Shown: positions 1 to 64,000 of the stretch, piece by piece | Layout of the letters: every line of letters begins with the position of its first letter | Position numbering within the stretch: position 1 is the stretch's first letter | Assembly (NCBI GenBank): GCA_020148055.1 | Contig: JAHCRF010000001.1 | Coordinates: 71,257 to 135,256, forward strand | Reading direction: 5' to 3' | DNA: 64,000 nucleotides | Origin: Patescibacteria group bacterium | GTDB lineage: Bacteria > Patescibacteriota > Minisyncoccia > Minisyncoccales > JAHCRE01 | Translations under genes and position numbers: made by a program | The notes under the pieces: generated by a model | Databases searched by the model: none | Told to the model about the DNA's origin: nothing | What the model saw: only the letters and a program-made list of their open reading frames with translations

Positions 1-1356
1 AGCGCAAGCGATCGGCCAATCTAGGGTTGCAAATGGCCAGAGAGCTGAGGAGAACCAGGTATCCAGAACATCTTTCATTCCTTTAAGCGGTATTTTATGG
101 CCCCACCAGATTTGACGAGAAACACACCAATCTCTTATATTTTTTAACCAGTTAAAATAAATTTTCTCGAAGCTTTTTGGAACAAATTTAATTTTCCTAG
201 TTTTTACCGCCAAAATTGCCAGCCTGGCTAAATCATTCATTTTTAGAAACCACTGCCAGGAAGGGATTAGTTCAATTGTAGTTTTACATCGATAGCATTG
301 AGGAACTTGATGGACATAATCTTCAATTTTTTCTAAAAAACCTTGGTTTTTTAAATCTTTAACAATCTTTTTTCTAGCTTCCGAAGAAGCCAATCCTCGA
401 TAAGGCAGAGGGACTTCTTTGGTCATTTCCCCATTCTTATCGATAACCTGGATAATTTTTAGATTGTGCAAAAGTCCAATTTCATAATCTGTCATATCAT
501 GGGCTGGGGTTATCTTTACTGCTCCTGTCCCAAATTTTAGATCAACTAATTTATCTTTAATGATGGAGATTTCTCGGCCAACCAAAGGTAAGATAACTTT
601 TTTACCAATTAAATTTTTATATCGTTTATCTTTGGGATTTACTGCCACCGCCATATCTCCAAGCATTGTCTCCGGCCTGGTCGTAGCGACAGTAATAAAT
701 TTTTGACTTTTGACTTTCGACTTTTGATTTTTGATCGGATATTTGATATACCATAATTTTCCCTCCTTTTCTTTATATTCCAGTTCTAAATCTGACAGAC
801 TGGTCTGGCATCTCGGGCACCAATTTATTACTTTTTTCCCTCGATAAATCCAACCTTTTTTATAATAATGTAAGAATGCTTTTTCTATTGCTTGGCAATA
901 TTTCTCATCCATGGTAAATCGAGTTCTTGACCAATCGCAGGAAGCCCCTAATTTCTTCAACTGATCTAAAATGACATTTCCATATTTTTTCTTCCATTGC
1001 CAAACTCTTTTTAAAAATTTTTCTCGCCCTAAATCAAAACGAGTTTTTTGTTCTTTTTTTAACTCTTTTTCTACTCTCGCCTGGGTGGCAATACCAGCAT
1101 GATCGATCCCCGGGAGCCAGAGGGTTCTAAAACCTTGAAGACGTTTCCAACGGATTAAGATATCCTGGACAAGGGTATTTAGAGCGTGACCCATATGAAG
1201 AGAACCAGTAATATTTGGCGGAGGAATCAAAATTGTGTAAGATTTTTTTCTTTCCCCCGGTAGATTATCAGGATTAAAAAAACCAGATCTCAGCCAGAGA
1301 TTATAGATTTGACCCTCTACTTTTTTTGGAGCATAGACTTTTGCTAACTTTTTCAT
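1..1356 (-). CDS. valS: valyl-tRNA synthetase, N-terminal part (gene runs off the window start)
   Basis: Absent from the ORF track because there is no stop in the window. Reverse translation from ATG at 1356 gives MKKLAKVYAPKKVEGQIYNLWLRSGFFNP...PPPNITGSLHMGHALN (HIGH motif)...DVLDTWFSSALWPFATLDWP. Confidence 0.85.
   Translation of the reverse strand, partial: MKKLAKVYAPKKVEGQIYNLWLRSGFFNPDNLPGERKKSYTILIPPPNITGSLHMGHALNTLVQDILIRWKRLQGFRTLWLPGIDHAGIATQARVEKELKKEQKTRFDLGREKFLKRVWQWKKKYGNVILDQLKKLGASCDWSRTRFTMDEKYCQAIEKAFLHYYKKGWIYRGKKVINWCPRCQTSLSDLELEYKEKEGKLWYIKYPIKNQKSKVKSQKFITVATTRPETMLGDMAVAVNPKDKRYKNLIGKKVILPLVGREISIIKDKLVDLKFGTGAVKITPAHDMTDYEIGLLHNLKIIQVIDKNGEMTKEVPLPYRGLASSEARKKIVKDLKNQGFLEKIEDYVHQVPQCYRCKTTIELIPSWQWFLKMNDLARLAILAVKTRKIKFVPKSFEKIYFNWLKNIRDWCVSRQIWWGHKIPLKGMKDVLDTWFSSALWPFATLDWPIACA
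701..735. repeat. five-heptamer array (ttttgac ttttgac tttcgac ttttgat ttttgat) inside valS
   Basis: Direct reading. Translated on the minus strand as ...KNQKSKVKSQKF... just before the conserved ATTRPETMLGD. Confidence 0.85.
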
Positions 1357-1425
1357 GCTCAATTATTATACCACGCAATAATCTCAAAACTTAAATATTC
1401 AATTTGAAGATAAAAATTTTTAAAT

Positions 1426-2694
1426 TTAACTTATTCTTAAATTCGCATCAGCTTCAATATCAGGGGCCCGCCAAAGGCGGGAAGGTGGTCGGGACGCGAG
1501 GCCTTCTCGTGAAACGGGAGGCCCCGTCCTTGGGCGGGTCGGAGTCCAGGCCTTAGTTTCTTTTCTGAGATAACGAAAATAAGCAGCTACTGCCACCATA
1601 ACGGCATTATCAGTACATAAAATTTTTGGTGGAACCAAAAATTTAATCGTTAATCGCTGGTTTTTAATTGCTAATTGAAATTGTTTTCTTAATTCATTAT
1701 TGGCAGCCACCCCTCCACCAAGGATAATCATTCCGGCTTTATATTTTCTTGCTGCCTGGATGGTTTTATGAATTAAAACGTCAACTATTGCCTGTTGGAC
1801 CTCGGTAGACATTTCCTGGATAAATTTTTGCTTTTTGCGTTCTGTTTTCTGTTTTTTGATTTTATATAAGACCGCGGTTTTCAGACCAGAAAAACTGAAA
1901 TCAAAATTTTTTTGGTGAATCATTGGCCTCGGTAATTGAATATTGAATATTGAATATTGAATATTGGATTTTAATTGAGCGGCAAGCCGTTCAATGGCCG
2001 GTCCTCCTGGGTAATCCATTCCTAAAATTCTGGCTACTTTGTCAAAACATTCACCAGCAGCATCATCTCGAGTTTCACCAAGGATTTTGTATTCTCCGTA
2101 ATTTTTCATTAAAATTAACTGGGTATGACCGCCGCTTACCACTAAACAAACTGCCGGAAACGAAAACTTTAAACTTGAACCAACCAAGTTGGCGAAAATG
2201 TGAGCTTCGATATGGTTTACTGGGATTATTGGTAGTTCCCAAGAAAAAGCTAAAGCTTTGGCAAAATTTACCCCTACCCACAAGCAAGGTTCTAACCCTG
2301 GCCCCATAGTCACGGCAATTAGATCAATTTTTGGTTTCCTGTAATTTCTTAAGAATTCTTTTAACTCCTTTAAAAGATATTCTTCTCGTTTGAATATTTC
2401 TTCTAATACTGGATACTTGATACTTAATAGTTGATGCTTATCATTTTTTTTAAGCGATTTTGCTTTTTTTAACGCCCTTTTTAAAACAGGAATCAAATTT
2501 CGTTGGTGCTCTCTTTTAGCTAAGGTTGGATAGACTCCTCCATATTTTCTGTGAATTTTTATCTGAGAAGAGATAATATCAGACAGAATATTAATTTTCA
2601 TCCGTCTAAATCCGCGTTGTAATCTACCTTTATCTACTTCTACAATCGCTATACAGGTATCGTCACATGATGTTTCGACAGCAAGAATAATCAT
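1426..2694 (-). CDS. tsaD: tRNA N6-adenosine threonylcarbamoyltransferase TsaD (Kae1/Gcp family)
   Basis: MIILAVETSCDDT, NHIEAHI, VSGGHTQL, LCTDNAVM motifs. At 422 aa it is longer than usual because of repeat inserts at 1463-1547 and 1935-1969. Confidence 0.9.
   Translation of the reverse strand: MIILAVETSCDDTCIAIVEVDKGRLQRGFRRMKINILSDIISSQIKIHRKYGGVYPTLAKREHQRNLIPVLKRALKKAKSLKKNDKHQLLSIKYPVLEEIFKREEYLLKELKEFLRNYRKPKIDLIAVTMGPGLEPCLWVGVNFAKALAFSWELPIIPVNHIEAHIFANLVGSSLKFSFPAVCLVVSGGHTQLILMKNYGEYKILGETRDDAAGECFDKVARILGMDYPGGPAIERLAAQLKSNIQYSIFNIQLPRPMIHQKNFDFSFSGLKTAVLYKIKKQKTERKKQKFIQEMSTEVQQAIVDVLIHKTIQAARKYKAGMIILGGGVAANNELRKQFQLAIKNQRLTIKFLVPPKILCTDNAVMVAVAAYFRYLRKETKAWTPTRPRTGPPVSREGLASRPPSRLWRAPDIEADANLRIS
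1463..1547 (+). repeat. GC-rich hairpin element family A, copy 1 (in frame near the 3' end of tsaD, antisense to the host)
   Basis: 85 nt, about 87% identical by eye to 28032-28115. It is a GC island in AT-rich DNA and encodes ...TPTRPRTGPPVSREGLASRPPSRLWRAP... of TsaD. Confidence 0.9.
1935..1969. repeat. five-heptamer array (attgaat x4 + attggat) inside tsaD
   Basis: Direct reading. Encodes ...SNIQYSIFNIQ... upstream of the conserved FDFSFSGLKTAV. Confidence 0.85.
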
Positions 2695-2780
2695 AGAACT
2701 ATGAATTAAGAATAATGAATCATGAATAATAAAGAAAATAAGTTTCTCGCATAATTCATAATTCCTAATTCCTGATTCAT
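2693..2780. repeat. composite palindrome: inverted heptamer arrays (..tatgaat taagaat aatgaat catgaat / ataattc ataattc ctaattc ctgattc) around a short core
   Basis: Direct reading. Lies in the tsaD / tRNA-Glu spacer. Same 'gaat/attc' word family as 30476-30556, 37402-37510 and 48315-48401. Confidence 0.75.
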
Positions 2781-2833
2781 TTTAACGTTTGTCTTGCCTT
2801 TTTTCAATTTTTTAATTAAAATGATGATAGTTT

Positions 2834-2905
2834 GGCCTCGTCGTCTAGTGGTTAGGACAAGGGGCTTTCAATCCCTAAACACGGGTTCGATTCCCGTCGA
2901 GGCCA
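2834..2905 (+). tRNA. tRNA-Glu (anticodon UUC)
   Basis: Cloverleaf by hand: acceptor ggcctcg/cgaggcc, anticodon loop cuUUCaa, T-loop ttcgatt. No encoded CCA. Track ORF 2794 reads through it. Confidence 0.85.
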
Positions 2906-2913
2906 CTATTTTT

Positions 2914-4488
2914 ATGAAGGATTATTATCTTAAAGTTAACAAGGCTTCTGATCTTAAAGATAAACAAGAAAGAATAATTTTTCGTATTTTAGAGATTTTG
3001 CCTGGTTTTTTAAGCTGGGCAATTTTACTTTTAGTTATCATTTTATCTTGGCAAAAGCCGATTTTGGTAGCTGTCTTTATCATCTTTTTTGTAATTTTTT
3101 GGTTATTTAGAACAATCTACTTTTCATTTCATCTCCGGGCTGGCTATCAAAAAATGAAAGAACACGAAAATATTGATTGGCTAGCAAAGCTTAATCAACT
3201 GAGAGATAGAAACTGGAAAGATATCTATCATTTAATAGTCTTACCAATGTATAAAGAGCCTTTAGGAATTATTAAGGAAACCTTTAAAGCCTTAGAAAAT
3301 ACTGATTATCCTAAAGATAAAATGATTGTAGTTTTAGCTTGTGAGGAAAGAGCTGGAGAGGAAGCAAAAGAAACTGCCAGGATTATTGAAAAAGAATTTG
3401 CCAATAAATTTTTCAAATTTTTAATCACTTTTCATCCTCCAGATTTACCCGGAGAGATTGCTGCTAAAAGCTCAAATGAGACCTTTGGGGTAAAAAAAGC
3501 CAAGGAATTGATTATTGATCCATTTAAAATTCCTTATCAAAATATAATTTTTTCTTCTTTAGATGCCGATACTAAAATTTTTCCAAGATATTTTAGTTGT
3601 CTTACTTATCATTATTTAACCTCAAAAAACCCAACTAGAACTAGTTTTCAACCCATCCCTCTTTTTATTAATAATATCTGGCAGGCCCCTGGTATTTCTC
3701 GAGTTTTTTCCTTTTCCTCAACCTTTTGGCATACTATTAATCAGCAAAGGCCAGAAAAATTGATTACTTTCTCTTCCCATTCAATGAGTTTTTTAGCCTT
3801 AGTTGATACTGGATTCAAACAGACCAATGTAGTTTCTGATGACTCCAGAATTTTTTGGCAATGTTTTTTAAAATACAACGGAGACTATAAGGTTCAGCCT
3901 ATTTTTTATCCGGTTTCAATGGATGCTAATGTTTCTCGGAGTTTCTTTAGAACCTTAATCAATATCTACAAACAACAAAGAAGGTGGGCTTATGGAGTAG
4001 GGGATATCCCTTATTTTCTTTTTGGTTTTTTTAAAAATAAAAAAATCCCAATCTCAAAAAAATTTTCTTTAGGATTTGAGTTAATTGAAGGACACTTGTC
4101 TTGGGCTACTGCCTCGTTTTTAATTTTTCTATTAGGCTGGGTACCTTTAGTTTTAGGAGGAGAGGAGTTTAACCAGACCCTAATTTCTTATAATTTACCC
4201 TTGATAACCAGAAATATTTTAACTTTAGCAATGGTAGGCCTAACCGGATCTATCTATTTTAGTCTTAATTTACTCCCTCCTAAACCCCCTGAATATGGTC
4301 GGCTTAAATATTTATTTTTTGCTTTTCAATGGTTTTTAATTCCCTTAACAATGATATTTTTTGTTTCCCTACCAGCTTTAGATGCTCAGACGAGATTGAT
4401 GTTAGGGAAATATATGGGTTTTTGGCCGACTGAGAAAATTCGAAGGAATCTTACAAATTACGAATTTCCTCGAATTACGAATTCGTAA
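2914..4488 (+). CDS. membrane-embedded processive family-2 glycosyltransferase (cellulose/chitin-synthase-like)
   Basis: Start moved to ATG 2914, downstream of the tRNA. Has N- and C-terminal TM segments, VLPMYKEP, SSLDADT and QQRRW (QxxRW) motifs. Confidence 0.7.
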   Translation: MKDYYLKVNKASDLKDKQERIIFRILEILPGFLSWAILLLVIILSWQKPILVAVFIIFFVIFWLFRTIYFSFHLRAGYQKMKEHENIDWLAKLNQLRDRNWKDIYHLIVLPMYKEPLGIIKETFKALENTDYPKDKMIVVLACEERAGEEAKETARIIEKEFANKFFKFLITFHPPDLPGEIAAKSSNETFGVKKAKELIIDPFKIPYQNIIFSSLDADTKIFPRYFSCLTYHYLTSKNPTRTSFQPIPLFINNIWQAPGISRVFSFSSTFWHTINQQRPEKLITFSSHSMSFLALVDTGFKQTNVVSDDSRIFWQCFLKYNGDYKVQPIFYPVSMDANVSRSFFRTLINIYKQQRRWAYGVGDIPYFLFGFFKNKKIPISKKFSLGFELIEGHLSWATASFLIFLLGWVPLVLGGEEFNQTLISYNLPLITRNILTLAMVGLTGSIYFSLNLLPPKPPEYGRLKYLFFAFQWFLIPLTMIFFVSLPALDAQTRLMLGKYMGFWPTEKIRRNLTNYEFPRITNS

Positions 4489-4512
4489 TTAGTTTAGATT
4501 CGTAATTCGTAG
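4455..4512. repeat. 'cgaat/attcg' word palindrome; perfect 18-nt palindrome aattacgaattcgtaatt at 4473-4490
   Basis: Direct reading. Overlaps the last codons and stop of the GT gene (peptide ..YEFPRITNS*). Sits between convergent GT and recG, so it is a likely bidirectional terminator. Related to 52212-52278. Confidence 0.75.
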
Positions 4513-4515
4513 AGG

Positions 4516-6711
4516 TTATTCTAAATGGATTCTTTCTCGAAACTTCTCTACTCTTCCCCTTAATAAGGGATATTTTTTTAATTCAGGGTCCTCTTCTAAA
4601 ATTTCTTTAGCCGCCTTTCTAGTTTTCTCAACTAAGAATATATCTTTCAAAGCTGACATTGCTAAATCAGGAATTCCCCATTGTCTTTGACCAAAAAAAT
4701 CACCAGGGCCTCGAATTCCCAAATCTTTTTCAGCTAACTCAAAACCATTTTCAGAAGAAATCAAAGCTTTCAATCGTTGATGAGTTTTCTTAGCTGGAGA
4801 GTCAGTGAATAAAAAGCAAAAAGATTGATATTTTGATCTTCCTACTCTTCCCCGAAATTGATGGAGCTGCGCTAGCCCAAATCTTTCTGCTCCCTCAATC
4901 ATCATTACCGTGGCATTAGGAACATCGATCCCCACTTCAATTACTGAGGTTGAGACTAAAATGTCAATCTTTTTACCCCTTCCGGTTTGTGCAGAAAAAT
5001 GTTTCATTATCTTCTCTTTTTCTTTTGTAGTCATTTTCCCGTGTAACATTCCAACTTTTAAATCAGGGAAAACAATTTTTGATAGTTTTTGATATTCTTC
5101 TTTTACTGCCCTTACCTCAGCCCAGCTTGAAATTTCTTTTTCTATTTTTTCCTTATCACTAGGTTCAATCCTTGGGCAAATAACAAAAACCTGTCTTCCT
5201 TTTTTAACAACAGAGCGTATAAAATTATAAGCAGCCTTACGATTTCCCGGGGCAATCACCTTAGTGACGATTTTTTTCCTTCCCTTCGGCAATTCATTAA
5301 TTAAAGAAAGATCAAGATCACCGTAAATAGTAAGAGCCAAAGTCCTTGGAATTGGGGTAGCGGTCATTGATAATAAATGGGGAATTATTCTTGTTGCTTG
5401 CCCGCCTGCCGGCGAGGCTGGTTGCTGGTTGCTAGTTGCTAACTTTGCCCTTTGTTCCACTCCAAACCGATGCTGCTCATCCAGGATAACCAGAGCCAAT
5501 TTTCCAAAGCGCACTTTTTCTTGAATTAAGGCGTGAGTACCAATTAAAAGATCAATCTCTTCTTTTTTTAATTTTTCTAAAAGTTTTTCTCGAGAAATTT
5601 TGATAACTTTATTTTTTCTGTCGCCGAAAGCGACTCCCCGGAGGGTTGCTCTTTTAGAAAAAATTCTATTTTCTTTCCCGGTTAAAAGACCAATATTTAA
5701 ATTAAATTTTTTTAAAAGTTTTGAAATCTCCTGAAAATGTTGCTTAGCTAGGATTTCAGTTGGAGCCATAAAAGCCACTTGGAAACCTTGTTTTATTACA
5801 TTTAAAGCAGCTAATACAGCCACCACTGTTTTCCCTGAACCAACATCGCCTTCTAAAAGTCTGTTCATCGGTCTTGGTTTTTCGAGGTCTTTTAGAATCT
5901 GCCAGGCTGATTTTTTTTGGGCATTAGTTAATTTGAAAGGTAAGCTTTTAACAAAATTCTTAATTAACTGGGGATGAAAAGGGATTGGAATTGCTCTTTC
6001 TTTTGAGATTTTTAATTTCTCTCTTAAAACAAAAAGAGAAATAAAAAAAAGCTCCTCAAAAGAAAATCTTTTCTGAGCCTTTTTGGCTAAGGTTAAGGAA
6101 TCTGGGAAATGAATCTGCCAGATAGCTCTTTGGATTGGCAAAATTCGAGAATCTCTAATTACTTTTCCTGGTAGGGGTTCGCGAATTTTCTTTTTAAACT
6201 CAACCAAAAGGGGTCTTAGAATAAATCTTAACCATCTTGAAGACAATCCTTCAGTTTCGGGATAAACAGGGACAATTCTTCCGGTATGAATTAGACTTGT
6301 AGTTTGACTGATTTTCTCATGAGCTGGATTTGATAGATAAAGTCCTTTGTCTCCGAGAGTTATTTTTCCAGCTAAACATAAATTATCTCCTGATTTTAAA
6401 ACTTTTATTAAATAAGGTTGGTTAAACCAGATTACCTTTATTGCTCCTGATTTGTCTTTGACTATTGCCTGGGTTAAAATCATTCTTTTTTTCCAGGTTC
6501 TGATGTTTTCAATTTCTAGAATTTTTACCTTAATACAACAGGTTTCATTAAGTTTTACTTGAGATATCGGAATTATATTTGAAAAATCCTCATAGCGATG
6601 AGGAAAATGATAGAGAAGATCCCTGATTGTCTTTATTCCCAATTTCTTCAACCTCTTTTGGTAGCTGAGACCTACTCGAGGCAGACTCTCAATTGGAGTA
6701 GAAAGATTCAT
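4516..6711 (-). CDS. recG: ATP-dependent DNA helicase RecG
   Basis: Start moved to ATG 6711 (MNLSTPIESLPRVG), below the tRNA. Has DVGSGKT Walker A, LDEQHRFG, MTATPIPRTL and QFRGRVGRS. Contains inserts B and E. Confidence 0.9.
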   Translation of the reverse strand: MNLSTPIESLPRVGLSYQKRLKKLGIKTIRDLLYHFPHRYEDFSNIIPISQVKLNETCCIKVKILEIENIRTWKKRMILTQAIVKDKSGAIKVIWFNQPYLIKVLKSGDNLCLAGKITLGDKGLYLSNPAHEKISQTTSLIHTGRIVPVYPETEGLSSRWLRFILRPLLVEFKKKIREPLPGKVIRDSRILPIQRAIWQIHFPDSLTLAKKAQKRFSFEELFFISLFVLREKLKISKERAIPIPFHPQLIKNFVKSLPFKLTNAQKKSAWQILKDLEKPRPMNRLLEGDVGSGKTVVAVLAALNVIKQGFQVAFMAPTEILAKQHFQEISKLLKKFNLNIGLLTGKENRIFSKRATLRGVAFGDRKNKVIKISREKLLEKLKKEEIDLLIGTHALIQEKVRFGKLALVILDEQHRFGVEQRAKLATSNQQPASPAGGQATRIIPHLLSMTATPIPRTLALTIYGDLDLSLINELPKGRKKIVTKVIAPGNRKAAYNFIRSVVKKGRQVFVICPRIEPSDKEKIEKEISSWAEVRAVKEEYQKLSKIVFPDLKVGMLHGKMTTKEKEKIMKHFSAQTGRGKKIDILVSTSVIEVGIDVPNATVMMIEGAERFGLAQLHQFRGRVGRSKYQSFCFLFTDSPAKKTHQRLKALISSENGFELAEKDLGIRGPGDFFGQRQWGIPDLAMSALKDIFLVEKTRKAAKEILEEDPELKKYPLLRGRVEKFRERIHLE
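5383..5439 (-). repeat. element family B, copy 1 (gcaacNN heptamers + GC hairpin), in frame in recG
   Basis: Sense strand gcaactagcaaccagcaaccagcctcgccggcaggcgggcaagcaacaagaataatt is about 90% identical to 50750-50807. Encodes ATSNQQPASPAGGQATR. Confidence 0.9.
5620..5649 (+). repeat. element family E, copy 1 (gtcgccgaaagcgactcc hairpin), in frame in recG
   Basis: The gtcgc/gcgac stem with its flank resembles 48138-48156 (gtcgccgtaaggcgactcc). Encodes ..TLRGVAFGDRK... Confidence 0.7.
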
Positions 6712-6722
6712 AAGAATTGTGA

Positions 6723-6794
6723 TGCCCTCGAGAGGAGTCGAACCTCTATTTGAAGCTCCGCAAGCTCCTGTTTTATCCATTAAACTACGAGGGC
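6723..6794 (-). tRNA. tRNA-Arg (anticodon GCG)
   Basis: Hand fold: acceptor gccctcg/cgagggc, anticodon stem ggagc/gcttc, loop uuGCGga, T-loop ttcgact. No CCA encoded. Confidence 0.75.
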
Positions 6795-6870
6795 AAGCTT
6801 TTTAAATTTAACATAAATTTTTCTTTACTTCAAGTTGACTTAATTAATTTTATCCATTAAAATTAAAAGA

Positions 6871-6958
6871 GGAGGAGTACTCAAATGGTTACGAGAACAG
6901 TTTGCTAAACTGTAACCGTCTAAACAGCGGTTTGTGGGTTCGAGTCCCACCTCCTCCG
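6871..6958 (+). tRNA. tRNA-Ser (anticodon GCU), long variable arm
   Basis: Acceptor ggaggag/ctcctcc, anticodon loop uuGCUaa, long extra arm, T-loop ttcgagt. Confidence 0.85.
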
Positions 6959-6963
6959 CCTGA

Positions 6964-7051
6964 GGTGGGCTGTGCCGAATTTGGTCAAGGCACCAGTCTT
7001 GAAAACTGGGGTCCCGAAAGGGACGTGCAGGTTCGAGTCCTGCGCCCACCG
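6964..7051 (+). tRNA. tRNA-Ser (anticodon UGA), long variable arm
   Basis: Acceptor ggtgggc/gcccacc, anticodon loop cuUGAaa, extra arm ggtcccgaaagggac, T-loop ttcgagt. Confidence 0.85.
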
Positions 7052-7060
7052 CAATTTTTT

Positions 7061-7084
7061 AAAAACCGGCGAAGCCGGTTTTTT
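7061..7084. terminator. bidirectional intrinsic terminator (aaaaa-ccggc-gaa-gccgg-tttttt)
   Basis: 5-bp GC stem flanked by an A-run and a T-run, between the tRNA-Ser pair (+) and comF (-). Confidence 0.7.
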
Positions 7085-7115
7085 ATTCCTAATTCTGGAT
7101 TCATAATTCTTAATT
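7081..7115. repeat. five-heptamer half-element (ttttatt cctaatt ctggatt cataatt cttaatt)
   Basis: Direct reading. Same unit family as the right arm at 37476-37510. Abuts the terminator hairpin. Confidence 0.7.
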
Positions 7116-7119
7116 TTAA

Positions 7120-7842
7120 TTATTCTCTTGCTACTACTACCCCCTGGATTTCTTTAGCTCCTGATTTTTTTAAAACTCGAGCAGCCTCTTCCATAGTCGC
7201 CCCACTTGTATAAATATCATCAACTAATAAAATTCTCTTCTCAAAAATCTTATTTTGGTTCTGGCAAGAAAATGTTTCTTTAACATTTTCTTTTCTTTCC
7301 CTTTCTGAAAGTTTGACCTGAGGTAAAGTTTCTTTTATTTTTATCAAGCAATTTAAAACTAAAGGAATCTCTAAAATTTTTGAAAGTTCTTTACTAATCT
7401 CAGTTGTCTGGTTAAATCCTCGCCATCTTAACCTCTTTTCATTTAGAGGAATAGGGATTAAAATAAAGTTGGAGAAATTTGGTTTGTTGTTAAGTAATTG
7501 AAAATGAGTTATTATTAAAGAAGCTAAAGGTTTTGCCAGCTCTTTTATAAAAGGATTATATTTAAATTTCTGGATTAATTCTTTTATCAATGGATTTTGG
7601 TAGGAGAGAGCAAAATAGAGAGTACTGAGAATTTTTGGTTGACATTCAGGACACTTCTCTCCTTCTAGTAATCTTTTTGGCTTCTTGCAAAGGCAATATT
7701 GATATTGAGAAATTTCCAGGATAGATTGACAATCTTCACAAAGATAGCTTCCCCCCCGGCCGCAACTAAAACAAGATCTAGGGAAAAGGATATCTAATAA
7801 AAATTTTTTAATTTTTTCCATCATATTTACAGTTCTTTCCAA
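7120..7842 (-). CDS. comF: ComF-family competence protein / phosphoribosyltransferase-fold
   Basis: N-terminal Cys-rich zinc ribbons (CFSCG...CEDC, CPEC) and a C-terminal PRTase motif LLVDDIYTSGATM. Confidence 0.75.
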   Translation of the reverse strand: MERTVNMMEKIKKFLLDILFPRSCFSCGRGGSYLCEDCQSILEISQYQYCLCKKPKRLLEGEKCPECQPKILSTLYFALSYQNPLIKELIQKFKYNPFIKELAKPLASLIITHFQLLNNKPNFSNFILIPIPLNEKRLRWRGFNQTTEISKELSKILEIPLVLNCLIKIKETLPQVKLSERERKENVKETFSCQNQNKIFEKRILLVDDIYTSGATMEEAARVLKKSGAKEIQGVVVARE

Positions 7843-7899
7843 ATTGAGTTATAATTAACTTAGAGATTGTTTTTTAGTCTAAAGGTGTTATTATAAAAG

Positions 7900-9015
7900 A
7901 TGGTCCGATTTCCTTTTAAAATAGGTCTTAAGAGTTGCCTAGGGATAGATATTGGGACTTCCGGGATAAAAATTGTTCAATTATCACTCCAAAGAGAAAG
8001 AATAAAATTAGAAAAATATGGTGAGGCAACTGCTCGAATTTTTTATGAGAAACCTTTCAGAACTTTTGAGAAAAGTACCCTTTTACTATCTAATCAAGAT
8101 ATCGCTCGGGCAATTTTAGCTATTTGTAAAGAGGCAAAAATTTCTGAAAGGAAAGCCATTTTTGCAATCCCTGATTTTTCAAGTTTTTTTACCAGTTTTA
8201 ATCTACCGGCAATGACCAGAGAAGAGGTTTCTCAGGCAGTCAGATTTGAAGCTCGTCATCATATTCCCTTACCCTTAGCTGAAGTGAGTTTAGATTGGTC
8301 AATAATTGAAGGAGAATTAAGTGATCGAAAAAAAGTTCCTCTAAAGATCCTATTGGCGGCTGTACCTAACAATGTTATTAATCAATATCGCCAAATAGTT
8401 GTTTTGTCAAATCTTGAACTTAAGGCTTTAGAAGCTGAAGTATTTGGGCTATTAAGATCTTTGATTGGAGATGATAAGAGAGTGATTATCTTGTTAGATA
8501 TTGGAGCTCAAAGCACAAGCTGCAATATTATTGATCAGGGAATTTTAAAAGTCAGTCATAGTTTTGATGTAGCTGGAAATGAATTAACTCAAGTTTTAGC
8601 CAAGGCATTAAATGTTGATTATTTAACAGCGGAAAATTTAAAAAAAATTCATGGCCTAAAATTTTTGGTTTCCGGTGTACCTCCTATTGAAAAGAATCAA
8701 GAGATTCCCTTAATGACCAAGAAGGTTGGAGAGATTTTAAGACCTTTAATTGACCTAATTTTAACTGAAACAAAAAAGACTTCCCGAAGTTTTTATCAAA
8801 CTAAAGGGAAAAAAGTTCAAAAAGTGATTATTGCCGGCGGTTCGGCCTTACTCCCTGGTCTTAAAGAATATTTTTTCAAATCCCTTAAACAAGAAGTAGA
8901 GATTGCCAATCCTTTTTCTGACATTTTATATTCTCCAATTCTTGAAGAGACTTTGAAAAAAATGGGACCCTCTTATGCCATAGCCGTAGGTATGGCCCTG
9001 AGGGGACTCGAATAA
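7900..9015 (+). CDS. pilM: type IV pilus assembly protein PilM (actin-like ATPase fold)
   Basis: GIDIGTSGIKIVQL, DIGAQST and IIAGGSALLPGL motifs. First gene of the pilMNO order. Confidence 0.85.
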   Translation: MVRFPFKIGLKSCLGIDIGTSGIKIVQLSLQRERIKLEKYGEATARIFYEKPFRTFEKSTLLLSNQDIARAILAICKEAKISERKAIFAIPDFSSFFTSFNLPAMTREEVSQAVRFEARHHIPLPLAEVSLDWSIIEGELSDRKKVPLKILLAAVPNNVINQYRQIVVLSNLELKALEAEVFGLLRSLIGDDKRVIILLDIGAQSTSCNIIDQGILKVSHSFDVAGNELTQVLAKALNVDYLTAENLKKIHGLKFLVSGVPPIEKNQEIPLMTKKVGEILRPLIDLILTETKKTSRSFYQTKGKKVQKVIIAGGSALLPGLKEYFFKSLKQEVEIANPFSDILYSPILEETLKKMGPSYAIAVGMALRGLE

Positions 9016-9016
9016 A

Positions 9017-9544
9017 ATGGCAATAGAAATTATTCCAAAAAAAGTAGTTGGACCTTCCCCTTGGCAAAATACCTTGCTTTATTTTTTCATTTCTTTACTT
9101 TTGGTTTCCATTTTGGGTTACTTTGCCTTAGATTATTTTGTCAAAGAAGCTGATCGGACTCTTCTGGAGTTGAAAGAGGAGTTAATTGAAGCAAGATCTC
9201 CTCAACAAGTTGCCTTGGAAAAAGAAATTTCGGATTATCGAGAAAAAATCGAAGATTTCTCTTCTTTACTTGCTAGCCACCAAAAGAGTTCAAATTTTTT
9301 TGATTTCCTTGAGGAAATTACCCATCCTAAGGTTTTCTTTTCTGAGCTAAATTTGGATACTAAAGGAAATCGAGTTAGACTTTATGGTCAGGCTGATAGT
9401 TTTCAGACCCTGGGCCAACAATTGCTGATTTTTCAAAACTCTGAATTTATTCGGAATTTAAGTTTACCAGAAATTAGAATTAGAGAAGAGGGAAAAATCG
9501 GATTCATTTTTGATTTTTCTCTTAATCAAGAATTGTTTCAATAA
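9017..9544 (+). CDS. pilN: PilN-like pilus assembly protein (single N-terminal TM)
   Basis: 175 aa, one TM then a coiled coil. Called on position after pilM. Confidence 0.6.
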   Translation: MAIEIIPKKVVGPSPWQNTLLYFFISLLLVSILGYFALDYFVKEADRTLLELKEELIEARSPQQVALEKEISDYREKIEDFSSLLASHQKSSNFFDFLEEITHPKVFFSELNLDTKGNRVRLYGQADSFQTLGQQLLIFQNSEFIRNLSLPEIRIREEGKIGFIFDFSLNQELFQ

Positions 9545-9547
9545 ATT

Positions 9548-10105
9548 ATGTCTCGATTAACTTTAATTATTATTTGTTTTTTCCTCATTTTATTAATAGG
9601 CCTTTTCTTAATCTGGCCAAAATATCAAAACTTGGGAGCTCTTAAACTTGAAATTGAAGGAAAGGAAATTGAATTACAATACTTGGAAGAATATTTTCAA
9701 AGGCTCGATCAGCTTTCCCAAGAGCTTAAAAAATATGAGGCTCAACTTTCAAAGATTGATTTTGCCCTTCCCTCTGATTCTTCTTTAACTTTGCTTTCTT
9801 TAATAAATTTCCTTCAAAAAGCGAGCTCCCAAAATGGTTTAGTTTTTAAAGAATTGGGATCGTTTTCAATAATCTTACCGAAACCACCAGCCGAAGCTTC
9901 TGGTCTTCAGGAATCTCAACTTTCTTCTAAAATCAAAGAGATCTATCTTGGCTTTGAAGTTGCTGGTTCTTATTCTGCTTTGAAAAATTTCCTTAATACC
10001 TTGGAAAAAAGTGCCAAACTTATCGAAGTAGAAGAGGTTTCTTTTTCTTTTGAAGAGGAGGAGATTTTTTCTTTTATTTTTAAAATAAAAACTCATTCTT
10101 ATTAA
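9548..10105 (+). CDS. pilO: PilO-like pilus assembly protein
   Basis: 185 aa, N-terminal TM plus coiled coil. Called on position after pilN. Confidence 0.6.
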   Translation: MSRLTLIIICFFLILLIGLFLIWPKYQNLGALKLEIEGKEIELQYLEEYFQRLDQLSQELKKYEAQLSKIDFALPSDSSLTLLSLINFLQKASSQNGLVFKELGSFSIILPKPPAEASGLQESQLSSKIKEIYLGFEVAGSYSALKNFLNTLEKSAKLIEVEEVSFSFEEEEIFSFIFKIKTHSY

Positions 10106-10111
10106 AGATCT

Positions 10112-10378
10112 ATGGCTGTTACTTTTATTGAATCAAGAAAAAGGCAGAAATATCTAATTTTTATCTTAGTTGTGGTGATTTTTGGAATTGCTTTCCTAAT
10201 CTGGAATTATTTTTCAGCAAAACCAAAGCTTCCCTTCTTTAAACCTCTGCCGCCACCTGAAATAAAAATAAATTTTGAAATATTAAAAAGTCCAACTTTG
10301 GACGAACTTCAGTTATTTGAAGAGATTTTACCCTTTGAAGAGGAAATTGGTCGAGAAAATCCCTTTACTCCCTATTAG
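10112..10378 (+). CDS. small single-TM protein of the pilus locus (function unknown)
   Basis: 88 aa ORF packed tightly between pilO and pilB. One hydrophobic helix (YLIFILVVVIFGIAFLIW). Confidence 0.5.
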   Translation: MAVTFIESRKRQKYLIFILVVVIFGIAFLIWNYFSAKPKLPFFKPLPPPEIKINFEILKSPTLDELQLFEEILPFEEEIGRENPFTPY

Positions 10379-10432
10379 GTCTTGAGAAAAATCTTCATCT
10401 AATATCTATTACCTAATATCTAAATTTAGATT

Positions 10433-12160
10433 ATGACGTTAGTTCGCCAATTGATTCAAAAAAAGATCTTAAATAAAGAAAAAGCCACTTCTCTAGAATT
10501 TGAAATTAAAAGCTCGGGAAGAAAAGAGGAAGAGGTGATTTTAGAGAAAAAAATAGTTTCTGAAAGTTTTTTATTTAAGTTAAAGAGCGAAAATCTTAAA
10601 ATACCTTTGAAAGAAGTTCTTCCTGAAGATGTAATTTTCAAGGTTTTGGAGCGCATTCCTGAGGAATCAGCCAAGTATTACAAGATGATACCAATCCGTC
10701 AAAGAGACGATCTGTTGGAAGTCGGAATGGTCTATCCAGAGGATTTAAAAGCTCAAGAAGCTCTCAAATTCTTAACTCGTCAGGAAAAATTGTCTTATGA
10801 AGTCTTTTTGATTACCCCTACTACTTTTAATAATCTCTTGAAGAAATACCGAACTTTGAAAAAAGAAGTCACTAAGGCTTTAGAGGAGTTAGAAGAAGAA
10901 ATAAAGGTAGAGAAAGTTAAAGCTAGGCCTTTGGCTCCTGCTGAATTCGAAAGATTGGTTGAAGAGGCTCCAATTTCTAAAGTAGTGGCCGTGATGTTGA
11001 GGCACGCAGTAGAAGGAGATGCTTCTGATATTCATATCGAACCAACCAGAGATAAATTAAAAGTTCGATTCCGGTTAGATGGAGTTTTACATTCTTCTCT
11101 CCTCTTACCTATTAGAATCCATCAAGCTGTGGTAGCCAGAGTTAAAATTCTATCTAATCTTAAGATTGATGAAATGAGAGTGCCTCAAGACGGTAGATTT
11201 TCGACTAGAATAGATGGTCAAGACATTGATTTCCGGGTTTCCACTTTTCCGACTACCGAAGGAGAAAAAGTGGCAATCAGAGTTTTAGACCCTTCAAAAG
11301 GAATGTTGAGCTTGGAAGAATTGGGGATGGTTGGTAGAAATCTCGAGGTGATAAAGGAAGCGATAAAAAAACCCTATGGGATGATTTTAGCTACTGGTCC
11401 CACCGGGACAGGGAAAACCACTACCTTGTACGCTATTTTAAAAATTTTAAATCAGGAAGGAGTAAATATTGTTGCTTTAGAAGATCCGGTTGAATATTAT
11501 ATTGGAGGGATTAATCAGTCCCAGATGAGACCGGATATCGGTTATACTTTTGCCACCGGTTTGCGGCATGTTGTCAGACAGGATCCTGATATCATTATGG
11601 TTGGAGAGATTCGAGATGAGGAAACAGCTTCCTTAGCTACCCATGCTGCCTTAACTGGCCATGTTGTTTTATCTACCTTGCATACTACCAATGCCTTAGG
11701 AACAATCCCTCGACTTATTGATTTAGGAATTCAACCTTATTTAATTCCCCCCACTATAAGTATCTCTTTAGCCCAGAGATTGGTTAGGAGATTGTGTCCA
11801 GAATGTAAAAAGAAAGTCAAACCAAAATTAAAAATCAGAGATTTAATTTTGAAAGAAACTGAAGCTCTTTCTCTAACAGCTAAAAAAGATCTTAAGATCT
11901 CGAAAAGCTTCTCAATTTTTGAGCCTAAGGGTTGTAAAAAATGTCGTTTTGAAGGTTATTCTGGTCGAATTGGGCTTTTTGAAGTTTTAGTAATGACCGA
12001 TGAACTTTCTGAGCTAATCTTGAAGGAACCTTCAGAAGTTAAGATTGCTGAGGAGGCCGAAAACCAGGGAATGATTACAATGAAACAAGACGGTATTTTA
12101 AAAGTTTTAGATGGCATCACTTCAATTGAAGAAGTTTTGAGAGTGGCTGAGGAGAAATAA
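10433..12160 (+). CDS. pilB: type IV pilus assembly (extension) ATPase PilB/GspE family
   Basis: N-terminal GSPII-type domain, Walker A GPTGTGKTTT, Asp/His boxes and a tetracysteine CPEC...CKKC. Confidence 0.9.
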   Translation: MTLVRQLIQKKILNKEKATSLEFEIKSSGRKEEEVILEKKIVSESFLFKLKSENLKIPLKEVLPEDVIFKVLERIPEESAKYYKMIPIRQRDDLLEVGMVYPEDLKAQEALKFLTRQEKLSYEVFLITPTTFNNLLKKYRTLKKEVTKALEELEEEIKVEKVKARPLAPAEFERLVEEAPISKVVAVMLRHAVEGDASDIHIEPTRDKLKVRFRLDGVLHSSLLLPIRIHQAVVARVKILSNLKIDEMRVPQDGRFSTRIDGQDIDFRVSTFPTTEGEKVAIRVLDPSKGMLSLEELGMVGRNLEVIKEAIKKPYGMILATGPTGTGKTTTLYAILKILNQEGVNIVALEDPVEYYIGGINQSQMRPDIGYTFATGLRHVVRQDPDIIMVGEIRDEETASLATHAALTGHVVLSTLHTTNALGTIPRLIDLGIQPYLIPPTISISLAQRLVRRLCPECKKKVKPKLKIRDLILKETEALSLTAKKDLKISKSFSIFEPKGCKKCRFEGYSGRIGLFEVLVMTDELSELILKEPSEVKIAEEAENQGMITMKQDGILKVLDGITSIEEVLRVAEEK

Positions 12161-12166
12161 AATTAT

Positions 12167-12532
12167 ATGAGGTCAATTTTATTGGTTGAGGACGATCCTT
12201 TTATCATTGATATTTATACTACTAAATTGAAAGAGGCCGGATTTTTTATTGAGATAGCCGAAGATGGTGAAGAGGCCTTGAAAAAAATAAGAGAAAAAAA
12301 ACCCGACCTTTTAGTTTTAGATATTGTTCTGCCTAACATTGATGGATGGGAACTTCTTAAGAGAGTTAGAACCGAATTAGGTTGCGAAGATTTAAAAGTA
12401 GTTGTTTTTTCCAATCTCAGCCAAAAGGCAGACGTTGAAAAAAGTTTGGAATTTGGAGTAATAAAATATTTCATTAAAGCGGATTTTACTCCAAGTGAAG
12501 TGGTTGAAGAAATAAAGAAAATACTAAAATAA
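12167..12532 (+). CDS. stand-alone response-regulator receiver (CheY-like)
   Basis: 121 aa. Has the LLVEDD acidic pocket, phospho-acceptor context LLVLDIVLP, and S..K later. Confidence 0.85.
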   Translation: MRSILLVEDDPFIIDIYTTKLKEAGFFIEIAEDGEEALKKIREKKPDLLVLDIVLPNIDGWELLKRVRTELGCEDLKVVVFSNLSQKADVEKSLEFGVIKYFIKADFTPSEVVEEIKKILK

Positions 12533-12540
12533 TTTTAATT

Positions 12541-13608
12541 ATGGACTATTCTTCTCAACTTAGAGAATTATTGAATTTTACCATCCAAGAGAAAGCCTCT
12601 GATTTACATATTTCAGTTGGTCATCCTCCAGTTTTAAGGATAAGTGGTCGACTTATCCCCTTAATTAAATTCAAAAAAATTACTTCCGGAGACTCTCAGG
12701 GGTTAGCTTTTGAATTAATGACAGAGGAACAAAGAGAAAGATTTCTTCAGAAAAAAGAAATCGATTTTTCTTATAATTTTGAAGGAAGGGCAAGATTTAG
12801 AATCAATATTTTTTTTGCAAGTGGAAATATTTCCTCTGCTCTTCGTCTCATTCCAGCCAAAATTCCAACCATTGAAGAATTGAATCTTCCTCCAATTTTG
12901 CATCAATTTACCAAGCCTTCTCAGGGATTTGTTTTAGTTACTGGTCCCTCATCTCATGGAAAATCAACGACTCTAGCGGCTCTACTTGATGAGGTAAATC
13001 ATACCAGAAACGATCATATAATCACTATTGAGGATCCAATTGAATATGTTTTTGAGGACGATCGTTGTATTATTGACCAAAGGGAAGTTTATCAAGATAC
13101 AATCTCTTTTGCCCAAGCCCTAAGATCAACTTTCCGCCAAGACCCTGACGTAATTATGGTGGGAGAAATGAGAGATTTAGAAACCATGGCCACCGCTATT
13201 TCTGCTGCTGAAACCGGGCACTTGGTCTTCGCTACTTTACACACCAATTCAGCCTCCCAGAGTATCCATCGAATTGTTGATTCTTTTCCTCCTTTACAGC
13301 AAAGTCAAGTTAGAGCCCAATTATCAGGCTCTCTTTTAGGAGTAATTTCCCAGAGATTAATTCCTAGAATTAAAGGAGGCTTGATCCCTACTTGTGAAAT
13401 AATGATTAATACCTCGGCTGTGGCTAATTTAATTCGGGAAAACAAAATTCATGAATTACCCTTGGTTATTGAAACCTCAGCTGAAATCGGAATGGCTTCT
13501 TTAAATCGGTCTTTAGCCAATCTGGTTAGAGCAAAAGAAATTTCTTTAGAAAACGCCTTACTTTATTCTCTTAATCCAGTTGAACTAAAAAAACTTCTTA
13601 GATATTAA
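12541..13608 (+). CDS. pilT: twitching-motility (retraction) ATPase PilT
   Basis: 355 aa. Has Walker A GPSSHGKSTT, MVGEMRD and TGHLVFATLHT. Confidence 0.9.
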   Translation: MDYSSQLRELLNFTIQEKASDLHISVGHPPVLRISGRLIPLIKFKKITSGDSQGLAFELMTEEQRERFLQKKEIDFSYNFEGRARFRINIFFASGNISSALRLIPAKIPTIEELNLPPILHQFTKPSQGFVLVTGPSSHGKSTTLAALLDEVNHTRNDHIITIEDPIEYVFEDDRCIIDQREVYQDTISFAQALRSTFRQDPDVIMVGEMRDLETMATAISAAETGHLVFATLHTNSASQSIHRIVDSFPPLQQSQVRAQLSGSLLGVISQRLIPRIKGGLIPTCEIMINTSAVANLIRENKIHELPLVIETSAEIGMASLNRSLANLVRAKEISLENALLYSLNPVELKKLLRY

Positions 13609-13614
13609 AATAAA

Positions 13615-14826
13615 ATGAGATTTAATTATCAGGCCAGAACTAAAGCCGGTTCGCTTCAAAGCGGAACAGTTGAATCCTCTTCCCGAGAGGCAGCTTTAAC
13701 TCTTTTGGAAAAATATGGACTTTATGTCACTTCTTTAGAAAGGGCAGAAGTAATGCCAGTTTTTTTTAGAAAAATAAAGCTTTTCCAGAGAATCTCTAGT
13801 GGGGAGATAGTCAGTTTTTCAAGGCAATTGGCCATTATGTTTAAATCGAGAATTCCAATAGTGGAGATTTTTTATACTCTAGCCAAACAGACTAAAAATC
13901 CAAGTTTTAAAGAAAAAATTATTAAAATTGCTGAAGATGTAGAAGGGGGAGGTCCTCTTTCTTCTACCCTAGCTAAGCATCCGAGAATTTTTAGTCAATT
14001 CTATATCAGTATGGTCAAATCTGGCGAAGTTTCTGGAGAACTTTCAGAAGTTTTAGATTATTTAGCTGACCATTTGGAAAGGGAAAGGGATTTCCGTTCA
14101 AAAATGATTGGCGCAATGATTTATCCCGTCTTAGTTTTAATAGTTGTCTTAGTCGTAATTGTGGCAATGACCCTTTTTGTTATTCCCAAATTAGGTGACA
14201 TGATAAAAGAAATGGAGATGGAGACTCCTTTTATAACTGATCTTGTTTTAGGTTTTTCTGATCTTTTAAGAAAATGGGGAATATTTTTTATTGTTGGTGT
14301 TTTTATCTTAATGTTTGCCTTTTCCCGGTTCTTCAAGACCAAGCAGGGGAAAATAATTTTTGATAAATTTTCTTTGAAATTCCCTATAATTGGCGGTTTT
14401 TTACAAAAGCTTTATCTTACTCGTTTTGCCGAAAATTTGTCAACCTTAATTTCAGGAGGCTTGCCAATTGCCCGGGCTTTAGAAATCACCGCTGACATAG
14501 TTGGAAACGATGTTTACAAAAGCATCATTTTAACAGCTCGAGACGGGGTGAGAAGAGGAGAAACAATATCTTCTATTTTAGAAAAGTATCCTGAAGATGT
14601 CCCTCCTTTATTTACCCAGATGACCTTAGTTGGAGAGAGGGCTGGTCAAATAAGTCCAGCCCTAATGAATATCGTTGGTTTTTATCGAAAGGACGTTGAA
14701 AGAACTCTTGATAACTTTGTCAGTTTTCTTGAGCCACTTTTACTTATATTTTTAGGAGTAGTAGTTGCCGGATTAGTAGCCAGTGTTTTAATGCCAATCT
14801 ATCAGGTTGCCTTAGGAGGAATATAG
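13615..14826 (+). CDS. pilC: type IV pilus platform protein PilC (GspF family)
   Basis: 403 aa polytopic protein with duplicated T2SS-F-type domains. Confidence 0.85.
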   Translation: MRFNYQARTKAGSLQSGTVESSSREAALTLLEKYGLYVTSLERAEVMPVFFRKIKLFQRISSGEIVSFSRQLAIMFKSRIPIVEIFYTLAKQTKNPSFKEKIIKIAEDVEGGGPLSSTLAKHPRIFSQFYISMVKSGEVSGELSEVLDYLADHLERERDFRSKMIGAMIYPVLVLIVVLVVIVAMTLFVIPKLGDMIKEMEMETPFITDLVLGFSDLLRKWGIFFIVGVFILMFAFSRFFKTKQGKIIFDKFSLKFPIIGGFLQKLYLTRFAENLSTLISGGLPIARALEITADIVGNDVYKSIILTARDGVRRGETISSILEKYPEDVPPLFTQMTLVGERAGQISPALMNIVGFYRKDVERTLDNFVSFLEPLLLIFLGVVVAGLVASVLMPIYQVALGGI

Positions 14827-14856
14827 AAGTTTTCCACAGTTCGACTTATAAAGATT

Positions 14857-14865
14857 TGTTATAAT
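14857..14865 (+). promoter_or_regulatory. extended -10 (TGtTATAAT) upstream of the major pilin gene
   Basis: Motif read directly. No good -35 was seen. Confidence 0.35.
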
Positions 14866-14894
14866 AAAAATTGAGCCCTTCTAATGGAACTGAA

Positions 14895-14933
14895 TAAAAA
14901 ATCAAAAGGTCGAAAATCAAAAATTTCAAAAAT
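14895..14933. repeat. degenerate 'tcaaaag/tcgaaaa' word array in the pilin leader
   Basis: aatcaaaaggtcgaaaatcaaaaatttcaaaaa resembles the reverse complement of the valS array (701-735). Confidence 0.6.
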
Positions 14934-14951
14934 TAATGACTAATAATTAAA

Positions 14952-15449
14952 ATGGAAATTATGGTTAAGAAAAAAGGTTTTACCTTAATCGAGCTTCTAG
15001 TGGTAATTGCCATCATTGGAATTTTAGCTTCGATTGTTTTGGTCTCTTTAGGTGGAGCAAGGGCAAAAGCGAGAGATGCCAGGATTACAGGAGCTATGTC
15101 TCAGATTCGAACCAAGGCTGAATTGGTTAATGCAGCAGAAAATGCTTACACTCTTTTGGCCTGTGGTTATGATACTGAAATGACATCCCTTTGTAATGAC
15201 ATCGATAAACAGTGTCCTAGTGGAACATCAGGATGTGGAGCAGATGATGCAGACGGAGGAACTGAGGATGTAACAATTCAAGCGAGTGCTGATAAATACT
15301 GTGCCCATACCCCGCTGAATGTTCAATACGGTGGAGCTAACGATTACTATTGTGCAGATAGCACAGGAAGAGCCGGTAATACTACTACTGCACCCGGTGT
15401 CGCACCTTATTGCATTGCCCCAACTTACGTCTGTCCTGCTGTAAGATAG
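14952..15449 (+). CDS. type IV major pilin (Cys-rich C-terminal domain)
   Basis: Class III signal KKGFTLIELLVVIAIIGILA. C-terminal YC..TPLN..YYCADSTGRAG..YC...CP. Confidence 0.85.
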   Translation: MEIMVKKKGFTLIELLVVIAIIGILASIVLVSLGGARAKARDARITGAMSQIRTKAELVNAAENAYTLLACGYDTEMTSLCNDIDKQCPSGTSGCGADDADGGTEDVTIQASADKYCAHTPLNVQYGGANDYYCADSTGRAGNTTTAPGVAPYCIAPTYVCPAVR

Positions 15450-15541
15450 TTAATAATTGAAAAGCTTCTATTTGGTTTGATAATCCAAATGTGTTAGGGA
15501 CTCTGAAATTAAAGAGTATCAGAGTTATTTGATTTGAAATA

Positions 15542-16012
15542 ATGTTATTTTTCCTTAAGAAATCTAGAGGTTTTATTTTATTTAAAGATCAAAAATTTTC
15601 GGATGGTTTTACTTTGGTTGAACTCTTGGTAGTTATTGCTATTATCGGACTTTTAGCTTCGGTTGCTTCAGTTATTGCAATGGAGGCTCGAAAGCGAGGT
15701 AGAGATACAGGTATTCAGGCTAGTTTAGCCCAAGCAAGATTCGAAGCCGCCTTGATCCATAATAGCGATAAGTCTTATGTTGCTCTCTGTGATGCTAGTG
15801 ATACTCTTAATGATGCTAATGATAATCTCCGTATAATCGAGGATGGAGTTAGAAAATATGCCGGTGTTGACCCGATTTGTTATGCTGCTAAAGATACTTA
15901 TTGTGTTCAGTCTCCGTTAAATATAGGTGGTTATTATTGTTTAGACTCAACTGGATTTGCCGGGAAAATAACTGATTCCACTTATTGTCCAGCAAATACT
16001 CGTTGCCCCTGA
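15542..16012 (+). CDS. type IV pilin paralog with an unusually long leader peptide
   Basis: ...FSDG|FTLVELLVVIAIIGLLA about 22 aa from the start. Shares the YC.QSPLN..YYCLDSTGFAG..YC...CP tail with 14952-15449. Confidence 0.8.
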   Translation: MLFFLKKSRGFILFKDQKFSDGFTLVELLVVIAIIGLLASVASVIAMEARKRGRDTGIQASLAQARFEAALIHNSDKSYVALCDASDTLNDANDNLRIIEDGVRKYAGVDPICYAAKDTYCVQSPLNIGGYYCLDSTGFAGKITDSTYCPANTRCP

Positions 16013-16092
16013 TAAAAAGGTCAAATCTATTTTTTGTGGCGTAATAAAAAAATTTAATAAGATTGAGATAAATCCCGATGGATTTTTAAATT

Positions 16093-16123
16093 TGCTCCGG
16101 GCTTCGGCCGGGCAGATTTTTTT
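16093..16123 (+). terminator. probable intrinsic terminator after the pilin genes
   Basis: Imperfect GC hairpin gctccgggcttcggccgggcag followed by T7. Confidence 0.55.
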
Positions 16124-16161
16124 GTATTTCGATTTACTAACAGATTAGCTATAATAAAAAA

Positions 16162-16962
16162 ATGGAGTTGGTTTCCTTTTTCTCTCTTTTTATTTTCCTT
16201 TTTGGATTAGCAGTAGGTAGTTTTTTAAATTCAATAATTCACCGCTTACATACCGGCGAAAGTTTTCTATTTACTCATTCCTATTGTCCTCATTGTAAGC
16301 ACAAATTAAGCTGGCAAGATTTAATTCCTATTTTGAGTTTTCTAATTTTAAAAGGAAAATGCCGATATTGTAAAAAAAAGGTGTCCTTGCAATATCCCTT
16401 GGTTGAGTCAGCAACTGGAATTTTATTTATTTTAACTACCCATTACACACTACTTACTATAAGCTACGAAAGTTTACTGTTTACTGTTTACTGTTTACTG
16501 TTAAGTTGTTTCTTAATAATAATTTTCGTTTACGATTTAAAACACTATATTATTCCGGATAAAATAATTTATCCTGCAATAGGCATTGCCTTTATCTATA
16601 ATATTCTTTATTCATACTTCATAATTCATAATTCCTATTTCCTTGTAAATAGTTTATTAGCAGCCTTTACTGGAGGCCTCTCTTTTCTTTTTATTTTTCT
16701 CCTTTCGGGTGGCAAATGGATGGGTTTTGGTGATGTTAAGTTAGTTTTCTTTATGGGTCTTTTTTTGAGTTTTCCAGATATTTTGGTTGCTCTGTTTTTA
16801 GCCTTTTTAGTTGGTGCTATAATAGGGATAGGGTTGATTTCGGCTGGTAAAAAAACTCTTAAGAGTGAAGTTCCTTTTGGCCCTTTTCTGGTGACAGGAG
16901 CCTTTATCGCTTTCTGTTTCGGAAATCAAATAGTAAATTGGTATTTAAAAATTTTAAGATGA
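16162..16962 (+). CDS. pilD: prepilin peptidase PilD (A24 family) with N-terminal Cys4 domain
   Basis: CPHC...CRYC, multiple TMs and the GFGDVKL catalytic Asp context. TATAAT lies 6 nt upstream of the ATG. Carries two heptamer arrays. Confidence 0.85.
   Translation: MELVSFFSLFIFLFGLAVGSFLNSIIHRLHTGESFLFTHSYCPHCKHKLSWQDLIPILSFLILKGKCRYCKKKVSLQYPLVESATGILFILTTHYTLLTISYESLLFTVYCLLLSCFLIIIFVYDLKHYIIPDKIIYPAIGIAFIYNILYSYFIIHNSYFLVNSLLAAFTGGLSFLFIFLLSGGKWMGFGDVKLVFFMGLFLSFPDILVALFLAFLVGAIIGIGLISAGKKTLKSEVPFGPFLVTGAFIAFCFGNQIVNWYLKILR
16472..16506. repeat. five-heptamer array (gtttact x4 + gttaagt) inside pilD
   Basis: Direct reading. Encodes ..LLFTVYCLLLSC... Confidence 0.8.
16607..16641. repeat. 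five-heptamer array (tttattc atacttc ataattc ataattc ctatttc) inside pilD
   Basis: Contains the 18-mer attcatacttcataattc, which is identical to part of the rpoB-rpoC spacer arm (30522-30556). Confidence 0.8.
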
Positions 16963-17516
16963 AACAATTTAGCAATAAAAAGGGTTTTACCTTGGTTGAA
17001 ATTGTGGTCGTCTTTTTTATTATAATTTTGTTGTCGGCGATAATTCTTACTAATTATCAGGCAGGAGGACAACAATTTGCTCTTCAAAGATCAGCCAATA
17101 AATTATCCCAGGATATAAGAAGAGCTCAAGAAATGGCAATGTCAGTAAAAGAAGTTGGACCTTCCGGAGCAAAGATCGTGCCAGAAGGGGGATATGGTAT
17201 TTATTTTAAGACAAGTCCGCAAAAGATCATTATTTTTAATGACTGCAATAATAATCAACAATATACTCCAGGAAATGTTTGTGGTACCCCACCTGATAAA
17301 TTTCCTGAAAAAATTGAAGATATAAACTTAGAATCCGGTGTCCGGATAGAAAATCTTTCTCCTTCGACTCCTCTACACATTACTTTTAAACCCCCAGATC
17401 CTACTATCTCTATCTCTGACGGAGATCAAGCTATAATAACTCTCACCTTAGAAGCCGATCCATCAAAAACTAAAACAATAAAAGTAAATAAAGTCGGCCT
17501 GGTTGAGATAGAGTAA
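16959..17516 (+). CDS. minor (pseudo)pilin
   Basis: ATGA overlap with the pilD stop. MKQFSNKKGFTLVEIVVVFFII class III signal. Confidence 0.8.
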   Translation: MKQFSNKKGFTLVEIVVVFFIIILLSAIILTNYQAGGQQFALQRSANKLSQDIRRAQEMAMSVKEVGPSGAKIVPEGGYGIYFKTSPQKIIIFNDCNNNQQYTPGNVCGTPPDKFPEKIEDINLESGVRIENLSPSTPLHITFKPPDPTISISDGDQAIITLTLEADPSKTKTIKVNKVGLVEIE

Positions 17517-17568
17517 AAAAAGCTAACATCTAATTGTTAATAGATCAATTAACAATCAATAATCAACA

Positions 17569-18090
17569 ATGAATAATAAGAGTTTTACTTTATTGGAGGC
17601 AATCATAGCAATTTTTATAATTACAGTTGGAGTTGTTGGAGTCTTAGGTTTGGTTTCCCAGACAATTGGTTCTGTTATTGTTTCATCACAAAAACTAATT
17701 GCTGCCTATTTAGCTCAGGAAGGAATTGAAATTGTTAGAAATATCAGAGATACAAATTGGTTGGAGGGAGCGCCGAGTTGGGATGAAGGTTTAGGAGAAG
17801 ATGATTGGGAAGGAGATTATACAATGACTCAGAATTTGAATTTCTGTCTTTTTGCTTGTGGATATGATGATCTCAGTTTTCTTAAAATTGATGCTAATGG
17901 CTTTTATAGTTATTCTGCCGGAAATGATACAAAATTTAAAAGGAAAATTACCATCGCTGATAAAGAAGATTTGAGTGACCCCCCCGACGGTGTCTATGAT
18001 AAAATGACCGTTACAGTTGAAGTTTTTTGGCGAGAAAAAGGGAAAACCTACAACGTCTCTGCCCAGGAAAATTTATATAATTGGCGATAA
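17569..18090 (+). CDS. minor (pseudo)pilin
   Basis: MNNKSFTLLEAIIAIFIITVG prepilin-type N-terminus. Confidence 0.75.
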   Translation: MNNKSFTLLEAIIAIFIITVGVVGVLGLVSQTIGSVIVSSQKLIAAYLAQEGIEIVRNIRDTNWLEGAPSWDEGLGEDDWEGDYTMTQNLNFCLFACGYDDLSFLKIDANGFYSYSAGNDTKFKRKITIADKEDLSDPPDGVYDKMTVTVEVFWREKGKTYNVSAQENLYNWR

Positions 18091-18095
18091 TAACA

Positions 18096-18683
18096 ATGAA
18101 ACAGTTTAACAATTTAACAAAAGAATCTAAAGGTTTAACCTTAATTGAAATGCTGGTGGCGGTGACTATATTTGCTACGGTCGTAGGAGCCATTTCTGGA
18201 CTTTTTATTTCCGGTATTCGCTCTCAAGGGAGGGTTTTAGCCACTCAAGAGATTCTGGACCAAACAAGCTATGTCATGGAGTACATGAGTAGAGCTTTAA
18301 GAATGGCAAAGAAAGATTTAAATGGCGACTGTATTTCAGCTAAGTTAAATTATGAAAAAACTGGTTCAGGAACAGGCGGAATAAAATTTGAAAGTTATAG
18401 CGGCCCATGCCAAGAATTCTTCCGAGAATGGGACGCGATGGAGGGAGTTCATCGTCTAAAAGAAGCAAAAGCGGGGATTGAAAACTATTTAACTTCTCCT
18501 GATTTAGATGTGGTCTCCTTTAATATTGGACCCGACGCCAGTTGGGACCAAAATGATAATGACCAGCCACGAGTAACTATTTCTTTAGAAATGGAAAGTG
18601 GAAGGCCTGTAACAACAGGACCACCACCAAGAATCCAAATTCAAACCTCAATTTCTCAAAGAAACCTAGACGTCCAGTATTAA
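18096..18683 (+). CDS. minor (pseudo)pilin
   Basis: Start moved to ATG 18096. MKQFNNLTKESKGLTLIEMLVAVTIF. Confidence 0.75.
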   Translation: MKQFNNLTKESKGLTLIEMLVAVTIFATVVGAISGLFISGIRSQGRVLATQEILDQTSYVMEYMSRALRMAKKDLNGDCISAKLNYEKTGSGTGGIKFESYSGPCQEFFREWDAMEGVHRLKEAKAGIENYLTSPDLDVVSFNIGPDASWDQNDNDQPRVTISLEMESGRPVTTGPPPRIQIQTSISQRNLDVQY

Positions 18684-18684
18684 T

Positions 18685-19095
18685 ATGAAAATTGAAAAGC
18701 CAGAGTTCAAAATTCAAAATTCTAAGAAAGGTGTTTCTATTTATCTTGCCGTAATGATTATGTTTATTTTGTTAGCTATTGGTTTAGGAATGAGTGTGAT
18801 TATAGTTTCACAAATAAAAATGATAAGAGAAATGGGACATTCAGTAATTGCCTTTTATGCCGCCGATACCGGGATTGAGAAAGTTTTGTATAAAGATGAA
18901 GAGTGTCGCAGATCTGCTCCGAATTGTGATTTGTTAATTTGTGAAGCAGACTGCAGTAGACTTTCTGATCAAACCTTTCCAGAAGAAGCTATAGGTGGGG
19001 CAAGTTATATAGTAACAGTTTCTAATAATGCTACTTCTTTTGAATCAGTAGGGATTTATAAAGAAACTAAAAGGGCAATTGAAACCACAAGATAA
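18685..19095 (+). CDS. PilX-like pilus-associated membrane-anchored protein
   Basis: N-terminal hydrophobic anchor GVSIYLAVMIMFILLAIGLG without a G|F cleavage motif. Last gene of the pilin operon. Confidence 0.5.
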   Translation: MKIEKPEFKIQNSKKGVSIYLAVMIMFILLAIGLGMSVIIVSQIKMIREMGHSVIAFYAADTGIEKVLYKDEECRRSAPNCDLLICEADCSRLSDQTFPEEAIGGASYIVTVSNNATSFESVGIYKETKRAIETTR

Positions 19096-19107
19096 ATAAT
19101 CCAAAAA

Positions 19108-19137
19108 TAAAAAAATCCCTGATCAGGGATTTTTTTA
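19108..19137. terminator. bidirectional terminator (perfect palindrome atccctga|tcagggat with A-run and T-run)
   Basis: Direct reading between convergent genes. Confidence 0.8.
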
Positions 19138-19156
19138 TTTGTTTTAAGATTCTTTT

Positions 19157-19708
19157 TTACTCTCTAATTATTTTCCCTACCATCTCTAAAGCTTTTAATA
19201 TTATCATTGCTTTTGCCAGCCCCCTTTCTTTTTTTGGTGGAAAATGAAATCTTTTAACTAAAATTTTATCTCTTAATATTACTCCAATATCTACCTGACC
19301 TACTTTCTTCTCTGGAAATCTCAGGTCAGGTCTTGAAATTATTCCGGTAATTCCAATTCCAATATCGGAGCCTTTAATTTTTTTTACTGCTTTTTGGGCT
19401 AAAGCTTCAGCTATTTGAGTACTATAAACTGAATATTTTTTAATTAATTTTCTTGGGATTCCCAAAGCTATTTTTTCTTGCTTAGAATAAGGAACAAAAC
19501 CTCCTTTTATAATTTCTGAAGCGCCTGGGATATTTGTGATTGAATTTATCAAGCCCCCCCCCGTGCAAGATTCCATTGTAGCCAAAAACAATTTTTTCCT
19601 TTTTAAAGTGATTACTAAATTTTTAGCTAAAAATTTAATTTTTTTCTCAAGAATTCTCTTTTTAAATTTTTCTTTTCTTAAGTCAATTTCTTCAAAATTT
19701 TCTTTCAT
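19157..19708 (-). CDS. pncC: CinA-C/PncC-type nicotinamide-nucleotide amidohydrolase
   Basis: ATMESCTGGGLINSITNIPGAS...GGFVPYS motif region. Confidence 0.75.
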   Translation of the reverse strand: MKENFEEIDLRKEKFKKRILEKKIKFLAKNLVITLKRKKLFLATMESCTGGGLINSITNIPGASEIIKGGFVPYSKQEKIALGIPRKLIKKYSVYSTQIAEALAQKAVKKIKGSDIGIGITGIISRPDLRFPEKKVGQVDIGVILRDKILVKRFHFPPKKERGLAKAMIILKALEMVGKIIRE

Positions 19709-21225
19709 GATTTTAAAATGTAGGGTAAATTTCTTTTCCCTTTTGCCTTTTGATACTTTCTTAAAATCAAATCAATTTTTGATTTTTTTATTCTAAATTT
19801 CTTTTCAATTTCTTTTTTTGAAATTTTTAAATCCTCAATAGCAGATAAAACCGTGTCAATTTCCAAATAAAAGGCTCCGATTTCTCCTTCATCTGTCTGA
19901 CCTTTCCATAGTTCAGGAGAAGGAGCTCTTTTGAGAATTTCATCTGTAATTTCTCTAAAGAAATTGGCTATTTGATAAACTTGGATTTTATAAAGATTAT
20001 TTATCGGTTCAACTCCTGAAACTCTATCTCCACCGATTGTAAAATATCCCAACCTTTCTTCACTTTTATCTTCACTCCCAATAACAATAGCACGCTTGAC
20101 AGCTGATAAATCAAATAAAATCCCCATTCTTTCTCTTGCCATTAAATTTCCTTTTCTGATTTTTATGTTCCCACCTTTAAATTTTTTTAGAATTTTCCAG
20201 CTTAGATCAACCTGTTTATTTATTGGAATAGTAATTAAATTTTCTTTTGGCAATTTTAAATTTCTTGCCAATTTTTCAGCTAAAATTAGGCTTTCTTTTG
20301 AAGAAATTCCCAAGTAAGGCATTCTTAAAAAATAGACATTTTTTGGACCTAAAGCCTTAACTGCCAAAGTGGCAGCCAAGGCAGAGTCAATTCCTCCTGA
20401 TACTCCAATCACTGCTTTTTTGAAATGATATTTTTTAAAATAATTTCTTATCTCTTTAATTTTTTTCCCTGTAATCTCTCTGATTTTTTTCTGGGTAAAT
20501 CTTAAATGAGGAGGAATTTTTTCAAAATCAATGTAAGAAGCTCCTCTTGCTTCGTTCAAAAATCTCTCCTTCTTTAGAAAATAGGTTTTTCTTGGCATAT
20601 TTGGAGTAGTATATAATTTTTTTTCTTTAATATACTTTAGCACCTTTTCTGGCACCAAAGAAGTTAAATTTTTACCCTTCCTTATTCTTTCTCGAATTTT
20701 AGTAGCTGAAATCGGTATGTTTAAATTTACTTTTATTATCTTTTTAAAAGCTTTTTTTGATTTTTCTTTAAATTTTTTAGGAAGCTTTTTTAAATTAAAT
20801 TGGTGCCAAGATCTAGTAAAAACAATAAATTGAGCTAAATCTAAAATTTTTAAATCTCCTTTCCACTTCCCTTCAATAATTTCTCTTAAGGAATCTTCTC
20901 CAATTAACCAAAAAATTTGGCAGTTTCTCAACTTTTTTCTAAAAAATTTGAGTGTTTCAATAGTGAAACATTTTTTCTTTTTTCTTATCTCATAATCTGA
21001 AACTTCAAAATAAGGCCTTCTTTCAATTAAAAGCTTAGTCATCAAAAATCTATCTTTAGCTGAAGGCATTTTTTCTTTCTTCAAAGGAGGAACACCCGAA
21101 GGTAAAAAAATAATTTTTTCTAAATTAAGTTTCTTAAGGGCAGTTTCGGCTAAGATTAAATGGCCAAAATGGGGAGGATTGAGAGCTCCTCCTAATATCC
21201 CGATTTTTGAAATTTTTCTTTCCAT
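19705..21225 (-). CDS. fusion protein: nicotinate-nucleotide adenylyltransferase (NadD) + NH3-dependent NAD+ synthetase (NadE)
   Basis: N-terminal half has GILGGALNPPHFGHL and ISATKIRERI (NadD). C-terminal half has VIGVSGGIDSALAA (PP-loop NadE). Confidence 0.8.
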   Translation of the reverse strand: MERKISKIGILGGALNPPHFGHLILAETALKKLNLEKIIFLPSGVPPLKKEKMPSAKDRFLMTKLLIERRPYFEVSDYEIRKKKKCFTIETLKFFRKKLRNCQIFWLIGEDSLREIIEGKWKGDLKILDLAQFIVFTRSWHQFNLKKLPKKFKEKSKKAFKKIIKVNLNIPISATKIRERIRKGKNLTSLVPEKVLKYIKEKKLYTTPNMPRKTYFLKKERFLNEARGASYIDFEKIPPHLRFTQKKIREITGKKIKEIRNYFKKYHFKKAVIGVSGGIDSALAATLAVKALGPKNVYFLRMPYLGISSKESLILAEKLARNLKLPKENLITIPINKQVDLSWKILKKFKGGNIKIRKGNLMARERMGILFDLSAVKRAIVIGSEDKSEERLGYFTIGGDRVSGVEPINNLYKIQVYQIANFFREITDEILKRAPSPELWKGQTDEGEIGAFYLEIDTVLSAIEDLKISKKEIEKKFRIKKSKIDLILRKYQKAKGKRNLPYILKS

Positions 21226-21252
21226 TCTTTTATTATATAATAATTTATAGAT

Positions 21253-23283
21253 ATGGCTAAGAAATTATCGAAAACTGAGGCCAGAAAGAGGATAGAAAAA
21301 TTGAGAAAGGAGATTCAGCATCACGATTATTTATATTATGTTCTTAATAAACCTGAAATTTCAGATGCGGCTTACGATTCATTGAAGAGAGAATTAATCG
21401 AATTAGAAGAACAATTCCCTGAGTTTATTACCCCCGATTCCCCCACCCAAAGAGTTGGGGGAGCCCCTTTGGAGAAGTTTGAAAAAGTAAAACATAGAAT
21501 TCCAATGCTTACTCTACAGGATGCCATGGATGAAAAAGAATTACTTGATTGGCAGGGAAGGATTAAAAAATTGATGACTCCATCTGAAATTGAAAAATTA
21601 GATTATTTTGCTGAATTGAAAATGGACGGATTAGCTACTTCTTTAATTTACAAAAATGGAATGTTGTTTAGGGCAGCGACCAGGGGTGATGGCTTTACCG
21701 GAGAAGATATCACCCAAAATGTCAGAACAATAAAATGTATTCCCTTAAAATTGAGATTAGAAGAATTACCAAAAAAATATAAAATTCCAAAAGAGATTGA
21801 GATTCGTGGTGAAATTTATATGTCAAAAAAGGCCTTTTTGGAATTAAATAAGGAGCAAAAGAAAAAGGGACAAGGAACTTTTGCCAATCCTCGAAATGCT
21901 GCTGCTGGCTCAGCTAGGCAATTGAATCCCGAGGTTACAGCTGTTAGAAAATTAGGTTTTTCCGGCTATCAATTGGTAACAAATCTTGGTCAAAAAACTC
22001 ATCAGGAATCCCATCAATTAATCAGACTTTTAGGAATTCCCGAGAACCCTTTTAACAGATATTGTAGAAATTTAGGAGAGGTGATAAAACTCCACCAAAG
22101 AATTTCGAAAGAAAGAGATAAATTACCCTATGAGATTGATGGGATTGTTATCGATGTTAATAATGATAATTTATATAAAAAATTAGGAATAGTTGGGAGA
22201 ACTCCTCGAGGCGGAATAGCTTATAAATTCCCAGGGATAGAGGCTACGACTAAAGTTAAAGAAATCATCGTTCAAGTAGGAAGAACCGGAAAATTAACCC
22301 CGGTAGCTATTTTAAAACCAATCAAGCTGGGAGGAGTAACTATTTCCAGGGCTACTTTACATAATGCCGATGAAATTGAAAGATTAGGAGTAAAAATTGG
22401 AGACACGGTAATTATTCAACGGGCTGGAGATGTCATTCCCGAAGTGATTAGAGTTTTACCTTCTCTAAGAACTGGAAAAGAAAAAAGATTTAGAATGCCC
22501 CCAAAATGTCCATTTTGTGGAACAAAGATTATCAGAGAACCAGGAGAGGTTGATTATTATTGTCAAAATAAAAAATGCTTTGCTGCTATTAAAAGGTACT
22601 TTTACCATTTTGTTTCAAAGAAAGCCTTTGATATTGAACATTTGGGACCAAAAATTATAGATCAACTTTTAGACGAAGGTTTAATAAAAAGTCCTGCTGA
22701 TATATTCTTATTAGAAAAGGGAGACTTAATCCCTTTGGAAAGATTTGCTGAAAAATCTGCAAAAAATTTGATTGTAGCTATTCAGTCAAGAAAGGAAATT
22801 ACTTTAGCAAAATTCATTTATGCTTTGGGAATTAGAAATGTTGGAGAAGAAACCTCTCAAGATGTAGCAGAATATTTTGGAAGTTTAGAAGGCCTAAAGA
22901 ATGCTTCTTTAGAAGATTTGCAAGAGATTGCAGATATTGGCCCGGTGGTAGCTAAATCAATAAATCTGTGGTTTCGCCAGAAAAGAAATCTTAAATTTTT
23001 AGGAAAATTAGAGAAATCGGGAGTAAAAATTATTACTCAGAAAAAAACAAAATTCCAGCCCTTCAAAGGTAAAACTTTTATTTTAACTGGTGCTTTAGAA
23101 ACAATGACCAGAGATGAGGCTAAGGCAAAAATTAGATTGTTAGGAGGAAAAATTTCTGAATTAGTTTCAAGAAGAACCGATTTTGTTATAGTGGGCAAGG
23201 AACCCGGCTCAAAATATGAAATTGCTAAAAAGCTTGGCATAAAAATTGTCAAAGAAAAAGAATTTTTAGAAATGCTCAAATAA
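21253..23283 (+). CDS. ligA: NAD+-dependent DNA ligase
   Basis: AELKMDGLA adenylation site, OB fold, CPFCG zinc finger, HhH repeats and a C-terminal BRCT domain (FILTGAL..). Confidence 0.95.
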   Translation: MAKKLSKTEARKRIEKLRKEIQHHDYLYYVLNKPEISDAAYDSLKRELIELEEQFPEFITPDSPTQRVGGAPLEKFEKVKHRIPMLTLQDAMDEKELLDWQGRIKKLMTPSEIEKLDYFAELKMDGLATSLIYKNGMLFRAATRGDGFTGEDITQNVRTIKCIPLKLRLEELPKKYKIPKEIEIRGEIYMSKKAFLELNKEQKKKGQGTFANPRNAAAGSARQLNPEVTAVRKLGFSGYQLVTNLGQKTHQESHQLIRLLGIPENPFNRYCRNLGEVIKLHQRISKERDKLPYEIDGIVIDVNNDNLYKKLGIVGRTPRGGIAYKFPGIEATTKVKEIIVQVGRTGKLTPVAILKPIKLGGVTISRATLHNADEIERLGVKIGDTVIIQRAGDVIPEVIRVLPSLRTGKEKRFRMPPKCPFCGTKIIREPGEVDYYCQNKKCFAAIKRYFYHFVSKKAFDIEHLGPKIIDQLLDEGLIKSPADIFLLEKGDLIPLERFAEKSAKNLIVAIQSRKEITLAKFIYALGIRNVGEETSQDVAEYFGSLEGLKNASLEDLQEIADIGPVVAKSINLWFRQKRNLKFLGKLEKSGVKIITQKKTKFQPFKGKTFILTGALETMTRDEAKAKIRLLGGKISELVSRRTDFVIVGKEPGSKYEIAKKLGIKIVKEKEFLEMLK

Positions 23284-23338
23284 ACTTGTTTAAACTTACA
23301 CTCAAAAATCGCTTAAAATTGAATTTTTAACTTAGAGC

Positions 23339-24427
23339 ATGACCCTTCTTACCCATCTTAAAAGATTAGATTGGATTTTAATTATTACTGTATTTTTGTT
23401 AGTTGTGATTGGTCTTTTCTCTATTTATAGTTCTTCTTTAGCTAAGAGAGATTTTTTGAACTTGAAAAAACAAATTATTTTTTTGATAATTTCATTTTTT
23501 TTGATGATATTTTTTAGTTTTTTTGATTGGCGGATCTTTCGAGAAAATCCCTATTTAATTTTATTTCTTTATTTTTTTTGTTTGGCCAGTTTAATTGGTC
23601 TATTTTTTTTCGCTCCAGAGATTAAAGGGGCGAAGGGCTGGTATAAATTAGGCCCTGTTTCAATTGATCCAATCGAATTTACCAAAATTATTTTAATAAT
23701 TTTATTAGCTAAATATTTTTCAATGAGGCATGTCGAGATGTATCGAATAGGCCACATTTTGATTTCCGGATTTTATATGATAATTCCAGCTATCTTGATT
23801 TTCTTTCAGCCGGATTTAGGATCAGTTCTAATCTTAGTTATCTTATGGGTTGGAATTTTAATTATTTCTGGAATAAAAATTCGCCATTTTTTGATTCTCA
23901 GTCTTTTTTCTCTTTTAATTCTAATTTTAATTTGGTCTTTTTTCCTCAAGGATTATCAAAGACAAAGGATCATCAGCTTTTTCCAGCCGAGAATTGAGCC
24001 TTTAGGAACTAGCTGGAGCGGAATTCAGGCAAAAATTGCCATAGGAGCAGGTTCGATCTTTGGGCAAGGTATTGGTAAAGGTTCCCAAGTTCAACTGGGT
24101 TTTCTACCCGAACCTCAGACCGATTTTATTTTTTCAGCCATTGCTGAAGAAATGGGAATGCTTGGGATTGGATCTGCGTTTTTTTTATTTTCTTTTTTAG
24201 TTTGGCGAATTTTGAAAATTGCAATGTCTTCTCAATCTAATTTTTCTCGTCTTTTCGCCTCGGGTTTAGCTATTCTTTTAGTTTCTCAAATTTTCATTCA
24301 TATTGGCATGAATCTTGGAATTCTACCAATCATCGGTATTCCTTTACCCCTAATAAGCTATGGGGGAAGTAGCTTGATTAGTAATTTTATCAGTTTGGGT
24401 ATCTTGCAGAGTTTTAAGACTTATTAA
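23339..24427 (+). CDS. SEDS-family peptidoglycan polymerase (FtsW/RodA)
   Basis: About 10 TM segments. Has QPDLGS, PEPQTDFIFS and PLPLISYGGSS motifs. Confidence 0.85.
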   Translation: MTLLTHLKRLDWILIITVFLLVVIGLFSIYSSSLAKRDFLNLKKQIIFLIISFFLMIFFSFFDWRIFRENPYLILFLYFFCLASLIGLFFFAPEIKGAKGWYKLGPVSIDPIEFTKIILIILLAKYFSMRHVEMYRIGHILISGFYMIIPAILIFFQPDLGSVLILVILWVGILIISGIKIRHFLILSLFSLLILILIWSFFLKDYQRQRIISFFQPRIEPLGTSWSGIQAKIAIGAGSIFGQGIGKGSQVQLGFLPEPQTDFIFSAIAEEMGMLGIGSAFFLFSFLVWRILKIAMSSQSNFSRLFASGLAILLVSQIFIHIGMNLGILPIIGIPLPLISYGGSSLISNFISLGILQSFKTY

Positions 24428-24434
24428 AACCTAC

Positions 24435-24462
24435 TTGATTTAAAATTATAAATCGTTATAAT
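24435..24462 (+). promoter_or_regulatory. putative sigma-70 promoter (TTGATT-16-TATAAT)
   Basis: Motifs read directly upstream of 24542. Confidence 0.4.
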
Positions 24463-24487
24463 TTAATTAATTCTTAATTTTTTGATG

Positions 24488-24526
24488 GTTCGGCTTTGCT
24501 CACGATTAATCCTGAGCCTGCCGAAC
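24488..24526 (+). other. GC-rich nested hairpin in the 5' leader (gttcggc..gctca-N10-tgagc..gccgaac)
   Basis: 7-bp and 5-bp stems read directly. Track ORF 24482 translates through it, but the likely start is 24542. Confidence 0.55.
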
Positions 24527-24541
24527 GGATTGATTTTTAAT

Positions 24542-26866
24542 ATGAAGATTTCATTCAAAACTCGATCTATTAAAATAGCCAATCTTTGCCAAAAAATTAG
24601 CAAGATCATAATTTACTCTTTAACATTTCTATTGCCAATCTTTTTTTTACCTTTGACCTTAGATGTTCTTGATTTTAATAAACAAATATTGCTAATTATT
24701 TTGGTTTCTCTTGCTCTTTTGTTTTGGCTAGTAAAGATTTTAATCTCAGATAAAGTTGAGTTTAATTTTAGTTTTCTGAACGTCCCGGTTTTAATTTTTT
24801 TCCTAATCTACGGCTTTTCGACAATTTTTTCTCAATGGTCCTACGGGAGTTTTTGGGGTTGGCCGCTCAATATTAGTCAAGGTTTTTTAACCTTACTTTA
24901 TTTTCTGGTTTTCTATGTTTTGATTGCAAATATTTTTACTAAAAAAAGAGATATCTTCCGGCTTCTCTTTCTTTTTGTTATCTCCGGAGCTTTAGTGGCT
25001 TTATTCTCAATCTTCCAAATTTTTGGTAAATTCCTTCTGCCTTGGAATTTTGCTAAACTTACTTCTTTTAATACTATCGGAACCCTGAATTCCCTTTCAA
25101 TATTTATAGCTTTTCTTTTACCTTTAGCGATTTCCCTAACCTTTTTAGCTGAAAGACTAATTAAGCGAATATTAATAATTTCTCTCTTTATTTTCTTATT
25201 TTTGCTTATTTTGGTTAATTTTTGGACAGCCTGGATAGTTTTAATTTCAGGTACTTTAATTCTTTTTATTTTTGGTATTTTCAATCTTAGAGAAACCGGG
25301 CAGATTGATTTAATCTGGCTGCCAATGCTCCTTTTAATTATTAGCCTTTTCTTTTTAGTCTTTAGAATTTCTTTAGTTCAAATTCCAATTGAAATCTCAC
25401 CAACTCAGAGAACAGAATTGGGTATTGCCAAAAGTGTTTTGTCTAAAAATTTCTTTCTGGGAACAGGTCCTACGACCTTTATTTTTAGTTATTTAAAATT
25501 TAAGCCAATTGAGATAAACCAGACAGTTTTTTGGAACATTAGATTTACCAGTGGGGCGTCGGAAGTCCTTGATAAATTAATAACCACTGGAGTTTTAGGG
25601 ATTTCTGCTCTATTTTTTATTTTTGGAGTATTTTTTTGGTTAGGCTTGAGATATTTAAAGGGAAAAACCGCTTTTTCGAAAGGGGACAAAGATTCACTAC
25701 TTCCTTTAGGAGTTTTTTCCAGTTTCTTCGGTTTGGTTTTTAGCCAATTTCTTTATTCAGCCAATCTTACTTGGCTATTTTTCTTTTGGTTGTTATTGGG
25801 AGTTTTTATTGCCCTTTTTCCTAAAATAAAAAGCCGGGTTTTTAAATCTCTTCCTTTAGTTCTGGTAGGTCTTTGTGTGTTAATTTTTCTCTTAGGAATA
25901 GGACTTTCTTTTGTTGGGTTTGGGCATCATCTTGCTGAGATGAAATATCTTCAGGGGTTGAAAGCTTGGGAGCAGGGTCAGAGTGGACAAGCAATTGATT
26001 ATTTAAAAAAGGCAATTGATTTAAATCCTGGTTTAGATAGTTATTGGCGAGATCTCTCTCAGCTTTATTTAGTTAGACTAAATGAGATTTTACCCAAAGA
26101 AGATTTACCACCAGAGGCGATTGGAAATTTAATCAATAACCTTTTAGATTCTTCAAGAAAGGCGACTGAGCTTTCTCCAAAAAATGTGAGTAATTGGAAT
26201 GTCAGGGCATTTATCTATCAAAATTTGGCTGGTCTAGTTAAAGGAGCCGAAGATTGGGCTATTACTAATTATCAAAAAGCTGCAGACCTTGAGCCCAAAA
26301 ATCCCTATATTTTTACTGAGATTGGCAAAATTTATCTTAGTAAAGCAGATATTTCTGCCCAATTGGAAAATGAGGAGGAAATGACTAAAAATTTAGCTCA
26401 GGCCCAAGAGAATTTTCAAAAAGCTCTGGAATTAAAATCAGATTACGCCCCTGCCCATTTCCAAATCGCCATGATCTATGTTAGAGAGGGTAAAACAAGA
26501 GAGGCGATTGAGAAGTTAGAAGCAACAAAATTAGTTACTCCCTTTAATGACATCGGTTTGGCTTTCCAGCTTGGACTTTTATATTACAATGATAATCAGT
26601 CGAACAAAGCTTTGACCGAGTTTGAACGAGCAGTTAGTATTGATGAGAATTATTCCAATGCTCGTTATTTCTTAGGATTAATTCATGACCGGCAAGGAAA
26701 CCAAGATAAAGCCATTGAGCAATTTGAAAGAATTGAAGAATTAAATCCTGATAATCTGGCAGTGAAGAGGGTTTTAGCCAATTTAAGAGAGGGTTTACCG
26801 GCCCTAGAAGGAATTCAACCCCCAGAGCTACCAATTGAAGAAAGACCATCGGAGATAGAAAAATAA
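24542..26866 (+). CDS. O-antigen-ligase-like (Wzy_C) polytopic membrane protein fused to C-terminal TPR repeats
   Basis: More than 10 TM segments, followed by repeated TPR-like units (AIDYLKKAIDLNP, NYQKAADLEPKNP, FQKALELKSDYAPAH...). Confidence 0.7.
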   Translation: MKISFKTRSIKIANLCQKISKIIIYSLTFLLPIFFLPLTLDVLDFNKQILLIILVSLALLFWLVKILISDKVEFNFSFLNVPVLIFFLIYGFSTIFSQWSYGSFWGWPLNISQGFLTLLYFLVFYVLIANIFTKKRDIFRLLFLFVISGALVALFSIFQIFGKFLLPWNFAKLTSFNTIGTLNSLSIFIAFLLPLAISLTFLAERLIKRILIISLFIFLFLLILVNFWTAWIVLISGTLILFIFGIFNLRETGQIDLIWLPMLLLIISLFFLVFRISLVQIPIEISPTQRTELGIAKSVLSKNFFLGTGPTTFIFSYLKFKPIEINQTVFWNIRFTSGASEVLDKLITTGVLGISALFFIFGVFFWLGLRYLKGKTAFSKGDKDSLLPLGVFSSFFGLVFSQFLYSANLTWLFFFWLLLGVFIALFPKIKSRVFKSLPLVLVGLCVLIFLLGIGLSFVGFGHHLAEMKYLQGLKAWEQGQSGQAIDYLKKAIDLNPGLDSYWRDLSQLYLVRLNEILPKEDLPPEAIGNLINNLLDSSRKATELSPKNVSNWNVRAFIYQNLAGLVKGAEDWAITNYQKAADLEPKNPYIFTEIGKIYLSKADISAQLENEEEMTKNLAQAQENFQKALELKSDYAPAHFQIAMIYVREGKTREAIEKLEATKLVTPFNDIGLAFQLGLLYYNDNQSNKALTEFERAVSIDENYSNARYFLGLIHDRQGNQDKAIEQFERIEELNPDNLAVKRVLANLREGLPALEGIQPPELPIEERPSEIEK

Positions 26867-26876
26867 AAAGTTTAAA

Positions 26877-26903
26877 GTGGGGGCTTGACCCCCCACCTAT
26901 TTT
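26877..26903 (+). terminator. intrinsic terminator (gtggggg-cttgac-cccccac + ctatttt)
   Basis: 7-bp GC stem plus a T-rich tail, immediately after the stop at 26866. Confidence 0.7.
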
Positions 26904-26918
26904 GCCGTTTAATCTACT

Positions 26919-26987
26919 GGCGGCACACTAAACGAATAGTTTGTCCTCCTAGGGGAGGACTGGGCTATTCGCCCACCGTGTGCCGCC
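26919..26987 (+). other. 69-nt three-helix GC-rich hairpin (candidate small RNA or intergenic palindromic element)
   Basis: ggcggcacac/gtgtgccgcc (10 bp), cgaatag/ctattcg (7 bp), gtcctcc/ggaggac (7 bp), loop tagg. All perfect Watson-Crick. Confidence 0.6.
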
Positions 26988-27056
26988 TAAGTTAAACACA
27001 CTTTTTCGTCGTATTTCTATAAAAAGATGAGTTGAGAAACAAAATAGGTGGGAGGG

Positions 27057-27084
27057 TTGACAAATCTTTAATTAGGAGTAAAAT
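27057..27084 (+). promoter_or_regulatory. rpoB promoter: GGTGGGAGGG-TTGACA-16-TAAAAT
   Basis: Motifs read directly. The same module occurs at 51830-51857. Confidence 0.55.
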
Positions 27085-27177
27085 TAAAAATATCCAATTA
27101 AATTTTTTCTCATTTTTTTTAATTTTAATTTGCCCTAAGAATAAAATAGAGGGTGATTTTAAATTTAATTCCTGAAA

Positions 27178-30100
27178 ATGAAGTTTAAAGATTTTTCAAA
27201 ATCAAAAATTTCCCTACCCTTACCTTATTTACTCTCGATTCAAAGAGAAAGCTGGCAGAGATTTTGGGAAAGAGATTTAAAAGAACTCTTTTCAGAAATA
27301 TCGCCCATTCAAGATTATACCGGAAAGGAGTTAGAACTCTGGTTTTTAGACTATAAATTGGATGAGCCCAAATATAAAACTACCTTGGAAGCTAAGGAGA
27401 ATAATGATTCTTATGAAGCAGCCTTGCGGGCTAGAGTAAGATTAGTCAATCTCAAAACAAAAGAAATTAAAGAACAAGAAGTCTTTTTAACCGATTTCCC
27501 CTTAATGACCAAGAGAGGAACTTTTATTGTTAACGGGATAGAAAGAGTAGTTATTTCTCAGCTTATTCGTTCCCCCGGCGCCTTTTTTACTTCTCAGATA
27601 ATTAGAGGTGAAACTCATTTTGGAGCAAAAATTATTCCTAATCGGGGAGCTTGGCTTGAATTTGGAACTGAAGCCTCCGGTTTTATTGGAGTTAAGATTG
27701 ACCGAAAGAGAAAAGTAGCAGCTACTACTTTATTGAGAGCTTTCGGAATTGATCAAGATGAAAAAATTCTAGAGATCTTCCAAGATATTGATAACAATCC
27801 AGAAATTAACTATATTTCAGAGACAATAAAAAGAGACCCTACTAAAAATCAAGCCGAAGCCTTAATTGAAGTCTATCAGCATCTAAGACCAGGAGATTTA
27901 ACAACCGCTGAGACAGCTAGAGAGTTGATTGAAAACATGTTTTTTAATTTTGAAAGATATGATTTGTCAAAAGTAGGGAGATGGCGAATGTGGCAGAGAC
28001 TACCGGAATTGAAAAAATCCAAAATCCAAAAGGGGCCCACGAAAGTGGGAGGGCGGTCGGGACGCGAGGCCTTCCCGCGGAACGGGAGGCCCCGTCCTTG
28101 GGTGGGTTGGAGTCCAAAATCCAAAACTAAAAAGCCAAAGCTAGAAGAAGGAATCACCAGGTCAGATAGGGTTTTGCATCCCGAAGATATTGTGGCTGTT
28201 TTGAGAGAGATTATTAGATTAAATAATGACCCCGGGGGAAAACCCGATCAGATTGATCATTTGGGCAATCGGCGAGTAAGAACTTTAAATGAACTTTTAC
28301 AAAACCGATTAAGGGTAGGTTTAATGAGAATGGCCAGGATTATCAAAGACCGAATGGCTACTTTAGATATTTCCATCTTAACCCCGGTTCAATTGATTAA
28401 TTCCCGACCATTTATAGCGATAGTTAGGGAATTCTTTACCTCTTCTCAGCTTGCTCAGTTTATGGACAATGAGAATCCTCTTGCTGAATTAGAGCATAAA
28501 AGAAGACTATCAGCTACCGGACCAGGTGGTTTAACTCGAGAAAGAGCTGGGTTTGAGGTTAGAGATGTTCAACCATCCCATTATGGAAGGATTTGCCCTA
28601 TCCAAACTCCTGAAGGACCAAATGTTGGGTTAATTAATCATTTAGCTGGTTTTGCCCGAGTTAATCCTTATGGTTTTATTGAAACTCCTTATTTCAAGGT
28701 GAAAAATGGAAGGGTTACTTCAGAAATTTGTTATCTTAATGCCTATGAAGAAGAAAAGTATAATATTGCCCATGGAGGAGTACCAATCGATGAGAAAGGC
28801 AAAATTACCTCCAAAAAGGTTGAAGCTAGAGTAAAGGGTGAACCAGGAATAGTTGGTAGAGAAAAAGTTGATTTTTTCGACATCTCTCCTGCCCAATCAA
28901 TTTCTATCGCTACTTCTTGCATTCCTTTTTTACAAAATGATGATGCCAACCGAGCCTTAATGGGATCAAATATGCAAAGACAAGCTGTTCCTCTTCTCAG
29001 ACCAGGGGTTCCCCTAGTTATTACTGGAGCAGAAGAGAAGGTAGCTAGAGATTCTGGCCAGGAGATAATTGCCGAGGAAGAAGGGGTTGTTACCGAAGTC
29101 GATGCTAATCATATTAAAATTAGGGGTAAAAAGGGAGAAAAGAAATATCCTCTGCAAACTTTTATTCAGACCAATCAATTCACTTGTTTTCATCAAAGCC
29201 CCTTAGTTAAAAAAGGGAAGGTTGTTAAAAAAGGAGACATTTTAACTGATGGTGGAGGAATTTCTCAAGAACATTTAGCTTTAGGCCGAAATATTTTGGT
29301 TGCTTTTATGTCCTGGCGTGGAGGAACTTTTGAAGATGCAATTTTGATTTCTGAAAGATTGGTTAGAGATGATGCTTATACTTCAATTCATATTGAGGAT
29401 TTTAGTTGTGATGTTCGAGAAACCAAATTGGGACCGGAGATTACAACCTGTGATATTCCTAACGTTTCAGAAGAAAAATTGAGGAATTTAGATGAAGAAG
29501 GTTTAGTCAGAATTGGGGCTGAAGTTGGCCCAAATGATATCTTGGTTGGGAAGATTTCTCCAAAAGGAGAAGTTGATTTAACTGCTGAGGAAAGATTATT
29601 GAGAGCTATTTTTGGAGAGAAAGCTAGAGAAGTTAAAGATACCTCTTTATTAATGGAGCATGGTAAACAGGGGAGGGTAATTAATGTGAAGATTTTTTCT
29701 AGAGAATCGGGTCATAGACTTGACCCCGGAGTGATAAAAAGAATTGATGTTAAAGTAGCGGAGATTAGAAAAACTCAAGCCGGTGATAAATTAGCTGGTC
29801 GCCATGGGAATAAGGGAGTGATTTCTAAGGTTTTACCAATTGAAGATATGCCATTTTTAGAAGATGGAACTCCAGTCGATATTATTTTAAATCCTCTAAG
29901 CATTGCCTCGCGAATGAATATTGGTCAAGTTCTGGAAGCTCATTTAGGAAAAGCGGCCAAAAAATTGGGCTACATTGCTATTTCTCCGGCCTTAGCTGGA
30001 GTGACTGAGGAAGAGATTAAAGAAGAGCTTAGGAAGGCTGGATTACCAGAAGATGGAAAAGTCGCTCTTTATGATGGCCGAACCGGCCTACCTTTTTCCA

Positions 30101-30480
30101 AAAAAATTACTGTTGGCTATGTTTATATGATGAAATTAATTCATATGGTTACCGATAAAATCCACGCCAGATCAATTGGACCTTATTCTCTAATTACTCA
30201 ACAGCCCTTAGGAGGAAAGGCCCAATTTGGAGGTCAAAGATTCGGAGAAATGGAAGTTTGGGCTTTAGAAGGACATGGAGCAGCCCATAGTTTACAGGAA
30301 ATGTTAACTATTAAATCCGATGATGTCCAAGGTCGGGCAGCTGCTTATCAGGCCATCTTAAAAGGAGAGCCAATCAGAAATCCTAATGTTCCCGCGTCTT
30401 TAAATTTACTAATCAATGAATTAAAGGCTCTTGGGCTAAATGTTGAAATAAAAGAAAACCCCAAAGAACAAGAATCCTGA
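27178..30480 (+). CDS. rpoB: DNA-directed RNA polymerase beta subunit
   Basis: 1100 aa with canonical beta motifs (GRHGNKGV, FGEMEVWALE). Carries a 123-nt repeat insert at 28014-28136. Confidence 0.97.
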   Translation: MKFKDFSKSKISLPLPYLLSIQRESWQRFWERDLKELFSEISPIQDYTGKELELWFLDYKLDEPKYKTTLEAKENNDSYEAALRARVRLVNLKTKEIKEQEVFLTDFPLMTKRGTFIVNGIERVVISQLIRSPGAFFTSQIIRGETHFGAKIIPNRGAWLEFGTEASGFIGVKIDRKRKVAATTLLRAFGIDQDEKILEIFQDIDNNPEINYISETIKRDPTKNQAEALIEVYQHLRPGDLTTAETARELIENMFFNFERYDLSKVGRWRMWQRLPELKKSKIQKGPTKVGGRSGREAFPRNGRPRPWVGWSPKSKTKKPKLEEGITRSDRVLHPEDIVAVLREIIRLNNDPGGKPDQIDHLGNRRVRTLNELLQNRLRVGLMRMARIIKDRMATLDISILTPVQLINSRPFIAIVREFFTSSQLAQFMDNENPLAELEHKRRLSATGPGGLTRERAGFEVRDVQPSHYGRICPIQTPEGPNVGLINHLAGFARVNPYGFIETPYFKVKNGRVTSEICYLNAYEEEKYNIAHGGVPIDEKGKITSKKVEARVKGEPGIVGREKVDFFDISPAQSISIATSCIPFLQNDDANRALMGSNMQRQAVPLLRPGVPLVITGAEEKVARDSGQEIIAEEEGVVTEVDANHIKIRGKKGEKKYPLQTFIQTNQFTCFHQSPLVKKGKVVKKGDILTDGGGISQEHLALGRNILVAFMSWRGGTFEDAILISERLVRDDAYTSIHIEDFSCDVRETKLGPEITTCDIPNVSEEKLRNLDEEGLVRIGAEVGPNDILVGKISPKGEVDLTAEERLLRAIFGEKAREVKDTSLLMEHGKQGRVINVKIFSRESGHRLDPGVIKRIDVKVAEIRKTQAGDKLAGRHGNKGVISKVLPIEDMPFLEDGTPVDIILNPLSIASRMNIGQVLEAHLGKAAKKLGYIAISPALAGVTEEEIKEELRKAGLPEDGKVALYDGRTGLPFSKKITVGYVYMMKLIHMVTDKIHARSIGPYSLITQQPLGGKAQFGGQRFGEMEVWALEGHGAAHSLQEMLTIKSDDVQGRAAAYQAILKGEPIRNPNVPASLNLLINELKALGLNVEIKENPKEQES
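28014..28136 (+). repeat. nested insert in rpoB: 'aaaatcc' heptamer array interrupted by element A
   Basis: aaaatcc aaaatcc aaaa[84-nt A]aaaatcc aaaacta aaaagcc. The total of 123 nt equals 41 codons. Confidence 0.8.
28032..28115 (+). repeat. GC-rich hairpin element family A, copy 2 (in frame in rpoB, sense)
   Basis: 84 nt, about 87% identical to 1463-1547. Encodes ..GPTKVGGRSGREAFPRNGRPRPWVGWSP... Confidence 0.9.
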
Positions 30481-30556
30481 ATTATGAATTAGGAATCAAG
30501 AATAAAAAATAAGAAATAAAAATTCATAATTCATACTTCATAATTCGTAATTCTGA
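30476..30556. repeat. composite palindrome in the rpoB-rpoC spacer: 5x7 'NNNgaat' array, 11-nt core, 5x7 'attcNNN' array
   Basis: cctgaat tatgaat taggaat caagaat aaaaaat / attcata attcata cttcata attcgta attctga. The left arm overlaps the rpoB stop codon. Confidence 0.8.
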
Positions 30557-30560
30557 TATT

Positions 30561-33500
30561 ATGAGAGTAGCTGATCTTAAATCAATAAAAATTCGCTTAG
30601 CCTCACCAGAAGAAATTTTATCTTGGTCTCATGGCGAGATTACTAAACCTGAAACCATCAATTATCGAACTCAAAGAGCAGAAAAGGACGGTCTTTTTTG
30701 TGAAAGAATTTTCGGGCCAACTAAAGATTATCAATGCTATTGCGGTAAATATAAAAGAATTCGTTATAAAGGGATAACTTGCGATCGCTGTGGGGTAGAA
30801 GTGACAAAATCTTCGGTCAGACGAGAGAGGATGGGTCATATCAAATTGGCCTCACCGGTTTCTCATATTTGGTTCTTAAGAGGAGTACCGTCGCGAATGG
30901 GAATAATCTTAAATGTTTCTTTACCCAAATTGGAAAGGGTAATTTATTTTGCTGCTTACATTATCACAGAAGTTATAGAGGAGGCTAAGAAAAGAGTTTT
31001 AAAAGAGATTGAGAAAGAATACAGGTCAAAGGTAAAAACTCAAAAAGCTTCCCCAGCCCCACCCGCCACCCATCAAAGGAAAAAAACATCTAAGGCAAAA
31101 ACAAAAAGTAAAAATAAAATAAAACCCCAAGACCTGAAAGTAGCCAGAGATAAAGCTAAAGAGGAAGTGTTAGCTTTGAAACCTTTGAAAATTCTTTCTG
31201 AGGTGGAATATCACAATCTTTCTTTTAAATATGGAGAGGTTTTTACAGCGGGAACAGGAGCAGAAACTCTAAGGAAAATTTTTGAGAAGATAGATTTTAA
31301 AAAAGAAATTACCAAATTAAAAAAAGAAATTGAAAAAGCCTCACCGGTGAGTCGAAGAAAAATTTTAAGGAGATTGAAACTCTTCCAGTCGATGTCTAAC
31401 GCAAAACTGAGACCAGAGTGGATGTTTCTGAATGTTTTGCCGATTTTACCCCCAGATTTAAGACCAATGGTTCAGTTAGATGGTGGTCGTTATGCTTCCT
31501 CTGATTTAAATGATCTTTATAGAAGAGTAATTAATCGGAACAACCGTTTGAAATATCTTTTAGAAATTGCAGCTCCTGAAGTTATTGTTAGAAATGAGAA
31601 AAGAATGTTGCAGGAAGCAGTTGATGCTCTGATCGATAATGGAATGAGAAAGGGAGTAATTACCAGGGCGACCACTGGAGGAAGAAGGCTTTTGAAATCT
31701 TTAGCTGATATGTTGAAAGGAAAACAAGGGAGATTCAGGCAAAATCTTTTAGGTAAAAGAGTTGATTATTCGGGCAGATCGGTGATTGTCGTTGGACCAA
31801 AATTAAGACTTCATCAGTGTGGTCTTCCTAAAAAGATGGCCTTGGAATTATTTAAACCTTTTGTTATTAAAAGAATTTTAGATAAAGAATTGGCTTACAA
31901 TGTAAGGGCAGCTTCGAGGTTGATTGAGCAGGAAACCGAGGAAGTTTGGGCAATCTTAGAAGAAGTGGTTAAAGATAAATTGGTTTTATTAAATCGGGCT
32001 CCAACCTTACATCGATTAGGAATCCAGGCTTTCCAACTAATATTAATTGAGGGAGAAGCAATTCAAGTCCATCCTTTAGTTTGTAAAGCCTTTAATGCCG
32101 ATTTTGATGGGGATCAAATGGCTATCCATTTACCTTTATCAACTGAGGCCCAAAAAGAGGCTAAAGAAATAATGTTATCTACCTTAAATCTTTTGAAACC
32201 AGCCACTGGTATTCCAATTGTAACTCCTACTCAAGATATTATCCTTGGCTGCTATTTTTTAACCAAAATTAAAGAGAAAGCTAAAGGGGAAGGGAAGATC
32301 TTTGGAAATTTCCAAGAGACCGTTTTAGCTTATGAGTTTGGAGAGGTAGACTTAAAAGCCGGAATCAAGGTTAAAATAAAGAATTCGGAATTTTTAGAGA
32401 CTTCGGTTGGGCGAATTATTTTTAATGAGACTTTACCCGCAGGCTTCCGGTTTATTAATGAAGTGATAAATTCAAAGAAATTAGAAAAAGTGATAAGTGA
32501 AATTATTGAAAATTACGGAATAGAAAGATCGGTTGCTACCCTGGATAAAATTAAAGATTTGGGATTTGAATATGCCACTATTTCAGGTTTATCCTGGGGA
32601 ATGGATGATTTAGATATTCCTAAAGAAAAAGAAGAATTAATTAAAGGGGCAGAAACAGAAATAGAGATGATCGAAGAACACTTCAAAAAAGGGTTACTGA
32701 CTGAGGAAGAAAAATATCTAAAGACAATTGAAATTTGGCAAAAAATAAAATCAAAAATTGAAAAAATTGTTCCGAAGACATTACCATCTGAGAGTTCAGC
32801 ATTTTCAATTGTTGATTCCGGAGCGAAAGGCTCCTGGATCCAACCTGTGCAGATGTGTGGAATGAAGGGTTTAGTGATTAATCCAATGGGACAGATTATT
32901 GAACTTCCAATCAAAAGTTCTTATAAAGAAGGATTTAATGTTTTGGAATATTTCATTTCTACCCATGGAGCAAGAAAAGGAACAGTTGATACGGCTCTAC
33001 GTACCTCTACTGCTGGCTACTTAACCAGAAGACTTATTGATGTCGCCCATGAGGCAGTAATAACTGAGGAAGATTGTCATGACGAGAAAGGGATTGAAAT
33101 ATCCAGAGGGGATGCTGAAGAAATTGGCCAGAATTTTATCTTCAAGATTTTAGGGAGAGTAGTTATAGAAGATGTCAGAAATCCCGCCAGAGGCGAGGCT
33201 CGCCAAGGGCGGCAAAAAGCAAAAAGCAAAATTATCAAAAAAGGAGAAATAATTGATTGGAAAGCGGCTGAGGAAATAATTAAAGCTGGGGTTGAAAAAG
33301 TTCGAGTTCGTTCTCCCTTAACTTGTAAGTCAACCAGAGGAATTTGCCAGAAATGCTATGGCTGGGATTTAGGCTCAAATCAATTAGTTAAATTAGGGGA
33401 AGCGATGGGGATTGTTGCTGCCCAGGCGATTGGCGAGCCGGGAACTCAATTAACGATGAGAACTTTTCATACCGGTGGCGTGGCTGGAGGAGAAGATATA

Positions 33501-34205
33501 ACATTTGGATTACCGAGGGTTGAGGAAATTTTCGAAGCCAGAACATTAACTGAGAAAGGAGCAATTTCTCAAGCTGATGGAAAAGTGACTGAAATAACAA
33601 AAGAAAGGGTGATTAAAGTGAAACCTAAAAAGGGAAATCCTCGGCCAAAGAAAAAAGAGATTTTAGAATACAAAATTTCTCCCCGAATGGCTATTTGGGT
33701 TAAACCGGGCCAAGAGGTTAAGAAAGGTCAACAGCTCTCAGAAGGAAGATTGGATCTGAAGGAGCTATTTAAGCTTAGAGATAAAGAAGAAACCCAGAGA
33801 TATATTATTAAAGAAATTCAGAGAATCTATGTTTCCCAGGGAGCAATTATTCATGATAAGCATCTTGAGGTAATTGTTCGCCAAATGTTTTCCCGGCTAA
33901 GAATCCAAGAAGCAGGTGACAGCAATTTTGTTCCCGGCCAAATTATTGAAAGATCAAGATTTTTAGAAGGAAATAAAGTTTTAAGAAAGGAAAAGAAAAA
34001 GCAGGCTAAAGGAACGCCCATTTTGCTCGGAATGTCCCGAGTGGCTTTAACCGCGGATTCATTTTTATCAGCTGCTTCTTTTCAGGAGACTACTCGAGTT
34101 CTAATTAAAGCTGCTATCGAGGGGAAAGAAGATAGACTTGAAGGTTTAAAGGAAAATGTGATTATTGGAAAGTTGATTCCAGCCGGTACCGGTTTTCAAA
34201 AATAG
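30561..34205 (+). CDS. rpoC: DNA-directed RNA polymerase beta' subunit
   Basis: 1214 aa. Has the zinc-binding CYCGKY..CDRCG and the NADFDGDQM catalytic motif. Carries element C and a hairpin plus array insert. Confidence 0.97.
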   Translation: MRVADLKSIKIRLASPEEILSWSHGEITKPETINYRTQRAEKDGLFCERIFGPTKDYQCYCGKYKRIRYKGITCDRCGVEVTKSSVRRERMGHIKLASPVSHIWFLRGVPSRMGIILNVSLPKLERVIYFAAYIITEVIEEAKKRVLKEIEKEYRSKVKTQKASPAPPATHQRKKTSKAKTKSKNKIKPQDLKVARDKAKEEVLALKPLKILSEVEYHNLSFKYGEVFTAGTGAETLRKIFEKIDFKKEITKLKKEIEKASPVSRRKILRRLKLFQSMSNAKLRPEWMFLNVLPILPPDLRPMVQLDGGRYASSDLNDLYRRVINRNNRLKYLLEIAAPEVIVRNEKRMLQEAVDALIDNGMRKGVITRATTGGRRLLKSLADMLKGKQGRFRQNLLGKRVDYSGRSVIVVGPKLRLHQCGLPKKMALELFKPFVIKRILDKELAYNVRAASRLIEQETEEVWAILEEVVKDKLVLLNRAPTLHRLGIQAFQLILIEGEAIQVHPLVCKAFNADFDGDQMAIHLPLSTEAQKEAKEIMLSTLNLLKPATGIPIVTPTQDIILGCYFLTKIKEKAKGEGKIFGNFQETVLAYEFGEVDLKAGIKVKIKNSEFLETSVGRIIFNETLPAGFRFINEVINSKKLEKVISEIIENYGIERSVATLDKIKDLGFEYATISGLSWGMDDLDIPKEKEELIKGAETEIEMIEEHFKKGLLTEEEKYLKTIEIWQKIKSKIEKIVPKTLPSESSAFSIVDSGAKGSWIQPVQMCGMKGLVINPMGQIIELPIKSSYKEGFNVLEYFISTHGARKGTVDTALRTSTAGYLTRRLIDVAHEAVITEEDCHDEKGIEISRGDAEEIGQNFIFKILGRVVIEDVRNPARGEARQGRQKAKSKIIKKGEIIDWKAAEEIIKAGVEKVRVRSPLTCKSTRGICQKCYGWDLGSNQLVKLGEAMGIVAAQAIGEPGTQLTMRTFHTGGVAGGEDITFGLPRVEEIFEARTLTEKGAISQADGKVTEITKERVIKVKPKKGNPRPKKKEILEYKISPRMAIWVKPGQEVKKGQQLSEGRLDLKELFKLRDKEETQRYIIKEIQRIYVSQGAIIHDKHLEVIVRQMFSRLRIQEAGDSNFVPGQIIERSRFLEGNKVLRKEKKKQAKGTPILLGMSRVALTADSFLSAASFQETTRVLIKAAIEGKEDRLEGLKENVIIGKLIPAGTGFQK
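31037..31101 (+). repeat. element family C, copy 1 (C-rich 65-mer), in frame in rpoC
   Basis: Identical over 65 nt to 49629-49693. Encodes [21 protein letters not shown]. Confidence 0.95.
33184..33247 (+). repeat. GC nested hairpin (ccgcc-aga-ggcga-ggc-tcgcc-aag-ggcgg) followed by a 'caaaaag' heptamer array, in frame in rpoC
   Basis: Direct reading. Encodes ..PARGEARQGRQKAKSKIIKKG... The array family matches the uvrC array at 47531-47565 in reverse complement. Confidence 0.75.
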
Positions 34206-34232
34206 AAAAAATAATAGTATAATCAAGGATAG

Positions 34233-36302
34233 ATGGCTCAGAACCGAAAAAAAATAAAGAAAATTAATAAAACTCTTAGTAGGTCTTTAAAGATAAAGAG
34301 ATTGATTTTTGGGACTTTATTATTTTTAATCTCAATAGTCATTATTTTGAGTTTCTTCGATTTAGCCGGAGTTGGTGGCAGGATTTGTTTCAAAACCCTC
34401 ACTTTTTTATTTGGAAATACAGTTTTTTTAATCCCCTTATTTTTTGTGATTTTAGGCTGGGTACTTTTGAAGTCTGAATATCAAAAATTTTTCAAATCAT
34501 TGATTTTGACAATTTTGCTTTTACTTTTTGGAATTTCTGGAATTTTCGGAGCTTTGAATTCAACAAAACAGGGAGGATGGTTAGGTTATATTTTAAGTTG
34601 GCCTTTTTTAAGATTTTTTGGAATTTTGGTGACTCAAATAATATTTGGGGCCATGATTTTGACAGCTTTCTTAATTTTTTTGCAACTTTTTCAAAGACCT
34701 TCTTCCATTTCACCAATTTCAGAAACCAAGAAACCTTTGATCACCAGGATATTTAGGAAAATAAAGGAACCGAAATTGAAAATGAAGGAGATTACACCTG
34801 CTCCAAAACTTGAAATTAAAGAACCTTTAGAACTAAAAACCAAACCTATTTTAGAAAAAGAAGCCCCTCCTTTTTCTTATCAGCCCCCACCTCTTGATTT
34901 ACTCGAAGCTGATAAAGAAGTCCCTCATTCTGGCGACGTTCGAACTAATTCAGCTATTATTAAAAAAACTTTAGAAAATTTTGATATCAAGGTAGAGATG
35001 TCCGGAATCAATATCGGTTCCACCGTTACCCAATATACTTTAAAGCCAGCCGAGGGAATAAAGCTATCAAAAATCACTGCTCTTTCTAATAATCTGGCCT
35101 TAGCCTTAGCTTCTCATCCAATTCGAATCGAGGCTCCTATTCCAGGGAAATCTTTAGTAGGAATAGAAGTTCCAAATAAAGTCAGGGCTAAGGTAAGATT
35201 AAGGAATTTAATTGAACATCCAACTTTTCAGCAATCAGTATCGAATCTCACGCTTGTTTTAGGAAGAGATGTTTCTGGCTTTCCGGTTTTTGCCGACCTT
35301 GCTAAAATGCCCCATCTTTTAGTTGCCGGCTCAACCGGGACGGGTAAAACTATCTTTTTAAACAGTCTAATTTTAAGCCTTCTTTATCGAAACTCTCCCA
35401 GAATTTTAAAATTTATTTTGGTTGATCCTAAAAGAGTTGAATTTCCAGTTTATAATGACCTTCCTCATCTTTTATCTCCAGTTATTTTGGATGTTAATAG
35501 GACGATTAGTGTTTTGAAATGGTTAACTAAGGAAATGGAGAGAAGATTTGAAATTTTAGCTGGGGCCAGGGTTAGAGATATTAGAAGCTTCAATGAGATG
35601 GCTTTTAAAACTAAAACTGAGCCCTTGCCATATATTATCTTGATTATTGATGAGTTAGCTGATTTAATGGCTGCTAAAGGAAGGGAGATTGAGTCAGGTA
35701 TTGTTAGATTAGCTCAACTGGCCAGGGCCGTTGGTATTCATCTGGTAGTTGCCACCCAAAGACCATCGGTCGAGGTAATTACTGGTTTAATTAAAGCCAA
35801 TATTACCTCTCGGGTTACTTGTCAGGTGGCTTCCCAAATTGATTCAAGAACAGTTTTAGATATGGCCGGAGCAGAAAAACTCTTAGGTTTAGGGGATATG
35901 CTTTTTGTTTCAGCTGAAATTTTAAAGCCAAAGAGAATCCAAGGAGCCTATGTTTCCGAAAAAGAAGTAAAAAAGATAGTTAAGTGGATAAGGTCAAAAA
36001 TCCAAATAGAAACAATCGAAGATAAATTAGCTGAAGATTTAGAAAAGGATTTGACTTTCCAACCTAAGGAAGAATTAGGATTTCTAAAAATCGAGGAAGA
36101 TCCCTTATATGAAGAGGCAAAAAAAGTAGTAATTGAGGCCAGGAAGGCTTCAGCTTCCCTTCTGCAGAGGAAATTAAGAATTGGTTACGCCAGGGCGGCA
36201 AGACTTATAGATGTATTAGAGGAGAGGGGGATAGTTGGGCCTCTAAATGGAGCTAAGCCAAGAGATGTTTATATTTCAAGCGATAGCGAAGAAATATCCT
36301 GA
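34233..36302 (+). CDS. ftsK: DNA translocase FtsK/SpoIIIE
   Basis: N-terminal TM domain, VAGSTGTGKT Walker A, and a C-terminal gamma winged helix (LLQRKLRIGYARAARLIDVLE). Confidence 0.92.
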   Translation: MAQNRKKIKKINKTLSRSLKIKRLIFGTLLFLISIVIILSFFDLAGVGGRICFKTLTFLFGNTVFLIPLFFVILGWVLLKSEYQKFFKSLILTILLLLFGISGIFGALNSTKQGGWLGYILSWPFLRFFGILVTQIIFGAMILTAFLIFLQLFQRPSSISPISETKKPLITRIFRKIKEPKLKMKEITPAPKLEIKEPLELKTKPILEKEAPPFSYQPPPLDLLEADKEVPHSGDVRTNSAIIKKTLENFDIKVEMSGINIGSTVTQYTLKPAEGIKLSKITALSNNLALALASHPIRIEAPIPGKSLVGIEVPNKVRAKVRLRNLIEHPTFQQSVSNLTLVLGRDVSGFPVFADLAKMPHLLVAGSTGTGKTIFLNSLILSLLYRNSPRILKFILVDPKRVEFPVYNDLPHLLSPVILDVNRTISVLKWLTKEMERRFEILAGARVRDIRSFNEMAFKTKTEPLPYIILIIDELADLMAAKGREIESGIVRLAQLARAVGIHLVVATQRPSVEVITGLIKANITSRVTCQVASQIDSRTVLDMAGAEKLLGLGDMLFVSAEILKPKRIQGAYVSEKEVKKIVKWIRSKIQIETIEDKLAEDLEKDLTFQPKEELGFLKIEEDPLYEEAKKVVIEARKASASLLQRKLRIGYARAARLIDVLEERGIVGPLNGAKPRDVYISSDSEEIS

Positions 36303-36402
36303 AAGGTATTTCAGTAAACAGTGAACAATAAAACAATGTTTAAACCCCCACTTTTAACAGTGTTTTGACTTAATTTTTAAAGGGTTATATCATAAAGTTA
36401 AT

Positions 36403-37401
36403 ATGGCAAGACAGAAGAAAGAAAAAAAACTTGAAAAAAAGGATTTAGAAGGGGCAATAACCGAAATTAAACAGCGCTTCGGTGAAGGGTCAATCATGAA
36501 ATTAAAAGAAACCCGGCCAGTTGATGTTGATGTAATTCCTACTGGTTCAATTTCTTTAAATCTGGCTTTAGGAGTAGAAGGAATACCTCGGGGTAGAGTG
36601 ATTGAAGTTTTCGGACCAGAGGGAGGAGGAAAAACAACTTTGGCGCTTCATATTTTAGCTGAGGTTCAAAAAAGAGGAGGGGTGGCAGCTTTTGTTGATG
36701 CCGAGCATGCTTTAGATCCTGATTGGGCAAAAAGAATTGGAGTAAACGTCGATGATCTTTTAATTTCTCAACCCGATTCTGGAGAACAGGCATTAGAGAT
36801 CGTTGAGACTTTAGTTAGATCGGGCCAAATTGATGCTATAGTGATCGATTCAGTTGCTGCTTTGACCCCCCAAGCTGAAATTGAAGGCGAGATGGGAGAA
36901 TTTCAGATTGGCCTTCAGGCTCGTTTGATGTCGCAATGTTTACGAAAATTGTCGGGAATTGTTTCTAAAACTAAGACCTCGGTTATCTTTTTGAATCAGA
37001 CCAGGATGAAAATTGGTATTCGCTTTGGAAATCCTGAGACCACTCCTGGGGGTTTAGCTTTAAAATTTTATTCCTCGGTGAGAATTGCTTTAAGAAGAAT
37101 TGCTCAGATAAAACACGGGGAGGAAATTATCGGCAGTCGAATAAAGGCTAAAATTGTCAAAAATAAAGTAGCCGCTCCTTTTAAAACAGCTGAATTTGAT
37201 ATTTATTATAACGAAGGAATTTCTTATCTGGCCGACATTTTAAATACTGGAATTAAGTTAGAAGTTATTAAGAAAGCCGGAAGCTGGTTGAAATATGAGA
37301 ATATAAAATTAGGACAGGGCTTTGAGGCTAGTAAAAAATTCTTGAAAGAGAATCCAAAAATACTAAAGAAAGTAAAAGAAGCGATTGTAAACCAAGTTTA
37401 A
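36403..37401 (+). CDS. recA: recombinase RecA
   Basis: [12 protein letters not shown], the L1/L2 loop region and NQTRMKIG. Confidence 0.97.
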
Positions 37402-37510
37402 GAATCACGAATCACGAATTATGAATTATGAATAGAATAAAAACGGTAATTCAAAAACTGCCCCCAAGGGCAGTTTTTTATTCTTGATTCCTAATTCCTT
37501 ATTCTATTTA
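37402..37510. repeat. composite palindrome: 5x7 array (gaatcac gaatcac gaattat gaattat gaataga), terminator core, inverted 5x7 array (ttttatt cttgatt cctaatt ccttatt ctattta)
   Basis: Direct reading. Lies between convergent recA and rpsR. The right arm overlaps the rpsR stop. Confidence 0.8.
37453..37479. terminator. bidirectional intrinsic terminator core (aaaaa-ctgccc-ccaa-gggcag-tttttt)
   Basis: 6-bp GC stem, 4-nt loop, flanking A-run and T-run. Confidence 0.8.
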
Positions 37511-37701
37511 CTAGTATAAGATAACAATCCTAAAGACCTCGCCCTCTTAATCGCTTTGGCCAATTTCCTCTGATGCTTAGAACAAATCCCGGTTCTTTTT
37601 CTTGCCCTAATTTTTCCTAATCCAGAAATGAATTTTCGTAAAAGTTCAGTATCTTTGAAATCAATTTCTTTTATTCCTTTTTTACAAAAATAACAATCCA
37701 T
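37504..37701 (-). CDS. rpsR: 30S ribosomal protein S18
   Basis: 65 aa, [24 protein letters not shown]... Confidence 0.92.
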
Positions 37702-37704
37702 AAT

Positions 37705-37795
37705 CAGTATTTAGTATTTCGTATTAAGTATAAAGTATAAGAAAGAAAACCTCTGAGCTCGAACCTCAGATACTTTATACAGAATACTTGATACT

Positions 37796-37797
<2 letters not shown>
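37705..37797. repeat. composite palindrome of the 'agtatt/atact' family inside the rpsF-ssb-rpsR operon (ssb-rpsR spacer)
   Basis: cagtatt tagtatt tcgtatt aagtata aagtata, then core hairpin tctgag-ctcgaac-ctcaga (37752-37770), then atacttt atacaga atacttg atacttt. Confidence 0.8.
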
Positions 37798-38245
<448 letters not shown>

Positions 38246-38253
38246 TTATAGTA

Positions 38254-38661
38254 TTAGATTTCGCCTAAAATTTCTTCGAGTTTTTCTCCAATCTTTTCTA
38301 ATTCTACTTTTCGTTCCTTTTTTAACTTTTTAACTTTTACTTCAGGCGTGATTTTTGGAATCTCATTTTTTTTAGGCACTCTCTGTACTAAAATCAGGTA
38401 ACGGAGAATTGAGGATTCCTGTTTTAATTTCTTCTCCAAATTTCCCAGTTTTTCAGGTTCAAAATGAAAATCTAAGGTAGCTAAGTAGCCCCTCTCTCTT
38501 TCTTTAATCGGATATTCCAATTTTTTTTCAATTGGATTTTTAGATTTTTCCAATCTCCCCCCATCTTCTTTGACAAAGGAATTTATTTTTTCCTGAAAAA
38601 TTTTTAGTTCCTCTTCTGAAAGATCAGGAGAAAGTAGGTAGGTGAGCTCGTAGAATTTCAT
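38254..38661 (-). CDS. rpsF: 30S ribosomal protein S6 (with Lys/Glu-rich C-terminal extension)
   Basis: Start moved to MKFYELTYLLSP (ATG 38661). Confidence 0.85.
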   Translation of the reverse strand: MKFYELTYLLSPDLSEEELKIFQEKINSFVKEDGGRLEKSKNPIEKKLEYPIKERERGYLATLDFHFEPEKLGNLEKKLKQESSILRYLILVQRVPKKNEIPKITPEVKVKKLKKERKVELEKIGEKLEEILGEI

Positions 38662-38701
38662 AAAAACGATACTAACACGCAAATGATTATCAGCGTCGGG
38701 T

Positions 38702-39757
38702 CTATATCTTAAATTCTATTACCTCTCCGTCCTGGACAACATAATCTCTTCCAACTGTTCTGATCCATCCTTTTTTTTGGGCGCTGGTCCAAGACTCAGC
38801 TTCAATCAATTTCCGCCAATTAATTACTTCTGCCCGAATAAATTTTTTTTCAAAGTCAGAATGGACTTTTCCTCCAGCTCCTGGAGCGCTTATCCCTCTT
38901 TTAATTGTCCAGGCTCGACTTTCTTTCCCAGTGATGGTGAAAAAGGTAATTAAATCTAAGGTATTATAGCAAGCCAAAATTAGTTGGTCAAGAGAAGATT
39001 TAAGATTTAACTCTTTTATTTCCTTAGCTGAAAGTTCGGAGATTTCCTCTTCTAATTTAAGATTAAGTATTAGATATTGAGAACCGACCTTTAATTTTAA
39101 TTCCCCGCCAATTTCTAATTCCTCGGGTTTGTTGATATTAAATAGATAAATTATTGGTTTTTGGCTAAGGAATTGAAGCTCTCTAATTAATAGGTGTTCA
39201 GTTTCTGAGAGAGAAAGGTCAAGAACTCTTTTCCCACTCGAGAGACTTTCTTTAATTTTTTTTAAAAGATTTAATTTCTTAATCTTCTCTTTATCTCTTA
39301 ATTTTTTCTCTTTTTCTGATTTGATTAATATTTTCTCAACTGTCTCCAGATCTTTCATCAAAAGCTCGATTTCAATGATTTCTAGGTCTCTTTTGGGATT
39401 GACATCCTTTTCTAAATGTTCAACTTTCTCGTTTTCAAAAGCCCGAATTACTTCAACTATAGCATCACAATTTCTAATCTGGGCTAAGAATCGGTTTCCT
39501 AACCCTTCACCTTTGTGGGCTCCCTTAACTAAACCGGCAATATCAACAAACTCAATTGTCGTGGGAGTAATTTTTTCAGGTTTAATAACTTTGGTAATTT
39601 TTTCCAATCTTTCATCAGGAACGAAAACTCTACCGATATTAGGATTGATAGTGGTAAATGGATAACTAGCAATCTCAACACTCTTTTTAGTTATGGCTTT
39701 AAATAAAGTTGATTTACCTACATTAGGTAAACCAACAATTCCTACTGAAAAGCTCAT
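38702..39757 (-). CDS. ychF: redox-regulated ATPase YchF/OLA1
   Basis: GIVGLPNVGKSTLF, the TGS-like C-terminus and YVVQDGEVIEFKI. Confidence 0.9.
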   Translation of the reverse strand: MSFSVGIVGLPNVGKSTLFKAITKKSVEIASYPFTTINPNIGRVFVPDERLEKITKVIKPEKITPTTIEFVDIAGLVKGAHKGEGLGNRFLAQIRNCDAIVEVIRAFENEKVEHLEKDVNPKRDLEIIEIELLMKDLETVEKILIKSEKEKKLRDKEKIKKLNLLKKIKESLSSGKRVLDLSLSETEHLLIRELQFLSQKPIIYLFNINKPEELEIGGELKLKVGSQYLILNLKLEEEISELSAKEIKELNLKSSLDQLILACYNTLDLITFFTITGKESRAWTIKRGISAPGAGGKVHSDFEKKFIRAEVINWRKLIEAESWTSAQKKGWIRTVGRDYVVQDGEVIEFKI

Positions 39758-39781
39758 AAACTTATGTTATAATAAATCTGC

Positions 39782-41203
39782 ATGAAAATCAACCCAAATA
39801 TTTTCAGAGCTTATGATATTCGAGGGATTTATCCTGATGATTTGAACGAAATTGTGGTCTCTCAGATCGTTAAGGCTTTTTGTGTTTTTTACCCCAAAGC
39901 GCAAAAAATAGTTCTTTCTCGTGATCCTCGGTTGAGTTCTCCCTCTCTGTATAGGGCAGCGATTAATGCTTTAATTGCGGCTGGCAGAGAAGTAATTGAT
40001 ATTGGTGTAAGTTCTGACCCTCTATTTTATTTCTCAATTTTCCATTATCATTTCGATGGAGGAATAATGATTTCTGGCTCTCACAATCCGAAAGAATACA
40101 ATGGTCTCACCCTCCATATTAGAAAACCTGATAGAGAAATTTCAGAAGATGTCATTGGAAAGGATTTAGAAAAGATAAAGAAAATGGTTACAAAAGGAGA
40201 AAAAATTGATCTACCAGAGGCTTTTGGGCAGCGGGGGAAAATAACCATTCTTGATCCCGCCAGAGATTACATAAATTTCGTAACCGCTCGGATTGAATTG
40301 AAACGGCCTTTAAAAATTATTATTGATTCAGGTAATGGTGCTTGCGGATTTTTACCAGAAAAAGTTTTTAAAAAACTCGGTTGCCAGGTAGAAACCCTTT
40401 ATGGAGACTTTGATGGTAATTTTCCCCATCACCTACCTGATCCTTATCAGGAAAAAAACCTTTTAGATATACAGAAGAGGGTTTTGGAAAAGAAAGCTGA
40501 TTTAGGTCTCGCCTTCGACGCTGATGGTGATAGAGTCGCTCCAATTGATAATCAGGGGCGCAGGATATCTGGTGATTTTTGTCTTTTAATGTTAGCTCGC
40601 CAGATTCTCCAAAAGAAGAGAGGGCCAGTTGTTCACTGCATGAGAGTATCCAAAGCTTTCTTAGATGAGATGGAGAAAGAGGGGATAAAGACTTATTTTT
40701 CTGTTTCTCATCACAATGCGGTGATTGAAAAAATTATTGAAAAGGGAGCTGTTTTTGGAGGTGAGATTACTTATCATTTTTTATTTCCGCTCGATTATTA
40801 TCTTTGCGATGAGGCTATCTTTTCTTCTTTAAAATTAGCTGAAGTTGCTTCTAAAGTTAAGGATTTGGCTAACCACGTTGATAGTTTACCCCGTTACTAC
40901 GCTAGCCCAGAGGTATTTATTGATTCAACTGATGGAGAAAAGTTTAAAATCATTGAAAATTTAGAGAAATATCTCAGAGAAAGAAATTTCGATTTCATTG
41001 ATGTTGATGGAGCCCGAATTAATTTCTCCGGTGGTTGGGCTTTGGCCCGAGCCTCAAATACGGAGCCCAAGATTAAATGCCGTTTTGAAGGGGAGACTAA
41101 AGAAGATTTAATTAGAATTGAGAAAAAGGCTTTGGAAATTTTTAAAAAAGTGGAGATGCCAGTAACAGAAAAGACCTATTTGGAGTTAGGCCTTAAAGAG
41201 TAG
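39782..41203 (+). CDS. phosphomannomutase/phosphoglucomutase (alpha-D-phosphohexomutase family)
   Basis: ISGSHNPKEYNGL active-site Ser loop, the FDADGDR Mg site and RASNTEP. TGtTATAAT ends 8 nt upstream of the ATG. Confidence 0.88.
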   Translation: MKINPNIFRAYDIRGIYPDDLNEIVVSQIVKAFCVFYPKAQKIVLSRDPRLSSPSLYRAAINALIAAGREVIDIGVSSDPLFYFSIFHYHFDGGIMISGSHNPKEYNGLTLHIRKPDREISEDVIGKDLEKIKKMVTKGEKIDLPEAFGQRGKITILDPARDYINFVTARIELKRPLKIIIDSGNGACGFLPEKVFKKLGCQVETLYGDFDGNFPHHLPDPYQEKNLLDIQKRVLEKKADLGLAFDADGDRVAPIDNQGRRISGDFCLLMLARQILQKKRGPVVHCMRVSKAFLDEMEKEGIKTYFSVSHHNAVIEKIIEKGAVFGGEITYHFLFPLDYYLCDEAIFSSLKLAEVASKVKDLANHVDSLPRYYASPEVFIDSTDGEKFKIIENLEKYLRERNFDFIDVDGARINFSGGWALARASNTEPKIKCRFEGETKEDLIRIEKKALEIFKKVEMPVTEKTYLELGLKE

Positions 41204-41223
41204 TTAATGAGTTTTCGCCTTAA

Positions 41224-42201
41224 TTAAATAAGGCCCATTTTTTTTCTGACATCCTGCATCGTTGATTGGGCAATTATTCTTGCTTTTCGTGCTCCTTTGT
41301 GCAAAATTTCTTTAATATAGACTTCTCTTGATAGAAGTTCTTTTCTTTTTCTCCGGAAAGGTTCCAGAGAGTTTATTAAAAGCTTTATCAAGGATTTTTT
41401 AAATTTTTCATATCCTTGGTCTTTAAAATCTCTCTCTAATTCTTTGATAGATTTCTCACTAAAAAGAGAATAAATAGTTAAGAGATTGGAAATTCCCGGT
41501 TTTTTGATAAGATTATATTTTATTTTTCTCCCTGGATCAGTGACAGCAGCCATTATTTTTTTTCTGATTTCAGTGGGTTTGGCAAATAATTCAATGCATC
41601 CTTTAGGGTCATCAGTTTTTGACATTTTTTTTCTTGGGTTTTGTAAGGACATGATTTTTGCTCCCATTTTTGGAAGTAGAACCCTTGGCATCTTAAAGGT
41701 TTTGCCGAATCTTTGGTTAAAGTGCCTAGCAAGAGTTCTTGATAACTCAACATGTTGTTGTTGGTCTTTTCCAACTGGTACGATGTCTGTCTGGTAGATC
41801 AAAATATCAGCTGCCATTAAAACCGGATAATCCAAAAGTCCAGCATTTATATTTTTCTTAAACTGTTTTGATTTTTCTTTATATTGAGTCATTCTAGTTA
41901 GCTCACCAACCGGAGCTATTGTATTTAAGAGCCAAGTGAGTTCAGTGTGTTCTTTAATCTGAGATTGAACAAAAAAAATACATTTTTCGGGGTCTAAACC
42001 AGCTACTAAATAAACAATGGCTAATTTCATAATATTTTTTTCCAGCTCTTTTGGGCTATAAGGAGTAGTTATGGCATGCAAATCCACAATACAAAAAATA
42101 CACTCATTATTTTCTTGGAGCGGAATCCAATTCTTTATAGCTCCCAAATAATTCCCGATATGAATTTCGCCAGTTGGCCGAATGCCACTAAATATCCTCA
42201 T
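41224..42201 (-). CDS. trpS: tryptophanyl-tRNA synthetase
   Basis: SGIRPTGEIHIGNYLGA (HIGH-like) and KMSKT (KMSKS). Confidence 0.93.
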   Translation of the reverse strand: MRIFSGIRPTGEIHIGNYLGAIKNWIPLQENNECIFCIVDLHAITTPYSPKELEKNIMKLAIVYLVAGLDPEKCIFFVQSQIKEHTELTWLLNTIAPVGELTRMTQYKEKSKQFKKNINAGLLDYPVLMAADILIYQTDIVPVGKDQQQHVELSRTLARHFNQRFGKTFKMPRVLLPKMGAKIMSLQNPRKKMSKTDDPKGCIELFAKPTEIRKKIMAAVTDPGRKIKYNLIKKPGISNLLTIYSLFSEKSIKELERDFKDQGYEKFKKSLIKLLINSLEPFRRKRKELLSREVYIKEILHKGARKARIIAQSTMQDVRKKMGLI

Positions 42202-43916
42202 ACTTCTATTAGCACCGGAAGAATGATTGGACGTCGTTGAGTTTTAGTATATAAGAATTGGCCGATTTTATTTCTTATTTCATCTTTGACATAAGTCCAA
42301 TTAACTGCTCCTCCTGAGCCCGCAGTTCTATTTACAATACTGATTACTTTTTTCCTTGTATTTTTTAGTAATTCTTTTGATTCTCTAAGATAAACAAACC
42401 CTCTTGATATTATATCAGGCGAACCTTTAACTTTACCAGTCTGGCGATCTATTACTGCCACAATAACAAACATCCCATCTCGAGCCAGCATCTGGCGGTC
42501 TCTTAAAACCACTGCGCCAACGTCGCCAATACCTAAACCGTCAACCATGACATAACTTGAAGAAACCCTTGTTTTCTCAATAAAAATTTTTTTCTGAGTT
42601 AGGTTAATAACTTGACCATTCTCAGCCACTACCACATTTTTTTTAGGCACCCCTAAATCCTTAGCCAGTTCTCCATGGGAAACTAACATTGAATATTGGC
42701 CATGGATCGGTAAAAAGAATTTGGGTTTCATAATTTTTATCATTTCTTTTAGCTCCTCTTTCTGAGCATGACCACCGGCGTGAATATCCATCATTTTGTA
42801 GTGGAAAACCCTTGCCTTTTGTCTTAAAATGTCATCTTTCAAAATTTGGACCGTTCTCTCATTTCCAGGAATAACCGAGGAGGAAAGCACAACGGTGTCT
42901 CCTTCTTTAAAACGAATAAAGGGATGTTCTCTATTTGTAATTCTCATTAAGATAGCTGATCCCTCCCCTTGGGCACCGGTACAGAGAATAGTTATTTTTG
43001 AATTTGGATAATTTTCAACATCTTTTGCCCTAATAATCATTCCTTTTTTAAATTTGATATATCCTAAAATCTTTGAGATTTCAACATTAGTTTTCATCGA
43101 ATAACCTTCAATTACCACTTTCCTTTTGAATTTTTGTGATAAACTAATGATTTGCTGAATCCTATTTATTAAGGAGGCGAAAGTAGCGGCGATAATTCTA
43201 CCTTTCGCCTTTTTAAATATTTCTTCTAAATTTTGCAAAATTTCTCTTTCTGAAAGAGAGTGACCGATTTCTTCAGCTCCAGTGGAATCTGATATTAAAA
43301 GTAAAATTTTTCTTTTGGAAAAATTTCGAAGTTTCTGGAAATTGGTTGGTAAGTCGTTTATCGGAGTAGGATCAAACTTAAAATCAGAGGTATGCAAAAT
43401 ATTGCCGATTGGTGTTTCAATAAAAAGCCCCAGATTATCAGGAATGTTGTGATTGATACGAAAGAACTCAATTCTAAAAGGTCCTAGCTTAATTTTTGAA
43501 CCGTCTCTAACTTCATTAATTTGTAGTTTTGGTAGGTTCGGGAAATCTCCCTGTCTTTTTAGAATAATACCCCGAGTTAGAGGAGAGGCAAACATTTTCG
43601 GATTTTTTAATTTTTCAATCAGGTAAGGAATAGCCCCAATATGATCATAATGGCCATGGGTAAAGACTACGCCCAAAATATCTTTTTCTTTGCCCTTAAG
43701 GTAGTTGATATTGGGAATGATAAAATCTATCCCCGGCATATTCTCTTCAGGCAATCTAAAACCCATATCAATAATTAAAATCTTCTTTTTATATTTCGAG
43801 TGGGAACGAGAAATATCCCTAGAGGTATACTCAAGAAGCATCATATTTCGGCCAACCTCGCCTAAGCCTCCTAAAGGAATAACGCGTAAATTCTGCTGCT
43901 TTTTTGTTTTAGCCAT
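42198..43916 (-). CDS. rnj: ribonuclease J (metallo-beta-lactamase / beta-CASP)
   Basis: FTHGHYDHIGA motif and beta-CASP region, 572 aa. Has a 4-nt overlap with trpS. Confidence 0.9.
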   Translation of the reverse strand: MAKTKKQQNLRVIPLGGLGEVGRNMMLLEYTSRDISRSHSKYKKKILIIDMGFRLPEENMPGIDFIIPNINYLKGKEKDILGVVFTHGHYDHIGAIPYLIEKLKNPKMFASPLTRGIILKRQGDFPNLPKLQINEVRDGSKIKLGPFRIEFFRINHNIPDNLGLFIETPIGNILHTSDFKFDPTPINDLPTNFQKLRNFSKRKILLLISDSTGAEEIGHSLSEREILQNLEEIFKKAKGRIIAATFASLINRIQQIISLSQKFKRKVVIEGYSMKTNVEISKILGYIKFKKGMIIRAKDVENYPNSKITILCTGAQGEGSAILMRITNREHPFIRFKEGDTVVLSSSVIPGNERTVQILKDDILRQKARVFHYKMMDIHAGGHAQKEELKEMIKIMKPKFFLPIHGQYSMLVSHGELAKDLGVPKKNVVVAENGQVINLTQKKIFIEKTRVSSSYVMVDGLGIGDVGAVVLRDRQMLARDGMFVIVAVIDRQTGKVKGSPDIISRGFVYLRESKELLKNTRKKVISIVNRTAGSGGAVNWTYVKDEIRNKIGQFLYTKTQRRPIILPVLIEV

Positions 43917-43921
43917 GTTTT

Positions 43922-44010
43922 AAGTATTAGGTATTAAGTATAAAGTATCTAGTATTAAAAAAATAAAATTTAAAAATACTAAGCACTTAATACTAGATGC
44001 GAGATGCGTA
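43922..44010. repeat. composite palindrome, 'agtatt' family: 5x7 array, 19-nt A-rich core, inverted 5x7 array
   Basis: aagtatt aggtatt aagtata aagtatc tagtatt / atactaa gcactta atactag atgcgag atgcgta. Lies between the rnj start and tRNA-Leu. Confidence 0.8.
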
Positions 44011-44013
44011 ACT

Positions 44014-44102
44014 TGGTGCGGACGGAGAGAATCGAACTCTCACGGGGAAATCTCCCCCGATGATCCTGAATCATCGGCGTCTACCGGTTCCGCCACGTCC
44101 GC
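44014..44102 (-). tRNA. tRNA-Leu (anticodon CAG), long variable arm, CCA encoded
   Basis: Acceptor gcggacg/cgtccgc, anticodon loop uuCAGga, T-loop ttcgatt, 3' ACCA. Confidence 0.85.
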
Positions 44103-44694
44103 CTTTTAAAAAATCTAAATTTTTTGGCATTGATTTAAAAGGTTTTTCAAAACGAAGCTTTGGAACTTTAGTATAATTTTTGTTTTTCATCCAACCGGAT
44201 TGAGTATAAAAATAGCAAGCGCCTCCCATTTTTTCTATATCCCTATAAATATTTTTGGTTTTTTCTGAAACCCAGTTTCCTGTTTTTAGTACCCTTTTAG
44301 AGGGATTGATGGTAATTACTGCATAATCCGGAGGCACAACAACCCAATTTCCTGGTTTAGCTGTTGTTATTATAACATCTTTAACAATTTCGCCTTGAAC
44401 TTTTTGCATTAAAAAAATTGCTTCTCCCTTCAAAACAGTATAGAGCTCTTGATAACCTTCTGAATTACGGTTGCCTTTGGTTCTAACAAATTCTTTTCCT
44501 AACATCCTCGCAGGGATAACCGTGATATCATACCTTAAACCGTCTTTTTTTTTGATGCCTCGATACATATAATAAAGCTCCAAATTAGGGGCTGTTTTAA
44601 GCCATTCTTGATCATAAATAACCTTTCGCATATCGTTCAAACAGCGAATATCAGGCTTTCTGTTCTCTATTTCTTGTTTCTTGTTTTTTAACAT
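44071..44694 (-). CDS. cupin-fold protein homologous to archaeal-type glucose-6-phosphate isomerase (metal ligands apparently not conserved)
   Basis: GKEFVRTKGNRNSEGYQELYTVLKGEAIFLMQ aligns from memory with the Pyrococcus cPGI GKEFFFTKGHFHAKLDRAEVYVALKGKGGMLLQ. Start set at the TAATG overlap (44694). The 3' end overlaps the tRNA-Leu gene by about 32 nt. Confidence 0.6.
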   Translation of the reverse strand: MLKNKKQEIENRKPDIRCLNDMRKVIYDQEWLKTAPNLELYYMYRGIKKKDGLRYDITVIPARMLGKEFVRTKGNRNSEGYQELYTVLKGEAIFLMQKVQGEIVKDVIITTAKPGNWVVVPPDYAVITINPSKRVLKTGNWVSEKTKNIYRDIEKMGGACYFYTQSGWMKNKNYTKVPKLRFEKPFKSMPKNLDFLKGGRGGTGRRR

Positions 44695-46700
44695 TATTTC
44701 CAGACCCTTCGGGTTTTGATATACCAATTTTCAATTCCGGAAAATCTTTTGGAAGGATCAACGATTATTTTTGTTTCAATTCCTTTAACTTCTTTAGAGA
44801 CAAAATAAAGATAATTTGGATTACAAAGAAAAACTACTGGAGCATCAGCAATTAAAATATTCTGAAATTCTTCATAAATTTTAGCCCTTTCTTCAAAATT
44901 CTGCATTTTTCTTCCATCTTCGAGTAATTTGTCAACAGCTTTATTCTCGTATAAAGCCAAGTTTAATCCTGGATTTCTTTTTTGTAAAGAATGCCAGAAA
45001 GGAAAAGGGTCAGGGATTGAACCCAAGACTTGGCCAAATAAAAGGCTTTCGTAGTCTCTTGGCTTGATGACTTCTCTTTCCAGAGTTGAAATATCAAAGG
45101 TCTTAATTTCAATCTCAGCCCCTAAAACTTGCCATTGTTCTTTTAAGAGATTGGCAATTTCGATTAAAAATGATTGATCAACAGTAACCAAAGAAAAGGA
45201 AAGGGGTAAAATTTCAACCGGTTTCTCGAAACAGATCTCATTTAATTTAGCCCGAGTAGTTTTTCTCACCAAGCCCGTTCCCTTTTTAAATCCCCAGGGT
45301 TCTAAAATGTCTTTTGCATATTTCTCCTGGAATCTGATTACCGCCTCTTTTGTTAAATTTCCAAAGAAACCTGTAACTTTACCCTCGGGATAAATTTCTG
45401 GATCTTTGGCTAGGCATTTTTGGAGCTCTTCGACTTCTTTCCCTTGTGAATTTAACTTTAGATCACTTTTGAACTGAAATTCAGCCTCTTTTTTAATAGT
45501 CTTTTCCCTTTTGCCTATTTCTTTCTCTTTAAAATCAGCTCTGTCTAAAATTTCCTTAGCTTTCTCTAAATCAAATTGATAAATTTTAATTGGAGGTGAA
45601 AAATCATAAATGGTTGGTAAAATTGGAGAGTCAACGATTTCTCCTTGATTAGCCAGAACTTTTTCTAAAATTTCCTTTTTGTTAGTTCCATAATTTAAGG
45701 CCTCTCTAACTTCTTTTTCTGCCAGAACCTTGGATTTTTCTGGATTAAAAAATAGAGCAAAATATCTTGGCAAAGAAAGAGAATAATTACAAAACTCATT
45801 TTCTTTCAAAAATTTATAATATTCTGGATCAAGAATTGAAAAACCTTGGATTTCTTTTTCTTGAAAGGCCCAAATTAAATCCTCTTCTTTTTCAAAAAAT
45901 TTAAAGGAAATTTTAGATATATTAGGTTTTTTTCCAAAATAATCAGGATTGGCAATCAAGGTTAAAGAAGTTATTGAACCTGATTCATTTTTTTCCAATT
46001 CTTTAAATTGATAAGGACCTGATCCAATAGGTTTGAGATTATAGTCTGATAGACGAAAATTGGCAGCCGATATATTTTCCCAGATATGCTTTGGTAAGAT
46101 TTTTAAGGTTAGATTTTCCAGGAAAGGGGAGTAGGGATTCTTTAGTTTAAAACGAATTCCCAAATCAGAGATTTTTTCTATTTCCACTCCTAACCAGTTT
46201 ATTCTGAGAGGACTATTATATTCCGGATCTTGAATGATTTTAATAGTAAAAATTACATCATCAGCTGTTAATTTATTTCCATCGTGCCAAAAAATATTTT
46301 TTTTTAGATTGCATTCGTAAGTTTTTCCTGCTTCTTGAATTTGACAATTAGCCAAATCTGGGACAATTCCCCCTTTTTCGTTATATTGCATCAATCCGGA
46401 AAACAAGATCTCGGTTAAATCCTGATCAATATCCCTCAAAGGGGCATAAATAGGATTAATAAATCGAGGAAAATCAGTCTCACTCAATACTAATATTCCT
46501 TCTACGAAAATTCCTCCCAACGCTGGTTTAATTTCCGTATTTTTAAAATAAAAATTGGCAGATAGAAAAATAAAAGAACTCAAAGCTAAAGACAAAAAAA
46601 TAAAAAACAAAACTTTCTCTTTTTTGCTTAAAACCTTTAAAAATTGCCTCCATTGGTTTTTGGAAGGCCATTTTTTAATTCCCAAATTAAAGAGAGACAT
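44694..46700 (-). CDS. family-5 (peptide/nickel-type) ABC substrate-binding protein with an inserted peptidoglycan-binding domain
   Basis: SBP_bac_5-like N and C regions. The internal segment GKEVEELQKCLAKDPEIYPEGKVTGFFGNLTKEAVIRFQEKY matches the PG_binding_1 pattern. Start moved to MSLFNLG (46700). Confidence 0.7.
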   Translation of the reverse strand: MSLFNLGIKKWPSKNQWRQFLKVLSKKEKVLFFIFLSLALSSFIFLSANFYFKNTEIKPALGGIFVEGILVLSETDFPRFINPIYAPLRDIDQDLTEILFSGLMQYNEKGGIVPDLANCQIQEAGKTYECNLKKNIFWHDGNKLTADDVIFTIKIIQDPEYNSPLRINWLGVEIEKISDLGIRFKLKNPYSPFLENLTLKILPKHIWENISAANFRLSDYNLKPIGSGPYQFKELEKNESGSITSLTLIANPDYFGKKPNISKISFKFFEKEEDLIWAFQEKEIQGFSILDPEYYKFLKENEFCNYSLSLPRYFALFFNPEKSKVLAEKEVREALNYGTNKKEILEKVLANQGEIVDSPILPTIYDFSPPIKIYQFDLEKAKEILDRADFKEKEIGKREKTIKKEAEFQFKSDLKLNSQGKEVEELQKCLAKDPEIYPEGKVTGFFGNLTKEAVIRFQEKYAKDILEPWGFKKGTGLVRKTTRAKLNEICFEKPVEILPLSFSLVTVDQSFLIEIANLLKEQWQVLGAEIEIKTFDISTLEREVIKPRDYESLLFGQVLGSIPDPFPFWHSLQKRNPGLNLALYENKAVDKLLEDGRKMQNFEERAKIYEEFQNILIADAPVVFLCNPNYLYFVSKEVKGIETKIIVDPSKRFSGIENWYIKTRRVWK

Positions 46701-46705
46701 TGTAA

Positions 46706-46921
46706 TTAAAAAATCAAATTGAGGATGGCCAGAAGAATAAAAAGAATTCCAAAAATTATTGTTGCCCAAAAAACTTTTTTTTCAATTCCTCGCCGGGTAG
46801 CATAAAAACCACTGGTTCCGCCAAAAATTGAACCTAAAGCCCCTCCTCTTTGTTGTAAAAGAATGAACAAAATTAAAAAGATAGCAATAATAATTTGAGC
46901 AAAAGGTAAAAATGTTTTCAT
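46706..46921 (-). CDS. secG: preprotein translocase subunit SecG
   Basis: 71 aa, two TMs, LLQQRGGALGSIFGG motif. Confidence 0.8.
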   Translation of the reverse strand: MKTFLPFAQIIIAIFLILFILLQQRGGALGSIFGGTSGFYATRRGIEKKVFWATIIFGILFILLAILNLIF

Positions 46922-46958
46922 TGAAATTTTATTCGACCGGAGACCTTCTAACCCTAGG

Positions 46959-47306
46959 TCATTTTTTAGGAATAAAGAGAGGGAAGATAAGATTCAATCC
47001 CCAGATAATAACGCTAGTTAAAAAAAAGGGCAAAATTCCTGAAATTTTAAGTTTGGGAAAGATAAAAGTAACAATCCAGACCATTCCCATATTTATTACC
47101 AAACCAAAAAGGCCAAAGGTCAAAATTCTTAAAGGGAGAGTGATTATTTTCAAAATTGGTTTGATAAAAAAGTTAATTAAACCTAAAACTAGGCCAGCTA
47201 AAATTAAAATTTGCCAAGAATCGGCAAATTCCACCCCAGGTATGAACCGAATTGCTAGCCAGATTCCTAAGATGCCGGCAATAATTTGGAGGATTAAACG
47301 TTTCAC
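46959..47306 (-). CDS. 4-TM membrane protein of the 'phage holin family IV'/YvlD-like family
   Basis: 115 aa. LGLINFFIKPILKIITLPLRILTFGLFGLVIN is typical of the family. There is no phage context. Confidence 0.6.
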   Translation of the reverse strand: MKRLILQIIAGILGIWLAIRFIPGVEFADSWQILILAGLVLGLINFFIKPILKIITLPLRILTFGLFGLVINMGMVWIVTFIFPKLKISGILPFFLTSVIIWGLNLIFPLFIPKK

Positions 47307-47327
47307 AATATTGAAGATAGCAGATAT

Positions 47328-48803
47328 TTAATTCCTAGTCAACATTTTTTCCTTTCTCAATTTCCTATGATAAGAAATCGCAAATCGGTGAGCCTCGTCA
47401 CGTAATTGCAAAATTAAATTGAAAATTTCTCTTGGTAAGTTTTTCAGAAAAATCGGCCTTTTTCGATTCTCAATGTATAGTTTATTTCCCTTTTTAGCTA
47501 AACTTGCAACTATTATCTTTTTTTTGCTTTTTGCTTTTTGCTTTTTGATTTTGAGGGCAGCGTTAAGTTGCGTGATTCCCCCATCAATTAAGACCAAATC
47601 TGGCCAGCCCCATTCAGGATGTTGCAATCTCCGAGATAAAATTTCTTTTATCATTGCTATATCACTCGGTCTGCCAGAAATCTTGATTTTAAATTTTCGA
47701 TAAAATTCTTTAGCTGCCTGGCCTCTAATAAATGTCACCATGGCACCTACAGCTAATTTTCCAGAAATATTTGAAATATCATAGGCTTCAATTCTTTTTA
47801 TCTTCTTTTCGGTTTTTAAAATTTTCTTTAAAATTTTTTGAATTTGGGGCCAGTCCAAAATTTTTGCCTGCTTGCCAGGATCTGTGACTTCAAGCGCTGG
47901 CAGGCGGGCATTAAGGATTACCTTTTCTAAGGAAAATATTTTATCCCTAATTTTGGCTGCTTTTTCAAAATTTTGCAAATCAGCTGCTCTTTTCATTTCT
48001 TTTTTTAAATTTCTTAAGACCTGATTTCTTTTTCCTTGGAGAATTTTGAGAAGATTTCTGGCGTTCCTTTGACACTCCTTTTTAATTTTTTCTCTTAGCC
48101 CAGGAATTTGAGAACTAAGTTTTGCTCCCCCCCTAGGGTCGCCGTAAGGCGACTCCTTCAGGGATTTTAATAGGCAAGGAGCTGGACAACGACCCAATTG
48201 ATACCAGAGACAAGGTCTTTTTGGCAAGATTTTGCAGGTTCTGTAAGGGAGAGCTTTCCTTAAAATTTTTAGAGTTTGTTTTAAAGCTTTACCATCAACA
48301 AACGGACCAATAAACTGGAATTTAGAATTATGAATTATGAATGATGAATTATAAGGTTTTTTCTTTTTTGTTCTTGATTCTTGATTCCTGACTCTTGATT
48401 CCCAAAATGGTTGGTGGGTCAAGAATACTCTTGGAAAGCCCTCTTTAGCTATTCCAACATAAAAATAATTTTTGTCATCTCGCCAAACAACATTATATTT
48501 TGGTAGAAATTTTTTTATTAAATTTGCCTCCAGAATTAAAGCCTCGATTTCTGAATCAGCTTTGATAAAACCTATTTTTTTGGTTTTATCTAGAAAAATA
48601 CTTTCTTTGAAACCGGGTTGTTGAAAATGATTTTTAACTCGCTTTCGAATATTTGAAGCTTTGCCAATGTATAAAATTTTCCTTTCTTTGAAGCAATAAA
48701 CCCCCGGCTTTTTAGGAAGTTTTTTAACCCCCTCCTTTTTTAAAAATTTAAATTTTTTCACGTTCGGTAATCCGATTTTAACTTGAAATTGATAATTTTT
48801 CAA
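47328..48803 (-). CDS. uvrC: excinuclease ABC subunit C
   Basis: GIY-YIG N-terminus (PGVYCF..ILYIGKA..), UvrBC domain, RNase H-like endonuclease domain and a C-terminal HhH region. Interrupted in frame by four repeat inserts. Confidence 0.9.
   Translation of the reverse strand: MKNYQFQVKIGLPNVKKFKFLKKEGVKKLPKKPGVYCFKERKILYIGKASNIRKRVKNHFQQPGFKESIFLDKTKKIGFIKADSEIEALILEANLIKKFLPKYNVVWRDDKNYFYVGIAKEGFPRVFLTHQPFWESRVRNQESRTKKKKPYNSSFIIHNSKFQFIGPFVDGKALKQTLKILRKALPYRTCKILPKRPCLWYQLGRCPAPCLLKSLKESPYGDPRGGAKLSSQIPGLREKIKKECQRNARNLLKILQGKRNQVLRNLKKEMKRAADLQNFEKAAKIRDKIFSLEKVILNARLPALEVTDPGKQAKILDWPQIQKILKKILKTEKKIKRIEAYDISNISGKLAVGAMVTFIRGQAAKEFYRKFKIKISGRPSDIAMIKEILSRRLQHPEWGWPDLVLIDGGITQLNAALKIKKQKAKSKKKIIVASLAKKGNKLYIENRKRPIFLKNLPREIFNLILQLRDEAHRFAISYHRKLRKEKMLTRN
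47531..47565. repeat. five-heptamer array (tttttgc x3, tttttga, ttttgag) inside uvrC
   Basis: Direct reading. Encodes ..KIKKQKAKSKKKI... Reverse complement of the rpoC array family. Confidence 0.85.
47866..47909 (+). repeat. 13-bp GC hairpin insert in uvrC (gcctgcttgccag-N18-ctggcaggcgggc)
   Basis: Direct reading. Two of the 13 pairs are G:T, which is only tolerated if the plus strand folds. Shares caggcgggca with family B. Confidence 0.65.
48125..48163 (+). repeat. element family E, copy 2 (gtcgcc-gtaa-ggcgac hairpin at 48138-48153), in frame in uvrC
   Basis: Perfect 6-bp stem with a GNRA-type loop. Encodes ..KESPYGDPRGGAK... Related to 5620-5649. Confidence 0.7.
48315..48401. repeat. complete 87-nt composite palindrome ('gaat/attc' family) inserted in frame in uvrC
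   Basis: ctggaat ttagaat tatgaat tatgaat gatgaat, then a 17-nt core, then ttttgtt cttgatt cttgatt cctgact cttgatt. 35+17+35 = 87 nt = 29 codons (..ESRVRNQESRTKKKKPYNSSFIIHNSKFQ..). Confidence 0.85.
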
Positions 48804-48864
48804 CCAGATTTGTTAGATAGAGGGTTTGTTGAAATTCTTTGAAATTTTGGGTATAATAACTTTT

Positions 48865-49698
48865 ATGAAAGAAAAAGTTATTAAAATCCGTGGAGCCAAA
48901 GTTCACAATTTAAAAAATATTAATCTTGATATCCCAAAAAACAAACTGGTAGTGATTACTGGGATTTCAGGTTCAGGAAAATCATCTTTGGCCTTTGATA
49001 CATTATATGCTGAAGGACAAAGAAGATATGTTGAGAGTTTATCTGCTTATGCAAGGCAATTTTTAGGAGTGATGGATAAACCAGAGGTTGACAAAATTGA
49101 AGGAATTTCACCTGCAATTTCAATTGACCAAAGAAAAGCAGCTCACAATCCACGCTCCACTGTTGGAACCATTACTGAAATTGCAGATTACTTAAGATTA
49201 TTATTCGCTAGGATAGGGAAGCCCCATTGTCCAAAATGTAAAAAAACAGTTAGCCGTCAGACCATCGATCAAATTACTGATCAGGTTTTGAAATTGCCAA
49301 AAAGAACAGAAATTTCGATTTTGGGTCCAGTTGTTAGAGGTCGAAAAGGAGAGCATCGGGGAATTTTAGAAGAGATTCAAAGATCAGGATTTATCCGAGT
49401 GAGAATTGATGGGATTTTACACCGAATTGAAGACTACAACCCACCCACCATGTCCTCCCACTCGCTTCGCGAGCGGGCCCCTACTCTAGGGCTGAAGTTA
49501 GACCGAAAGAAAAAACACAATATTGAGGTTGTTGTTGATAGATTAATAATTGATAAAGACTTGGATAGATCAAGGTTGGTTGATTCTCTGGAAACAGGCC
49601 TAAAGTTGGGAAAAGGAATAGTAATAGTAACTCAAAAAGCTTCCCCAGCCCCACCCGCCACCCATCAAAGGAAAAAAACATCTAAGGCAAAAATCTAA
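48865..49698 (+). CDS. uvrA: excinuclease ABC subunit A, N-terminal fragment; the frame ends at TAA inside or just after repeat element C
   Basis: [47 protein letters not shown]... TATAAT (48852-48857) lies 7 nt upstream of the ATG. Confidence 0.85.
49435..49492 (+). repeat. GC-rich insert D in uvrA (hairpin cccactcgc-ttc-gcgagcggg at 49457-49477)
   Basis: GC island encoding ..[19 protein letters not shown].. between conserved RIDG and [13 protein letters not shown]. Shares gcgggcccct with the reverse complement of element A copy 1. Confidence 0.65.
49629..49693 (+). repeat. element family C, copy 2; coincides with the frame break in uvrA
   Basis: Identical over 65 nt to 31037-31101. Confidence 0.95.
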
Positions 49699-51799
49699 TG
49701 ACTTAATATTCAGCGAGTATTTTGCCTGCGAGGAATGTGGGATTTCTCTTCCAGAATTAGAGCCTCGGCTTTTTTCATTTAATTCTCCTTATGGGGCCTG
49801 TTCAGCCTGCCAGGGGCTTGGAGAAAAATTAGAAATCGATCCAAAATCAGTTTTACCCAATCCAAATTTATCGATTTCTGAAGGAGCAATTTTTCCCTGG
49901 GCTCATGCCTCTCATAAAGTTGGCAGGCAGGGTTATTTTTGGTGGCAGTTCACCCACTTGGCAGAAAAGTATAACTTCTCCTTAGATGTCCCGGTTAAAG
50001 AACTTCCCAAAAAGATCATTGATTTAATTTTATATGGTAATGGCCAATTTGAGGGAGTAGTTCCCAATTTGGAAAGGAGATATCACGAAACTGATTCAGA
50101 ATATACCCGTAAGGAAATTGAGCAGTATATGATAAAAAAGAGATGTGAAAAATGTCAGGGAAAAAGATTAAGGCCTGAAGCCTTGGCAGTGACTGTGATA
50201 AAAAAATCAATAAATGAAATCGTTGAAATTTCAATAGAAAAAGAAAAAAGATTTTTCGAGAATTTACTACTAAATCCTAAATCCTATAACCTAAATCCTA
50301 ATGACTACAAAATTGCCCAACCAATTGTTAAGGAAATCATTAAGCGATTACAATTTCTAATTGATGTTGGTTTAGATTATTTAACCTTAGATCGGAAGAC
50401 AGAAACTTTATCGGCTGGGGAAGAGCAGAGAATAAGATTGGCTACTCAGTTAGGTTCTCAATTAACCGGAGTTTTATACATTTTGGATGAACCTTCAATT
50501 GGTCTTCATGCTAGAGATCAGGGTAGGCTCATCGAAACCTTAAATAAGTTAAGGGATTTGGGCAATACCGTTATTGTTGTTGAACATGATCCTCAGACAA
50601 TCATGGCTGCTGACTGGGTGATCGATATAGGGCCAGGAGCGGGGAAACACGGTGGCAAAATTATATTTAAGGGAACACCAAAAGAATTACTGAGATCAAA
50701 GACACTTACTGGAGATTATTTAGCTGGAAGAAAGAAAGTTGAGATAAAAGCAACCAGCAACAAGCAACCTGCCTCGCCGACAGGCGGGCAAGCAACCAAG
50801 AATAATTATCTAATAATAAAGAAAGCGGCTGAGCACAATCTCAAAAATATTGATGTTAAAATTCCTTTGGGAAAATTTGTCTGCATTACTGGAGTTTCGG
50901 GTTCGGGCAAAAGTTCTCTAATGAATGATATTTTAGCTAAAGCCCTGATGAGGAAATTTTACAAAGCCAAAGAGGAACCGGGAGAATTTAAAGAATTAAT
51001 TGGAACAGAATTTTTGGATAAAGTGGTTTTAGTGGATCAGTCTCCAATTGGCCGAACCCCCAGATCAAATCCGGCAACTTATACCGGAGTTTTTTCTTAT
51101 ATCAGAGATCTTTTTTCAAAAACCAGAGAGGCCAGAATTAGGGGGTATCGGCCAGGACGTTTCAGTTTTAATGTTAAGGGAGGAAGATGTGAAGTATGTC
51201 AAGGTCAGGGTCAAATCAAAATCGAGATGTACTTTTTGCCTGATATTTATATTGAGTGCCAGGAATGTAAGGGGAAAAGGTTCAACAAAGAAACCTTGGC
51301 TATTGAATATAAAGGAAAGAATATTGCTGAGGTTTTAGAAATGACAGTTGAAGAAGCCCTAAAATTTTTCATAAATATTCCCGGTATCTATCATAAATTA
51401 AAAACTTTGTATGATGTTGGTTTAGGCTATATTCAATTGGGCCAGCCAGCCCCTTCTTTGTCTGGAGGGGAGGCCCAGAGAGTGAAATTAGCTACTGAAC
51501 TTTCTAAAAGGGCTACGGGAAAGACTTTATATATTTTAGATGAACCAACCACTGGTTTGCATCCCGATGATATTAAAAAATTAGTTTGGGTTTTGAGAAA
51601 TCTGGTAGATAAAGGAAATACGGTTTTATTAACTGAACATAACATCGATATCATCCGCAATTCAGATTGGATAATAGATTTAGGACCGGAAGGTGGAGAT
51701 GAAGGCGGCGATATTATTGCAATAGGTACTCCATTTGAAATTACAAAAAACAAAAAAAGTTATACCGGACACTATTTAAAACAAGTTTTTAAATCTTGA
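49631..51799 (+). CDS. uvrA: excinuclease ABC subunit A, remainder of the gene in the +1 frame (open from 49631; UvrA homology resumes about 49700)
   Basis: [41 protein letters not shown]... and a second ABC module, [10 protein letters not shown]...[12 protein letters not shown]...[12 protein letters not shown]. The track only lists it from 49958. Confidence 0.85.
50271..50305. repeat. five-heptamer array (taaatcc taaatcc tataacc taaatcc taatgac) inside uvrA
   Basis: Direct reading. Encodes ..[15 protein letters not shown]... Confidence 0.85.
50750..50807 (+). repeat. element family B, copy 2, in frame in uvrA
   Basis: gcaaccagcaacaagcaacctgcctcgccgacaggcgggcaagcaaccaagaataatt. Encodes [17 protein letters not shown]. 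Confidence 0.9.
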
Positions 51800-51829
51800 C
51801 CCCTACCACCAATTTTATTGGTGTGAGGG

Positions 51830-51857
51830 TTGACAAATGCTCTATATTTTCTAAAAT
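51830..51857 (+). promoter_or_regulatory. groESL promoter: GGTGTGAGGG-TTGACA-16-TAAAAT
   Basis: Same module as upstream of rpoB. The -10 is bracketed by the 9-bp inverted repeat tctatattt (51841-51849) / aaatataga (51860-51868). Confidence 0.55.
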
Positions 51858-51869
51858 CTAAATATAGAA

Positions 51870-51896
51870 TTAGCAATTAAAGATTAAAACTGCTAA
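51870..51896 (+). promoter_or_regulatory. degenerate CIRCE-like inverted repeat (TTAGCAatt-N9-aacTGCTAA)
   Basis: The outer hexamers and the 9-nt spacer match the HrcA operator consensus TTAGCACTC-N9-GAGTGCTAA. The inner triplets do not. Confidence 0.5.
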
Positions 51897-51919
51897 AACA
51901 GTTTATAGAAGCAAAACGT

Positions 51920-52210
51920 ATGAAAATAAAACCCTTATCTAATCACATTCTTATTGAGCCAATGAGGCAAGAGGAGAAAACTAAAACCGGAATTTTACTT
52001 CCGGAAACAGCTGAGAAGGAAAAACCAGAGCAAGGAAAAGTAATTGCTGTAGGGCCAGGAAGAAAAACGGATTCAGGTAAAATCATTCCTTTGGAAGTAA
52101 AAAAGGGGGATATTATCCTCTTTACTAAATACGGACCAACAGAAATCAAAATTAATGGTAAAGAATATTTAATTGCTAAGGAAGAAGATATCCTGGCAAT
52201 ACTTGAATAA
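51920..52210 (+). CDS. groES: co-chaperonin GroES
   Basis: 96 aa. [37 protein letters not shown]. Confidence 0.95.
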   Translation: [96 protein letters not shown]

Positions 52211-54010
<1,800 letters not shown>

Positions 54011-54033
54011 ACCCGCATATTATGTATCGGTTA

Positions 54034-54059
54034 AAAAGTGTCTAAAAGGGACACTTTTT
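54034..54059 (+). terminator. intrinsic terminator after groEL (aaaagtgtc-taaaagg-gacactttt)
   Basis: 9-bp stem including the A/T extension, plus a T-run. Confidence 0.7.
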
Positions 54060-54060
54060 A

Positions 54061-54089
54061 TTGCCAGGGGTAAGACTTTAATTTATAAT
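54061..54089 (+). promoter_or_regulatory. sigma-70-type promoter TTGCCA-17-TATAAT for lemA-htpX
   Basis: Motifs and spacing read directly. Confidence 0.55.
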
Positions 54090-54204
54090 AAAATAGTTAC
54101 CTGCTCGCTCCGCCTTGCCTGCCCGACATGACCAGTCTCTGGCAAATGAACGAAGCAAAGCGGGGCAAGGGGGGAAAGGTCGTAAAATTAAAGGAGTTAA
54201 AATT

Positions 54205-54759
54205 ATGATAAACCTAATTTATATCTTATTAATAATAGCAGCTTTTATCATTTTATGGCTGATTTTCACCTATAATCGTCTAATTACTTTAAAGAATCGA
54301 GCCAAAGAGGCCTGGGCCGATATTGATGTTCAATTAAAAAGAAGATATAATTTAATCCCCAATTTAGTTGAAACAGTTAAAGGTTATGCTGCTCATGAAA
54401 GAGCGGTTTTTGAAAAAGTGACTGAGGCAAGAGCAAGAGCAATGGGAGCTAAGACGGTGAAGGAGCATTCTGAAGCGGAAAATTTTCTTTCTGAAACATT
54501 AAAGACCCTTTTTGCGGTGGCTGAAAATTATCCTCAATTGCGGGCTTCAGAAAATTTTCTGGAATTGCAAAGAGAGCTAAGAGATACCGAAGATAAAATC
54601 CAGGCGGCTAGAAGATTTTATAATGGAAATGCTAGAGATTTAAATATTAAAATTGAAAGTTTCCCGGCCAATATTGTTGCTCAAATTTTTCGTTTTGCGA
54701 AAATGGATTTCTTTGAGATAGAGGGGGCGGCCAGAGAACCGGTATCTGTGAAGTTTTAA
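54205..54759 (+). CDS. lemA: LemA family membrane protein
   Basis: Start moved to ATG 54205 (AAAGGAG 8 nt upstream). One TM, then YNRLITLKNRAKEAWADIDVQLKRRYNLIPNLVE. Confidence 0.88.
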   Translation: MINLIYILLIIAAFIILWLIFTYNRLITLKNRAKEAWADIDVQLKRRYNLIPNLVETVKGYAAHERAVFEKVTEARARAMGAKTVKEHSEAENFLSETLKTLFAVAENYPQLRASENFLELQRELRDTEDKIQAARRFYNGNARDLNIKIESFPANIVAQIFRFAKMDFFEIEGAAREPVSVKF

Positions 54760-54827
54760 AAGTTGACTAAGAGTATCAAGAGATTAAGAAATAAACTTAA
54801 TCTCTCAATCAACTTAATATCTTAATA

Positions 54828-55733
54828 ATGACTCTCTATACTCTAGCTGAATCGAATATCCGGAAGACCTGGTTTTATTTAATGTTCTTTTTTTGTTTTA
54901 TTATTTTTCTTGGTTGGATTATTTCTTATTTTCTTCAAAATTGGGGAATTTTCTGGGTTGCTTTAATTCTTGGTATTCTGATGAACTTTGCCAGTTTCTG
55001 GTATTCTGACAAGATTGTTCTGGCAATGGCAAAAGCTAAAAAAATTGAGAAAAGAGATAACCCCGAGCTATATCGAATTGTTGAAAATCTTTGTATCACA
55101 GCTGGCTTGCCGTTACCTAAAATTTACATTATAAATGAGCAGCAACCAAATGCCTTTGCCACTGGCAGGGATCCAAAAAGGGCAGCAATCGCTGTGACTC
55201 AAGGACTAATTGATAAGTTAGATAGAGTGGAATTGGAAGGGGTTCTTGGTCATGAATTAGCCCATATCGGAAATCGAGATATGTTATTGGCAACTGCAAT
55301 TGTGGTTTTAGTTGGGATGGTAGTTTTGATGACTGATTTTTTCTTTCGGATTTCCTTTTGGGGAGGGGGTTCTCGGCGTCGGAGAGAAGGTCGGAGAGAA
55401 GGGGGCTCAATTTTAGGATTAATTGCCTTGATTTTGGCAATTTTTGCTCCTTTATTTGCTACTTTAATAAAACTGGCTATTTCCAGAAAAAGAGAATTTT
55501 TAGCTGATGTTTCAGGAGCCCTTTTAACCAGATATCCTGAAGGATTAGCTAGGGCTTTGGAAAAAATTTCTCGAGACCCGAGACCATTGAGAGCAGCTAA
55601 TGATGCAACTTGCCATTTATATATTGTTAATCCCTTTCGCAGTCAAGAAAGAAAATCCTGGCTTCATAAACTTTTTATGACCCATCCACCAGTTGAGGAA
55701 AGGATTCGGGCTTTGAGAGGAATGAGAATGTAA
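54828..55733 (+). CDS. htpX: M48-family zinc metalloprotease HtpX
   Basis: HELAHIGNRD (HExxH), 4 TMs, and a Gly/Arg-rich loop. Confidence 0.9.
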   Translation: MTLYTLAESNIRKTWFYLMFFFCFIIFLGWIISYFLQNWGIFWVALILGILMNFASFWYSDKIVLAMAKAKKIEKRDNPELYRIVENLCITAGLPLPKIYIINEQQPNAFATGRDPKRAAIAVTQGLIDKLDRVELEGVLGHELAHIGNRDMLLATAIVVLVGMVVLMTDFFFRISFWGGGSRRRREGRREGGSILGLIALILAIFAPLFATLIKLAISRKREFLADVSGALLTRYPEGLARALEKISRDPRPLRAANDATCHLYIVNPFRSQERKSWLHKLFMTHPPVEERIRALRGMRM

Positions 55734-55760
55734 TTTTAAATTTTTAAATTTTCAATCATC

Positions 55761-56291
55761 ATGCTTTGCCCTATTTGTAAAAAAGAATTGGAAGAGTCCA
55801 TTTTTTATAATGTTGAAGTTGATTATTGCCCAAATTGTCTTGGTCTTTGGTTTGAGGAAAATGAATTAAGATTAGCCAAAGATGAAAAGGATGAAAATCT
55901 AAAATGGTTAGATATTGATTTATGGAAAGATGGGAAAAGATTTAAAATTTATCTTGGAGAGAGACTTTGTCCTTTCTGTAGACTTCCTCTTTATGAAGTT
56001 TATTATGGTGATTCTCGGGTGATTGTTGATTTTTGTAGTTTATGCCGGGGAATTTGGTTGGATAGAGGAGAATTCAAAAGAATAATTAAATATTTAAAAG
56101 AGAAAGCTGATTTTGAAATTTTAAATAATTACGCTAAAAACTTACTTGAAGAGGCGGCCGAAATCTTTATTGGCTCAGAGACTTTACGAGAAGAAATTTT
56201 AGATTTCCTAACCATTTTAAAACTTCTGAATTATAAATTTGCTACTCAATATCCAACAATAACAAGGATGATTTCTAATTTACCCCGTTAG
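55761..56291 (+). CDS. zinc-ribbon (zf-TFIIB-like) protein with two CxxC...CxxC units
   Basis: CPICK..CPNCLGLWFEENEL and CPFCR..CSLCRGIWLDRGEF. Confidence 0.6.
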   Translation: MLCPICKKELEESIFYNVEVDYCPNCLGLWFEENELRLAKDEKDENLKWLDIDLWKDGKRFKIYLGERLCPFCRLPLYEVYYGDSRVIVDFCSLCRGIWLDRGEFKRIIKYLKEKADFEILNNYAKNLLEEAAEIFIGSETLREEILDFLTILKLLNYKFATQYPTITRMISNLPR

Positions 56292-56362
56292 AAATGTAGG
56301 AGAAAATAGACTAAAGGGAATACCCCATTGGAATTTCTAACGGGGTTTACCTAAATAAAAAA

Positions 56363-56448
56363 GGAGAGGTGCGCCGAATTGGTAAGGCACTGGTTTGGAG
56401 AACCAGCGGGCCGAAAGGCCCTTGCAGGTTCGAGTCCTGTCCTCTCCG
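56363..56448 (+). tRNA. tRNA-Ser (anticodon GGA), long variable arm
   Basis: Acceptor ggagagg/cctctcc, anticodon loop uuGGAga, extra arm cgggccgaaaggccc, T-loop ttcgagt. Confidence 0.85.
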
Positions 56449-56453
56449 CTTCC

Positions 56454-56945
56454 ATGACAGAAATTCAAAATAAAGAACTTCATCGGATTACCTCAACTGC
56501 CATTGTGCACAAAGACGGTAAATATTTATTATTACAGCGCAGTCCAAATAAAAAGGCCTTTCCGGGGAAATGGACGGTTCCCGGTGGAGGATTAGAGGTT
56601 TCAGATTACATTAACTTGCCAAAGACAACCTCTGACCATTGGTATTTTGCAATTGAAAATTCTTTAAGAAGAGAGATAAAAGAAGAGACTGGTTTGGAAG
56701 TTGGGGAATTGAAATATCTGTGCTCCATGACTTTTATTCGTCCTGATGGAATTCCAACTGTGATTTTAAGTTTCTACTGTGATTGGAAATCAGGTCTAGT
56801 TAAATTAGATGAAGATAATATAAATTATGCTTGGACCGCAGTTGAGGAAGCTAAAAATTATGATTTAGTTGAGGGCTTATTAGAAGAAATCAAAATGGTT
56901 GACCGCCGATACCATCCGCCCTCGGCGGAGATACGAGGCAAGTAA
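56454..56945 (+). CDS. NUDIX hydrolase
   Basis: Start moved to ATG 56454, after the tRNA. Nudix box GGGLEVSD...REIKEETGLEV. The C-terminal tail is encoded by a GC hairpin. Confidence 0.8.
   Translation: MTEIQNKELHRITSTAIVHKDGKYLLLQRSPNKKAFPGKWTVPGGGLEVSDYINLPKTTSDHWYFAIENSLRREIKEETGLEVGELKYLCSMTFIRPDGIPTVILSFYCDWKSGLVKLDEDNINYAWTAVEEAKNYDLVEGLLEEIKMVDRRYHPPSAEIRGK
56903..56928 (+). repeat. GC hairpin (ccgccg-N14-cggcgg) forming the 3' end of the NUDIX ORF
   Basis: Direct reading. Encodes ..DRRYHPPSAEIRGK*. Confidence 0.5.
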
Positions 56946-56957
56946 AATAATAAAATT

Positions 56958-58478
56958 ATGTCAGACTCAATTACTAAAAAACTCTCACTTTTTAAAAAAC
57001 CCTTAAAAGTTCTTTTTGTTGCTGCTGAAGTTCACCCTTACGCTACCATTGGCGGATTGGGAATGGTCGTTTTTTCACTCTCTCGAGCATTGAAGAAGTT
57101 GGGAGTGGATGTGAGGATTTTTATGCCAAAATATGCCTTAATTGACGAAAAAAAATATCGGTTGGAAATAATTTCTGAAGGATTGAGAGTCCCAACTGAT
57201 GAGACAGCCGAGGAAAAAAAGTTTTTGATTTGTAATGTTAAAAGATATCTTCCTACCGATCCTGATGTCCCGGTCTATTTTTTAGAAAATATGGAATATT
57301 ATGAAAAAAGGTCTAATGTCTATGGTTATTCCGATGATCCAATTCGTTTTACTCTTTTATCTCGAGGCGTCTTAGAATTCTTGCGGCAGTCCGATTGGGT
57401 TCCTGATATTATAAATTGTGCTGATTGGCATACAGGCGCTCTCCCAAATTATTTAAAGACTATCTATAACCAAGATCCGATTTTAACTAAAATTAAGACC
57501 GTTTTTTCAATTCACAATCTTTCTCATCAAGGGGTTTTTGACCATCGTTTTGTCTCAGAATTAGATTTTGATGATGGGAAATCACTAATTGCTCCATTTT
57601 TTTCGGAAAAACTTTCAAAACAAAATTTTATGAGAAGAGGAGTTATTTATTCTGATATTGTTAACACCGTTTCCGAAACCTATTCAAGGGAAATTTTGAC
57701 CAAAGAGTATGGTGAGAGATTAGATGATCTTTTAAAAGAGGTAAGGACAAAAGTTTTTGGAATTTTGAATGGTTTGGACTATCGGGAATTAAATCCAGCC
57801 ACTGATAAATTAATTCCTTTCAATTTTAGTATCTCAAATCTTAAAAGAAGAATTAAGAACAAAATTCATCTTCAGAAAGAATTTAATTTGGAGATTTCAT
57901 TAGATATCCCAATTTTGGGAATGGTGGGCAGGTTGAGCGGACAAAAGGGGATTGATCTCCTTTTTCCAATTTTGGAAACTTTAATTTCTGAGTTTAATAT
58001 TCAATTTGTTGCTGTCGGAGCAGGGGAAGCAAAATATCGAACTTTTTTTGAAGAGATTGCCAAAAAATTCCCTAAAAAAGTTGGTTGCCATTTAATGTTT
58101 GATTTTGTTTTAGCCAGGCGTGTTTTTACAGGTTGTGATTTGTTTTTAATACCATCTAAATTCGAACCCTGCGGGATTACCCAAATGGAGGCAATGAGAT
58201 ATGGAGCAATACCGGTCGTTAGAAAAACCGGGGGATTGGCTGATACGGTTGAAGATTTTGACCCAAAAAAGAATTCGGGGAACGGTTTTGTTTTTGAGGA
58301 TTTCAACGCCTATGCCTTTTTTGGAGCAATAGTCCGGGCTTTAGAAACTTATAAACACAAAAAAATCTGGCAAGAATTAATGAAGAGGGCAATGAAAGCT
58401 GATTTTTCTTGGGAGGTCTCAGCTAAAAAATATTTCGAACTCTATAAGAAAGCTCTTGTTTTTGTTTTTAAGAAATAA
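56958..58478 (+). CDS. glgA: glycogen/starch synthase (GT5), paralog 1
   Basis: VAAEVHPYATIGGLGMVV (KxGGL-like region), GRLSGQKGIDL and SKFEPCGITQMEAMRYG. Confidence 0.85.
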   Translation: MSDSITKKLSLFKKPLKVLFVAAEVHPYATIGGLGMVVFSLSRALKKLGVDVRIFMPKYALIDEKKYRLEIISEGLRVPTDETAEEKKFLICNVKRYLPTDPDVPVYFLENMEYYEKRSNVYGYSDDPIRFTLLSRGVLEFLRQSDWVPDIINCADWHTGALPNYLKTIYNQDPILTKIKTVFSIHNLSHQGVFDHRFVSELDFDDGKSLIAPFFSEKLSKQNFMRRGVIYSDIVNTVSETYSREILTKEYGERLDDLLKEVRTKVFGILNGLDYRELNPATDKLIPFNFSISNLKRRIKNKIHLQKEFNLEISLDIPILGMVGRLSGQKGIDLLFPILETLISEFNIQFVAVGAGEAKYRTFFEEIAKKFPKKVGCHLMFDFVLARRVFTGCDLFLIPSKFEPCGITQMEAMRYGAIPVVRKTGGLADTVEDFDPKKNSGNGFVFEDFNAYAFFGAIVRALETYKHKKIWQELMKRAMKADFSWEVSAKKYFELYKKALVFVFKK

Positions 58479-58479
58479 A

Positions 58480-58509
58480 TCCCGCACCTTGCTTGCAAGG
58501 TGCGGGATA
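58480..58509. terminator. strong GC hairpin (atcccgcaccttgc / gcaaggtgcgggat) between glgA-1 and the GH57 gene
   Basis: 14-nt perfect inverted arms. There is no clear T-run, so the terminator role is uncertain. Confidence 0.45.
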
Positions 58510-58516
58510 AAATCTT

Positions 58517-60010
58517 ATGATTTGGGCAAATTTTTTACATATTTATCAACCGGCTGAACAACAGCCGGATATTTTAGAGGCGATTGTTGTTCAAAGTTAT
58601 CGACCGATTTTAGAAGGATTTAAAAAACACAAAAAAGTAAGGCTTACTTTTAATGTTAATGGAGCCCTCCTGGAGCTGTTTGATAGATACAAATATTACG
58701 ACCTTATTGATATTTTAAGAGAACTGGGTCAAGAAGGAAGGATCGAATTTACTAGTTCGGCAAAATATCATGCCTTTTTACCTTTTTTGGAAGAAAAAGA
58801 GATTATTCGTCAAATTAAGATTAACGATGAAACAAACAAGTTTTTCTTAGGCAAAGCTTATAATCCCCAAGGTTTCTTCCCGCCTGAAATGGCTTATAAA
58901 GAAGAATTAGCAAAGATTATTGCCGATTTAGGATTTAAATGGATAATTTTAGATGAAATTGCTTGTGGGGGCGAGGTTGAAAAAGTGGATTATACAAAGA
59001 TTTATCAAATTAAAAATACCAAACTCAAAGTTTTTTTTAGGGAAAGGAGATTAAGCAACTTGATTATGTCAGCGGTTGTTCGTTCTCGAGAAACTTTGAT
59101 TGAGGCAATGAAAGAGGATTTAAAAACTAACCGTTATTTAATTACGGCTATGGATGGTGAGACTTTTGGCCATCACCGACCGGGATTGGAAAAATTACTT
59201 TTTGATGTCTTTGAAGTTCCAGATTTTGATTTAATCAAGATTTCAGAAATTCCGGATTTCTATAAAAAAGTCAAAATAGTAAAACCTGTTAAATCAACCT
59301 GGGCGAGTAGTAAAGAAGATATTGAAAAAAATATTCAATTTCTCTCCTGGTCTGATCCAGAAAATATTATTCATAAATGGCAATGGAGTTTTCTCAAGAT
59401 GGTTTTAAATGAATTTTATAGAATGGATAAAAATCACTCCCGGTATCAAATGATAAGAAAAAAAATTGACCTCTGTTTATCCAGTGATCAATTTTGGTGG
59501 GCATCAGCTAAACCCTGGTGGAGCTTAGAGATGATTGAAGATGGTGTCTATCGATTATTAGATGCCATTCGAAATATTCCCAATGTTTCAAAAGAGAAAT
59601 TGAGAAAAGCCAGGGATTTCTATGAAAATATTGTTTCAACTGCTTTTGAGTGGCAAAGGACTGGAAAAATTAGGAAAATGATGAAAGAGCAGGAATCCGT
59701 CTTAAGAATTCCCTTCAAAGATCGAACTATTGGAAAAGGGGGAGCTGAAAGAGGAGTTTATTATGCTTTCTTGCATATGATGAAAAATTCAGAAAAAAAA
59801 GCCGCCAAAAAGAGAGAATATGAAAAGGCAATTCTTTGGCGGGATGCAATTTATAAGCTGGAAAACAAACTGGATATTTACGATGCTCTAAACGCAATCG
59901 ATCTTTTACGAACAAAAATCCCTCATGACCAAATTGAAAAAACTATTAAGAAATATAAAGCAAAGTATCGGGAAATCCGAGGAGGTCAACCCGAACAAAG
60001 AGGGTCTTGA
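58517..60010 (+). CDS. glycoside hydrolase family 57 protein (alpha-glucan-active)
   Basis: FLHIYQP start and the DGETFGHH catalytic region typical of GH57. Confidence 0.75.
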   Translation: MIWANFLHIYQPAEQQPDILEAIVVQSYRPILEGFKKHKKVRLTFNVNGALLELFDRYKYYDLIDILRELGQEGRIEFTSSAKYHAFLPFLEEKEIIRQIKINDETNKFFLGKAYNPQGFFPPEMAYKEELAKIIADLGFKWIILDEIACGGEVEKVDYTKIYQIKNTKLKVFFRERRLSNLIMSAVVRSRETLIEAMKEDLKTNRYLITAMDGETFGHHRPGLEKLLFDVFEVPDFDLIKISEIPDFYKKVKIVKPVKSTWASSKEDIEKNIQFLSWSDPENIIHKWQWSFLKMVLNEFYRMDKNHSRYQMIRKKIDLCLSSDQFWWASAKPWWSLEMIEDGVYRLLDAIRNIPNVSKEKLRKARDFYENIVSTAFEWQRTGKIRKMMKEQESVLRIPFKDRTIGKGGAERGVYYAFLHMMKNSEKKAAKKREYEKAILWRDAIYKLENKLDIYDALNAIDLLRTKIPHDQIEKTIKKYKAKYREIRGGQPEQRGS

Positions 60011-61041
60011 GTTTTACCAAAGATAATATTGGAAAATATTTTAGGTTTCGTCTTAAAAAGAAGGCAGCCTACTAAAGACTGGGCAGCAATTCTTTTTCTT
60101 AAAATAATAAAATCTTTTCTTAAAATAGGATCTTTTAAAACTTTATTCCAATTTTGGCCAAAATATTCTTTAAGAAAAATTTTAGAGAAATCTTTAAGGT
60201 TATCTAAAGAAAACCTTTTAAGTAGCTGGCGATTTATTAAGTCTAATTGGCAAAGGAAAGTGAAAATATCAATAATTTTTCTGGAAAGACGGCTCTCACT
60301 AAAATCTAAGACCCAGACTTTTCTTCCCCCCAAAAATATATTCTTTGGGTGAAAATCGTGATGAGTAATAACCCTATCAGTACTTTTTCTATTTCGATTT
60401 TCCCAATCTACGATTTCATTAATAACTTTTTTCAGAAATTTTAATTTGCCCGGATAACCTTCCTTTAGAATTCGAAGTTGCTCCTGCCAGTAAGTCTGGC
60501 TATAAGAACCTCGCTTGGCGAGAACCTTGTTTTCTTGCTTCGCTCGAAAATAAGAAAGGGAAAAAACATCTTGAAAACGATAAGGTAAGGTTTTATGAAG
60601 TTTCTTTAGCCAACGGGCACTTTTTTTTAAGGCTGAGAAAATCTCTTGAAATGATTTTTTTTCCAAAATCTCAAAGAATGATTCTCCTTTAATTTCTCTA
60701 GTGATAACCATTGAATGTTTTTTTAAAAAAGCCAGTGGTTCGGGAATGGAGTAATTCCCAGAAGAAAAGTTCCTTTTCCACAAATAATCCATTACCCTCC
60801 AGGATTGGAATCTGGTTGGGTCAGGTGAAGAAAGGGCATGAAAGGCCAAAGTTTCCTTCTTACCATCAATTTTTTTGACCAAAACAGAATATCTAATATG
60901 ATAGCTTCGATCAAGAAAACCTCCTAATCTTTTTGCCTTTACCGAAAGAATCGTTTTTGCCCTTTTGTTAACTTTCTTTTTGTAAGGTAAAAAAAGGCGA
61001 CGACAATAATTTGGGTCAGAAATAAATCGAGGAGAATTCAT
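59986..61041 (-). CDS. APH/choline-kinase-fold kinase (possible sugar/maltose-type kinase)
   Basis: ITHHDFHPKNIF...VWVLDFSES (HxDxxxxN...D(F/L)). Start moved to MNSPRF (61041). Confidence 0.55.
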   Translation of the reverse strand: MNSPRFISDPNYCRRLFLPYKKKVNKRAKTILSVKAKRLGGFLDRSYHIRYSVLVKKIDGKKETLAFHALSSPDPTRFQSWRVMDYLWKRNFSSGNYSIPEPLAFLKKHSMVITREIKGESFFEILEKKSFQEIFSALKKSARWLKKLHKTLPYRFQDVFSLSYFRAKQENKVLAKRGSYSQTYWQEQLRILKEGYPGKLKFLKKVINEIVDWENRNRKSTDRVITHHDFHPKNIFLGGRKVWVLDFSESRLSRKIIDIFTFLCQLDLINRQLLKRFSLDNLKDFSKIFLKEYFGQNWNKVLKDPILRKDFIILRKRIAAQSLVGCLLFKTKPKIFSNIIFGKTQDPLCSG

Positions 61042-61063
61042 TATTTTAAATATAACATAAAAA

Positions 61064-62497
61064 ATGGGCAAAAAATATTTAAAAGTTTTATTTGTAGCGT
61101 CAGAATGCGCCCCAATAGCTAAAGTTGGGGGTTTGGGAGATGTTATAGGAAGTCTGCCAAAGGCCCTAAAGAAATTGAGGGTAGATCTTCGAATTGCTAT
61201 TCCAAAATATAAAGGTATAGATTTTAAGAAACACCTTTTTAAAATAATTGCTAAAAAAATTAAGGTTGGAAAAAGTTTTGTTAATATTTACCAAGGTTTT
61301 TTACCGGGAAGTAAAGTTATTTTATATCTTTTAGAAAATAAAAAATATTTTGGAGAAAATGGAATTTACTTTGAAAGGGGTGCCTTTGTTGGTTCTTTTA
61401 GAGAAATTCAGAGATTTTTGTTTTTTTCTCAGGCAATTTTAGAAATTTTTGAAAATTTAAATTGGTTTCCTCAAATTATTCATTGTCACGATTGGCATAC
61501 GGCAATTGCACCTTTGTTGCTAAAAATAAAAACAAAGAATAAAAAGCCAAAAACTTTACTTACTATTCATAACTTAGCCAATCAAGGAGAATGGAGGGCT
61601 AAAAAAATTTTGGATTTCTTGAATTTAAAAGGAGATGAAATAGATAGTTTAAAAATTAGGGATAAAAGGAAAAAATTAAATATTTTAGCCCAGGGAATTT
61701 TAAATACCGATTTCTTGAATACTGTCAGTAAAACTTATTCTCAGGAAATTTTAACTAAAAAATATGGTGAGGATTTAGAGAAAATACTTTCAAAAAGAAA
61801 AAAAGATCTCTTCGGAATTTTAAATGGCATTGATCAAGACCGGTTTAACCCAAAGGCCTGTCTTAATCTAAAGGTAAATTACTCCGTTTCAAACCTGAAT
61901 CAAAAAAGGGAGAACAAAATAGATCTCCAAAAAATTTTAAAACTTTCTCAAAATCAAAATTTTCCTTTATTTAGTCTTATTGGGCGTTTAACTTCTCAAA
62001 AAGGGATTGATTTAATTGCAAAAATTGTTCCTGATTTAGTAAATTCTGGTTGCCAATTAATAATTTTAGGAGTAGGGGAGCGGAAATATGAAAATAAGCT
62101 CTTAAAATTAGCAAAAAAATATCAAAGGAATGTTTCGGTTCAAATCAAATTTGATCCCGTTCTGGCTCAAAAAATTTACGCTGGCTCGGATTTCTTTTTG
62201 ATGCCTTCTCGTTTTGAGCCCTGTGGATTGGGTCAGTTAATCGCCCAAAGATATGGGACAATTCCAATTGGTAGAAAAACCGGAGGATTGGCCGATACAA
62301 TAGAGCAGGATAAAACCGGTTTTCTTTTTAAAGAATATAAAGCTGGAGCTTTTTTAAGAGTTATTAGAAAAGCTCTAAAATTTTATCAAAACGAAAAAGA
62401 ATGGAAAAAATTAATTAAAAGGGCAATGAAAAAGGATTTTTCCTGGAAAAAATCAGCCAAAGAATATCTAAAACTTTATAACAAGCTTATAGCTTGA
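61064..62497 (+). CDS. glgA: glycogen/starch synthase (GT5), paralog 2
   Basis: VASECAPIAKVGGLGDV (KVGGL), GRLTSQKGIDL and SRFEPCGLGQLIAQRYG. Confidence 0.88.
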   Translation: MGKKYLKVLFVASECAPIAKVGGLGDVIGSLPKALKKLRVDLRIAIPKYKGIDFKKHLFKIIAKKIKVGKSFVNIYQGFLPGSKVILYLLENKKYFGENGIYFERGAFVGSFREIQRFLFFSQAILEIFENLNWFPQIIHCHDWHTAIAPLLLKIKTKNKKPKTLLTIHNLANQGEWRAKKILDFLNLKGDEIDSLKIRDKRKKLNILAQGILNTDFLNTVSKTYSQEILTKKYGEDLEKILSKRKKDLFGILNGIDQDRFNPKACLNLKVNYSVSNLNQKRENKIDLQKILKLSQNQNFPLFSLIGRLTSQKGIDLIAKIVPDLVNSGCQLIILGVGERKYENKLLKLAKKYQRNVSVQIKFDPVLAQKIYAGSDFFLMPSRFEPCGLGQLIAQRYGTIPIGRKTGGLADTIEQDKTGFLFKEYKAGAFLRVIRKALKFYQNEKEWKKLIKRAMKKDFSWKKSAKEYLKLYNKLIA

Positions 62498-62574
62498 TAT
62501 ATCAAAGTGCTGCTTTGTTATAAAACTTTGGCCGTTGATTTACTATAAAATTTTGTTAAAATTAAGTTGCTTTT

Positions 62575-64000
62575 ATGTTTCTTTCTCCTATTGAGGAAAT
62601 CAAAAATCGTCTTGATATAGTAAAAGTAATCTCAAGTTATATTAAATTGAAAAAAGCAGGAGCGAATTATAAGGCTCTCTGTCCCTTTCATTCAGAGAAG
62701 AAACCCTCATTTTTTGTTTCTCCAGCTAGACAAATCTGGCATTGCTTCGGATGTTCCGCCGGAGGCGATATTTTTAAATTTGTAATGCAAATCGAAGGAG
62801 TAGAATTTGGAGACGCCTTAAAGATTTTAGCAAGAAGAGCCGGTGTAAAGTTAAAAAGAGAGGATCCAAAATTAAGAACTGAGAGACAAAGAACTTATGA
62901 AATTTGCGAGCTATCTTCCAGATTTTTCCAAAAACAATTGGAAGGAAGCAAAACCGGTTTGGAAGCTAAAAAATATCTTTTAGCTCGAGGAATTACTGAA
63001 GAATCAATTAAAAAATGGCAAATTGGTTATGCTCCTGATAGCTGGCGGGGATTATCTGATTTTTTGGTCTCTCAAGGATACACGCGGGAAGAAGTTGAAA
63101 AAGCCGGTCTAGCAATAAAAAATGAAAAAGGTAATTTTTATGATCGATTTCGGGGAAGAATAATTTTTCCAATTTTTGATTTAAATTCCCAGCCAATCGG
63201 TTTTGGAGGCCGAGTATTCAAAACAAGTCGCGAGCCACGGGTTATAAGGTCCCGGGCGAGCGACACCTTAAAGGAAGAGGGAGGCAGGGAGCAAGACGAC
63301 CGTCGGAAGGGAGAAACCTTGGTGTCTCCCTCCGAGCCTGCAAAATATATTAATACCCCCGGTACTTTGCTTTATGATAAAAGCCGGATTTTATATGGTT
63401 TAGATAAAGCCAAAATGGAAATTAGAAAAAGAGATTTTTCTATTTTAGTAGAGGGCTATATTGATGTCATTATGTCTCATCAGGTAGGTTTCAATAATGT
63501 GGTAGCTACTTCGGGAACTGCCTTAACGCCTTACCAATTAAAAATTTTGAAAAGGTATTCGGAGAATATTTTGACTGCTTTTGATATGGATATTGCTGGA
63601 GATTGGGCGACTAAAAGAGGAATAGATTTAGCTCAGGCCCAGGGATTTAATGTAAAAATAATTACTATGCCAGAAAGTTTAGACCCGGCTGATATTATTT
63701 CTCAAAATCAAAAAAAATGGAAAGAATTAGTGGAGAGTTCAAAATCAATTTTAGATTTTTATTTTGAAACTACTTTCTCTAAGTTTGATAGAAAAACTCC
63801 CCAGGGAAAGAAGGGGATTTCAAAAATTCTTTTGAAGGTGATAAAAAGAATTCCAAATAAAATTGAACAGTCCTATTGGATTCAGCAACTTTCAAAAAAC
63901 CTGGAAGTTAGAGAGGAAGATGTAATCGCTGAGCTTCGAAAGATAAAAATTGAAAAACCAGAAACTGAGGAGGTTGAGGAATTGCCTCCTCAGAAATCTC
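62575..64000 (+). CDS. dnaG: DNA primase (runs off the window end)
   Basis: Absent from the track because there is no stop. MFLSPIEEIKNRLDIVKVISSYIKLKKAGANYKALCPFHSEKKPSFFVSP..WHCFGCSAGGD zinc ribbon. Toprim EGYIDV..AFDMDIAGD. Contains a 117-nt GC insert. Confidence 0.9.
   Translation, partial: MFLSPIEEIKNRLDIVKVISSYIKLKKAGANYKALCPFHSEKKPSFFVSPARQIWHCFGCSAGGDIFKFVMQIEGVEFGDALKILARRAGVKLKREDPKLRTERQRTYEICELSSRFFQKQLEGSKTGLEAKKYLLARGITEESIKKWQIGYAPDSWRGLSDFLVSQGYTREEVEKAGLAIKNEKGNFYDRFRGRIIFPIFDLNSQPIGFGGRVFKTSREPRVIRSRASDTLKEEGGREQDDRRKGETLVSPSEPAKYINTPGTLLYDKSRILYGLDKAKMEIRKRDFSILVEGYIDVIMSHQVGFNNVVATSGTALTPYQLKILKRYSENILTAFDMDIAGDWATKRGIDLAQAQGFNVKIITMPESLDPADIISQNQKKWKELVESSKSILDFYFETTFSKFDRKTPQGKKGISKILLKVIKRIPNKIEQSYWIQQLSKNLEVREEDVIAELRKIKIEKPETEEVEELPPQKS
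63226..63342 (+). repeat. 117-nt GC-rich structured insert in frame in dnaG
   Basis: Lies between conserved GFGGRVF and (A)KYINTPGT. Hairpin gtcgc-GA-gcc-a-cggg...cccg-ggc-GA-gcgac, followed by a purine-rich segment with a gggaga/tctccc stem. Confidence 0.8.

Follow-up and report, generated by a model that had tools for sequence, protein, structure and literature searches.

Heptamer arrays of the window

The window, i.e., the whole 64,000-nucleotide stretch of DNA that was analyzed, is derived from contig JAHCRF010000001.1 of a Patescibacteria group bacterium and contains valS, tsaD, recG, pilD, rpoB, rpoC, recA, rpsR, uvrC, uvrA, and the RNase J gene. As listed in Table 1, tandem arrays of degenerate heptamers are found inside ORFs and in the spacers. 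Where spacer arrays are paired, they build long, periodic hairpins that surround stems resembling terminators.

Periods of 2 to 15 were compared in a strict tandem scan, in which 20 dinucleotide shuffles of the window served as the null. The scan returned 10 arrays of period 7 (none in the shuffles) and no array of any other period, except for three of period 14, the double period. When 21 or more of 28 lag positions had to match, 17 strong arrays have period 7, and the other periods from 3 to 12 yield 0 to 1. Tandem-repeat enrichment in the window is confined to period 7 and is far above chance. The seven-base period that a preliminary description of this DNA had proposed is thus real, as only period 7 is enriched in both the window and the clade sample. 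The same description counted seven sites, all in ORFs; these exist, but the number is too low, since the window contains approximately 28 arrays, and the 17 strong arrays are divided between ORFs (10) and spacers (7), although the intergenic share of the window is 5%. Its valS sequence (TTTTGAC TTTTGAC TTTCGAC TTTTGAT TTTTGAT) is exact to the letter, and arrays are present where it placed them in tsaD (1935–1969), pilD (16472–16506 and 16607–16641), and uvrA (50271–50305). Its uvrC array exists but lies approximately 10 nt further to the left, and its rpoC site holds a weak array that soon decays.

Table 1. Heptamer arrays and composite elements of the window
Feature	Position	Strand or location	Units and architecture	Peptide or context
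valS array	701–735	−	ATCAAAA ATCAAAA GTCGAAA GTCAAAA GTCAAAA (sense)	IKNQKSKVKSQK; loop preceding VATTRPET
tsaD array 3	1825–1863	−	degenerate CAAAAAN units	KIKKQKTERKKQK
tsaD array 2	1935–1969	−	ATTCAAT x4.6, GAATATT family	SNIQYSIFNIQ
tsaD array 1	2406–2439	−	CAAGTAT-type units	HQLLSIKYPVL; hypervariable loop
Composite E1	2695–2793	intergenic	GAATNNN x5, center, NNNATTC x4	adjoins tsaD start codon; z −5.2 (minus strand)
recG composite	5393–5441	−	AGCAACN x3.6 and nested 21-nt GC-rich palindrome	LATSNQQPASPAGGQAT
Single array	7085–7119	intergenic	ATTCNNN x5	3' of hairpin that trails tRNA-Ser
Single array	10397–10432	intergenic	ATCTAAT x4	short palindrome at end
Degenerate array	14893–14934	intergenic	NTCAAAA	likened to the valS array in the preliminary description
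pilD array 1	16472–16502	+	GTTTACT x4.4	hydrophobic peptide
pilD array 2	16603–16643	+	ATTCATA family	YSYFIIHNSYF; in-frame TAA codons removed by variant units
Single array	17543–17580	intergenic	CAATCAA type	extends into start codon of gene at 17569
rpoB interrupted array	28014–28137	+	AAAATCC units on both sides of an 85-nt GC-rich element (28032–28116)	
Composite E2	30464–30560	rpoB-rpoC spacer, filled by E2	GAATNNN x5–7, then ATTCNNN x5	
rpoC short array	33212–33231	+	GCAAAAA x2.9, then decay; weak	QKAKSK
Composite E3	37402–37504	between convergent recA and rpsR	GAAT arm, terminator-like hairpin, ATTC arm	z approximately −5.2
Composite E4	37702–37795	adjoins rpsR start codon	AGTATNN x5, hairpin, ATACTNN x3–4	
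Composite E5	43917–44010	between tRNA-Leu and RNase J start codon	AGTATNN and ATACTNN arms	
uvrC array	47521–47552	−	GCAAAAA x4.6	KIKKQKAKSKK
uvrC composite E6	48311–48405	−	GAATCAA x5, A-rich center, ATTCATA x5	whole translated; ESRVRNQESRTKKKKPYNSSFIIHNSKFQ
uvrA array	50270–50301	+	CTAAATC x4.6	odd unit CTATAAC at would-be in-frame TAA
uvrA composite	50749–50796	+	AGCAACN array and GC-rich palindrome	palindrome shared with recG, same reading frame

Across 179 kb of the clade, 34 arrays measure 29 to 36 nt, 16 measure 21 to 28 nt, and 5 measure 37 to 46 nt, and the commonest length is 32 nt (n = 12), i.e., 4.6 units; the copy number of approximately five that was first noted as typical is therefore a true mode. 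The 29- to 36-nt peak with its maximum at 32 nt is observed in both ORF arrays (n = 35) and spacer arrays (n = 8); ORFs of housekeeping genes account for 35 of the 43 arrays in the clade sample. No array as long as 26 nt occurs in shuffled sequence, versus more than 40 in the real sequence. Head-to-tail iteration of a 7-nt unit (TRF and lag-7 scans) and a length and frequency above the composition expectation, as in long heptanucleotide SSRs, were both found.

Translation of the arrays in protein loops

Three arrays are located in tsaD and two array sites in uvrC, where one site consists of two arms in inverted arrangement; recG and rpoB also contain arrays. Ortholog alignments place the ORF arrays in variable loops of TsaD, ValS, RecG, UvrC, and UvrA. 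In the AlphaFold model of TsaD, the arrays occupy coil or lower-pLDDT segments: array 2 is in a coil (pLDDT of approximately 61) and array 3 is at a helix-turn junction (approximately 70). The location in variable loops, which the preliminary description had suggested, is borne out by these data, and translation of the arrays is supported by the fact that every array-bearing ORF of the window is open across its arrays. The sole broken ORF is uvrA, in which the break is at a 65-nt non-heptamer element.

The sense strands of the ORF arrays are A-rich, and the encoded peptides are hydrophilic and of low complexity with a 7-residue periodicity. Of 120 homologs each of TsaD and UvrC, 76 in either set are periodic at lag 7, with 131 and 93 lag-7 residue runs, respectively, against 3 to 46 at other lags. 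A stop trinucleotide occurs in the consensus unit on the sense strand of 11 of the 35 ORF arrays but on the antisense strand of 24; where the unit is stop-free on one strand only (20 of 35), that strand is the sense strand in 18 cases and the antisense strand in 2. The odd units in uvrA, pilD, and uvrC coincide with would-be in-frame TAA codons. Selection would act as a filter under which copies in ORFs last only in loops, stop-free units are favored on the sense strand, and a stop trinucleotide of the consensus unit is removed at in-frame positions by variant units.

In phase-variable contingency SSRs, a change in repeat length toggles a gene on or off, typically a surface or virulence gene. 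The present arrays are excluded from this class, as they are found in valS, tsaD, rpoC, recG, and uvrC and are always in frame.

The array lengths of 32 to 35 nt are not divisible by 3, and a short contig (L083) terminates exactly at an array. Both observations would fit assembly errors or a removal or bypass of the arrays at the level of the RNA or the ribosome, as in byp elements or T4 gene 60. Identical arrays are recovered in independent assemblies and sources, all the frames are open with specific avoidance of sense-strand stops, and the loop lengths are compatible with those of the orthologs; such an explanation is strongly disfavored and has next to no probability, and assembly artefacts in particular were rejected because independent assemblies are identical across the arrays. 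The preliminary description found it puzzling that 3 does not divide 35, but what is inserted is not the array as such, and the puzzle falls away: loops change in net length by multiples of 3, and one site has gained 21 nt, i.e., three units, onto an existing pair.

In situ change at orthologous loops

The orthologous loops of related Patescibacteria hold arrays made of other units. At the site of the valS array, the orthologs L082 and L084 hold GCGACAA x4.3, and in the loop of tsaD array 2, they hold AAAACTA x5; the uvrC orthologs hold different heptamer arrays in the loop that corresponds to positions 47521–47552. At the recG composite site, L084 has an array that lacks the insert, and L082 has no array. 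At another site, the window contains a perfect CAAACTA x4.4 array, and the relatives contain a degenerate array of related units. The nearest TsaD relative is 68% identical, and the nearest UvrC relative is 83% identical (77% by local BLASTP alignment).

Two sites display the change itself. In a TsaD loop, the window has two copies (TCAAGTTTAAAGTTT) and L082 has a CAAAGTT-type x5 array, which is longer by exactly 21 nt. At one ValS site, AAATTCC x5 in L082 corresponds to AAATTTC x5 in L084, all units differing by an identical C>T substitution. In situ slippage with homogenization is therefore indicated, and the claim that the arrays are copies of a module rather than products of slippage does not hold as an either/or choice. 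A second possible step of three units, between the UvrC sequences P0148 and P0137, is suggestive. Across the TsaD and UvrC alignments, net differences in the length of loops have no 7-residue excess; the three-unit step is thus demonstrated at one locus only, and a general 7-residue indel rule was dropped. Among independent assemblies of the same populations, copy-number polymorphism was not seen.

Strand misalignment seeded at microhomologies of approximately 4 nt would allow 7-nt units to be gained, lost, and homogenized. Such seeds would give array lengths of n x 7 + 4, and the 32-nt mode would then consist of five 4-nt cores. In an ORF array, a single register shift would be a frameshift, and the survivors would be net changes divisible by 3; with a gain or loss of three units (21 nt, 7 codons), a loop would toggle between approximately two and five copies.

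Unit families and recurrence between loci

A few unit families predominate, i.e., GAATNNN, AGTATNN, CAAAAAN, CTAAAYC, and AGCAACN. The pattern of three GAAT-N3 units has 36 matches, compared with 1.55 expected from dinucleotide-preserving shuffles, and noncoding copies are included. Slippage at each locus independently, with the family likeness due to AT-rich composition and peptide selection, would fit the general excess of heptamer SSRs in bacteria, and an A-rich sense strand and stop avoidance do limit the usable units. The GAAT-N3 excess with its noncoding copies argues against this explanation, as do ordered variants and composites of 48 to 87 nt that are common to different loci and genomes, and we regard it as decidedly improbable.

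The recG and uvrA genes have a common 48-nt composite (92% identity) in the same frame, and E2 and E3 have a common 24-mer with variant units in matching order. The uvrC composite of the window is 85.1% identical to that of L087, the top value of 123 sliding windows (gene overall, 68.9%), although the uvrC gene of L088 is nearer (87.7% identical) and has another array at the composite site. Because entire composites reappear in other genes and other genomes, copying of arrays between loci probably also occurs; similarity beyond the simple repeat among dispersed copies is confined to composites. The sequence families and recurrent modules proposed in the preliminary description are consequently upheld by recG/uvrA, E2/E3, and the window/L087 uvrC composite. 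Its likening of the valS array to the spacer sequence at 14895 as a shared module is not: the alignment reveals membership in the NTCAAAA family without an ordered copy, and the shared odd unit was dropped as proof of a copied module.

GC-rich palindromes are nested in some arrays (recG, uvrA, rpoB, and both uvrC and uvrA of L090), and in-frame translated elements comprise uvrC E6 and the GC-rich elements of tsaD, rpoB, recG, and uvrA. The GC-rich element of rpoB has TCCAAAA at both flanks, but TCCAAAA is also a unit of the array.

These composites also bear on the possibility of a discrete family of mobile elements, MITE-like or similar to Rickettsia palindromic elements, that a dedicated or phage-borne enzyme inserts ready-made, with slippage as secondary decay. 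The small number of unit families is consistent with it, as are the composite length of 75 to 103 nt and the fixed order of the arms, GAAT then ATTC, in 10 of 10. The phylogenetically incongruent uvrC composite of the window and L087, the identical composites in two genes of one genome (for example, uvrC and uvrA of L090 share an array plus insert), and the lineage-specific presence at syntenic spacers point in the same direction: E1 and E5 are missing at the syntenic spacers of relatives, with no composite upstream of tsaD in L082 and L084, and a pair peculiar to L090 lies between ychF and rpsF. Arrays of the GAATTAT type, whose mode is likewise 32 nt, are found in bacteria of 26 to 64% GC and in viral contigs, at up to 18 arrays in 12.7 kb. 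On the other hand, the ORF arrays are mostly single arms with mutually unrelated units, orthologous sites change gradually in situ (two versus five copies; one substitution in all units), and the composite centers are unlike one another. Inverted arms are present and directional, but target-site duplication is not discernible at E1, E5, and E6, and neither conserved termini beyond the repeated core nor a linked transposase was seen. We consider a mobile element unlikely.

A DNA-uptake sequence, suggested by the over-represented motif, the inverted pairs at terminators, and the loop location, was set aside because there are too many different units.

Arrays near start codons and in unrelated genomes

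Five arrays end 0 to 7 nt upstream of a start codon. A Shine-Dalgarno-like motif precedes only 8 of 52 genes; since the genome is poor in this motif, its absence beside an array is not specific to arrays, and the idea that the arrays substitute for it was dropped. At the Rfam gathering thresholds, tRNAs alone matched, and no known RNA family was assigned to the arrays.

The position near start codons is comparable to that of the Beggiatoaceae TAACTGA repeats (PMC4679880) and would fit a functional binding platform with one subunit or domain per heptad, either an omega/ParB ribbon-helix-helix (RHH) protein or, at the RNA level, an S1 or cold-shock domain; function would then set the number of units to approximately five, and the ORF copies would be by-products. 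The omega protein of pSM19035 needs at least four contiguous heptads for full activity (PMC9499535), the E3 unit GAATCAC includes AATCAC, the arm order is directional, and the sharp size mode is common to several phyla. Because the units differ among arrays, no single sequence-specific binder fits; the intergenic arrays are not kept at syntenic positions of relatives, the absence of a Shine-Dalgarno motif near arrays is uninformative, and there is no Rfam match. A binding platform is rather improbable.

The same preference for heptamers extends to unrelated genomes. In control loci (Planctomycete and other), 37 arrays have period 7 versus at most 10 at other periods, and the 32-nt mode is the same in the noncoding arrays of unrelated bacteria and of viral contigs. 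As noncoding arrays have the same mode, frame selection is not its cause. In the open-access literature, no paper was found that contains GAATTAT-type arrays or that associates heptanucleotide (heptamer) repeats with the CPR or the Patescibacteria. The GAATTAT range of 26 to 64% GC and viral contigs, the universal size quantum, and the GAAT-then-ATTC order leave some room for a doubtful reading in which an unrecognized mechanism, common to phyla and phages, writes or copies arrays of approximately 32 nt, whether a mobile "heptad-armed" element or a platform for a protein that binds with one subunit per heptad. If this were true, the CPR lineage would be its most extreme outcome, in which essential protein loops are routinely colonized in frame and new peptide segments are created.

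Origin and significance of the arrays

The reading that we favor, with a probability of roughly 55%, is a known class of heptanucleotide repeat that has been subject to in situ slippage, copying between loci, and a selection filter in a Paceibacteria-type lineage. Long heptanucleotide SSRs similar to STRRs would have colonized the short spacers and, in housekeeping proteins, surface loops that tolerate insertions, and arrays of a few families, together with their inverted-pair composites, would have been copied ready-made between loci, possibly by homology-driven ectopic conversion or by a MITE-like route. Pure slippage predicts neither the few unit families nor the arm order. The minimal segment for RecA recombination is approximately 25 nt. 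Shifted by one unit, a 32-nt array is homologous to itself over 25 nt, and proximity to this minimum may cap array length at 32 nt.

Repeat-encoded inserts with a 7-residue period occur in approximately two-thirds of the closest clade homologs of TsaD and UvrC. They affect annotation, searches with profiles, the prediction of structures, and assembly, in which an array interrupts one contig. The arrays offer a visible path from a noncoding-type repeat to protein sequence in reduced genomes. The sharp mode at 32 nt, phasing by n x 7 + 4, and the GAAT/ATTC directionality, which are common to unrelated bacteria and phages, provide testable handles on an old open question, i.e., why heptanucleotides dominate bacterial long SSRs. 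In Nostoc, GC-rich palindromes reportedly lie within heptamer arrays as well, and the palindromes nested here hint at a general link between both repeat types.

Comparison with known repeat systems

The STRRs of cyanobacteria are said to be families of tandem heptamers with small GC-rich palindromes nested within them, with CCCCAGT, TTGGTCA, and CAACAGT as the units of STRR1 to STRR3. The recG, uvrA, and rpoB arrays and those of L090 uvrC and uvrA resemble them in this respect, but the phylum and the units are different (those of STRR1 to STRR3 are not among the array units found here, i.e., the five families above and others), and here the arrays and nested elements are translated in essential genes. 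Rickettsia palindromic elements are reportedly 100 to 150 nt of unique sequence, placed in frame in ORFs and translated at tolerant surface regions. The uvrC composite and the GC-rich elements are likewise in-frame translated palindromic modules, as in these elements or MITEs; the Rickettsia elements, however, are not tandem heptamers, and most arrays here are single nonpalindromic arms.

The TAACTGA repeats of marine Beggiatoaceae, Cyanobacteria, and Bacteroidetes have two to six copies and are mostly located just 5' of start codons without a Shine-Dalgarno sequence; horizontal spread is suspected, and some copies are in ORFs, in the stop-free orientation only and mostly at protein ends (MacGregor 2015, PMC4679880). 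They resemble the present arrays in copy number, in the start-codon proximity of some, and in the stop-free ORF orientation. They consist of a single unit, which is in no array of the window and clade lists, whereas many families occur here in internal loops of conserved enzymes at positions conserved across the clade. The GGGAATC and GGGGAYT repeats of Xanthomonas and Nostoc are G-rich, quadruplex-forming, and noncoding (Rehm et al. 2015, PMC4692102). They are also heptamer arrays in spacers, with some inverted pairs, a unit that includes GAAT, and strong length and sequence variation among close relatives, but the arrays here are AT-rich and without G-runs. The omega protein of pSM19035, an RHH ParB, binds 7 to 10 contiguous WATCACW heptads, direct or inverted, with one dimer per heptad (PMC9499535). 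Contiguous 7-bp repeats, direct and inverted, in numbers of at least four (the modal array here has 4.6 units) are common to both; the omega operators differ in their WATCACW consensus, which only the E3 unit GAATCAC resembles, and in their promoter location next to the cognate protein.

Heptanucleotide SSRs are, as far as the 2007 study is cited in later papers, the most abundant class of long SSRs in many bacteria (Mrázek 2007, via PMC4679880 and PMC4692102), so that, with the TAACTGA repeats, a design first regarded as undescribed has known precedents. In the accessible account of LSSR5-11 (Mrázek, Guo & Shah 2007), tandem 7-nt units are likewise the sole strongly over-represented period, slippage is proposed as the origin, and the distribution is phylogenetically scattered with lineage-specific units. 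Coding regions are cited there as favoring unit lengths divisible by three (Mrázek et al. 2007, via PMC4679880 and PMC4692102), in contrast to the large housekeeping-ORF share of the clade sample, and neither the unit families nor a sharp mode at 32 nt appears to belong to that description as cited. The arrays are a lineage-specific form of known heptanucleotide repeats and not a newly designed five-unit element.

Period-7 arrays and their length

The heptamer arrays of the window are a real, non-random feature. The window belongs to a Patescibacteria (CPR) metagenome-assembled genome, and its TsaD is a 100% match to an NCBI "Patescibacteria" protein. The window, whose GC content is approximately 35% and which is also present in ENA assembly ERZ23498930, yields about 35 period-7 rows in Tandem Repeats Finder. 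A strict lag-match scan detects 10 arrays at period 7, 3 at the double period of 14, and none at the remaining periods from 2 to 15, and 20 dinucleotide shuffles give no array in the same scan. At a threshold of ≥21 of 28 lag matches, 17 arrays are found at period 7 versus 0 or 1 at periods 3 to 12. Seven of these 17 strong arrays are intergenic, although non-coding sequence makes up just 5% of the window, a share that the preliminary description missed. Its sequence for 701-735 is exact, and it places six of seven sites correctly. The uvrC array is instead found at 47521-47552, and in rpoC the array comprises just 2.9 units. The list did not show that tsaD has three arrays, and it lacked the inverted composite beside the direct array in uvrC, the arrays of recG and rpoB, and a second uvrA site.

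Array lengths were pooled over 179 kb from the window genome and its nearest relatives, which contain 34 arrays of 29 to 36 nt (32 nt being the commonest length, n = 12), 16 of 21 to 28 nt, and 5 of 37 to 46 nt. The copy number of about five claimed earlier is thus a true length mode. Among arrays of ≥24 nt, 1 has period 6 and 3 have period 8, and shuffles give a mean of 0.3 per replicate. Arrays within ORFs (n = 35) and those of spacers (n = 8) have the same mode. A length of 32 nt equals four units plus 4 nt, or five cores of 4 nt separated by four spacers of 3 nt, and larger samples show secondary peaks near 26, 40, and 46 nt that fit n × 7 + 4. Such phasing would be expected if arrays were seeded at microhomologies of approximately 4 nt, and the RecA minimal-homology idea might explain the cap at approximately 32 nt.

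Unit families and spacer composites

The units are not arbitrary, and a few families dominate. The pattern GAAT-N3-GAAT-N3-GAAT (≤1 mismatch) has 36 matches in approximately 13 arrays, whereas 1.55 are expected; further families are AGTATNN, CAAAAAN, CTAAAYC, and AGCAACN. Spacer arrays usually form inverted pairs around a center, giving composites of 75 to 103 nt whose folds are long hairpins bulged at 7-nt intervals (z = -2.3 to -5.3). The composites are lineage-specific. E1 and E5 are missing from the syntenic spacers of relatives, and the ychF-rpsF spacer holds an array pair of another family in the relative L090 versus 19 nt in the window. Upstream of the Cpn60 gene there is also a 75-nt imperfect palindrome with irregularly spaced CGAAT/ATTCG motifs and no strict period of 7, which does not resemble the CIRCE consensus.

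Heptamer arrays and other repeat features of the window, with counterparts in relatives
Feature	Position	Units in the window	Context or counterpart
E1	2695-2793		adjoins tsaD start
E2	30464-30560		rpoB-rpoC spacer
E3	37402-37504		on both sides of a bidirectional terminator-like stem, recA-rpsR
E4	37702-37795		adjoins rpsR start
E5	43917-44010		tRNA-Leu to RNase J interval
E6	48311-48405		within uvrC, translated
Imperfect palindrome	52211-52285		upstream of Cpn60 gene
ValS loop	before VATTRPET	ATCAAAA/GTCAAAA ×5	GCGACAA ×4.3 (L082, L084)
TsaD loop	before LPRPMI	ATTCAAT ×4.6	AAAACTA ×5 (L082, L084)
UvrC loop	THQP..VGPF	GAAT composite	GAGACAA ×4.7 (L088); CTAAACC ×5 (L089, L090)
RecG loop		AGCAACC	AGCAACA (L084); no array (L082)
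Odd unit, uvrA	at would-be in-frame stop	CTAAATC to CTATAAC	
Odd units, pilD	at would-be in-frame stop	ATTCATA to CTTCATA and ATTCCTA	
Odd units, uvrC	at would-be in-frame stop	ATTCATC and ATTCTAA	
Nested GC-rich palindromes	5393-5416; 50770-50790		L090 uvrC ~10270-10320; L090 uvrA
85-nt element	tsaD 1464-1548 (minus-strand gene); rpoB 28032-28116		85% identity
65-nt segment	rpoC 31037-31101; uvrA 49629-49693		100% identity

Change in place in orthologous loops

Two close relatives have the same gene order, GCA_974434335.1 (loci L082 and L090) and GCA_020148025.1 (L084 and L089), and both show an excess at period 7 only. As judged by inspection of the alignments, ValS, RecG, and UvrA of these relatives closely resemble the window proteins outside the loops. 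The orthologous loops carry arrays, but these often have other units. In more distant UvrC orthologs, the loops are short and without arrays. The TsaD loop after HIEAHIFAN has two copies in the window (TCAAGTTTAAAGTTT) and the units CAAAGTT, TAAAGTT, AAAAGTT, and TAAAGTT in L082, which is longer by exactly 21 nt, i.e., 7 residues. At a corresponding site, AAATTCC ×5 in L082 differs from AAATTTC ×5 in L084 by one substitution repeated in each unit, and a perfect CAAACTA ×4.4 array in the window faces a degenerate array of related units in the relatives. These three cases (the first being one of two versus five copies) show change in place and fit contraction and re-expansion.

That a 35-nt array cannot be divided into whole codons had seemed puzzling, but this difficulty disappears, since ORF changes are net multiples of 3 nt; the smallest whole-unit step is 21 nt (three units), so that two to five copies is a natural path. 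Net loop-length differences in the wider TsaD and UvrC alignments show no 7-residue excess, and the path is therefore shown at one site only. Lag-7 residue identity runs are found in 76 of the 120 nearest TsaD homologs and likewise in 76 of 120 for UvrC (totals of 131 and 93, respectively, versus 3 to 46 at other lags within 3 to 11), which indicates a clade-wide phenomenon. The short Logan contig L083, compared with L082, stops exactly at the final base of the ValS heptamer array; arrays are thus able to break short-read assemblies.

Reading frame, stop codons, and peptides

Every ORF is open through its own arrays. As had been proposed, the arrays occupy variable loops: in aligned TsaD and UvrC they coincide with the columns of highest variability, and the same applies to ValS, RecG, and UvrA when compared with the two syntenic relatives. 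In the AlphaFold model of TsaD (mean pLDDT of 79), two of the three arrays are in coil segments, and the third is at a helix-turn junction (residues 278 to 290, between helices 269-281 and 285-317); mean pLDDT is 61 to 75 over the arrays and below 50 in the C-terminal GC-rich insert.

Because 7 and 3 have no common factor, each trinucleotide of the unit comes into frame within approximately 21 nt of a perfect array. Stop trinucleotides are present in the consensus unit of 11 of 35 ORF arrays when read in the sense direction and of 24 of 35 in the antisense direction, against a genomic-heptamer baseline of 43%. Where the consensus contains TAA, the odd units are located exactly at the would-be in-frame stop, and this, together with sense-strand stop avoidance, explains the degenerate units. 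Both features argue strongly, at the level of sequence, that the arrays are translated. A makes up 51% of the sense strands and G 9%, a composition that encodes K/N/Q/S-rich peptides, with the exception of the hydrophobic array peptide of the membrane protein PilD.

Even a weak Shine-Dalgarno motif is present in only 8 of 52 window genes, and in several genes a TATAAT-like box precedes the start codon by approximately 7 to 20 nt, which points to mRNAs with no leader or a very short one. At 2794-2906 and 6721-6795, mechanically called ORFs run into tRNA genes (tRNA-Glu under the N terminus of the 2794 ORF and tRNA-Arg under that of the recG ORF), and translation of both ORFs therefore probably begins further downstream.

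Probable copying between loci, and GC-rich inserts

A 48-nt module consisting of an AGCAACN array and a 21-nt GC-rich palindrome is common to recG and uvrA (92% identity, same frame), and uvrC and uvrA of L090 share a CTAAACC array in which one 42-nt palindrome, common to both genes, sits at the same place. A 24-mer occurs in both E2 and E3, its variant units in the same order. The uvrC composite of the window is 85.1% identical to that of locus L087, the highest of 123 sliding windows, versus 68.9% for the whole gene; the uvrC of L088 is much closer (87.7% over the gene), yet has a different array at the composite site. These modules provide sequence evidence for probable copying of arrays between loci. 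The earlier preference for a common module over slippage thus holds for composites common to different loci and genomes, but in-place copy-number change and homogenization are also seen.

Each of the small GC-rich palindromes (21 nt and 42 nt) is nested at one and the same position in same-family arrays of two different genes of a genome. Elhai reportedly described, in 2008, small dispersed repeats nested within Nostoc heptamer arrays. Relatives have other GC-rich peptide inserts, for example, LQPTRRPPVKRA in L082 ValS and PARHRP...ALAGG in UvrC. The 85-nt GC-rich element is in frame and translated in both tsaD and rpoB, although the two genes read it in opposite directions; the TsaD copy adds 27 residues that are missing in 24 of 24 aligned orthologs (pLDDT < 50), and the rpoB copy is inside an AAAATCC heptamer array, with TCCAAAA at each side. 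The uvrA ORF breaks directly after the 65-nt segment (ORFs 48826-49698 and 49958-51799), and the 259-nt gap contains sequence that looks coding; relatives have one UvrA of 986 to 1,013 residues. The break could be a recent insertion giving a pseudogene or a frameshift.

Distribution beyond the clade

In a control set of 68 non-CPR loci fetched by TsaD (mostly Planctomycetes, 964 kb), 37 period-7 arrays are found versus ≤10 at every other period, a density approximately one-seventh that of the window. The GAAT family is not private to the window genome: its 18-mer ATTCATAATTCATAATTC occurs exactly in at least 120 stretches of the metagenome collection and at least 120 of the viral collection. 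In 80 loci analyzed per scan, among the matches listed, host contigs have 26 to 64% GC, 154 of 165 arrays are non-coding, and the length mode is 31 to 34 nt. The same size mode in mostly non-coding arrays means that frame selection cannot cause the size of approximately five units. The GAAT arm precedes the ATTC arm in 10 of 10 arm pairs ≤120 nt apart among the matches listed, and the reverse order is not found there; hairpin stability does not account for this orientation rule.

Viral contigs L257 (IMG/VR UViG 3300035392_000147), L266, and L239 are dense in arrays of the ATTCATA, ACTCATA, and TTCAATC families, some of them approximately 150 nt long; in L257 there are 18 within 12.7 kb. Several Planctomycete MAGs (L032, L035, L068, L076, L058, L063, and L081) have recurrent GAATACA (written CTGTATT), GACTTCT, and GAGGACA in spacers, i.e., another lineage with its own units, one of which includes GAAT.

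Comparison with known heptamer repeats

The arrays are probably shaped by slippage with homogenization, by copying of family modules between loci, and by selection that keeps the frame, avoids stops, and confines ORF arrays to loops. No paper tying heptamer repeats to CPR was found in the open-access literature. Heptanucleotides are the most abundant class of long SSRs in most genomes, with polymerase slippage as the proposed cause, according to Mrázek 2007 as summarized in PMC4679880 and PMC4692102. TAACTGA repeats, in 2 to 6 copies, closely precede start codons and are sometimes found within ORFs in the stop-free orientation (PMC4679880), GGGAATC and GGGGAYT repeats vary from one close relative to another and occur as inverted pairs (PMC4692102), and the omega protein of pSM19035 binds 7 to 10 contiguous WATCACW heptads, with a minimum of four needed (PMC9499535). 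The description that fits the arrays best is that of bacterial heptanucleotide repeats in a variant form that is particular to this lineage and invades ORFs.

Follow-up and report, generated by a model that had tools for sequence, protein, structure and literature searches.

Palindromic repeats that lie in frame within genes have for the most part been seen as an oddity of Rickettsia. A summary in PMC10969869 describes the families RPE-1 to RPE-10 (Ogata et al. 2000, 2002), palindromic repeats of about 100–150 bp that are confined to Rickettsia, where a small genome rich in A+T carries them in frame in unrelated housekeeping genes. Two of these families, RPE-4 and RPE-6, are included together with dRS3 of Neisseria in the CGTC-tagged REPs (Di Nocera et al. 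2013; PMC3733652), which have no identified dedicated transposase and are built from an 8–9 bp stem beginning with A/T pairs, a 4–5 nt loop, a terminal unpaired CGTC tag and a CCA tail. The CGTC REPs are abundant, mostly extragenic and often arranged as head-to-head dimers, and some REPs are found inside genes (PMC3733652).

The 64-kb stretch of DNA that was analysed, referred to here as the window, comes from an uncultivated member of the CPR/Parcubacteria with a very small genome. It carries a repeat of comparable behaviour, element A, in two plus-strand copies of 85 and 84 nt, each within an essential gene (Table 1). Both lie at the positions and on the strand given by the initial annotation, and the identity of 87% that it had estimated is confirmed by global alignment (74/85). 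The ORF translations likewise confirm that the element is antisense in tsaD and sense in rpoB and that both frames stay open. The copies have a GC content of 73–74% within a window of 35%, and each of two words common to both, a 20-mer and a 22-mer, has exactly two occurrences in the window and none in 100 shuffles. Element A very probably belongs to a selfish, recently mobile family of hairpin elements, similar in kind to REPs and RPEs, that is tolerated in frame in protein loops, a judgement that leaves aside how the element transposes. No report of such elements in CPR bacteria was found in the literature searched.

Table 1. Element A, its component parts and its two host genes in the window
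Feature	Position	Strand	Evidence or remarks
Host gene tsaD, 422 aa	1426..2694	-	PF00814; E = 1e-70 to solved TsaD
Composite copy 1 of element A, 85 nt	1463..1547	+	Within tsaD, antisense to the gene; predicted to add ~28 residues (TPTRPRTGPPVSREGLASRPPSRLWRAP) to the C-terminal tail
Scaffold hairpin H1 of copy 1, CCCGCC-AAA-GGCGGG	1467..1481	+	Stem pairing across scaffolds
42-nt core hairpin of copy 1, TCGGGACGCGAGGCCTTCTCGTGAAACGGGAGGCCCCGTCCT	1489..1530	+	76.6 bits, covariance model R1; limits from the empty scaffold and the empty and filled LigT alleles
Scaffold 3' arm of copy 1, TGGGCGGGTCGGAGTCC	1531..1547	+	Comparison with the empty scaffold
Host gene rpoB, 1100 aa	27178..30480	+	ORF and alignment to RpoB
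11-mer AAAATCCAAAA, directly 5' of copy 2	28021..28031	+	Repeated directly 3' of copy 2
Composite copy 2 of element A, 84 nt	28032..28115	+	Within rpoB, sense; predicted to add 28 residues (GPTKVGGRSGREAFPRNGRPRPWVGWSP) in a variable lysine-rich linker
Scaffold hairpin H1 of copy 2, CCCAC-GAAA-GTGGG	28036..28049	+	Stem pairing
42-nt core hairpin of copy 2	28057..28098	+	76.4 bits, covariance model R1
Scaffold 3' arm of copy 2, TGGGTGGGTTGGAGTCC	28099..28115	+	Comparison with the empty scaffold
Second 11-mer AAAATCCAAAA, directly 3' of copy 2	28116..28126	+	Flanking repeat

Conserved sequence had been said to resume after the insert in both host proteins. In RpoB it is clearly back, whereas in TsaD the statement is only weakly testable because alignment to solved TsaD structures ends ahead of the insert, at about aa 380, and just 11 residues come after the insert. 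The RpoB insert is absent from 15 relatives, whose listed identity to the query fragment of 55–73% includes the insert in the figure, and the beta subunit of E. coli has about 7 residues at the region where the RpoB of the window has 50. An AlphaFold model of the RpoB fragment, poor overall with a mean pLDDT of 56, gives the insert a pLDDT below 50 and no secondary structure, which hints that this loop may be disordered. The GC skew in the window tracks gene orientation; it is hence uninformative about replication-strand bias, and that reading was dropped.

Element A had initially been regarded as a single unit of 84–85 nt. This extent is real, but it is made up of two nested parts, a discrete 42-nt hairpin core (TCGGGACG...CGTCCT) lying within a scaffold element of about 42 nt. 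The core is a GC-rich imperfect palindrome, TCGGGACGCGAGGCCTTCCCGCGNAGCGGGAGGCCCCGTCCT, with a stem of 16 pairs in two helices, G-T and G-C at its base and a loop of 3–5 nt. It starts with TCGGGACG and ends with CCCGTCCT, and CGTC and GACG are present 1–2 nt from the ends, in paired stem positions and not in the form of an unpaired tag. The scaffold consists of the variable hairpin H1 followed by G-rich arms ending in GGAGTCC. A core-free scaffold, GGGGCCCGCAAAGCGGGAGGGTGG^TGGGTGGGTTGGAGTCC, is located beyond the window, about 3.8 kb away on the same contig (L004, 13441-13481, minus strand of that locus), where the empty junction for the core reads GG^TGGG and there is no target-site duplication. 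The source contig thus carries two composites and one scaffold in about 72 kb, with no dimers seen. An end in TCCA is found only in the composite. The tail GGTTGGAGTCC is one base off a T-arm; a tRNA-like origin was rejected, as neither ARAGORN nor a tRNA model made a call at the sites and there is no acceptor or T stem. The 11-nt repeat that flanks copy 2 may be a target duplication made by the scaffold element or the result of slippage in the lysine-rich repeat. It was not seen at the other copies when the flanks were compared, and a general target-site duplication was rejected.

Both hairpins are maintained as the sequence changes. Within the core stem 98.4% of alignment cells are paired and four pairs have changed on both sides, a number matched in 0 of 500 shuffles, whilst slid controls give no more than two such pairs; the core hairpin is kept by compensatory substitutions. 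The double changes come from two copies, L015 and L018, that were both located via protein and not through a DNA pattern. Most of the DNA copies were found by patterns that fix parts of the stem, and variation there is therefore under-sampled. Eight copies of the scaffold hairpin H1 contain seven different stems, every one of which pairs, so the covariation noted between the first hairpins of the two window copies is real and becomes far stronger with more copies. An implied pairing of the 3' tail with H1, on the other hand, fails in L009. The suggestion that G:U pairs identify the plus strand as the one that folds is upheld in part: sense-strand wobbles do exist (pair 21–31 in winA, pair 23–29 in L012 and L017, and in the scaffold hairpin of L012), but two copies have C-A at the loop-closing pair, a wobble of the other strand, and the argument is weaker than had been stated. 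Folding energy was left unused as evidence for the hairpin, with z-scores of only -1.1 to -1.6 against shuffles, which is not significant.

The limits and the mode of entry of the core can be read from LigT. A filled locus (L002) and an empty one (L021) are 92–96% identical over syntenic DNA and their LigT proteins 97% identical outside the loop, and the filled allele is longer by exactly 42 nt at GGCCCT^CCTAAAAAG, where no target sequence is duplicated. The core is a discrete unit whose entry into DNA leaves the target unduplicated, and its insertion context amounts at most to a loose GG^WGG. In L006, a second lineage whose nearest LigT relatives (80%) are empty, this LigT site is filled as well. 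The flanks of the site in L002 and L006 are only 63–76% identical, with third codon positions at 49%, compared with an identity of 94% for the core across copies; the 30 nt upstream of the site are almost invariant. Other insert types, of 54 nt and of net 66 nt, occupy the same loop. Filled and empty alleles are segregating at 92–99% nucleotide identity, and the element is polymorphic between near-identical genomes.

Further copies are present in Ca. Nealsonbacteria CP179888.1 and in seven metagenome contigs of 33–37% GC. These hosts outside the window are AT-rich Parcubacteria/Nealsonbacteria contigs that bear the core or the composite in frame, and copies were found in at least nine other host genes of such related metagenome and genome contigs. 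The 11 genic copies are distributed over 10 genes, encoding TsaD, RpoB, LigT (twice), DinB, RpoA, SecA, TsaE, GatA, RnpA and enolase, and the host frame is open through every one of them, the GatA copy heading a truncated gene. One copy is intergenic. Among the eight distinct sites found by DNA pattern (the two window copies and six others) seven are intragenic. The genic copies are sense in five cases and antisense in six and use frames S1, S2 and A2; it is therefore the DNA that is conserved and not the peptide, and a conserved peptide or domain was rejected, three frames on two strands being read. A four-frame peptide profile search gave only four hits, because short matches have poor E-values, and a search of cluster representatives gave one low-complexity hit. 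No copies were found in 20 kb of a related genome, a covariance model search over 176 kb for more diverged copies returned known copies only, and nothing that would indicate phage vectors was seen in the scanned viral contigs. A known RNA family was likewise rejected: Rfam gave nothing at gathering threshold on the whole window and nothing credible at E = 10 on the element and the empty scaffold, the best score being 19 bits against thresholds of at least 40. The proposal of an RPE-like in-frame hairpin repeat outside Rickettsia is thereby supported. Copies do recur, the core stem and the scaffold hairpin both contain compensatory changes, and homologous peptides in unrelated phyla were not found, the closest RpoB and most LigT orthologs being without the insert; none of the three observations named as speaking against the proposal was made.

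The hairpin could instead be a functional element of the host, with selection preserving its sequence locus by locus; in DNA or RNA it might be a signal for pausing or attenuation, bind a protein, or act as a G-quadruplex/hairpin switch. The high identity of the core between diverged LigT flanks and the compensatory nature of its differences would fit such a role, as would the canonical G4 motif GGGAGGGTGGTGGGTGGG in the core-free scaffold and the placing of all three copies of the source contig on one strand. However, similarity between copies is equally expected of a recently active element, and the shared strand has a P of 0.25. Moreover, the copies lie in both orientations with respect to transcription, in unrelated genes and at non-homologous positions, and the element is absent from near-identical orthologs, so that no host gene needs it. 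Such a host function is accordingly improbable.

It is also unlikely that there is no transposition at all and that filled alleles have only spread between strains or species by DNA uptake and homologous recombination. The filling of one LigT site in two loci whose closer relatives are empty, together with the near-invariant 30 nt upstream, is what such transfer would leave behind, and the window also encodes PilB, PilT, PilC, PilM, PilN, PilO and a prepilin peptidase, the apparatus of type IV pili and competence. Uptake cannot account, however, for non-homologous sites in at least 10 genes or for the nesting of the core in the scaffold, and the divergent flanks of L002 and L006 give no indication that a tract around the insert was imported. 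Whilst uptake may add to spread at orthologous sites, it cannot be the primary mechanism.

All units measured are divisible by three in length (42, 84, 54 and net 66 nt), and the insert is therefore apparently read through as an extra protein loop, as its length and open frames suggest. The open frames were dropped as proof of translation, since the core is open in almost any frame and they have no statistical power (P = 0.44). The insert peptides consist to 80% of G, P, R, S, A, E and T. The antisense copies are all (6/6) in one of two open frames, which random insertion does not predict, and this bias may arise if insertion favours the position after CCW, which in most cases is a proline codon in phase. 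A stable GC-rich hairpin in an AT-rich genome does resemble the mitochondrial GC clusters and byp elements, and it might be left untranslated, either by intron-like removal from the mRNA or by ribosome bypass as in the byp elements of Magnusiomyces mitochondria and T4 gene 60. That is very improbable, as a signal at the RNA level cannot act in both orientations and yet both occur, removal or bypass would not need multiples of three, and none of the intron or ribozyme models in Rfam gave a match even at E = 10. An assembly or sequencing artefact, for instance a chimeric join at a GC-rich contaminant, is scarcely credible, for although an RpoB fragment from another sample (P0017) has its contig end inside the element, as such repeats do break metagenome assemblies, that fragment reproduces the RpoB junction independently, the family occurs in ENA, JGI, NCBI and Logan assemblies of different studies and in one closed genome, and the copies differ by compensatory substitutions.

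As a recently mobile selfish family, element A would be non-autonomous DNA composed of two nested hairpin elements, the core having inserted into the scaffold, and the composite and the core alone would both have reached many sites across the genomes of Parcubacteria (CPR). Such genomes are densely coding, so most insertions would land in genes; with lengths of 42 and 84 nt and a GC-rich sequence that holds almost no stop codons, the frame would remain unbroken and translation would add 14 or 28 residues to the protein, many of them Arg, Gly, Pro or Ser. Copies would then persist only where a floppy loop or tail is tolerated, for example in the variable linker of RpoB or the C-terminal tail of TsaD.

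With regard to movement, the model favoured, though a tentative one, has the element travelling as a hairpin of single-stranded DNA, on which an enzyme encoded elsewhere in the genome would act in trans, much as in REP/RAYT or IS200/IS605 systems. The lack of target duplication, the sense-strand wobbles and the loose insertion context fit this model. No transposase domain was found by Pfam in 40 further ORFs of the window or in the fetched loci, nor was a Y1 (HUH) gene present there. A bolder and rather doubtful idea is that of a still-active class of hairpins suited to coding sequence in genomes of ~0.6 Mb with almost no classical transposases, moved by an undescribed site-selective mechanism and acting as a general source of odd lineage-specific loops in CPR proteins. 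Site selectivity is hinted at by the repeated use of one LigT position, by the core lying nested at GG^TGGG in another element and by the lack of target duplication.

The same in-frame behaviour in Patescibacteria, in several families and with alleles that still segregate, suggests how selfish DNA may more generally survive in very compact genomes, namely through a length in multiples of three, a GC-rich sequence without stops and an encoded peptide that is floppy. It may also explain some of the lineage-specific insertions in core proteins of the CPR (RpoB, RpoC, SecA, UvrA and others), which matters for alignment, phylogeny and annotation. Moreover, tiny genomes with natural before-and-after pairs would allow the mover of REP/RPE-like hairpins to be sought by comparative genomics.

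With RPEs, as summarised in PMC10969869, element A has in common the in-frame position in unrelated genes in either orientation, the addition of a peptide at tolerated positions, the conservation of DNA as opposed to a protein domain, and the palindromic hairpins, seen here in the core and in H1. The likeness is one of description, and element A differs in its size of 42 nt (84–85 nt for the composite), its strong GC-richness, its Patescibacteria/Parcubacteria hosts and its segregating alleles. It resembles mitochondrial GC clusters of yeast and byp elements as a GC-rich hairpin insertion in genes of an AT-rich compact genome. Those are organellar, however, and byp elements are skipped by the ribosome, whereas here the multiple-of-three lengths argue for read-through. 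A MITE would have IS-derived terminal inverted repeats and target duplication; at the core there is no duplication, the only flanking repeat being that of copy 2. Hairpin-defined ends, the absence of target-site duplication and hints of a single folded strand recall IS200/IS605, PATEs and REP/RAYT systems, although IS200/IS605 elements have two subterminal hairpins and a conserved tetranucleotide target in place of one central hairpin and a loose target. With REPs the element shares a single short GC-rich stem-loop that is sometimes intragenic. Its core carries GACG...CGTC as paired bases at the foot of the stem, and the inner stem TCCCGC/GCGGGA resembles dRS3. Unlike the CGTC REPs, it has 16 interrupted pairs with G-C or G-T at the base, is mostly intragenic, occurs in few copies and forms no dimers.

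The window has a GC content of 35%, and two islands of 73-74% GC lie on its plus strand, one within the gene for TsaD (PF00814; solved TsaD structures matched at E = 1e-70) and the other within that for RpoB. The two islands, the composite copies of element A, are identical at 74 of 85 aligned positions (87%), and two words common to both, 20 and 22 nt long, have exactly two occurrences apiece in the window and none in 100 shuffles. Copy 1 is read antisense in TsaD as TPTRPRTGPPVSREGLASRPPSRLWRAP and copy 2 sense in RpoB as GPTKVGGRSGREAFPRNGRPRPWVGWSP. The initial annotation had placed both copies at these positions, with about 87% identity, opposite orientations relative to the hosts and frames that stay open, and the alignment and ORFs agree on each point. 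The rpoB copy is bracketed by two occurrences of the 11-mer AAAATCCAAAA, each directly adjoining it; a repeat of this kind is found at no other element copy.

Element A, host genes and other features (window coordinates unless a locus is named; ^, insertion point)
Feature	Locus	Position	Orientation to host	Frame	Insertion context, element sense
TsaD copy (ORF 1426..2694, -)	window	1463-1547 (+)	antisense	A2 (PRTGPPxxREGLASRP)	
RpoB copy (ORF 27178..30480, +)	window	28032-28115 (+)	sense	S1 (SGREAFPRxGRPRP)	
11-mer flanking rpoB copy	window	28021-28031; 28116-28126			
LigT copies	L002, L006		antisense	A2	AGG^AGGG
DinB copy	L007		antisense	A2	ATT^AGGT
RpoA copy	L008		antisense	A2	
RnpA copy	L015		antisense	A2	
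SecA copy	L009		sense	S1	
TsaE copy	L012		sense	S2 (GRDARPSRxxGGPVLG)	
GatA copy (gene)	L018	322-870	sense	S2	
Enolase copy (gene)	L017	225-1571	sense	S2	TGG^TGAA
Intergenic copy between rsmI and metG	L011				
Core-free scaffold, intergenic spacer	L004 (window contig)	13441-13481 (-)			TGG^TGGG
LigT loop inserts	L002; L022	2270-2338; 318-371			
rpoC/uvrA repeat	window	31037-31100; 49625-49690			
uvrA ORFs	window	48826..49698; 49958..51799			
recG/uvrA repeat	window	5380-5460 (recG, - strand gene); 50749-50807	same in both		
UvrA_inter insert	window	49429-49506			
Match to UvrA_inter insert	L011	53-105			
GC island, M48 peptidase	window	55354-55411			
GC island, ORF running off window end	window	63248-63302			
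Pilus/competence-like cluster	window	7900-19095			

When a 233-residue RpoB fragment around the site is aligned with E. coli beta, two blocks are separated by a gap in which 50 window residues lie opposite about 7 E. coli residues (406-412). All 15 RpoB relatives (listed identity to the query fragment 55-73%, insert included) are without the 28 residues and have merely a short, variable, lysine-rich linker at the site. P0017, an RpoB fragment from another sample whose contig stops inside the element, matches the window sequence without a difference and is an independent sighting of the junction. In P0008, another RpoB ortholog, the linker that bears element A in the window carries an unlike insert, DPRETKRGTEAVGSVPAGRKAARS. 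The insert may form a loop, which is compatible with an AlphaFold model of the fragment that is poor overall (mean pLDDT 56) and in which fragment residues 84-123, comprising insert and linker, score below 50 with no secondary structure. In TsaD, alignments to solved structures end at about residue 375-380 and the insert occupies 383-410 with 11 residues following, which places it in the C-terminal tail.

A 20-mer search of species-representative genomes gave one true match, in the closed Ca. Nealsonbacteria genome CP179888.1, and two chance-like matches in GC-rich genomes. A gapped-pattern search yielded seven metagenome contigs of 33-37% GC, and a profile combining the element's translations in four frames added four proteins, whose DNA was then retrieved. 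The resulting repeat family has five sense and six antisense genic copies, which encode three unrelated peptides, so that the conserved entity is the DNA rather than a protein module; the occurrence of both orientations also argues against a signal acting on the host mRNA. A covariance-model search of 176 kb found no copies beyond those known, which indicates a family of low copy number, and none were found in the viral contigs scanned. The core-bearing enolase gene has an in-frame stop about 30 codons downstream (KKQK*IDEFLIKLDGT) that splits the gene call in two and could reflect an error, a pseudogene or recoding. The gatA gene is a C-terminal fragment only, its ORF starting at the element and the DNA upstream encoding something else; the element may mark the junction of a rearrangement or truncation.

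The core of the element is a 42-nt unit, TCGGGACGCGAGGCCTTCCCGCGNAGCGGGAGGCCCCGTCCT, which occurs alone in the LigT, DinB, enolase and RnpA copies and inside a scaffold in seven copies, including both of those in the window. The scaffold consists of GGGG followed by a hairpin, H1, then AGGGYGG, at whose end the core inserts, and finally TGGGNGGGTTGGAGTCC. A core-free scaffold, GGGGCCCGCAAAGCGGGAGGGTGG^TGGGTGGGTTGGAGTCC, which contains a canonical G-quadruplex motif (GGGAGGGTGGTGGGTGGG), lies about 3.8 kb ahead of the start of the window, and the 85-nt element is therefore a nested composite of 42 and about 42 nt. All three related copies in the contig lie on the window plus strand. The limits of the core are confirmed by an empty LigT allele, GGCCCT^CCTAAAAAG (L021), to which the filled allele (L002) adds exactly 42 nt at ^ with no duplication of the target; the syntenic DNA is 92-96% identical and the LigT proteins 97% identical outside the loop. 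Together the insertion contexts form a loose GG^WGG, which reads CCW^ on the opposite strand, mostly a proline codon in phase. Such a target preference would account for the use of frame A2 by all six antisense copies, frame A0 being open as well.

Across 12 distinct aligned cores, 98.4% of cells in a 16-pair interrupted stem are able to pair. Both sides have changed at four pairs (G-C to A-T twice, C-G to G-C, G-C to T-A, C-G to T-A), which is matched by 0 of 500 shuffles, and at most two such pairs arose when, as a control, the partner was shifted by 1-3 columns. Copies found by pattern cannot vary in the fixed stem parts, but the outer-helix double changes occur in L015 and L018, both found through protein, and are thus no product of the search. 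The eight scaffolds have seven different H1 stems, 4 to 7 bp long, and H1 pairs in all eight, so compensatory change extends to both hairpins. The proposal that G:U pairing identifies the folding strand is only suggestive, since sense-strand wobbles exist (21-31 in winA, a window copy, 23-29 in L012 and L017, and in H1 of L012) but two C-A cells at the pair that closes the loop would point to the other strand. For the element, folding energy by itself is not significant, and no Rfam family matches it.

Presence or absence of the core is polymorphic among close relatives. The bare loop ICYGP-PKKMP-PRMVW is found in 96 of 120 LigT orthologs, and the core only in the L002 lineage and L006, whose nearest relatives (97% identical outside the loop and 80% identical, respectively) are empty. 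Either the same nucleotide was hit twice, or a filled allele moved between lineages, or precise loss occurred many times. At least two further, unrelated types of hairpin insert occupy the same loop, one of net 66 nt and one of 54 nt with two hairpins, the latter with a filled and an empty allele 99.1% identical; the inserts are scattered over the LigT tree, with nearest relatives mostly empty. The ICYGP^PKKM^PPRMVW loop of Parcubacteria LigT is an insertion hot spot (proteins P0126-P0245), its contents including the core, the longer type (PRSMSPSGSF...), the two-hairpin type (YSETKSLTGRLDKVENR) and others. The measured unit lengths of 42, 84, 54 and 66 nt are all multiples of three, as translation would select for and removal from the mRNA would not. 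The inserts are probably translated and filtered by what the host protein tolerates.

Other inserts and repeats occur in the window. The genes rpoC and uvrA share, without a difference, a stretch of about 62 nt, CTCAAAAAGCTTCCCCAGCCCCACCCGCCACCCATCAAAGGAAAAAAACATCTAAGGCAAAAA, which encodes 20 residues; it is in frame in rpoC, and in uvrA two stop codons follow and the gene continues in another frame, which splits it into two ORFs. An insert that breaks the frame, a pseudogene or an error in the A7 run could account for this. A second family, shared by recG and uvrA, is 91.5% identical over 59 nt and encodes ATSN(Q/K)QPASP(A/T)GGQAT(R/K) in frame. A third in-frame insert, of 26 residues with the hairpin CCCACTCGC-TTCG-CGAGCGGG, lies inside the UvrA_inter domain and matches part of a metagenome contig with 85% identity over 53 nt, so that uvrA holds three different inserts. 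Two more GC islands lie inside ORFs, one (SFWGGGSRRRREGRREGGSI) in an M48 peptidase gene, and no second copy of either was found in the sequences analysed. A complete type IV pilus/competence-like cluster (PilM, PilN, PilO, two T2SSE ATPases, T2SSF, a prepilin peptidase and five N-methyl pilins), of a kind typical of CPR, could be relevant to DNA uptake.

The best explanation of element A is a new family of hairpin DNA that is selfish and non-autonomous. Neither a transposase nor another obvious mobilising enzyme is encoded among 40 further window ORFs (Pfam) and the retrieved loci. A speculative and rather doubtful route would be transposition as a single-strand hairpin, with an HUH-type enzyme acting in trans, and the natural filled and empty pairs offer material for finding the mechanism. 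The initial reading of an in-frame hairpin repeat resembling the Rickettsia palindromic elements (RPEs) in a different lineage gains support from the existence of a family, its two orientations, the compensatory stem and the presence/absence polymorphism. The literature searched holds no report joining Patescibacteria or CPR with REP, MITE or RPE elements. Element A behaves like the RPEs (review PMC10969869) and the intragenic REPs of Di Nocera et al. (PMC3733652). By their defining features it falls outside both families: it differs in length, host, stem rules and extragenic abundance, and the comparison of the tag gives no clear answer. It brings CPR bacteria within the range of the RPE phenomenon, and shows nesting and repeated use of one site.

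Follow-up and report, generated by a model that had tools for sequence, protein, structure and literature searches.

The window analysed here, a stretch of 64,000 nt from a Patescibacteria group bacterium, holds tandem arrays of 7-nt units in its intergenic spacers and inside several of its genes. These arrays are long heptanucleotide SSRs, of the same class as cyanobacterial STRR and Xanthomonas (GGGANTN)n. A known phenomenon, that of the heptamer microsatellites of Xanthomonas and cyanobacteria, is thereby met in a new lineage; the organism is a Parcubacteria-type bacterium of the Candidate Phyla Radiation (CPR), with a GC content of ~35%. With a little better than even confidence, the arrays are thought to have been born by slippage and to be tolerated in spacers and protein loops. 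A literature search turned up no paper on heptamer repeats in Patescibacteria.

Period-seven arrays in the window and across the clade

An array was called in the window where self-similarity at a lag of 7 nt reached at least 16/21. This gives 22 period-7 regions, against a mean of 0.65 (0-3 each) in 20 third-order Markov simulations. At a cut-off of 17/21 the window has 21 regions of period 7 and 11 of period 14, and each of the other periods from 3 to 13 has 0-1. In 2.1 Mb of sequence from 160 relatives period 7 is the commonest non-triplet period, with 161 arrays; periods 5, 8, 10 and 11 have 7, 31, 13 and 20 respectively. Head-to-tail tandem 7-nt units in excess of chance are the defining feature of long heptanucleotide SSRs (LSSR/STRR type). 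The non-coding bias of that class is also present: the ~10% of sequence that lies outside long open frames holds 47% of the arrays, and coding copies sit at loop insertions.

No motif is common to the arrays, 183 of which yield 100 distinct consensus words, and the words vary from genome to genome among the relatives; diversity is given here as plain word counts, single-linkage clustering having merged nearly all words into one uninformative cluster. Among 110 arrays tested across the clade, 28 have an inverted partner (at least 17/21), compared with 2 that have a direct partner and 1 in the control. The inverted pairs often enclose a terminator or a GC-rich hairpin. At the gathering score, an Rfam search of the window returned tRNAs only and no match to a structured RNA family. 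A terminator consensus scan of positions 1-20000 found 18 against 17.1 expected in shuffles, and missed the obvious hairpin at 7062-7085.

Arrangement of the arrays around genes

A preliminary description of this DNA had reported paired heptamer arrays at seven places and a half-copy at another, and all eight coordinates hold what was described. Arrays in both orientations are present at 7/7 of the listed sites, and an eighth pair lies in frame within uvrC. Two close arrays of the same word on opposite strands, as at these eight window sites, are the type of pairing seen in Xanthomonas. The sites are as follows.

Site A, left arm: 2696-2730, plus strand; five GAAT-n-A-n heptamers, 2 nt away from the start codon of minus-strand tsaD
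Site A, core: 2731-2750; AAAGAAAATAAGTTTCTCGC, with no more than a weak GAAA/TTTC hairpin
Site A, right arm: 2751-2778, plus strand; four n-T-n-ATTC heptamers (inverted GAAT words), with tRNA-Glu next at 2834
Site B: 4455-4512; CGAATT palindrome of irregular spacing, between the ends of an unknown ORF and recG
Half site: 7062-7116; terminator-like hairpin AAAAACCGGCGAAGCCGGTTTTTT, then four or five ATTC heptamers as its only arm
Site C, left arm: 30472-30506, plus strand; five GAAT heptamers, with the rpoB stop TGA (30478-30480) in the second unit
Site C, centre: 30507-30518; A-rich, no hairpin
Site C, right arm: 30519-30553, plus strand; five ATTC heptamers, the last of them 7 nt short of the rpoC ATG (30561)
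Site D, left arm: 37402-37436, plus strand; five GAAT heptamers directly 3' of the recA stop (37399-37401)
Site D, core: 37455-37479; bidirectional hairpin resembling an intrinsic terminator, AAAAA-CTGCCC-CCAA-GGGCAG-TTTTTT
Site D, right arm: 37477-37504, plus strand; four ATTC heptamers that run into the 3' end of rpsR (37504-37701, minus strand)
Site E, left arm: 37706-37740, plus strand; five AGTAT-nn heptamers, 4 nt from the rpsR start (37701, minus strand)
Site E, core: 37753-37769, minus strand; hairpin CTGAG-N7-CTCAG, then AGGTTTTCTTTCTT on the minus strand (the ssb/rpsR sense), terminator-like
Site E, right arm: 37770-37797, plus strand; four ATAC-nnn heptamers overlapping the ssb stop (37796-37798)
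Site F, left arm: 43923-43957, plus strand; five AGTAT-nn heptamers, 6 nt from the start of rnj (RNase J; 43916, minus strand)
Site F, centre: 43958-43975; A/T only
Site F, right arm: 43976-43996, plus strand; three degenerate ATAC-nnn units, then ATGCGAG ATGCGTA
Site G: 52212-52278, plus strand; CGAAT palindrome filling the groES|groEL spacer, a near-perfect hairpin of ~30 bp
Site H: 48318-48401; five GAAT units and, across a T-rich centre, four ATTC units, in frame in uvrC (minus strand)

Every GAAT of site A stands in the same phase modulo 7. The words of the half site are GAAT when read on the minus strand, where they lie between the comF stop and the hairpin. After the right arm of site F and its two ATGC units comes tRNA-Leu (44014-44102, minus strand). 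The ATTCGTA-type right arm of site C is common to relatives L082, L087, L110 and L126. Site B is placed where the unknown ORF (stop at 4486-4488) and recG (4516) come to their ends, and its centre is a perfect 18-nt palindrome, AATTACGAATTCGTAATT (4473-4490). At site G the words are spaced 7/11/8 on the left and, in mirror image, 8/11/7 on the right. Because of this irregular word spacing, 4455-4512 and 52212-52278 are true palindromes and not regular heptamer arrays. The three word families proposed at the outset are real, but 'cgaat' contains the GAAT core and does not form regular heptamer arrays. A single unbroken period-7 array, switching word midway, was considered for each palindrome and rejected: the phase offsets between arms at six sites are 2, 1, 1, 3, 0 and 3.

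The gene neighbours rpoB, rpoC, recA, rpsR, ssb, rpsF, groES and groEL agree with Pfam or with the contig's precomputed annotation, and arrays do lie between rpoB|rpoC, groES|groEL, ssb|rpsR and recA|rpsR. Stop codons lie inside arms, as had been claimed, for rpoB, rpsR, ssb and the ORF called the 'GT gene', and the recA stop can be added to these. No Pfam match was found for this 'GT gene' (~2950-4488), a long ORF that overlaps tRNA-Glu. Start codons lie 1-8 nt beyond an arm at tsaD, rpoC, rpsR, rnj and groEL. Right arms were also considered as a source of promoters for leaderless genes: a TATAAT-like hexamer 3-14 nt upstream was found for 0/5 genes after arrays, compared with 15/38 window genes. 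No shared A-rich/T-rich polarity of left and right arms was seen across 17 sites judged by eye, both polarities being present.

A core hairpin had been described as part of the pattern. It is present at 37402-37510 (a terminator with a T run) and at 37705-37797 and is weak at 2693-2780, but the centres at 30476-30556 and 43922-44010 are merely A-rich, with no terminator-type hairpin in sites C and F. The GC-rich stem-loop and U tract of an intrinsic terminator occur in the site D core, on the minus strand of site E and at 7062-7085 in the half site.

Location in spacers alone, as first described, proved too narrow, since arrays also lie inside genes: there is the inverted pair in uvrC, and there are solo arrays in the coding sequences of valS, tsaD (three), recG, pilD (two), uvrC and uvrA. 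Site H lies within a linker of UvrC, where its translation includes WESRVRNQESRTKKKKPYNSSFIIHNSKFQ and where UvrC of five relatives has ~18-26 fewer residues. The stretch 48318-48401 is thus an in-frame palindromic repeat missing from these five relatives, as in an insert of the Rickettsia palindromic element (RPE) type; the conserved element consensus that is the second defining feature of RPE was not found in it. The uvrC copy has GAATGAT at a place where a consensus unit, GAATTAT, would give a sense-strand TAA, as read from the translation and not from a computed codon phase. The solo arrays, with two short intergenic ones, include the following.

valS: 695-737, minus strand; (GTCAAAA), ~five units, encoding KNQKSKVKSQK
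tsaD: 1824-1868, minus strand; GCAAAAA-type, a 5-residue insertion relative to PDB TsaD
tsaD: 1928-1976, minus strand; ATTGAAT x4.6, units 100% identical, a 7-residue insertion
tsaD: 2404-2439, minus strand; AGTAT family, within a 41-residue insertion
pilD (prepilin peptidase): 16466-16510, plus strand; GTTTACT x4.4, units 100% identical
pilD: 16601-16647, plus strand; ATTC family
uvrC: 47510-47556, minus strand; (GCAAAAA), encoding KIKKQKAKSKKK, a 3-residue insertion relative to PDB UvrC
Intergenic: 10396-10424, plus strand; ATCTAAT x4, upstream of pilB
Intergenic: 17543-17579; CAATCAA, upstream of a pilin gene

The coding arrays coincide with small loop insertions in the proteins. Genes of the window also share longer repeats: a 65-nt sequence is identical in rpoC and uvrA, and one of ~95 nt is common to rpoB and tsaD.

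Folding, word conservation and turnover

The preliminary description had made its case depend on the arms being more self-complementary than shuffled sequence. They are: on both RNA strands the seven spacers fold better than dinucleotide shuffles, with z-scores of -2.4 to -7.1, among them -4.4 at site B and -7.1 (-33.3 kcal/mol) at site G. As single-stranded DNA, six of the listed spacers have z-scores of -2.5 to -5.1 and site F (43917-44002) only -0.9. On the transcribed strand of site H, in uvrC, no fold better than shuffles was found (z -0.7).

The idea of purpose-built hairpins of ~35 bp was not supported in that form, as the arms of the GAAT and AGTAT families match the arms of other sites as well as they match their own partner. 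For GAAT arms, complementarity is 21.25/28 within a site and 23.2/28 between sites; for AGTAT arms, it is 18-19/24 within and 17-20/24 between. When the order of units was permuted within arms, 71-90% of the permuted sequences folded with no loss of stability, at 6/6 sites. Since the arms are interchangeable and tolerate permutation, pairing derives only from the shared 4-5 nt core of the word, with mismatches in every heptad. The hairpin potential of the GAAT and AGTAT sites would thus be largely a by-product of word sharing and not tuned per site. Arm pairing of the site-specific kind expected of a selected hairpin was absent from these sites and found only at the CGAAT palindromes, sites B and G, where the match is 19/24 within a site against 12-13/24 between sites. 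The palindromes at 4455-4512 and between groES and groEL are the best candidates for selected hairpins.

GAAT-n-A-n is the dominant word of the window and is present at no fewer than six independent places. Its positions 1-7 have non-consensus counts of 5, 4, 5, 6, 24, 9 and 24 (chi-square p = 6e-8). Substitutions are concentrated at positions 5 and 7, and as neutral decay after slippage would be even, this points to constraint on the word, to exchange between arrays, or to both. Inside each arm the 7-nt phase is strict, without internal indels, and adjacent units are often identical.

A search for strain-level relatives of the window organism gave a best RecA identity of 84%, and turnover, which is rapid at orthologous spacers, was followed among other members of the clade. 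Net indels were computed per gap cluster; BLAST splits a single 7-nt indel into gaps of 2 + 5. Relatives L025 and L134 (~96% identical) differ in the array after recA by one GGATATT unit, in one arm only (+7 nt). This is the one clean event, with a probable whole-unit length change between L046 and L067 besides. In two pairs of near-identical genomes (99.8-99.95%) a change of array length was looked for and none was found. The hairpin in the core of site D, the recA terminator, is orthologous and kept in the window, L002, L003, L008, L009 and L010, and its flanks differ: they hold no array, or a GAAT, AGTAT or TTACTGG array, on one side or both. One-armed sites occur at 7082-7116 in the window and also in L002, L009 and L056.

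At rpoB|rpoC, 78 relatives have spacers of up to 225 nt, and of at most 30 nt in 49/78; at the low end the two genes apparently overlap, in 14/78, of which 13 have the same computed offset. Some of the short spacers are already 2-3 heptamers (e.g. L134, L053). Given the short spacers in 49/78 relatives, the 80-nt palindrome of the window is a recent, lineage-specific addition. The description of these loci as operons that are normally co-transcribed has to be read with these lengths in mind, rpoB and rpoC being adjacent without a gap, or overlapping, in many relatives.

Origin of the arrays and their relation to known repeats

Cyanobacterial STRR are a class of heptanucleotide repeats. The arrays described here are like STRR and other long heptanucleotide SSRs in their lineage-specific words, their intergenic location and the proposal of slippage as origin; an inverted, dyad-centred layout and in-frame coding copies are not what the reports on those repeats stress. 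In many bacteria heptamers are the most abundant class of long SSR, for which polymerase slippage has been proposed (PMC4692102, PMC4679880), and seven is given as the favoured unit length of long SSRs (Mrazek et al. 2007, as cited in PMC4679880 and PMC4692102). In Xanthomonas, (GGGANTN)n forms 70-75 convergent pairs among ~185 arrays (Rehm et al. 2015, PMC4692102); the arrays adjoin housekeeping genes, groES included, and different species keep them at corresponding gene junctions while their length and sequence vary (PMC4692102). Like these and the GGGGA(C/T)T repeats of Nostoc, the arrays of the window are tandem heptamers of ~4 units with a strong intergenic bias, and they share with the Xanthomonas unit the conservation of positions 1-4 and 6 and the variability of positions 5 and 7 (PMC4692102). 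Unlike the Xanthomonas and Nostoc repeats, the words here are A/T-rich and belong to several families per genome, many arrays lie in coding loops, the cores are often intrinsic-terminator hairpins, and the host is a CPR bacterium of ~35% GC. The window units GAATNAN, AGTATNN and CGAATTA contain no G-tracts. As such A/T-rich words are unable to form G-quadruplexes, the G4 rationale does not transfer to them, and the 7-nt period and paired layout in Xanthomonas and Nostoc are probably not a matter of G4 chemistry either. The TAACTGA direct repeats of marine Beggiatoaceae, Cyanobacteria and Bacteroidetes (MacGregor 2015, PMC4679880) are similar in being heptamers a few nt upstream of starts, in ribosomal-protein operons and RBS-poor regions, and differ in being a single word with one indirect repeat in 170 sets, in contrast to the many words and frequent inversion seen here (PMC4679880).

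Likeness to other dispersed elements is more partial. As imperfect palindromes in intergenic spacers, also within operons, the sites recall REP/BIME and REPIN of Proteobacteria. REP elements share a conserved consensus of 20-40 nt and owe their mobility to RAYT transposases; they are able to stabilise the mRNA upstream of them and to serve as terminators. The sites here, unlike REPs, have just a 7-nt word in common and arms that are internally tandem. RPEs are dispersed elements of ~100-150 nt with conserved sequence. The uvrC copy is like them as an in-frame palindromic repeat in a surface loop or linker of a protein gene, and unlike them in having only heptamer words in common with other sites. 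The omega operators of plasmid pSM19035 consist of contiguous 7-bp units, 7-10 in a row, direct and inverted, with a known cognate protein. Contiguous heptads in both orientations, a conserved core and variable flanking positions are common to both systems; the omega operators occupy a handful of plasmid promoter and centromere sites, in contrast to the dozens of chromosomal sites and several words here.

In the explanation favoured here, arrays would arise and turn over in place as slippage during replication, or unequal exchange, adds or removes whole 7-nt units, a step that is in part observed. They would survive where selection permits: the CPR genome is compact and has few non-coding spacers, and these, with variable protein linkers, would be their refuges. 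An inverted pair could form when an array beside a dyad, such as a terminator or other hairpin, is copied to the other side by intramolecular template switching; alternatively, both flanks of a palindromic seed might expand. Each arm would then slip independently, keeping the word and scrambling the order of units. Transcripts across the spacers could fold into long stem-loops, mismatched in each heptad, which might extend terminators or serve as 3'-end barriers or processing sites; the arrays may have a regulatory role in transcripts. Several observations sit uneasily with slippage. One word dominates the window, its positional bias is unlike neutral decay, only one clean unit-indel event was found, and that template switching supplied the second arm is itself something that we infer. 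In relative L033 the period is 8 in place of 7, which is awkward for a fixed polymerase ruler. The similar copy number in both arms of a site (~4-5 each) hints at some symmetry constraint.

It is possible, though unlikely, that the sites are RNA hairpins under selection, with stem-loops kept to terminate, attenuate, process or stabilise mRNA. They might serve differential expression of rpoB/rpoC, groES/groEL and ssb/rpsR, or bring a stop codon near the next start in a genome largely without Shine-Dalgarno sites. The excess of folding over shuffles, the great preponderance of inverted over direct partners, the proximity of arms to stop and start codons and the terminator-like form of several cores are all consistent with such selection, as are the site-specific, near-perfect palindromes at B and G (the latter at -33 kcal/mol, z -7.1) and the presence of arrays with other words in the same spacers (after recA, rpoB|rpoC) of different relatives. 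Against it stand the absence of fine tuning from arm to arm in the GAAT and AGTAT families, the many relatives with no spacer at all at the same junctions, the one-armed sites, the change of copy number in one arm alone between L025 and L134, and the arrays in coding loops, which have no obvious hairpin role and no sense-strand fold. Spread of miniature mobile elements (MITE-, REPIN- or RPE-like), as non-autonomous insertions into spacers and in frame into genes, is very unlikely. One word family does occupy at least six window sites, the uvrC copy is in frame, and there are other short repeated inserts in genes (65 nt in rpoC/uvrA, ~95 nt in rpoB/tsaD), but the copies have only the 7-nt word in common and differ in cores, ends and lengths. 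Moreover, the two arms have no fixed register, spacer lengths are continuous with 2-3-unit arrays in short spacers, and one-unit indels happen. Within the 64-kb window no full-length consensus or shared ends of the MITE or REPIN kind, no RAYT and, in the annotated ORFs, no transposase domain was seen.

Binding by a protein is distinctly improbable as the explanation of the arrays. A DNA- or RNA-binding protein, one heptad per subunit, would coat them cooperatively, perhaps on the model of the ribbon-helix-helix omega repressor on direct and inverted 7-bp heptads, and the arrays would mark gene boundaries for regulation or chromosome organisation. Such binding would fit the position-specific conservation of GAAT-n-A-n (p = 6e-8), the interchangeability of arms across sites, the strict 7-nt phase without internal indels, the occurrence of both orientations and the fixing of Xanthomonas heptamers likewise at positions 1-4 and 6; genome-specific words are as expected under co-evolution with a protein. 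It is difficult to reconcile with several unrelated word families and many single-copy words in one genome, with arrays inside coding sequences, or with the gain and loss of arrays at orthologous sites between close relatives. No candidate binder gene was identified within the 64-kb window. The signature shared by the G-rich words of Xanthomonas and the A/T-rich words here motivates a bolder form of the proposal, in which a dedicated protein or machine reads heptads as words and the 7-nt period would be that of the reader and not of polymerase slippage. This is more doubtful still. If true, inverted heptad arrays would be a widespread and unrecognised boundary element, insulating or decoupling neighbours where many promoters sit directly at start codons, with the reader protein setting the word of each lineage. 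In a weaker version of this proposal, the arrays may be the clade's main route to new intergenic spacers and lysine-rich protein loops.

The arrays carry the long-unexplained excess of heptamer repeats into the CPR. On the preferred reading of slippage and tolerance, the same process would build spacers of 80-120 nt between ancestrally abutting essential genes such as rpoB/rpoC, and put short lysine-rich peptides into ValS, TsaD and UvrC and, in relatives, RpoC; in very small genomes this would be a visible origin of novelty in both genome and protein. In CPR metagenome bins, assembly errors and mis-annotated gene boundaries are likely to be concentrated at the arrays, which are likely hot spots for strain typing too.

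Period-seven arrays and their inverted pairs

A fixed-lag self-similarity scan of the window returned 21–22 period-7 regions, compared with 0–1 regions for each other period from 3 to 13; period 14, itself twice 7, returned 11. Third-order Markov simulations of the window, twenty in all, yielded an expected mean of 0.65 such regions, and the period-7 pattern is far in excess of chance. Tandem Repeats Finder, which is independent of the lag scan, reported about thirty period-7 rows; an Rfam search of the window found tRNAs and nothing else. Among the 28 window spacers of at least 40 nt, six have a lag-7 match of at least 0.5 (the background is near 0.3), and several more are intermediate.

The preliminary description placed inverted heptamer arrays in seven spacers, with a half-copy elsewhere. 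Direct reading bears this out, and the pattern extends well beyond those sites. Eight sites, the seven spacers and one inside uvrC, each pair an array with an inverted array of its own word:

2696–2778, GAAT word, 3–5 units in each arm
30472–30553 (rpoB–rpoC), GAAT word, 3–5 units in each arm
37402–37504 (recA–rpsR), GAAT word, 3–5 units in each arm
48318–48401 (inside uvrC), GAAT word, 3–5 units in each arm
37706–37797 (ssb–rpsR), AGTAT word, 3–5 units in each arm
43923–43996, AGTAT word, 3–5 units in each arm
4455–4512, CGAAT word, spacing irregular yet mirrored
52212–52278 (groES–groEL), CGAAT word, spacing irregular yet mirrored

The GAAT and AGTAT arms keep strict 7-nt phase with zero internal indels, and the phase offset between arms varies among these sites. 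The core hairpin that had been described between the arms holds for only part of the set. The recA–rpsR centre is a textbook bidirectional terminator and the ssb–rpsR centre is a terminator-like hairpin in the sense of ssb and rpsR; the tsaD–tRNA-Glu hairpin is weak, and the rpoB–rpoC and rnj–tRNA-Leu centres are only A-rich. Arms do overlap the stop codons of rpoB, rpsR, ssb and an unknown ORF, as had been noted, and that of recA as well; the start codons of tsaD, rpoC, rpsR, rnj and groEL lie 1–8 nt beyond an arm end.

Self-complementarity of the arms

The spacers had been read as palindromes, with a hairpin of about 35 bp envisaged for those within operons. As RNA, all seven are more stable than dinucleotide shuffles on both strands (z −2.4 to −7.1), and as DNA six of the eight inverted sites fold better than such shuffles. 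Since the folds beat the shuffles, the arms do carry an excess of self-complementarity, and to this extent the hairpin interpretation stands. It falters on specificity at the regular (GAAT and AGTAT) arrays. The GAAT-family unit is GAAT-n-A-n; in 46 units aligned by phase, non-consensus bases at positions 1–7 number 5, 4, 5, 6, 24, 9 and 24 (p = 6e-8). Pairing at the regular arrays derives only from the shared word core. GAAT arms match the inverted arms of other sites at 23.2 of 28 positions, against 21.25 of 28 for their own partner, and for AGTAT arms the match to other sites is likewise at least equal to that with the partner. At each of the six regular sites, 71–90% of permutations of unit order within arms gave folds of equal or greater stability, and the uvrC inverted copy on the transcribed strand folds no better than shuffles. 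On these results, no site-specific hairpin maintenance is apparent at the regular arrays; their arms show no co-evolution. Unlike these, the CGAAT arms are specifically complementary to their own partners, and these two palindromes alone make hairpin maintenance plausible.

Turnover among relatives and origin of the arrays

The recA neighbourhoods of 160 relatives (together 2.1 Mb; stretches denoted by L numbers) hold 161 arrays of period 7, compared with 7, 31, 13 and 20 for periods 5, 8, 10 and 11; periods 6, 9 and 12 are expected coding periods. The spread is thus clade-wide, and words vary by genome (100 consensus words in 183 arrays). An inverted partner matching at least 17 of 21 positions accompanies 28 of 110 arrays, against 2 for direct partners and 1 for the control, and in relatives the same order, an array followed by a terminator or GC hairpin and then an inverted array, is seen again with other words.

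The arrays are labile. The terminator after recA (AAAAACTGCCC...GGGCAGTTTTT) is kept in the window and in L002, L003, L008, L009 and L010. It is flanked by five plus four GAAT units in the window, two in L010, units on one side only in L009 and no array in L008, while L003 has AGTAT arms and in L002 TTACTGG units lie on one side. Among 78 relatives, rpoB and rpoC range from overlapping to 225 nt apart; the spacer is at most 30 nt in 49, with apparent gene overlap in 14. Some short spacers already consist of 2–3 heptamers, and an ATTCGTA-type right arm is common to the closest relatives. L025 and L134, about 96% identical, share the right arm of the array pair after recA, while their left arms are exactly one GGATATT unit apart. 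Elsewhere in this pair, a 25-nt indel (L025 9890–9914) makes or removes a perfect palindrome (GACTGTCGTCAACGAACTCGTTGACGACAGTC), with repeated TAAGAACCTGCTCGGCTTTGCTCGCAGAACCTTGA copies nearby in both genomes.

Solo arrays occur inside valS, tsaD (three), recG, pilD (two), uvrC and uvrA; in some of them all units are identical. Of the arrays in the window and relatives combined, 47% fall in the roughly 10% of sequence that is not in long open frames and 44% inside such frames, and placement follows tolerance. When TsaD and UvrC are aligned with their solved structures, and UvrC also with that of five relatives, the tsaD and uvrC arrays map to small loop insertions, the palindromic uvrC array occupying a linker about 18–26 residues shorter in those relatives. 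One unit of the uvrC copy is GAATGAT where, judging from the translation, the consensus GAATTAT would probably give a sense-strand TAA.

On the most economical reading, the arrays are heptanucleotide simple-sequence repeats. They would be born and remodelled by unit-wise slippage, with selection letting them persist in spacers and protein linkers; probably by template switching, they would be duplicated inverted around dyads, after which the arms would evolve independently. We infer slippage itself, the template-switch origin of second arms and any RNA-level effect. In many bacteria heptamers are the commonest long repeat class of this kind, with polymerase slippage as a proposed cause (Mrazek et al. 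2007, as relayed in PMC4679880 and PMC4692102). The slippage reading does not account for the way one word, GAAT-n-A-n, prevails at six or more sites of one genome with position-specific conservation; a protein that reads the word, or exchange between arrays, may thus play a part. It also sits awkwardly with L033, where period-8 arrays (ACATATAA-type) lie at 3849–3925, 4765–4793, 5908–5936 and 8514–8551, one resembling an inverted pair by eye, and no period-7 array occurs in the 13.5 kb examined.

The closest known match is (GGGANTN)n of Xanthomonas, in which positions 1–4 and 6 are conserved, arrays typically have about four units and a total of about 185 arrays includes 70–75 convergent pairs; pairs are retained across species with varying lengths, adjoin genes including groES and have no known function (PMC4692102). 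In contrast, the window arrays do not qualify as G-quadruplex formers by that paper's standard, use several words per genome and often surround terminators. Beggiatoaceae TAACTGA repeats also lie just upstream of start codons, in regions poor in ribosome-binding sites, but are direct repeats (PMC4679880). Membership of REP/REPIN, MITE or RPE families was rejected because the window copies lack a shared element consensus. A literature search returned no report of such heptamer arrays in Patescibacteria. The inverted arrays belong to a known yet unexplained kind, and they demonstrate no new mechanism. They provide a clean clade-wide case, in which arrays are seen creating spacers and protein loops, and with them G4 formation can no longer serve to explain paired heptamer arrays in general.

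Coding inserts, genes and host

Several repeats in coding sequence stand apart. The valS array (695–737, TTTTGAC/TTTTGAT) shares its word with the TTTTGAT heptad repeats of the Vibrio cholerae ctxAB promoter, probably by coincidence since the valS array is coding. A GC-rich sequence of 65 nt (…GCTTCCCCAGCCCCACCCGCCACCCATCAAAGGAAAAAAACATCTAAGGCAAAAA) is repeated with 100% identity at 31037–31101 (rpoC; in frame, 21 residues) and 49629–49693 (uvrA; a stop follows), and uvrA is apparently split into ORFs at 48826–49698 and 49958–51799. A GC-rich, hairpin-rich repeat of about 95–100 nt, reminiscent of Rickettsia palindromic elements, occurs at 1454–1561 (tsaD 3′ tail, minus strand) and 28024–28122 (rpoB), in opposite orientations relative to the host genes; the rpoB copy is in frame (residues 283–315), where five relatives' RpoB are 14–38 residues shorter. 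A third repeat, at 5388–5441 (recG, minus strand) and 50749–50800 (uvrA, plus strand), comprises (AGCAACC) heptamers around a GC hairpin, TGCCTCGCCGACAGGCGGGCA, in the same orientation relative to both genes, and links heptamer arrays with GC-rich hairpin inserts. At uvrC 48122–48166 a further GC-rich in-frame insertion (…LLKSLKESPYGDPRGGAKLSSQIPG…) is missing from relatives; the GC-rich insertions of L041 UvrC are different ones, placed elsewhere in the protein. NTCAAAA-type A-rich arrays lie at similar distances upstream of recA in L018 (4466–4494), L021 (4585–4636), L046 (3650–3688) and L082 (4321–4350). Judged by position, they probably fall in the N-terminal part of rpoC, with predicted lysine-rich peptides; the window has an A-rich insert in that part (31097–31124).

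Gene identities were confirmed by Pfam and by the annotation of an identical ENA metagenome contig: valS, tsaD, tRNA-Glu, an unknown ORF, recG, tRNAs, comF-like, a type IV pilus cluster, cinA, nadD/E, ligA, ftsW, a TPR protein, rpoB, rpoC, ftsK, recA, rpsR, ssb, rpsF, ychF, pgm, trpS-like, rnj, tRNA-Leu, gpi, SBP, uvrC, uvrA, groES, groEL and glycogen genes. RecA relatives (top identity 80–84%) place the host in Parcubacteria/Paceibacteria, near Ca. Nealsonbacteria and Wildermuthbacteria. The long ORF at 2794–4488, earlier called a GT gene, overlaps tRNA-Glu (2834–2906) at its 5′ end and has no Pfam match, even trimmed to 2950–4488. At 56958–62497, genes for a GH57 glycoside hydrolase and a kinase of the APH family lie between two glycogen/starch synthase paralogues (GT5 plus GT1 domains), a glycogen-type cluster within a reduced genome.

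The five genes directly after arrays have no TATAAT-like hexamer 3–14 nt before the ATG. Such a hexamer is found at 15 of 38 window genes, and is a perfect TATAAT at pilD, nadD/E, ftsK and pgm. Shine-Dalgarno-like motifs are rare upstream of most start codons in the window, which, together with these hexamers, suggests that many transcripts may be leaderless or near-leaderless.
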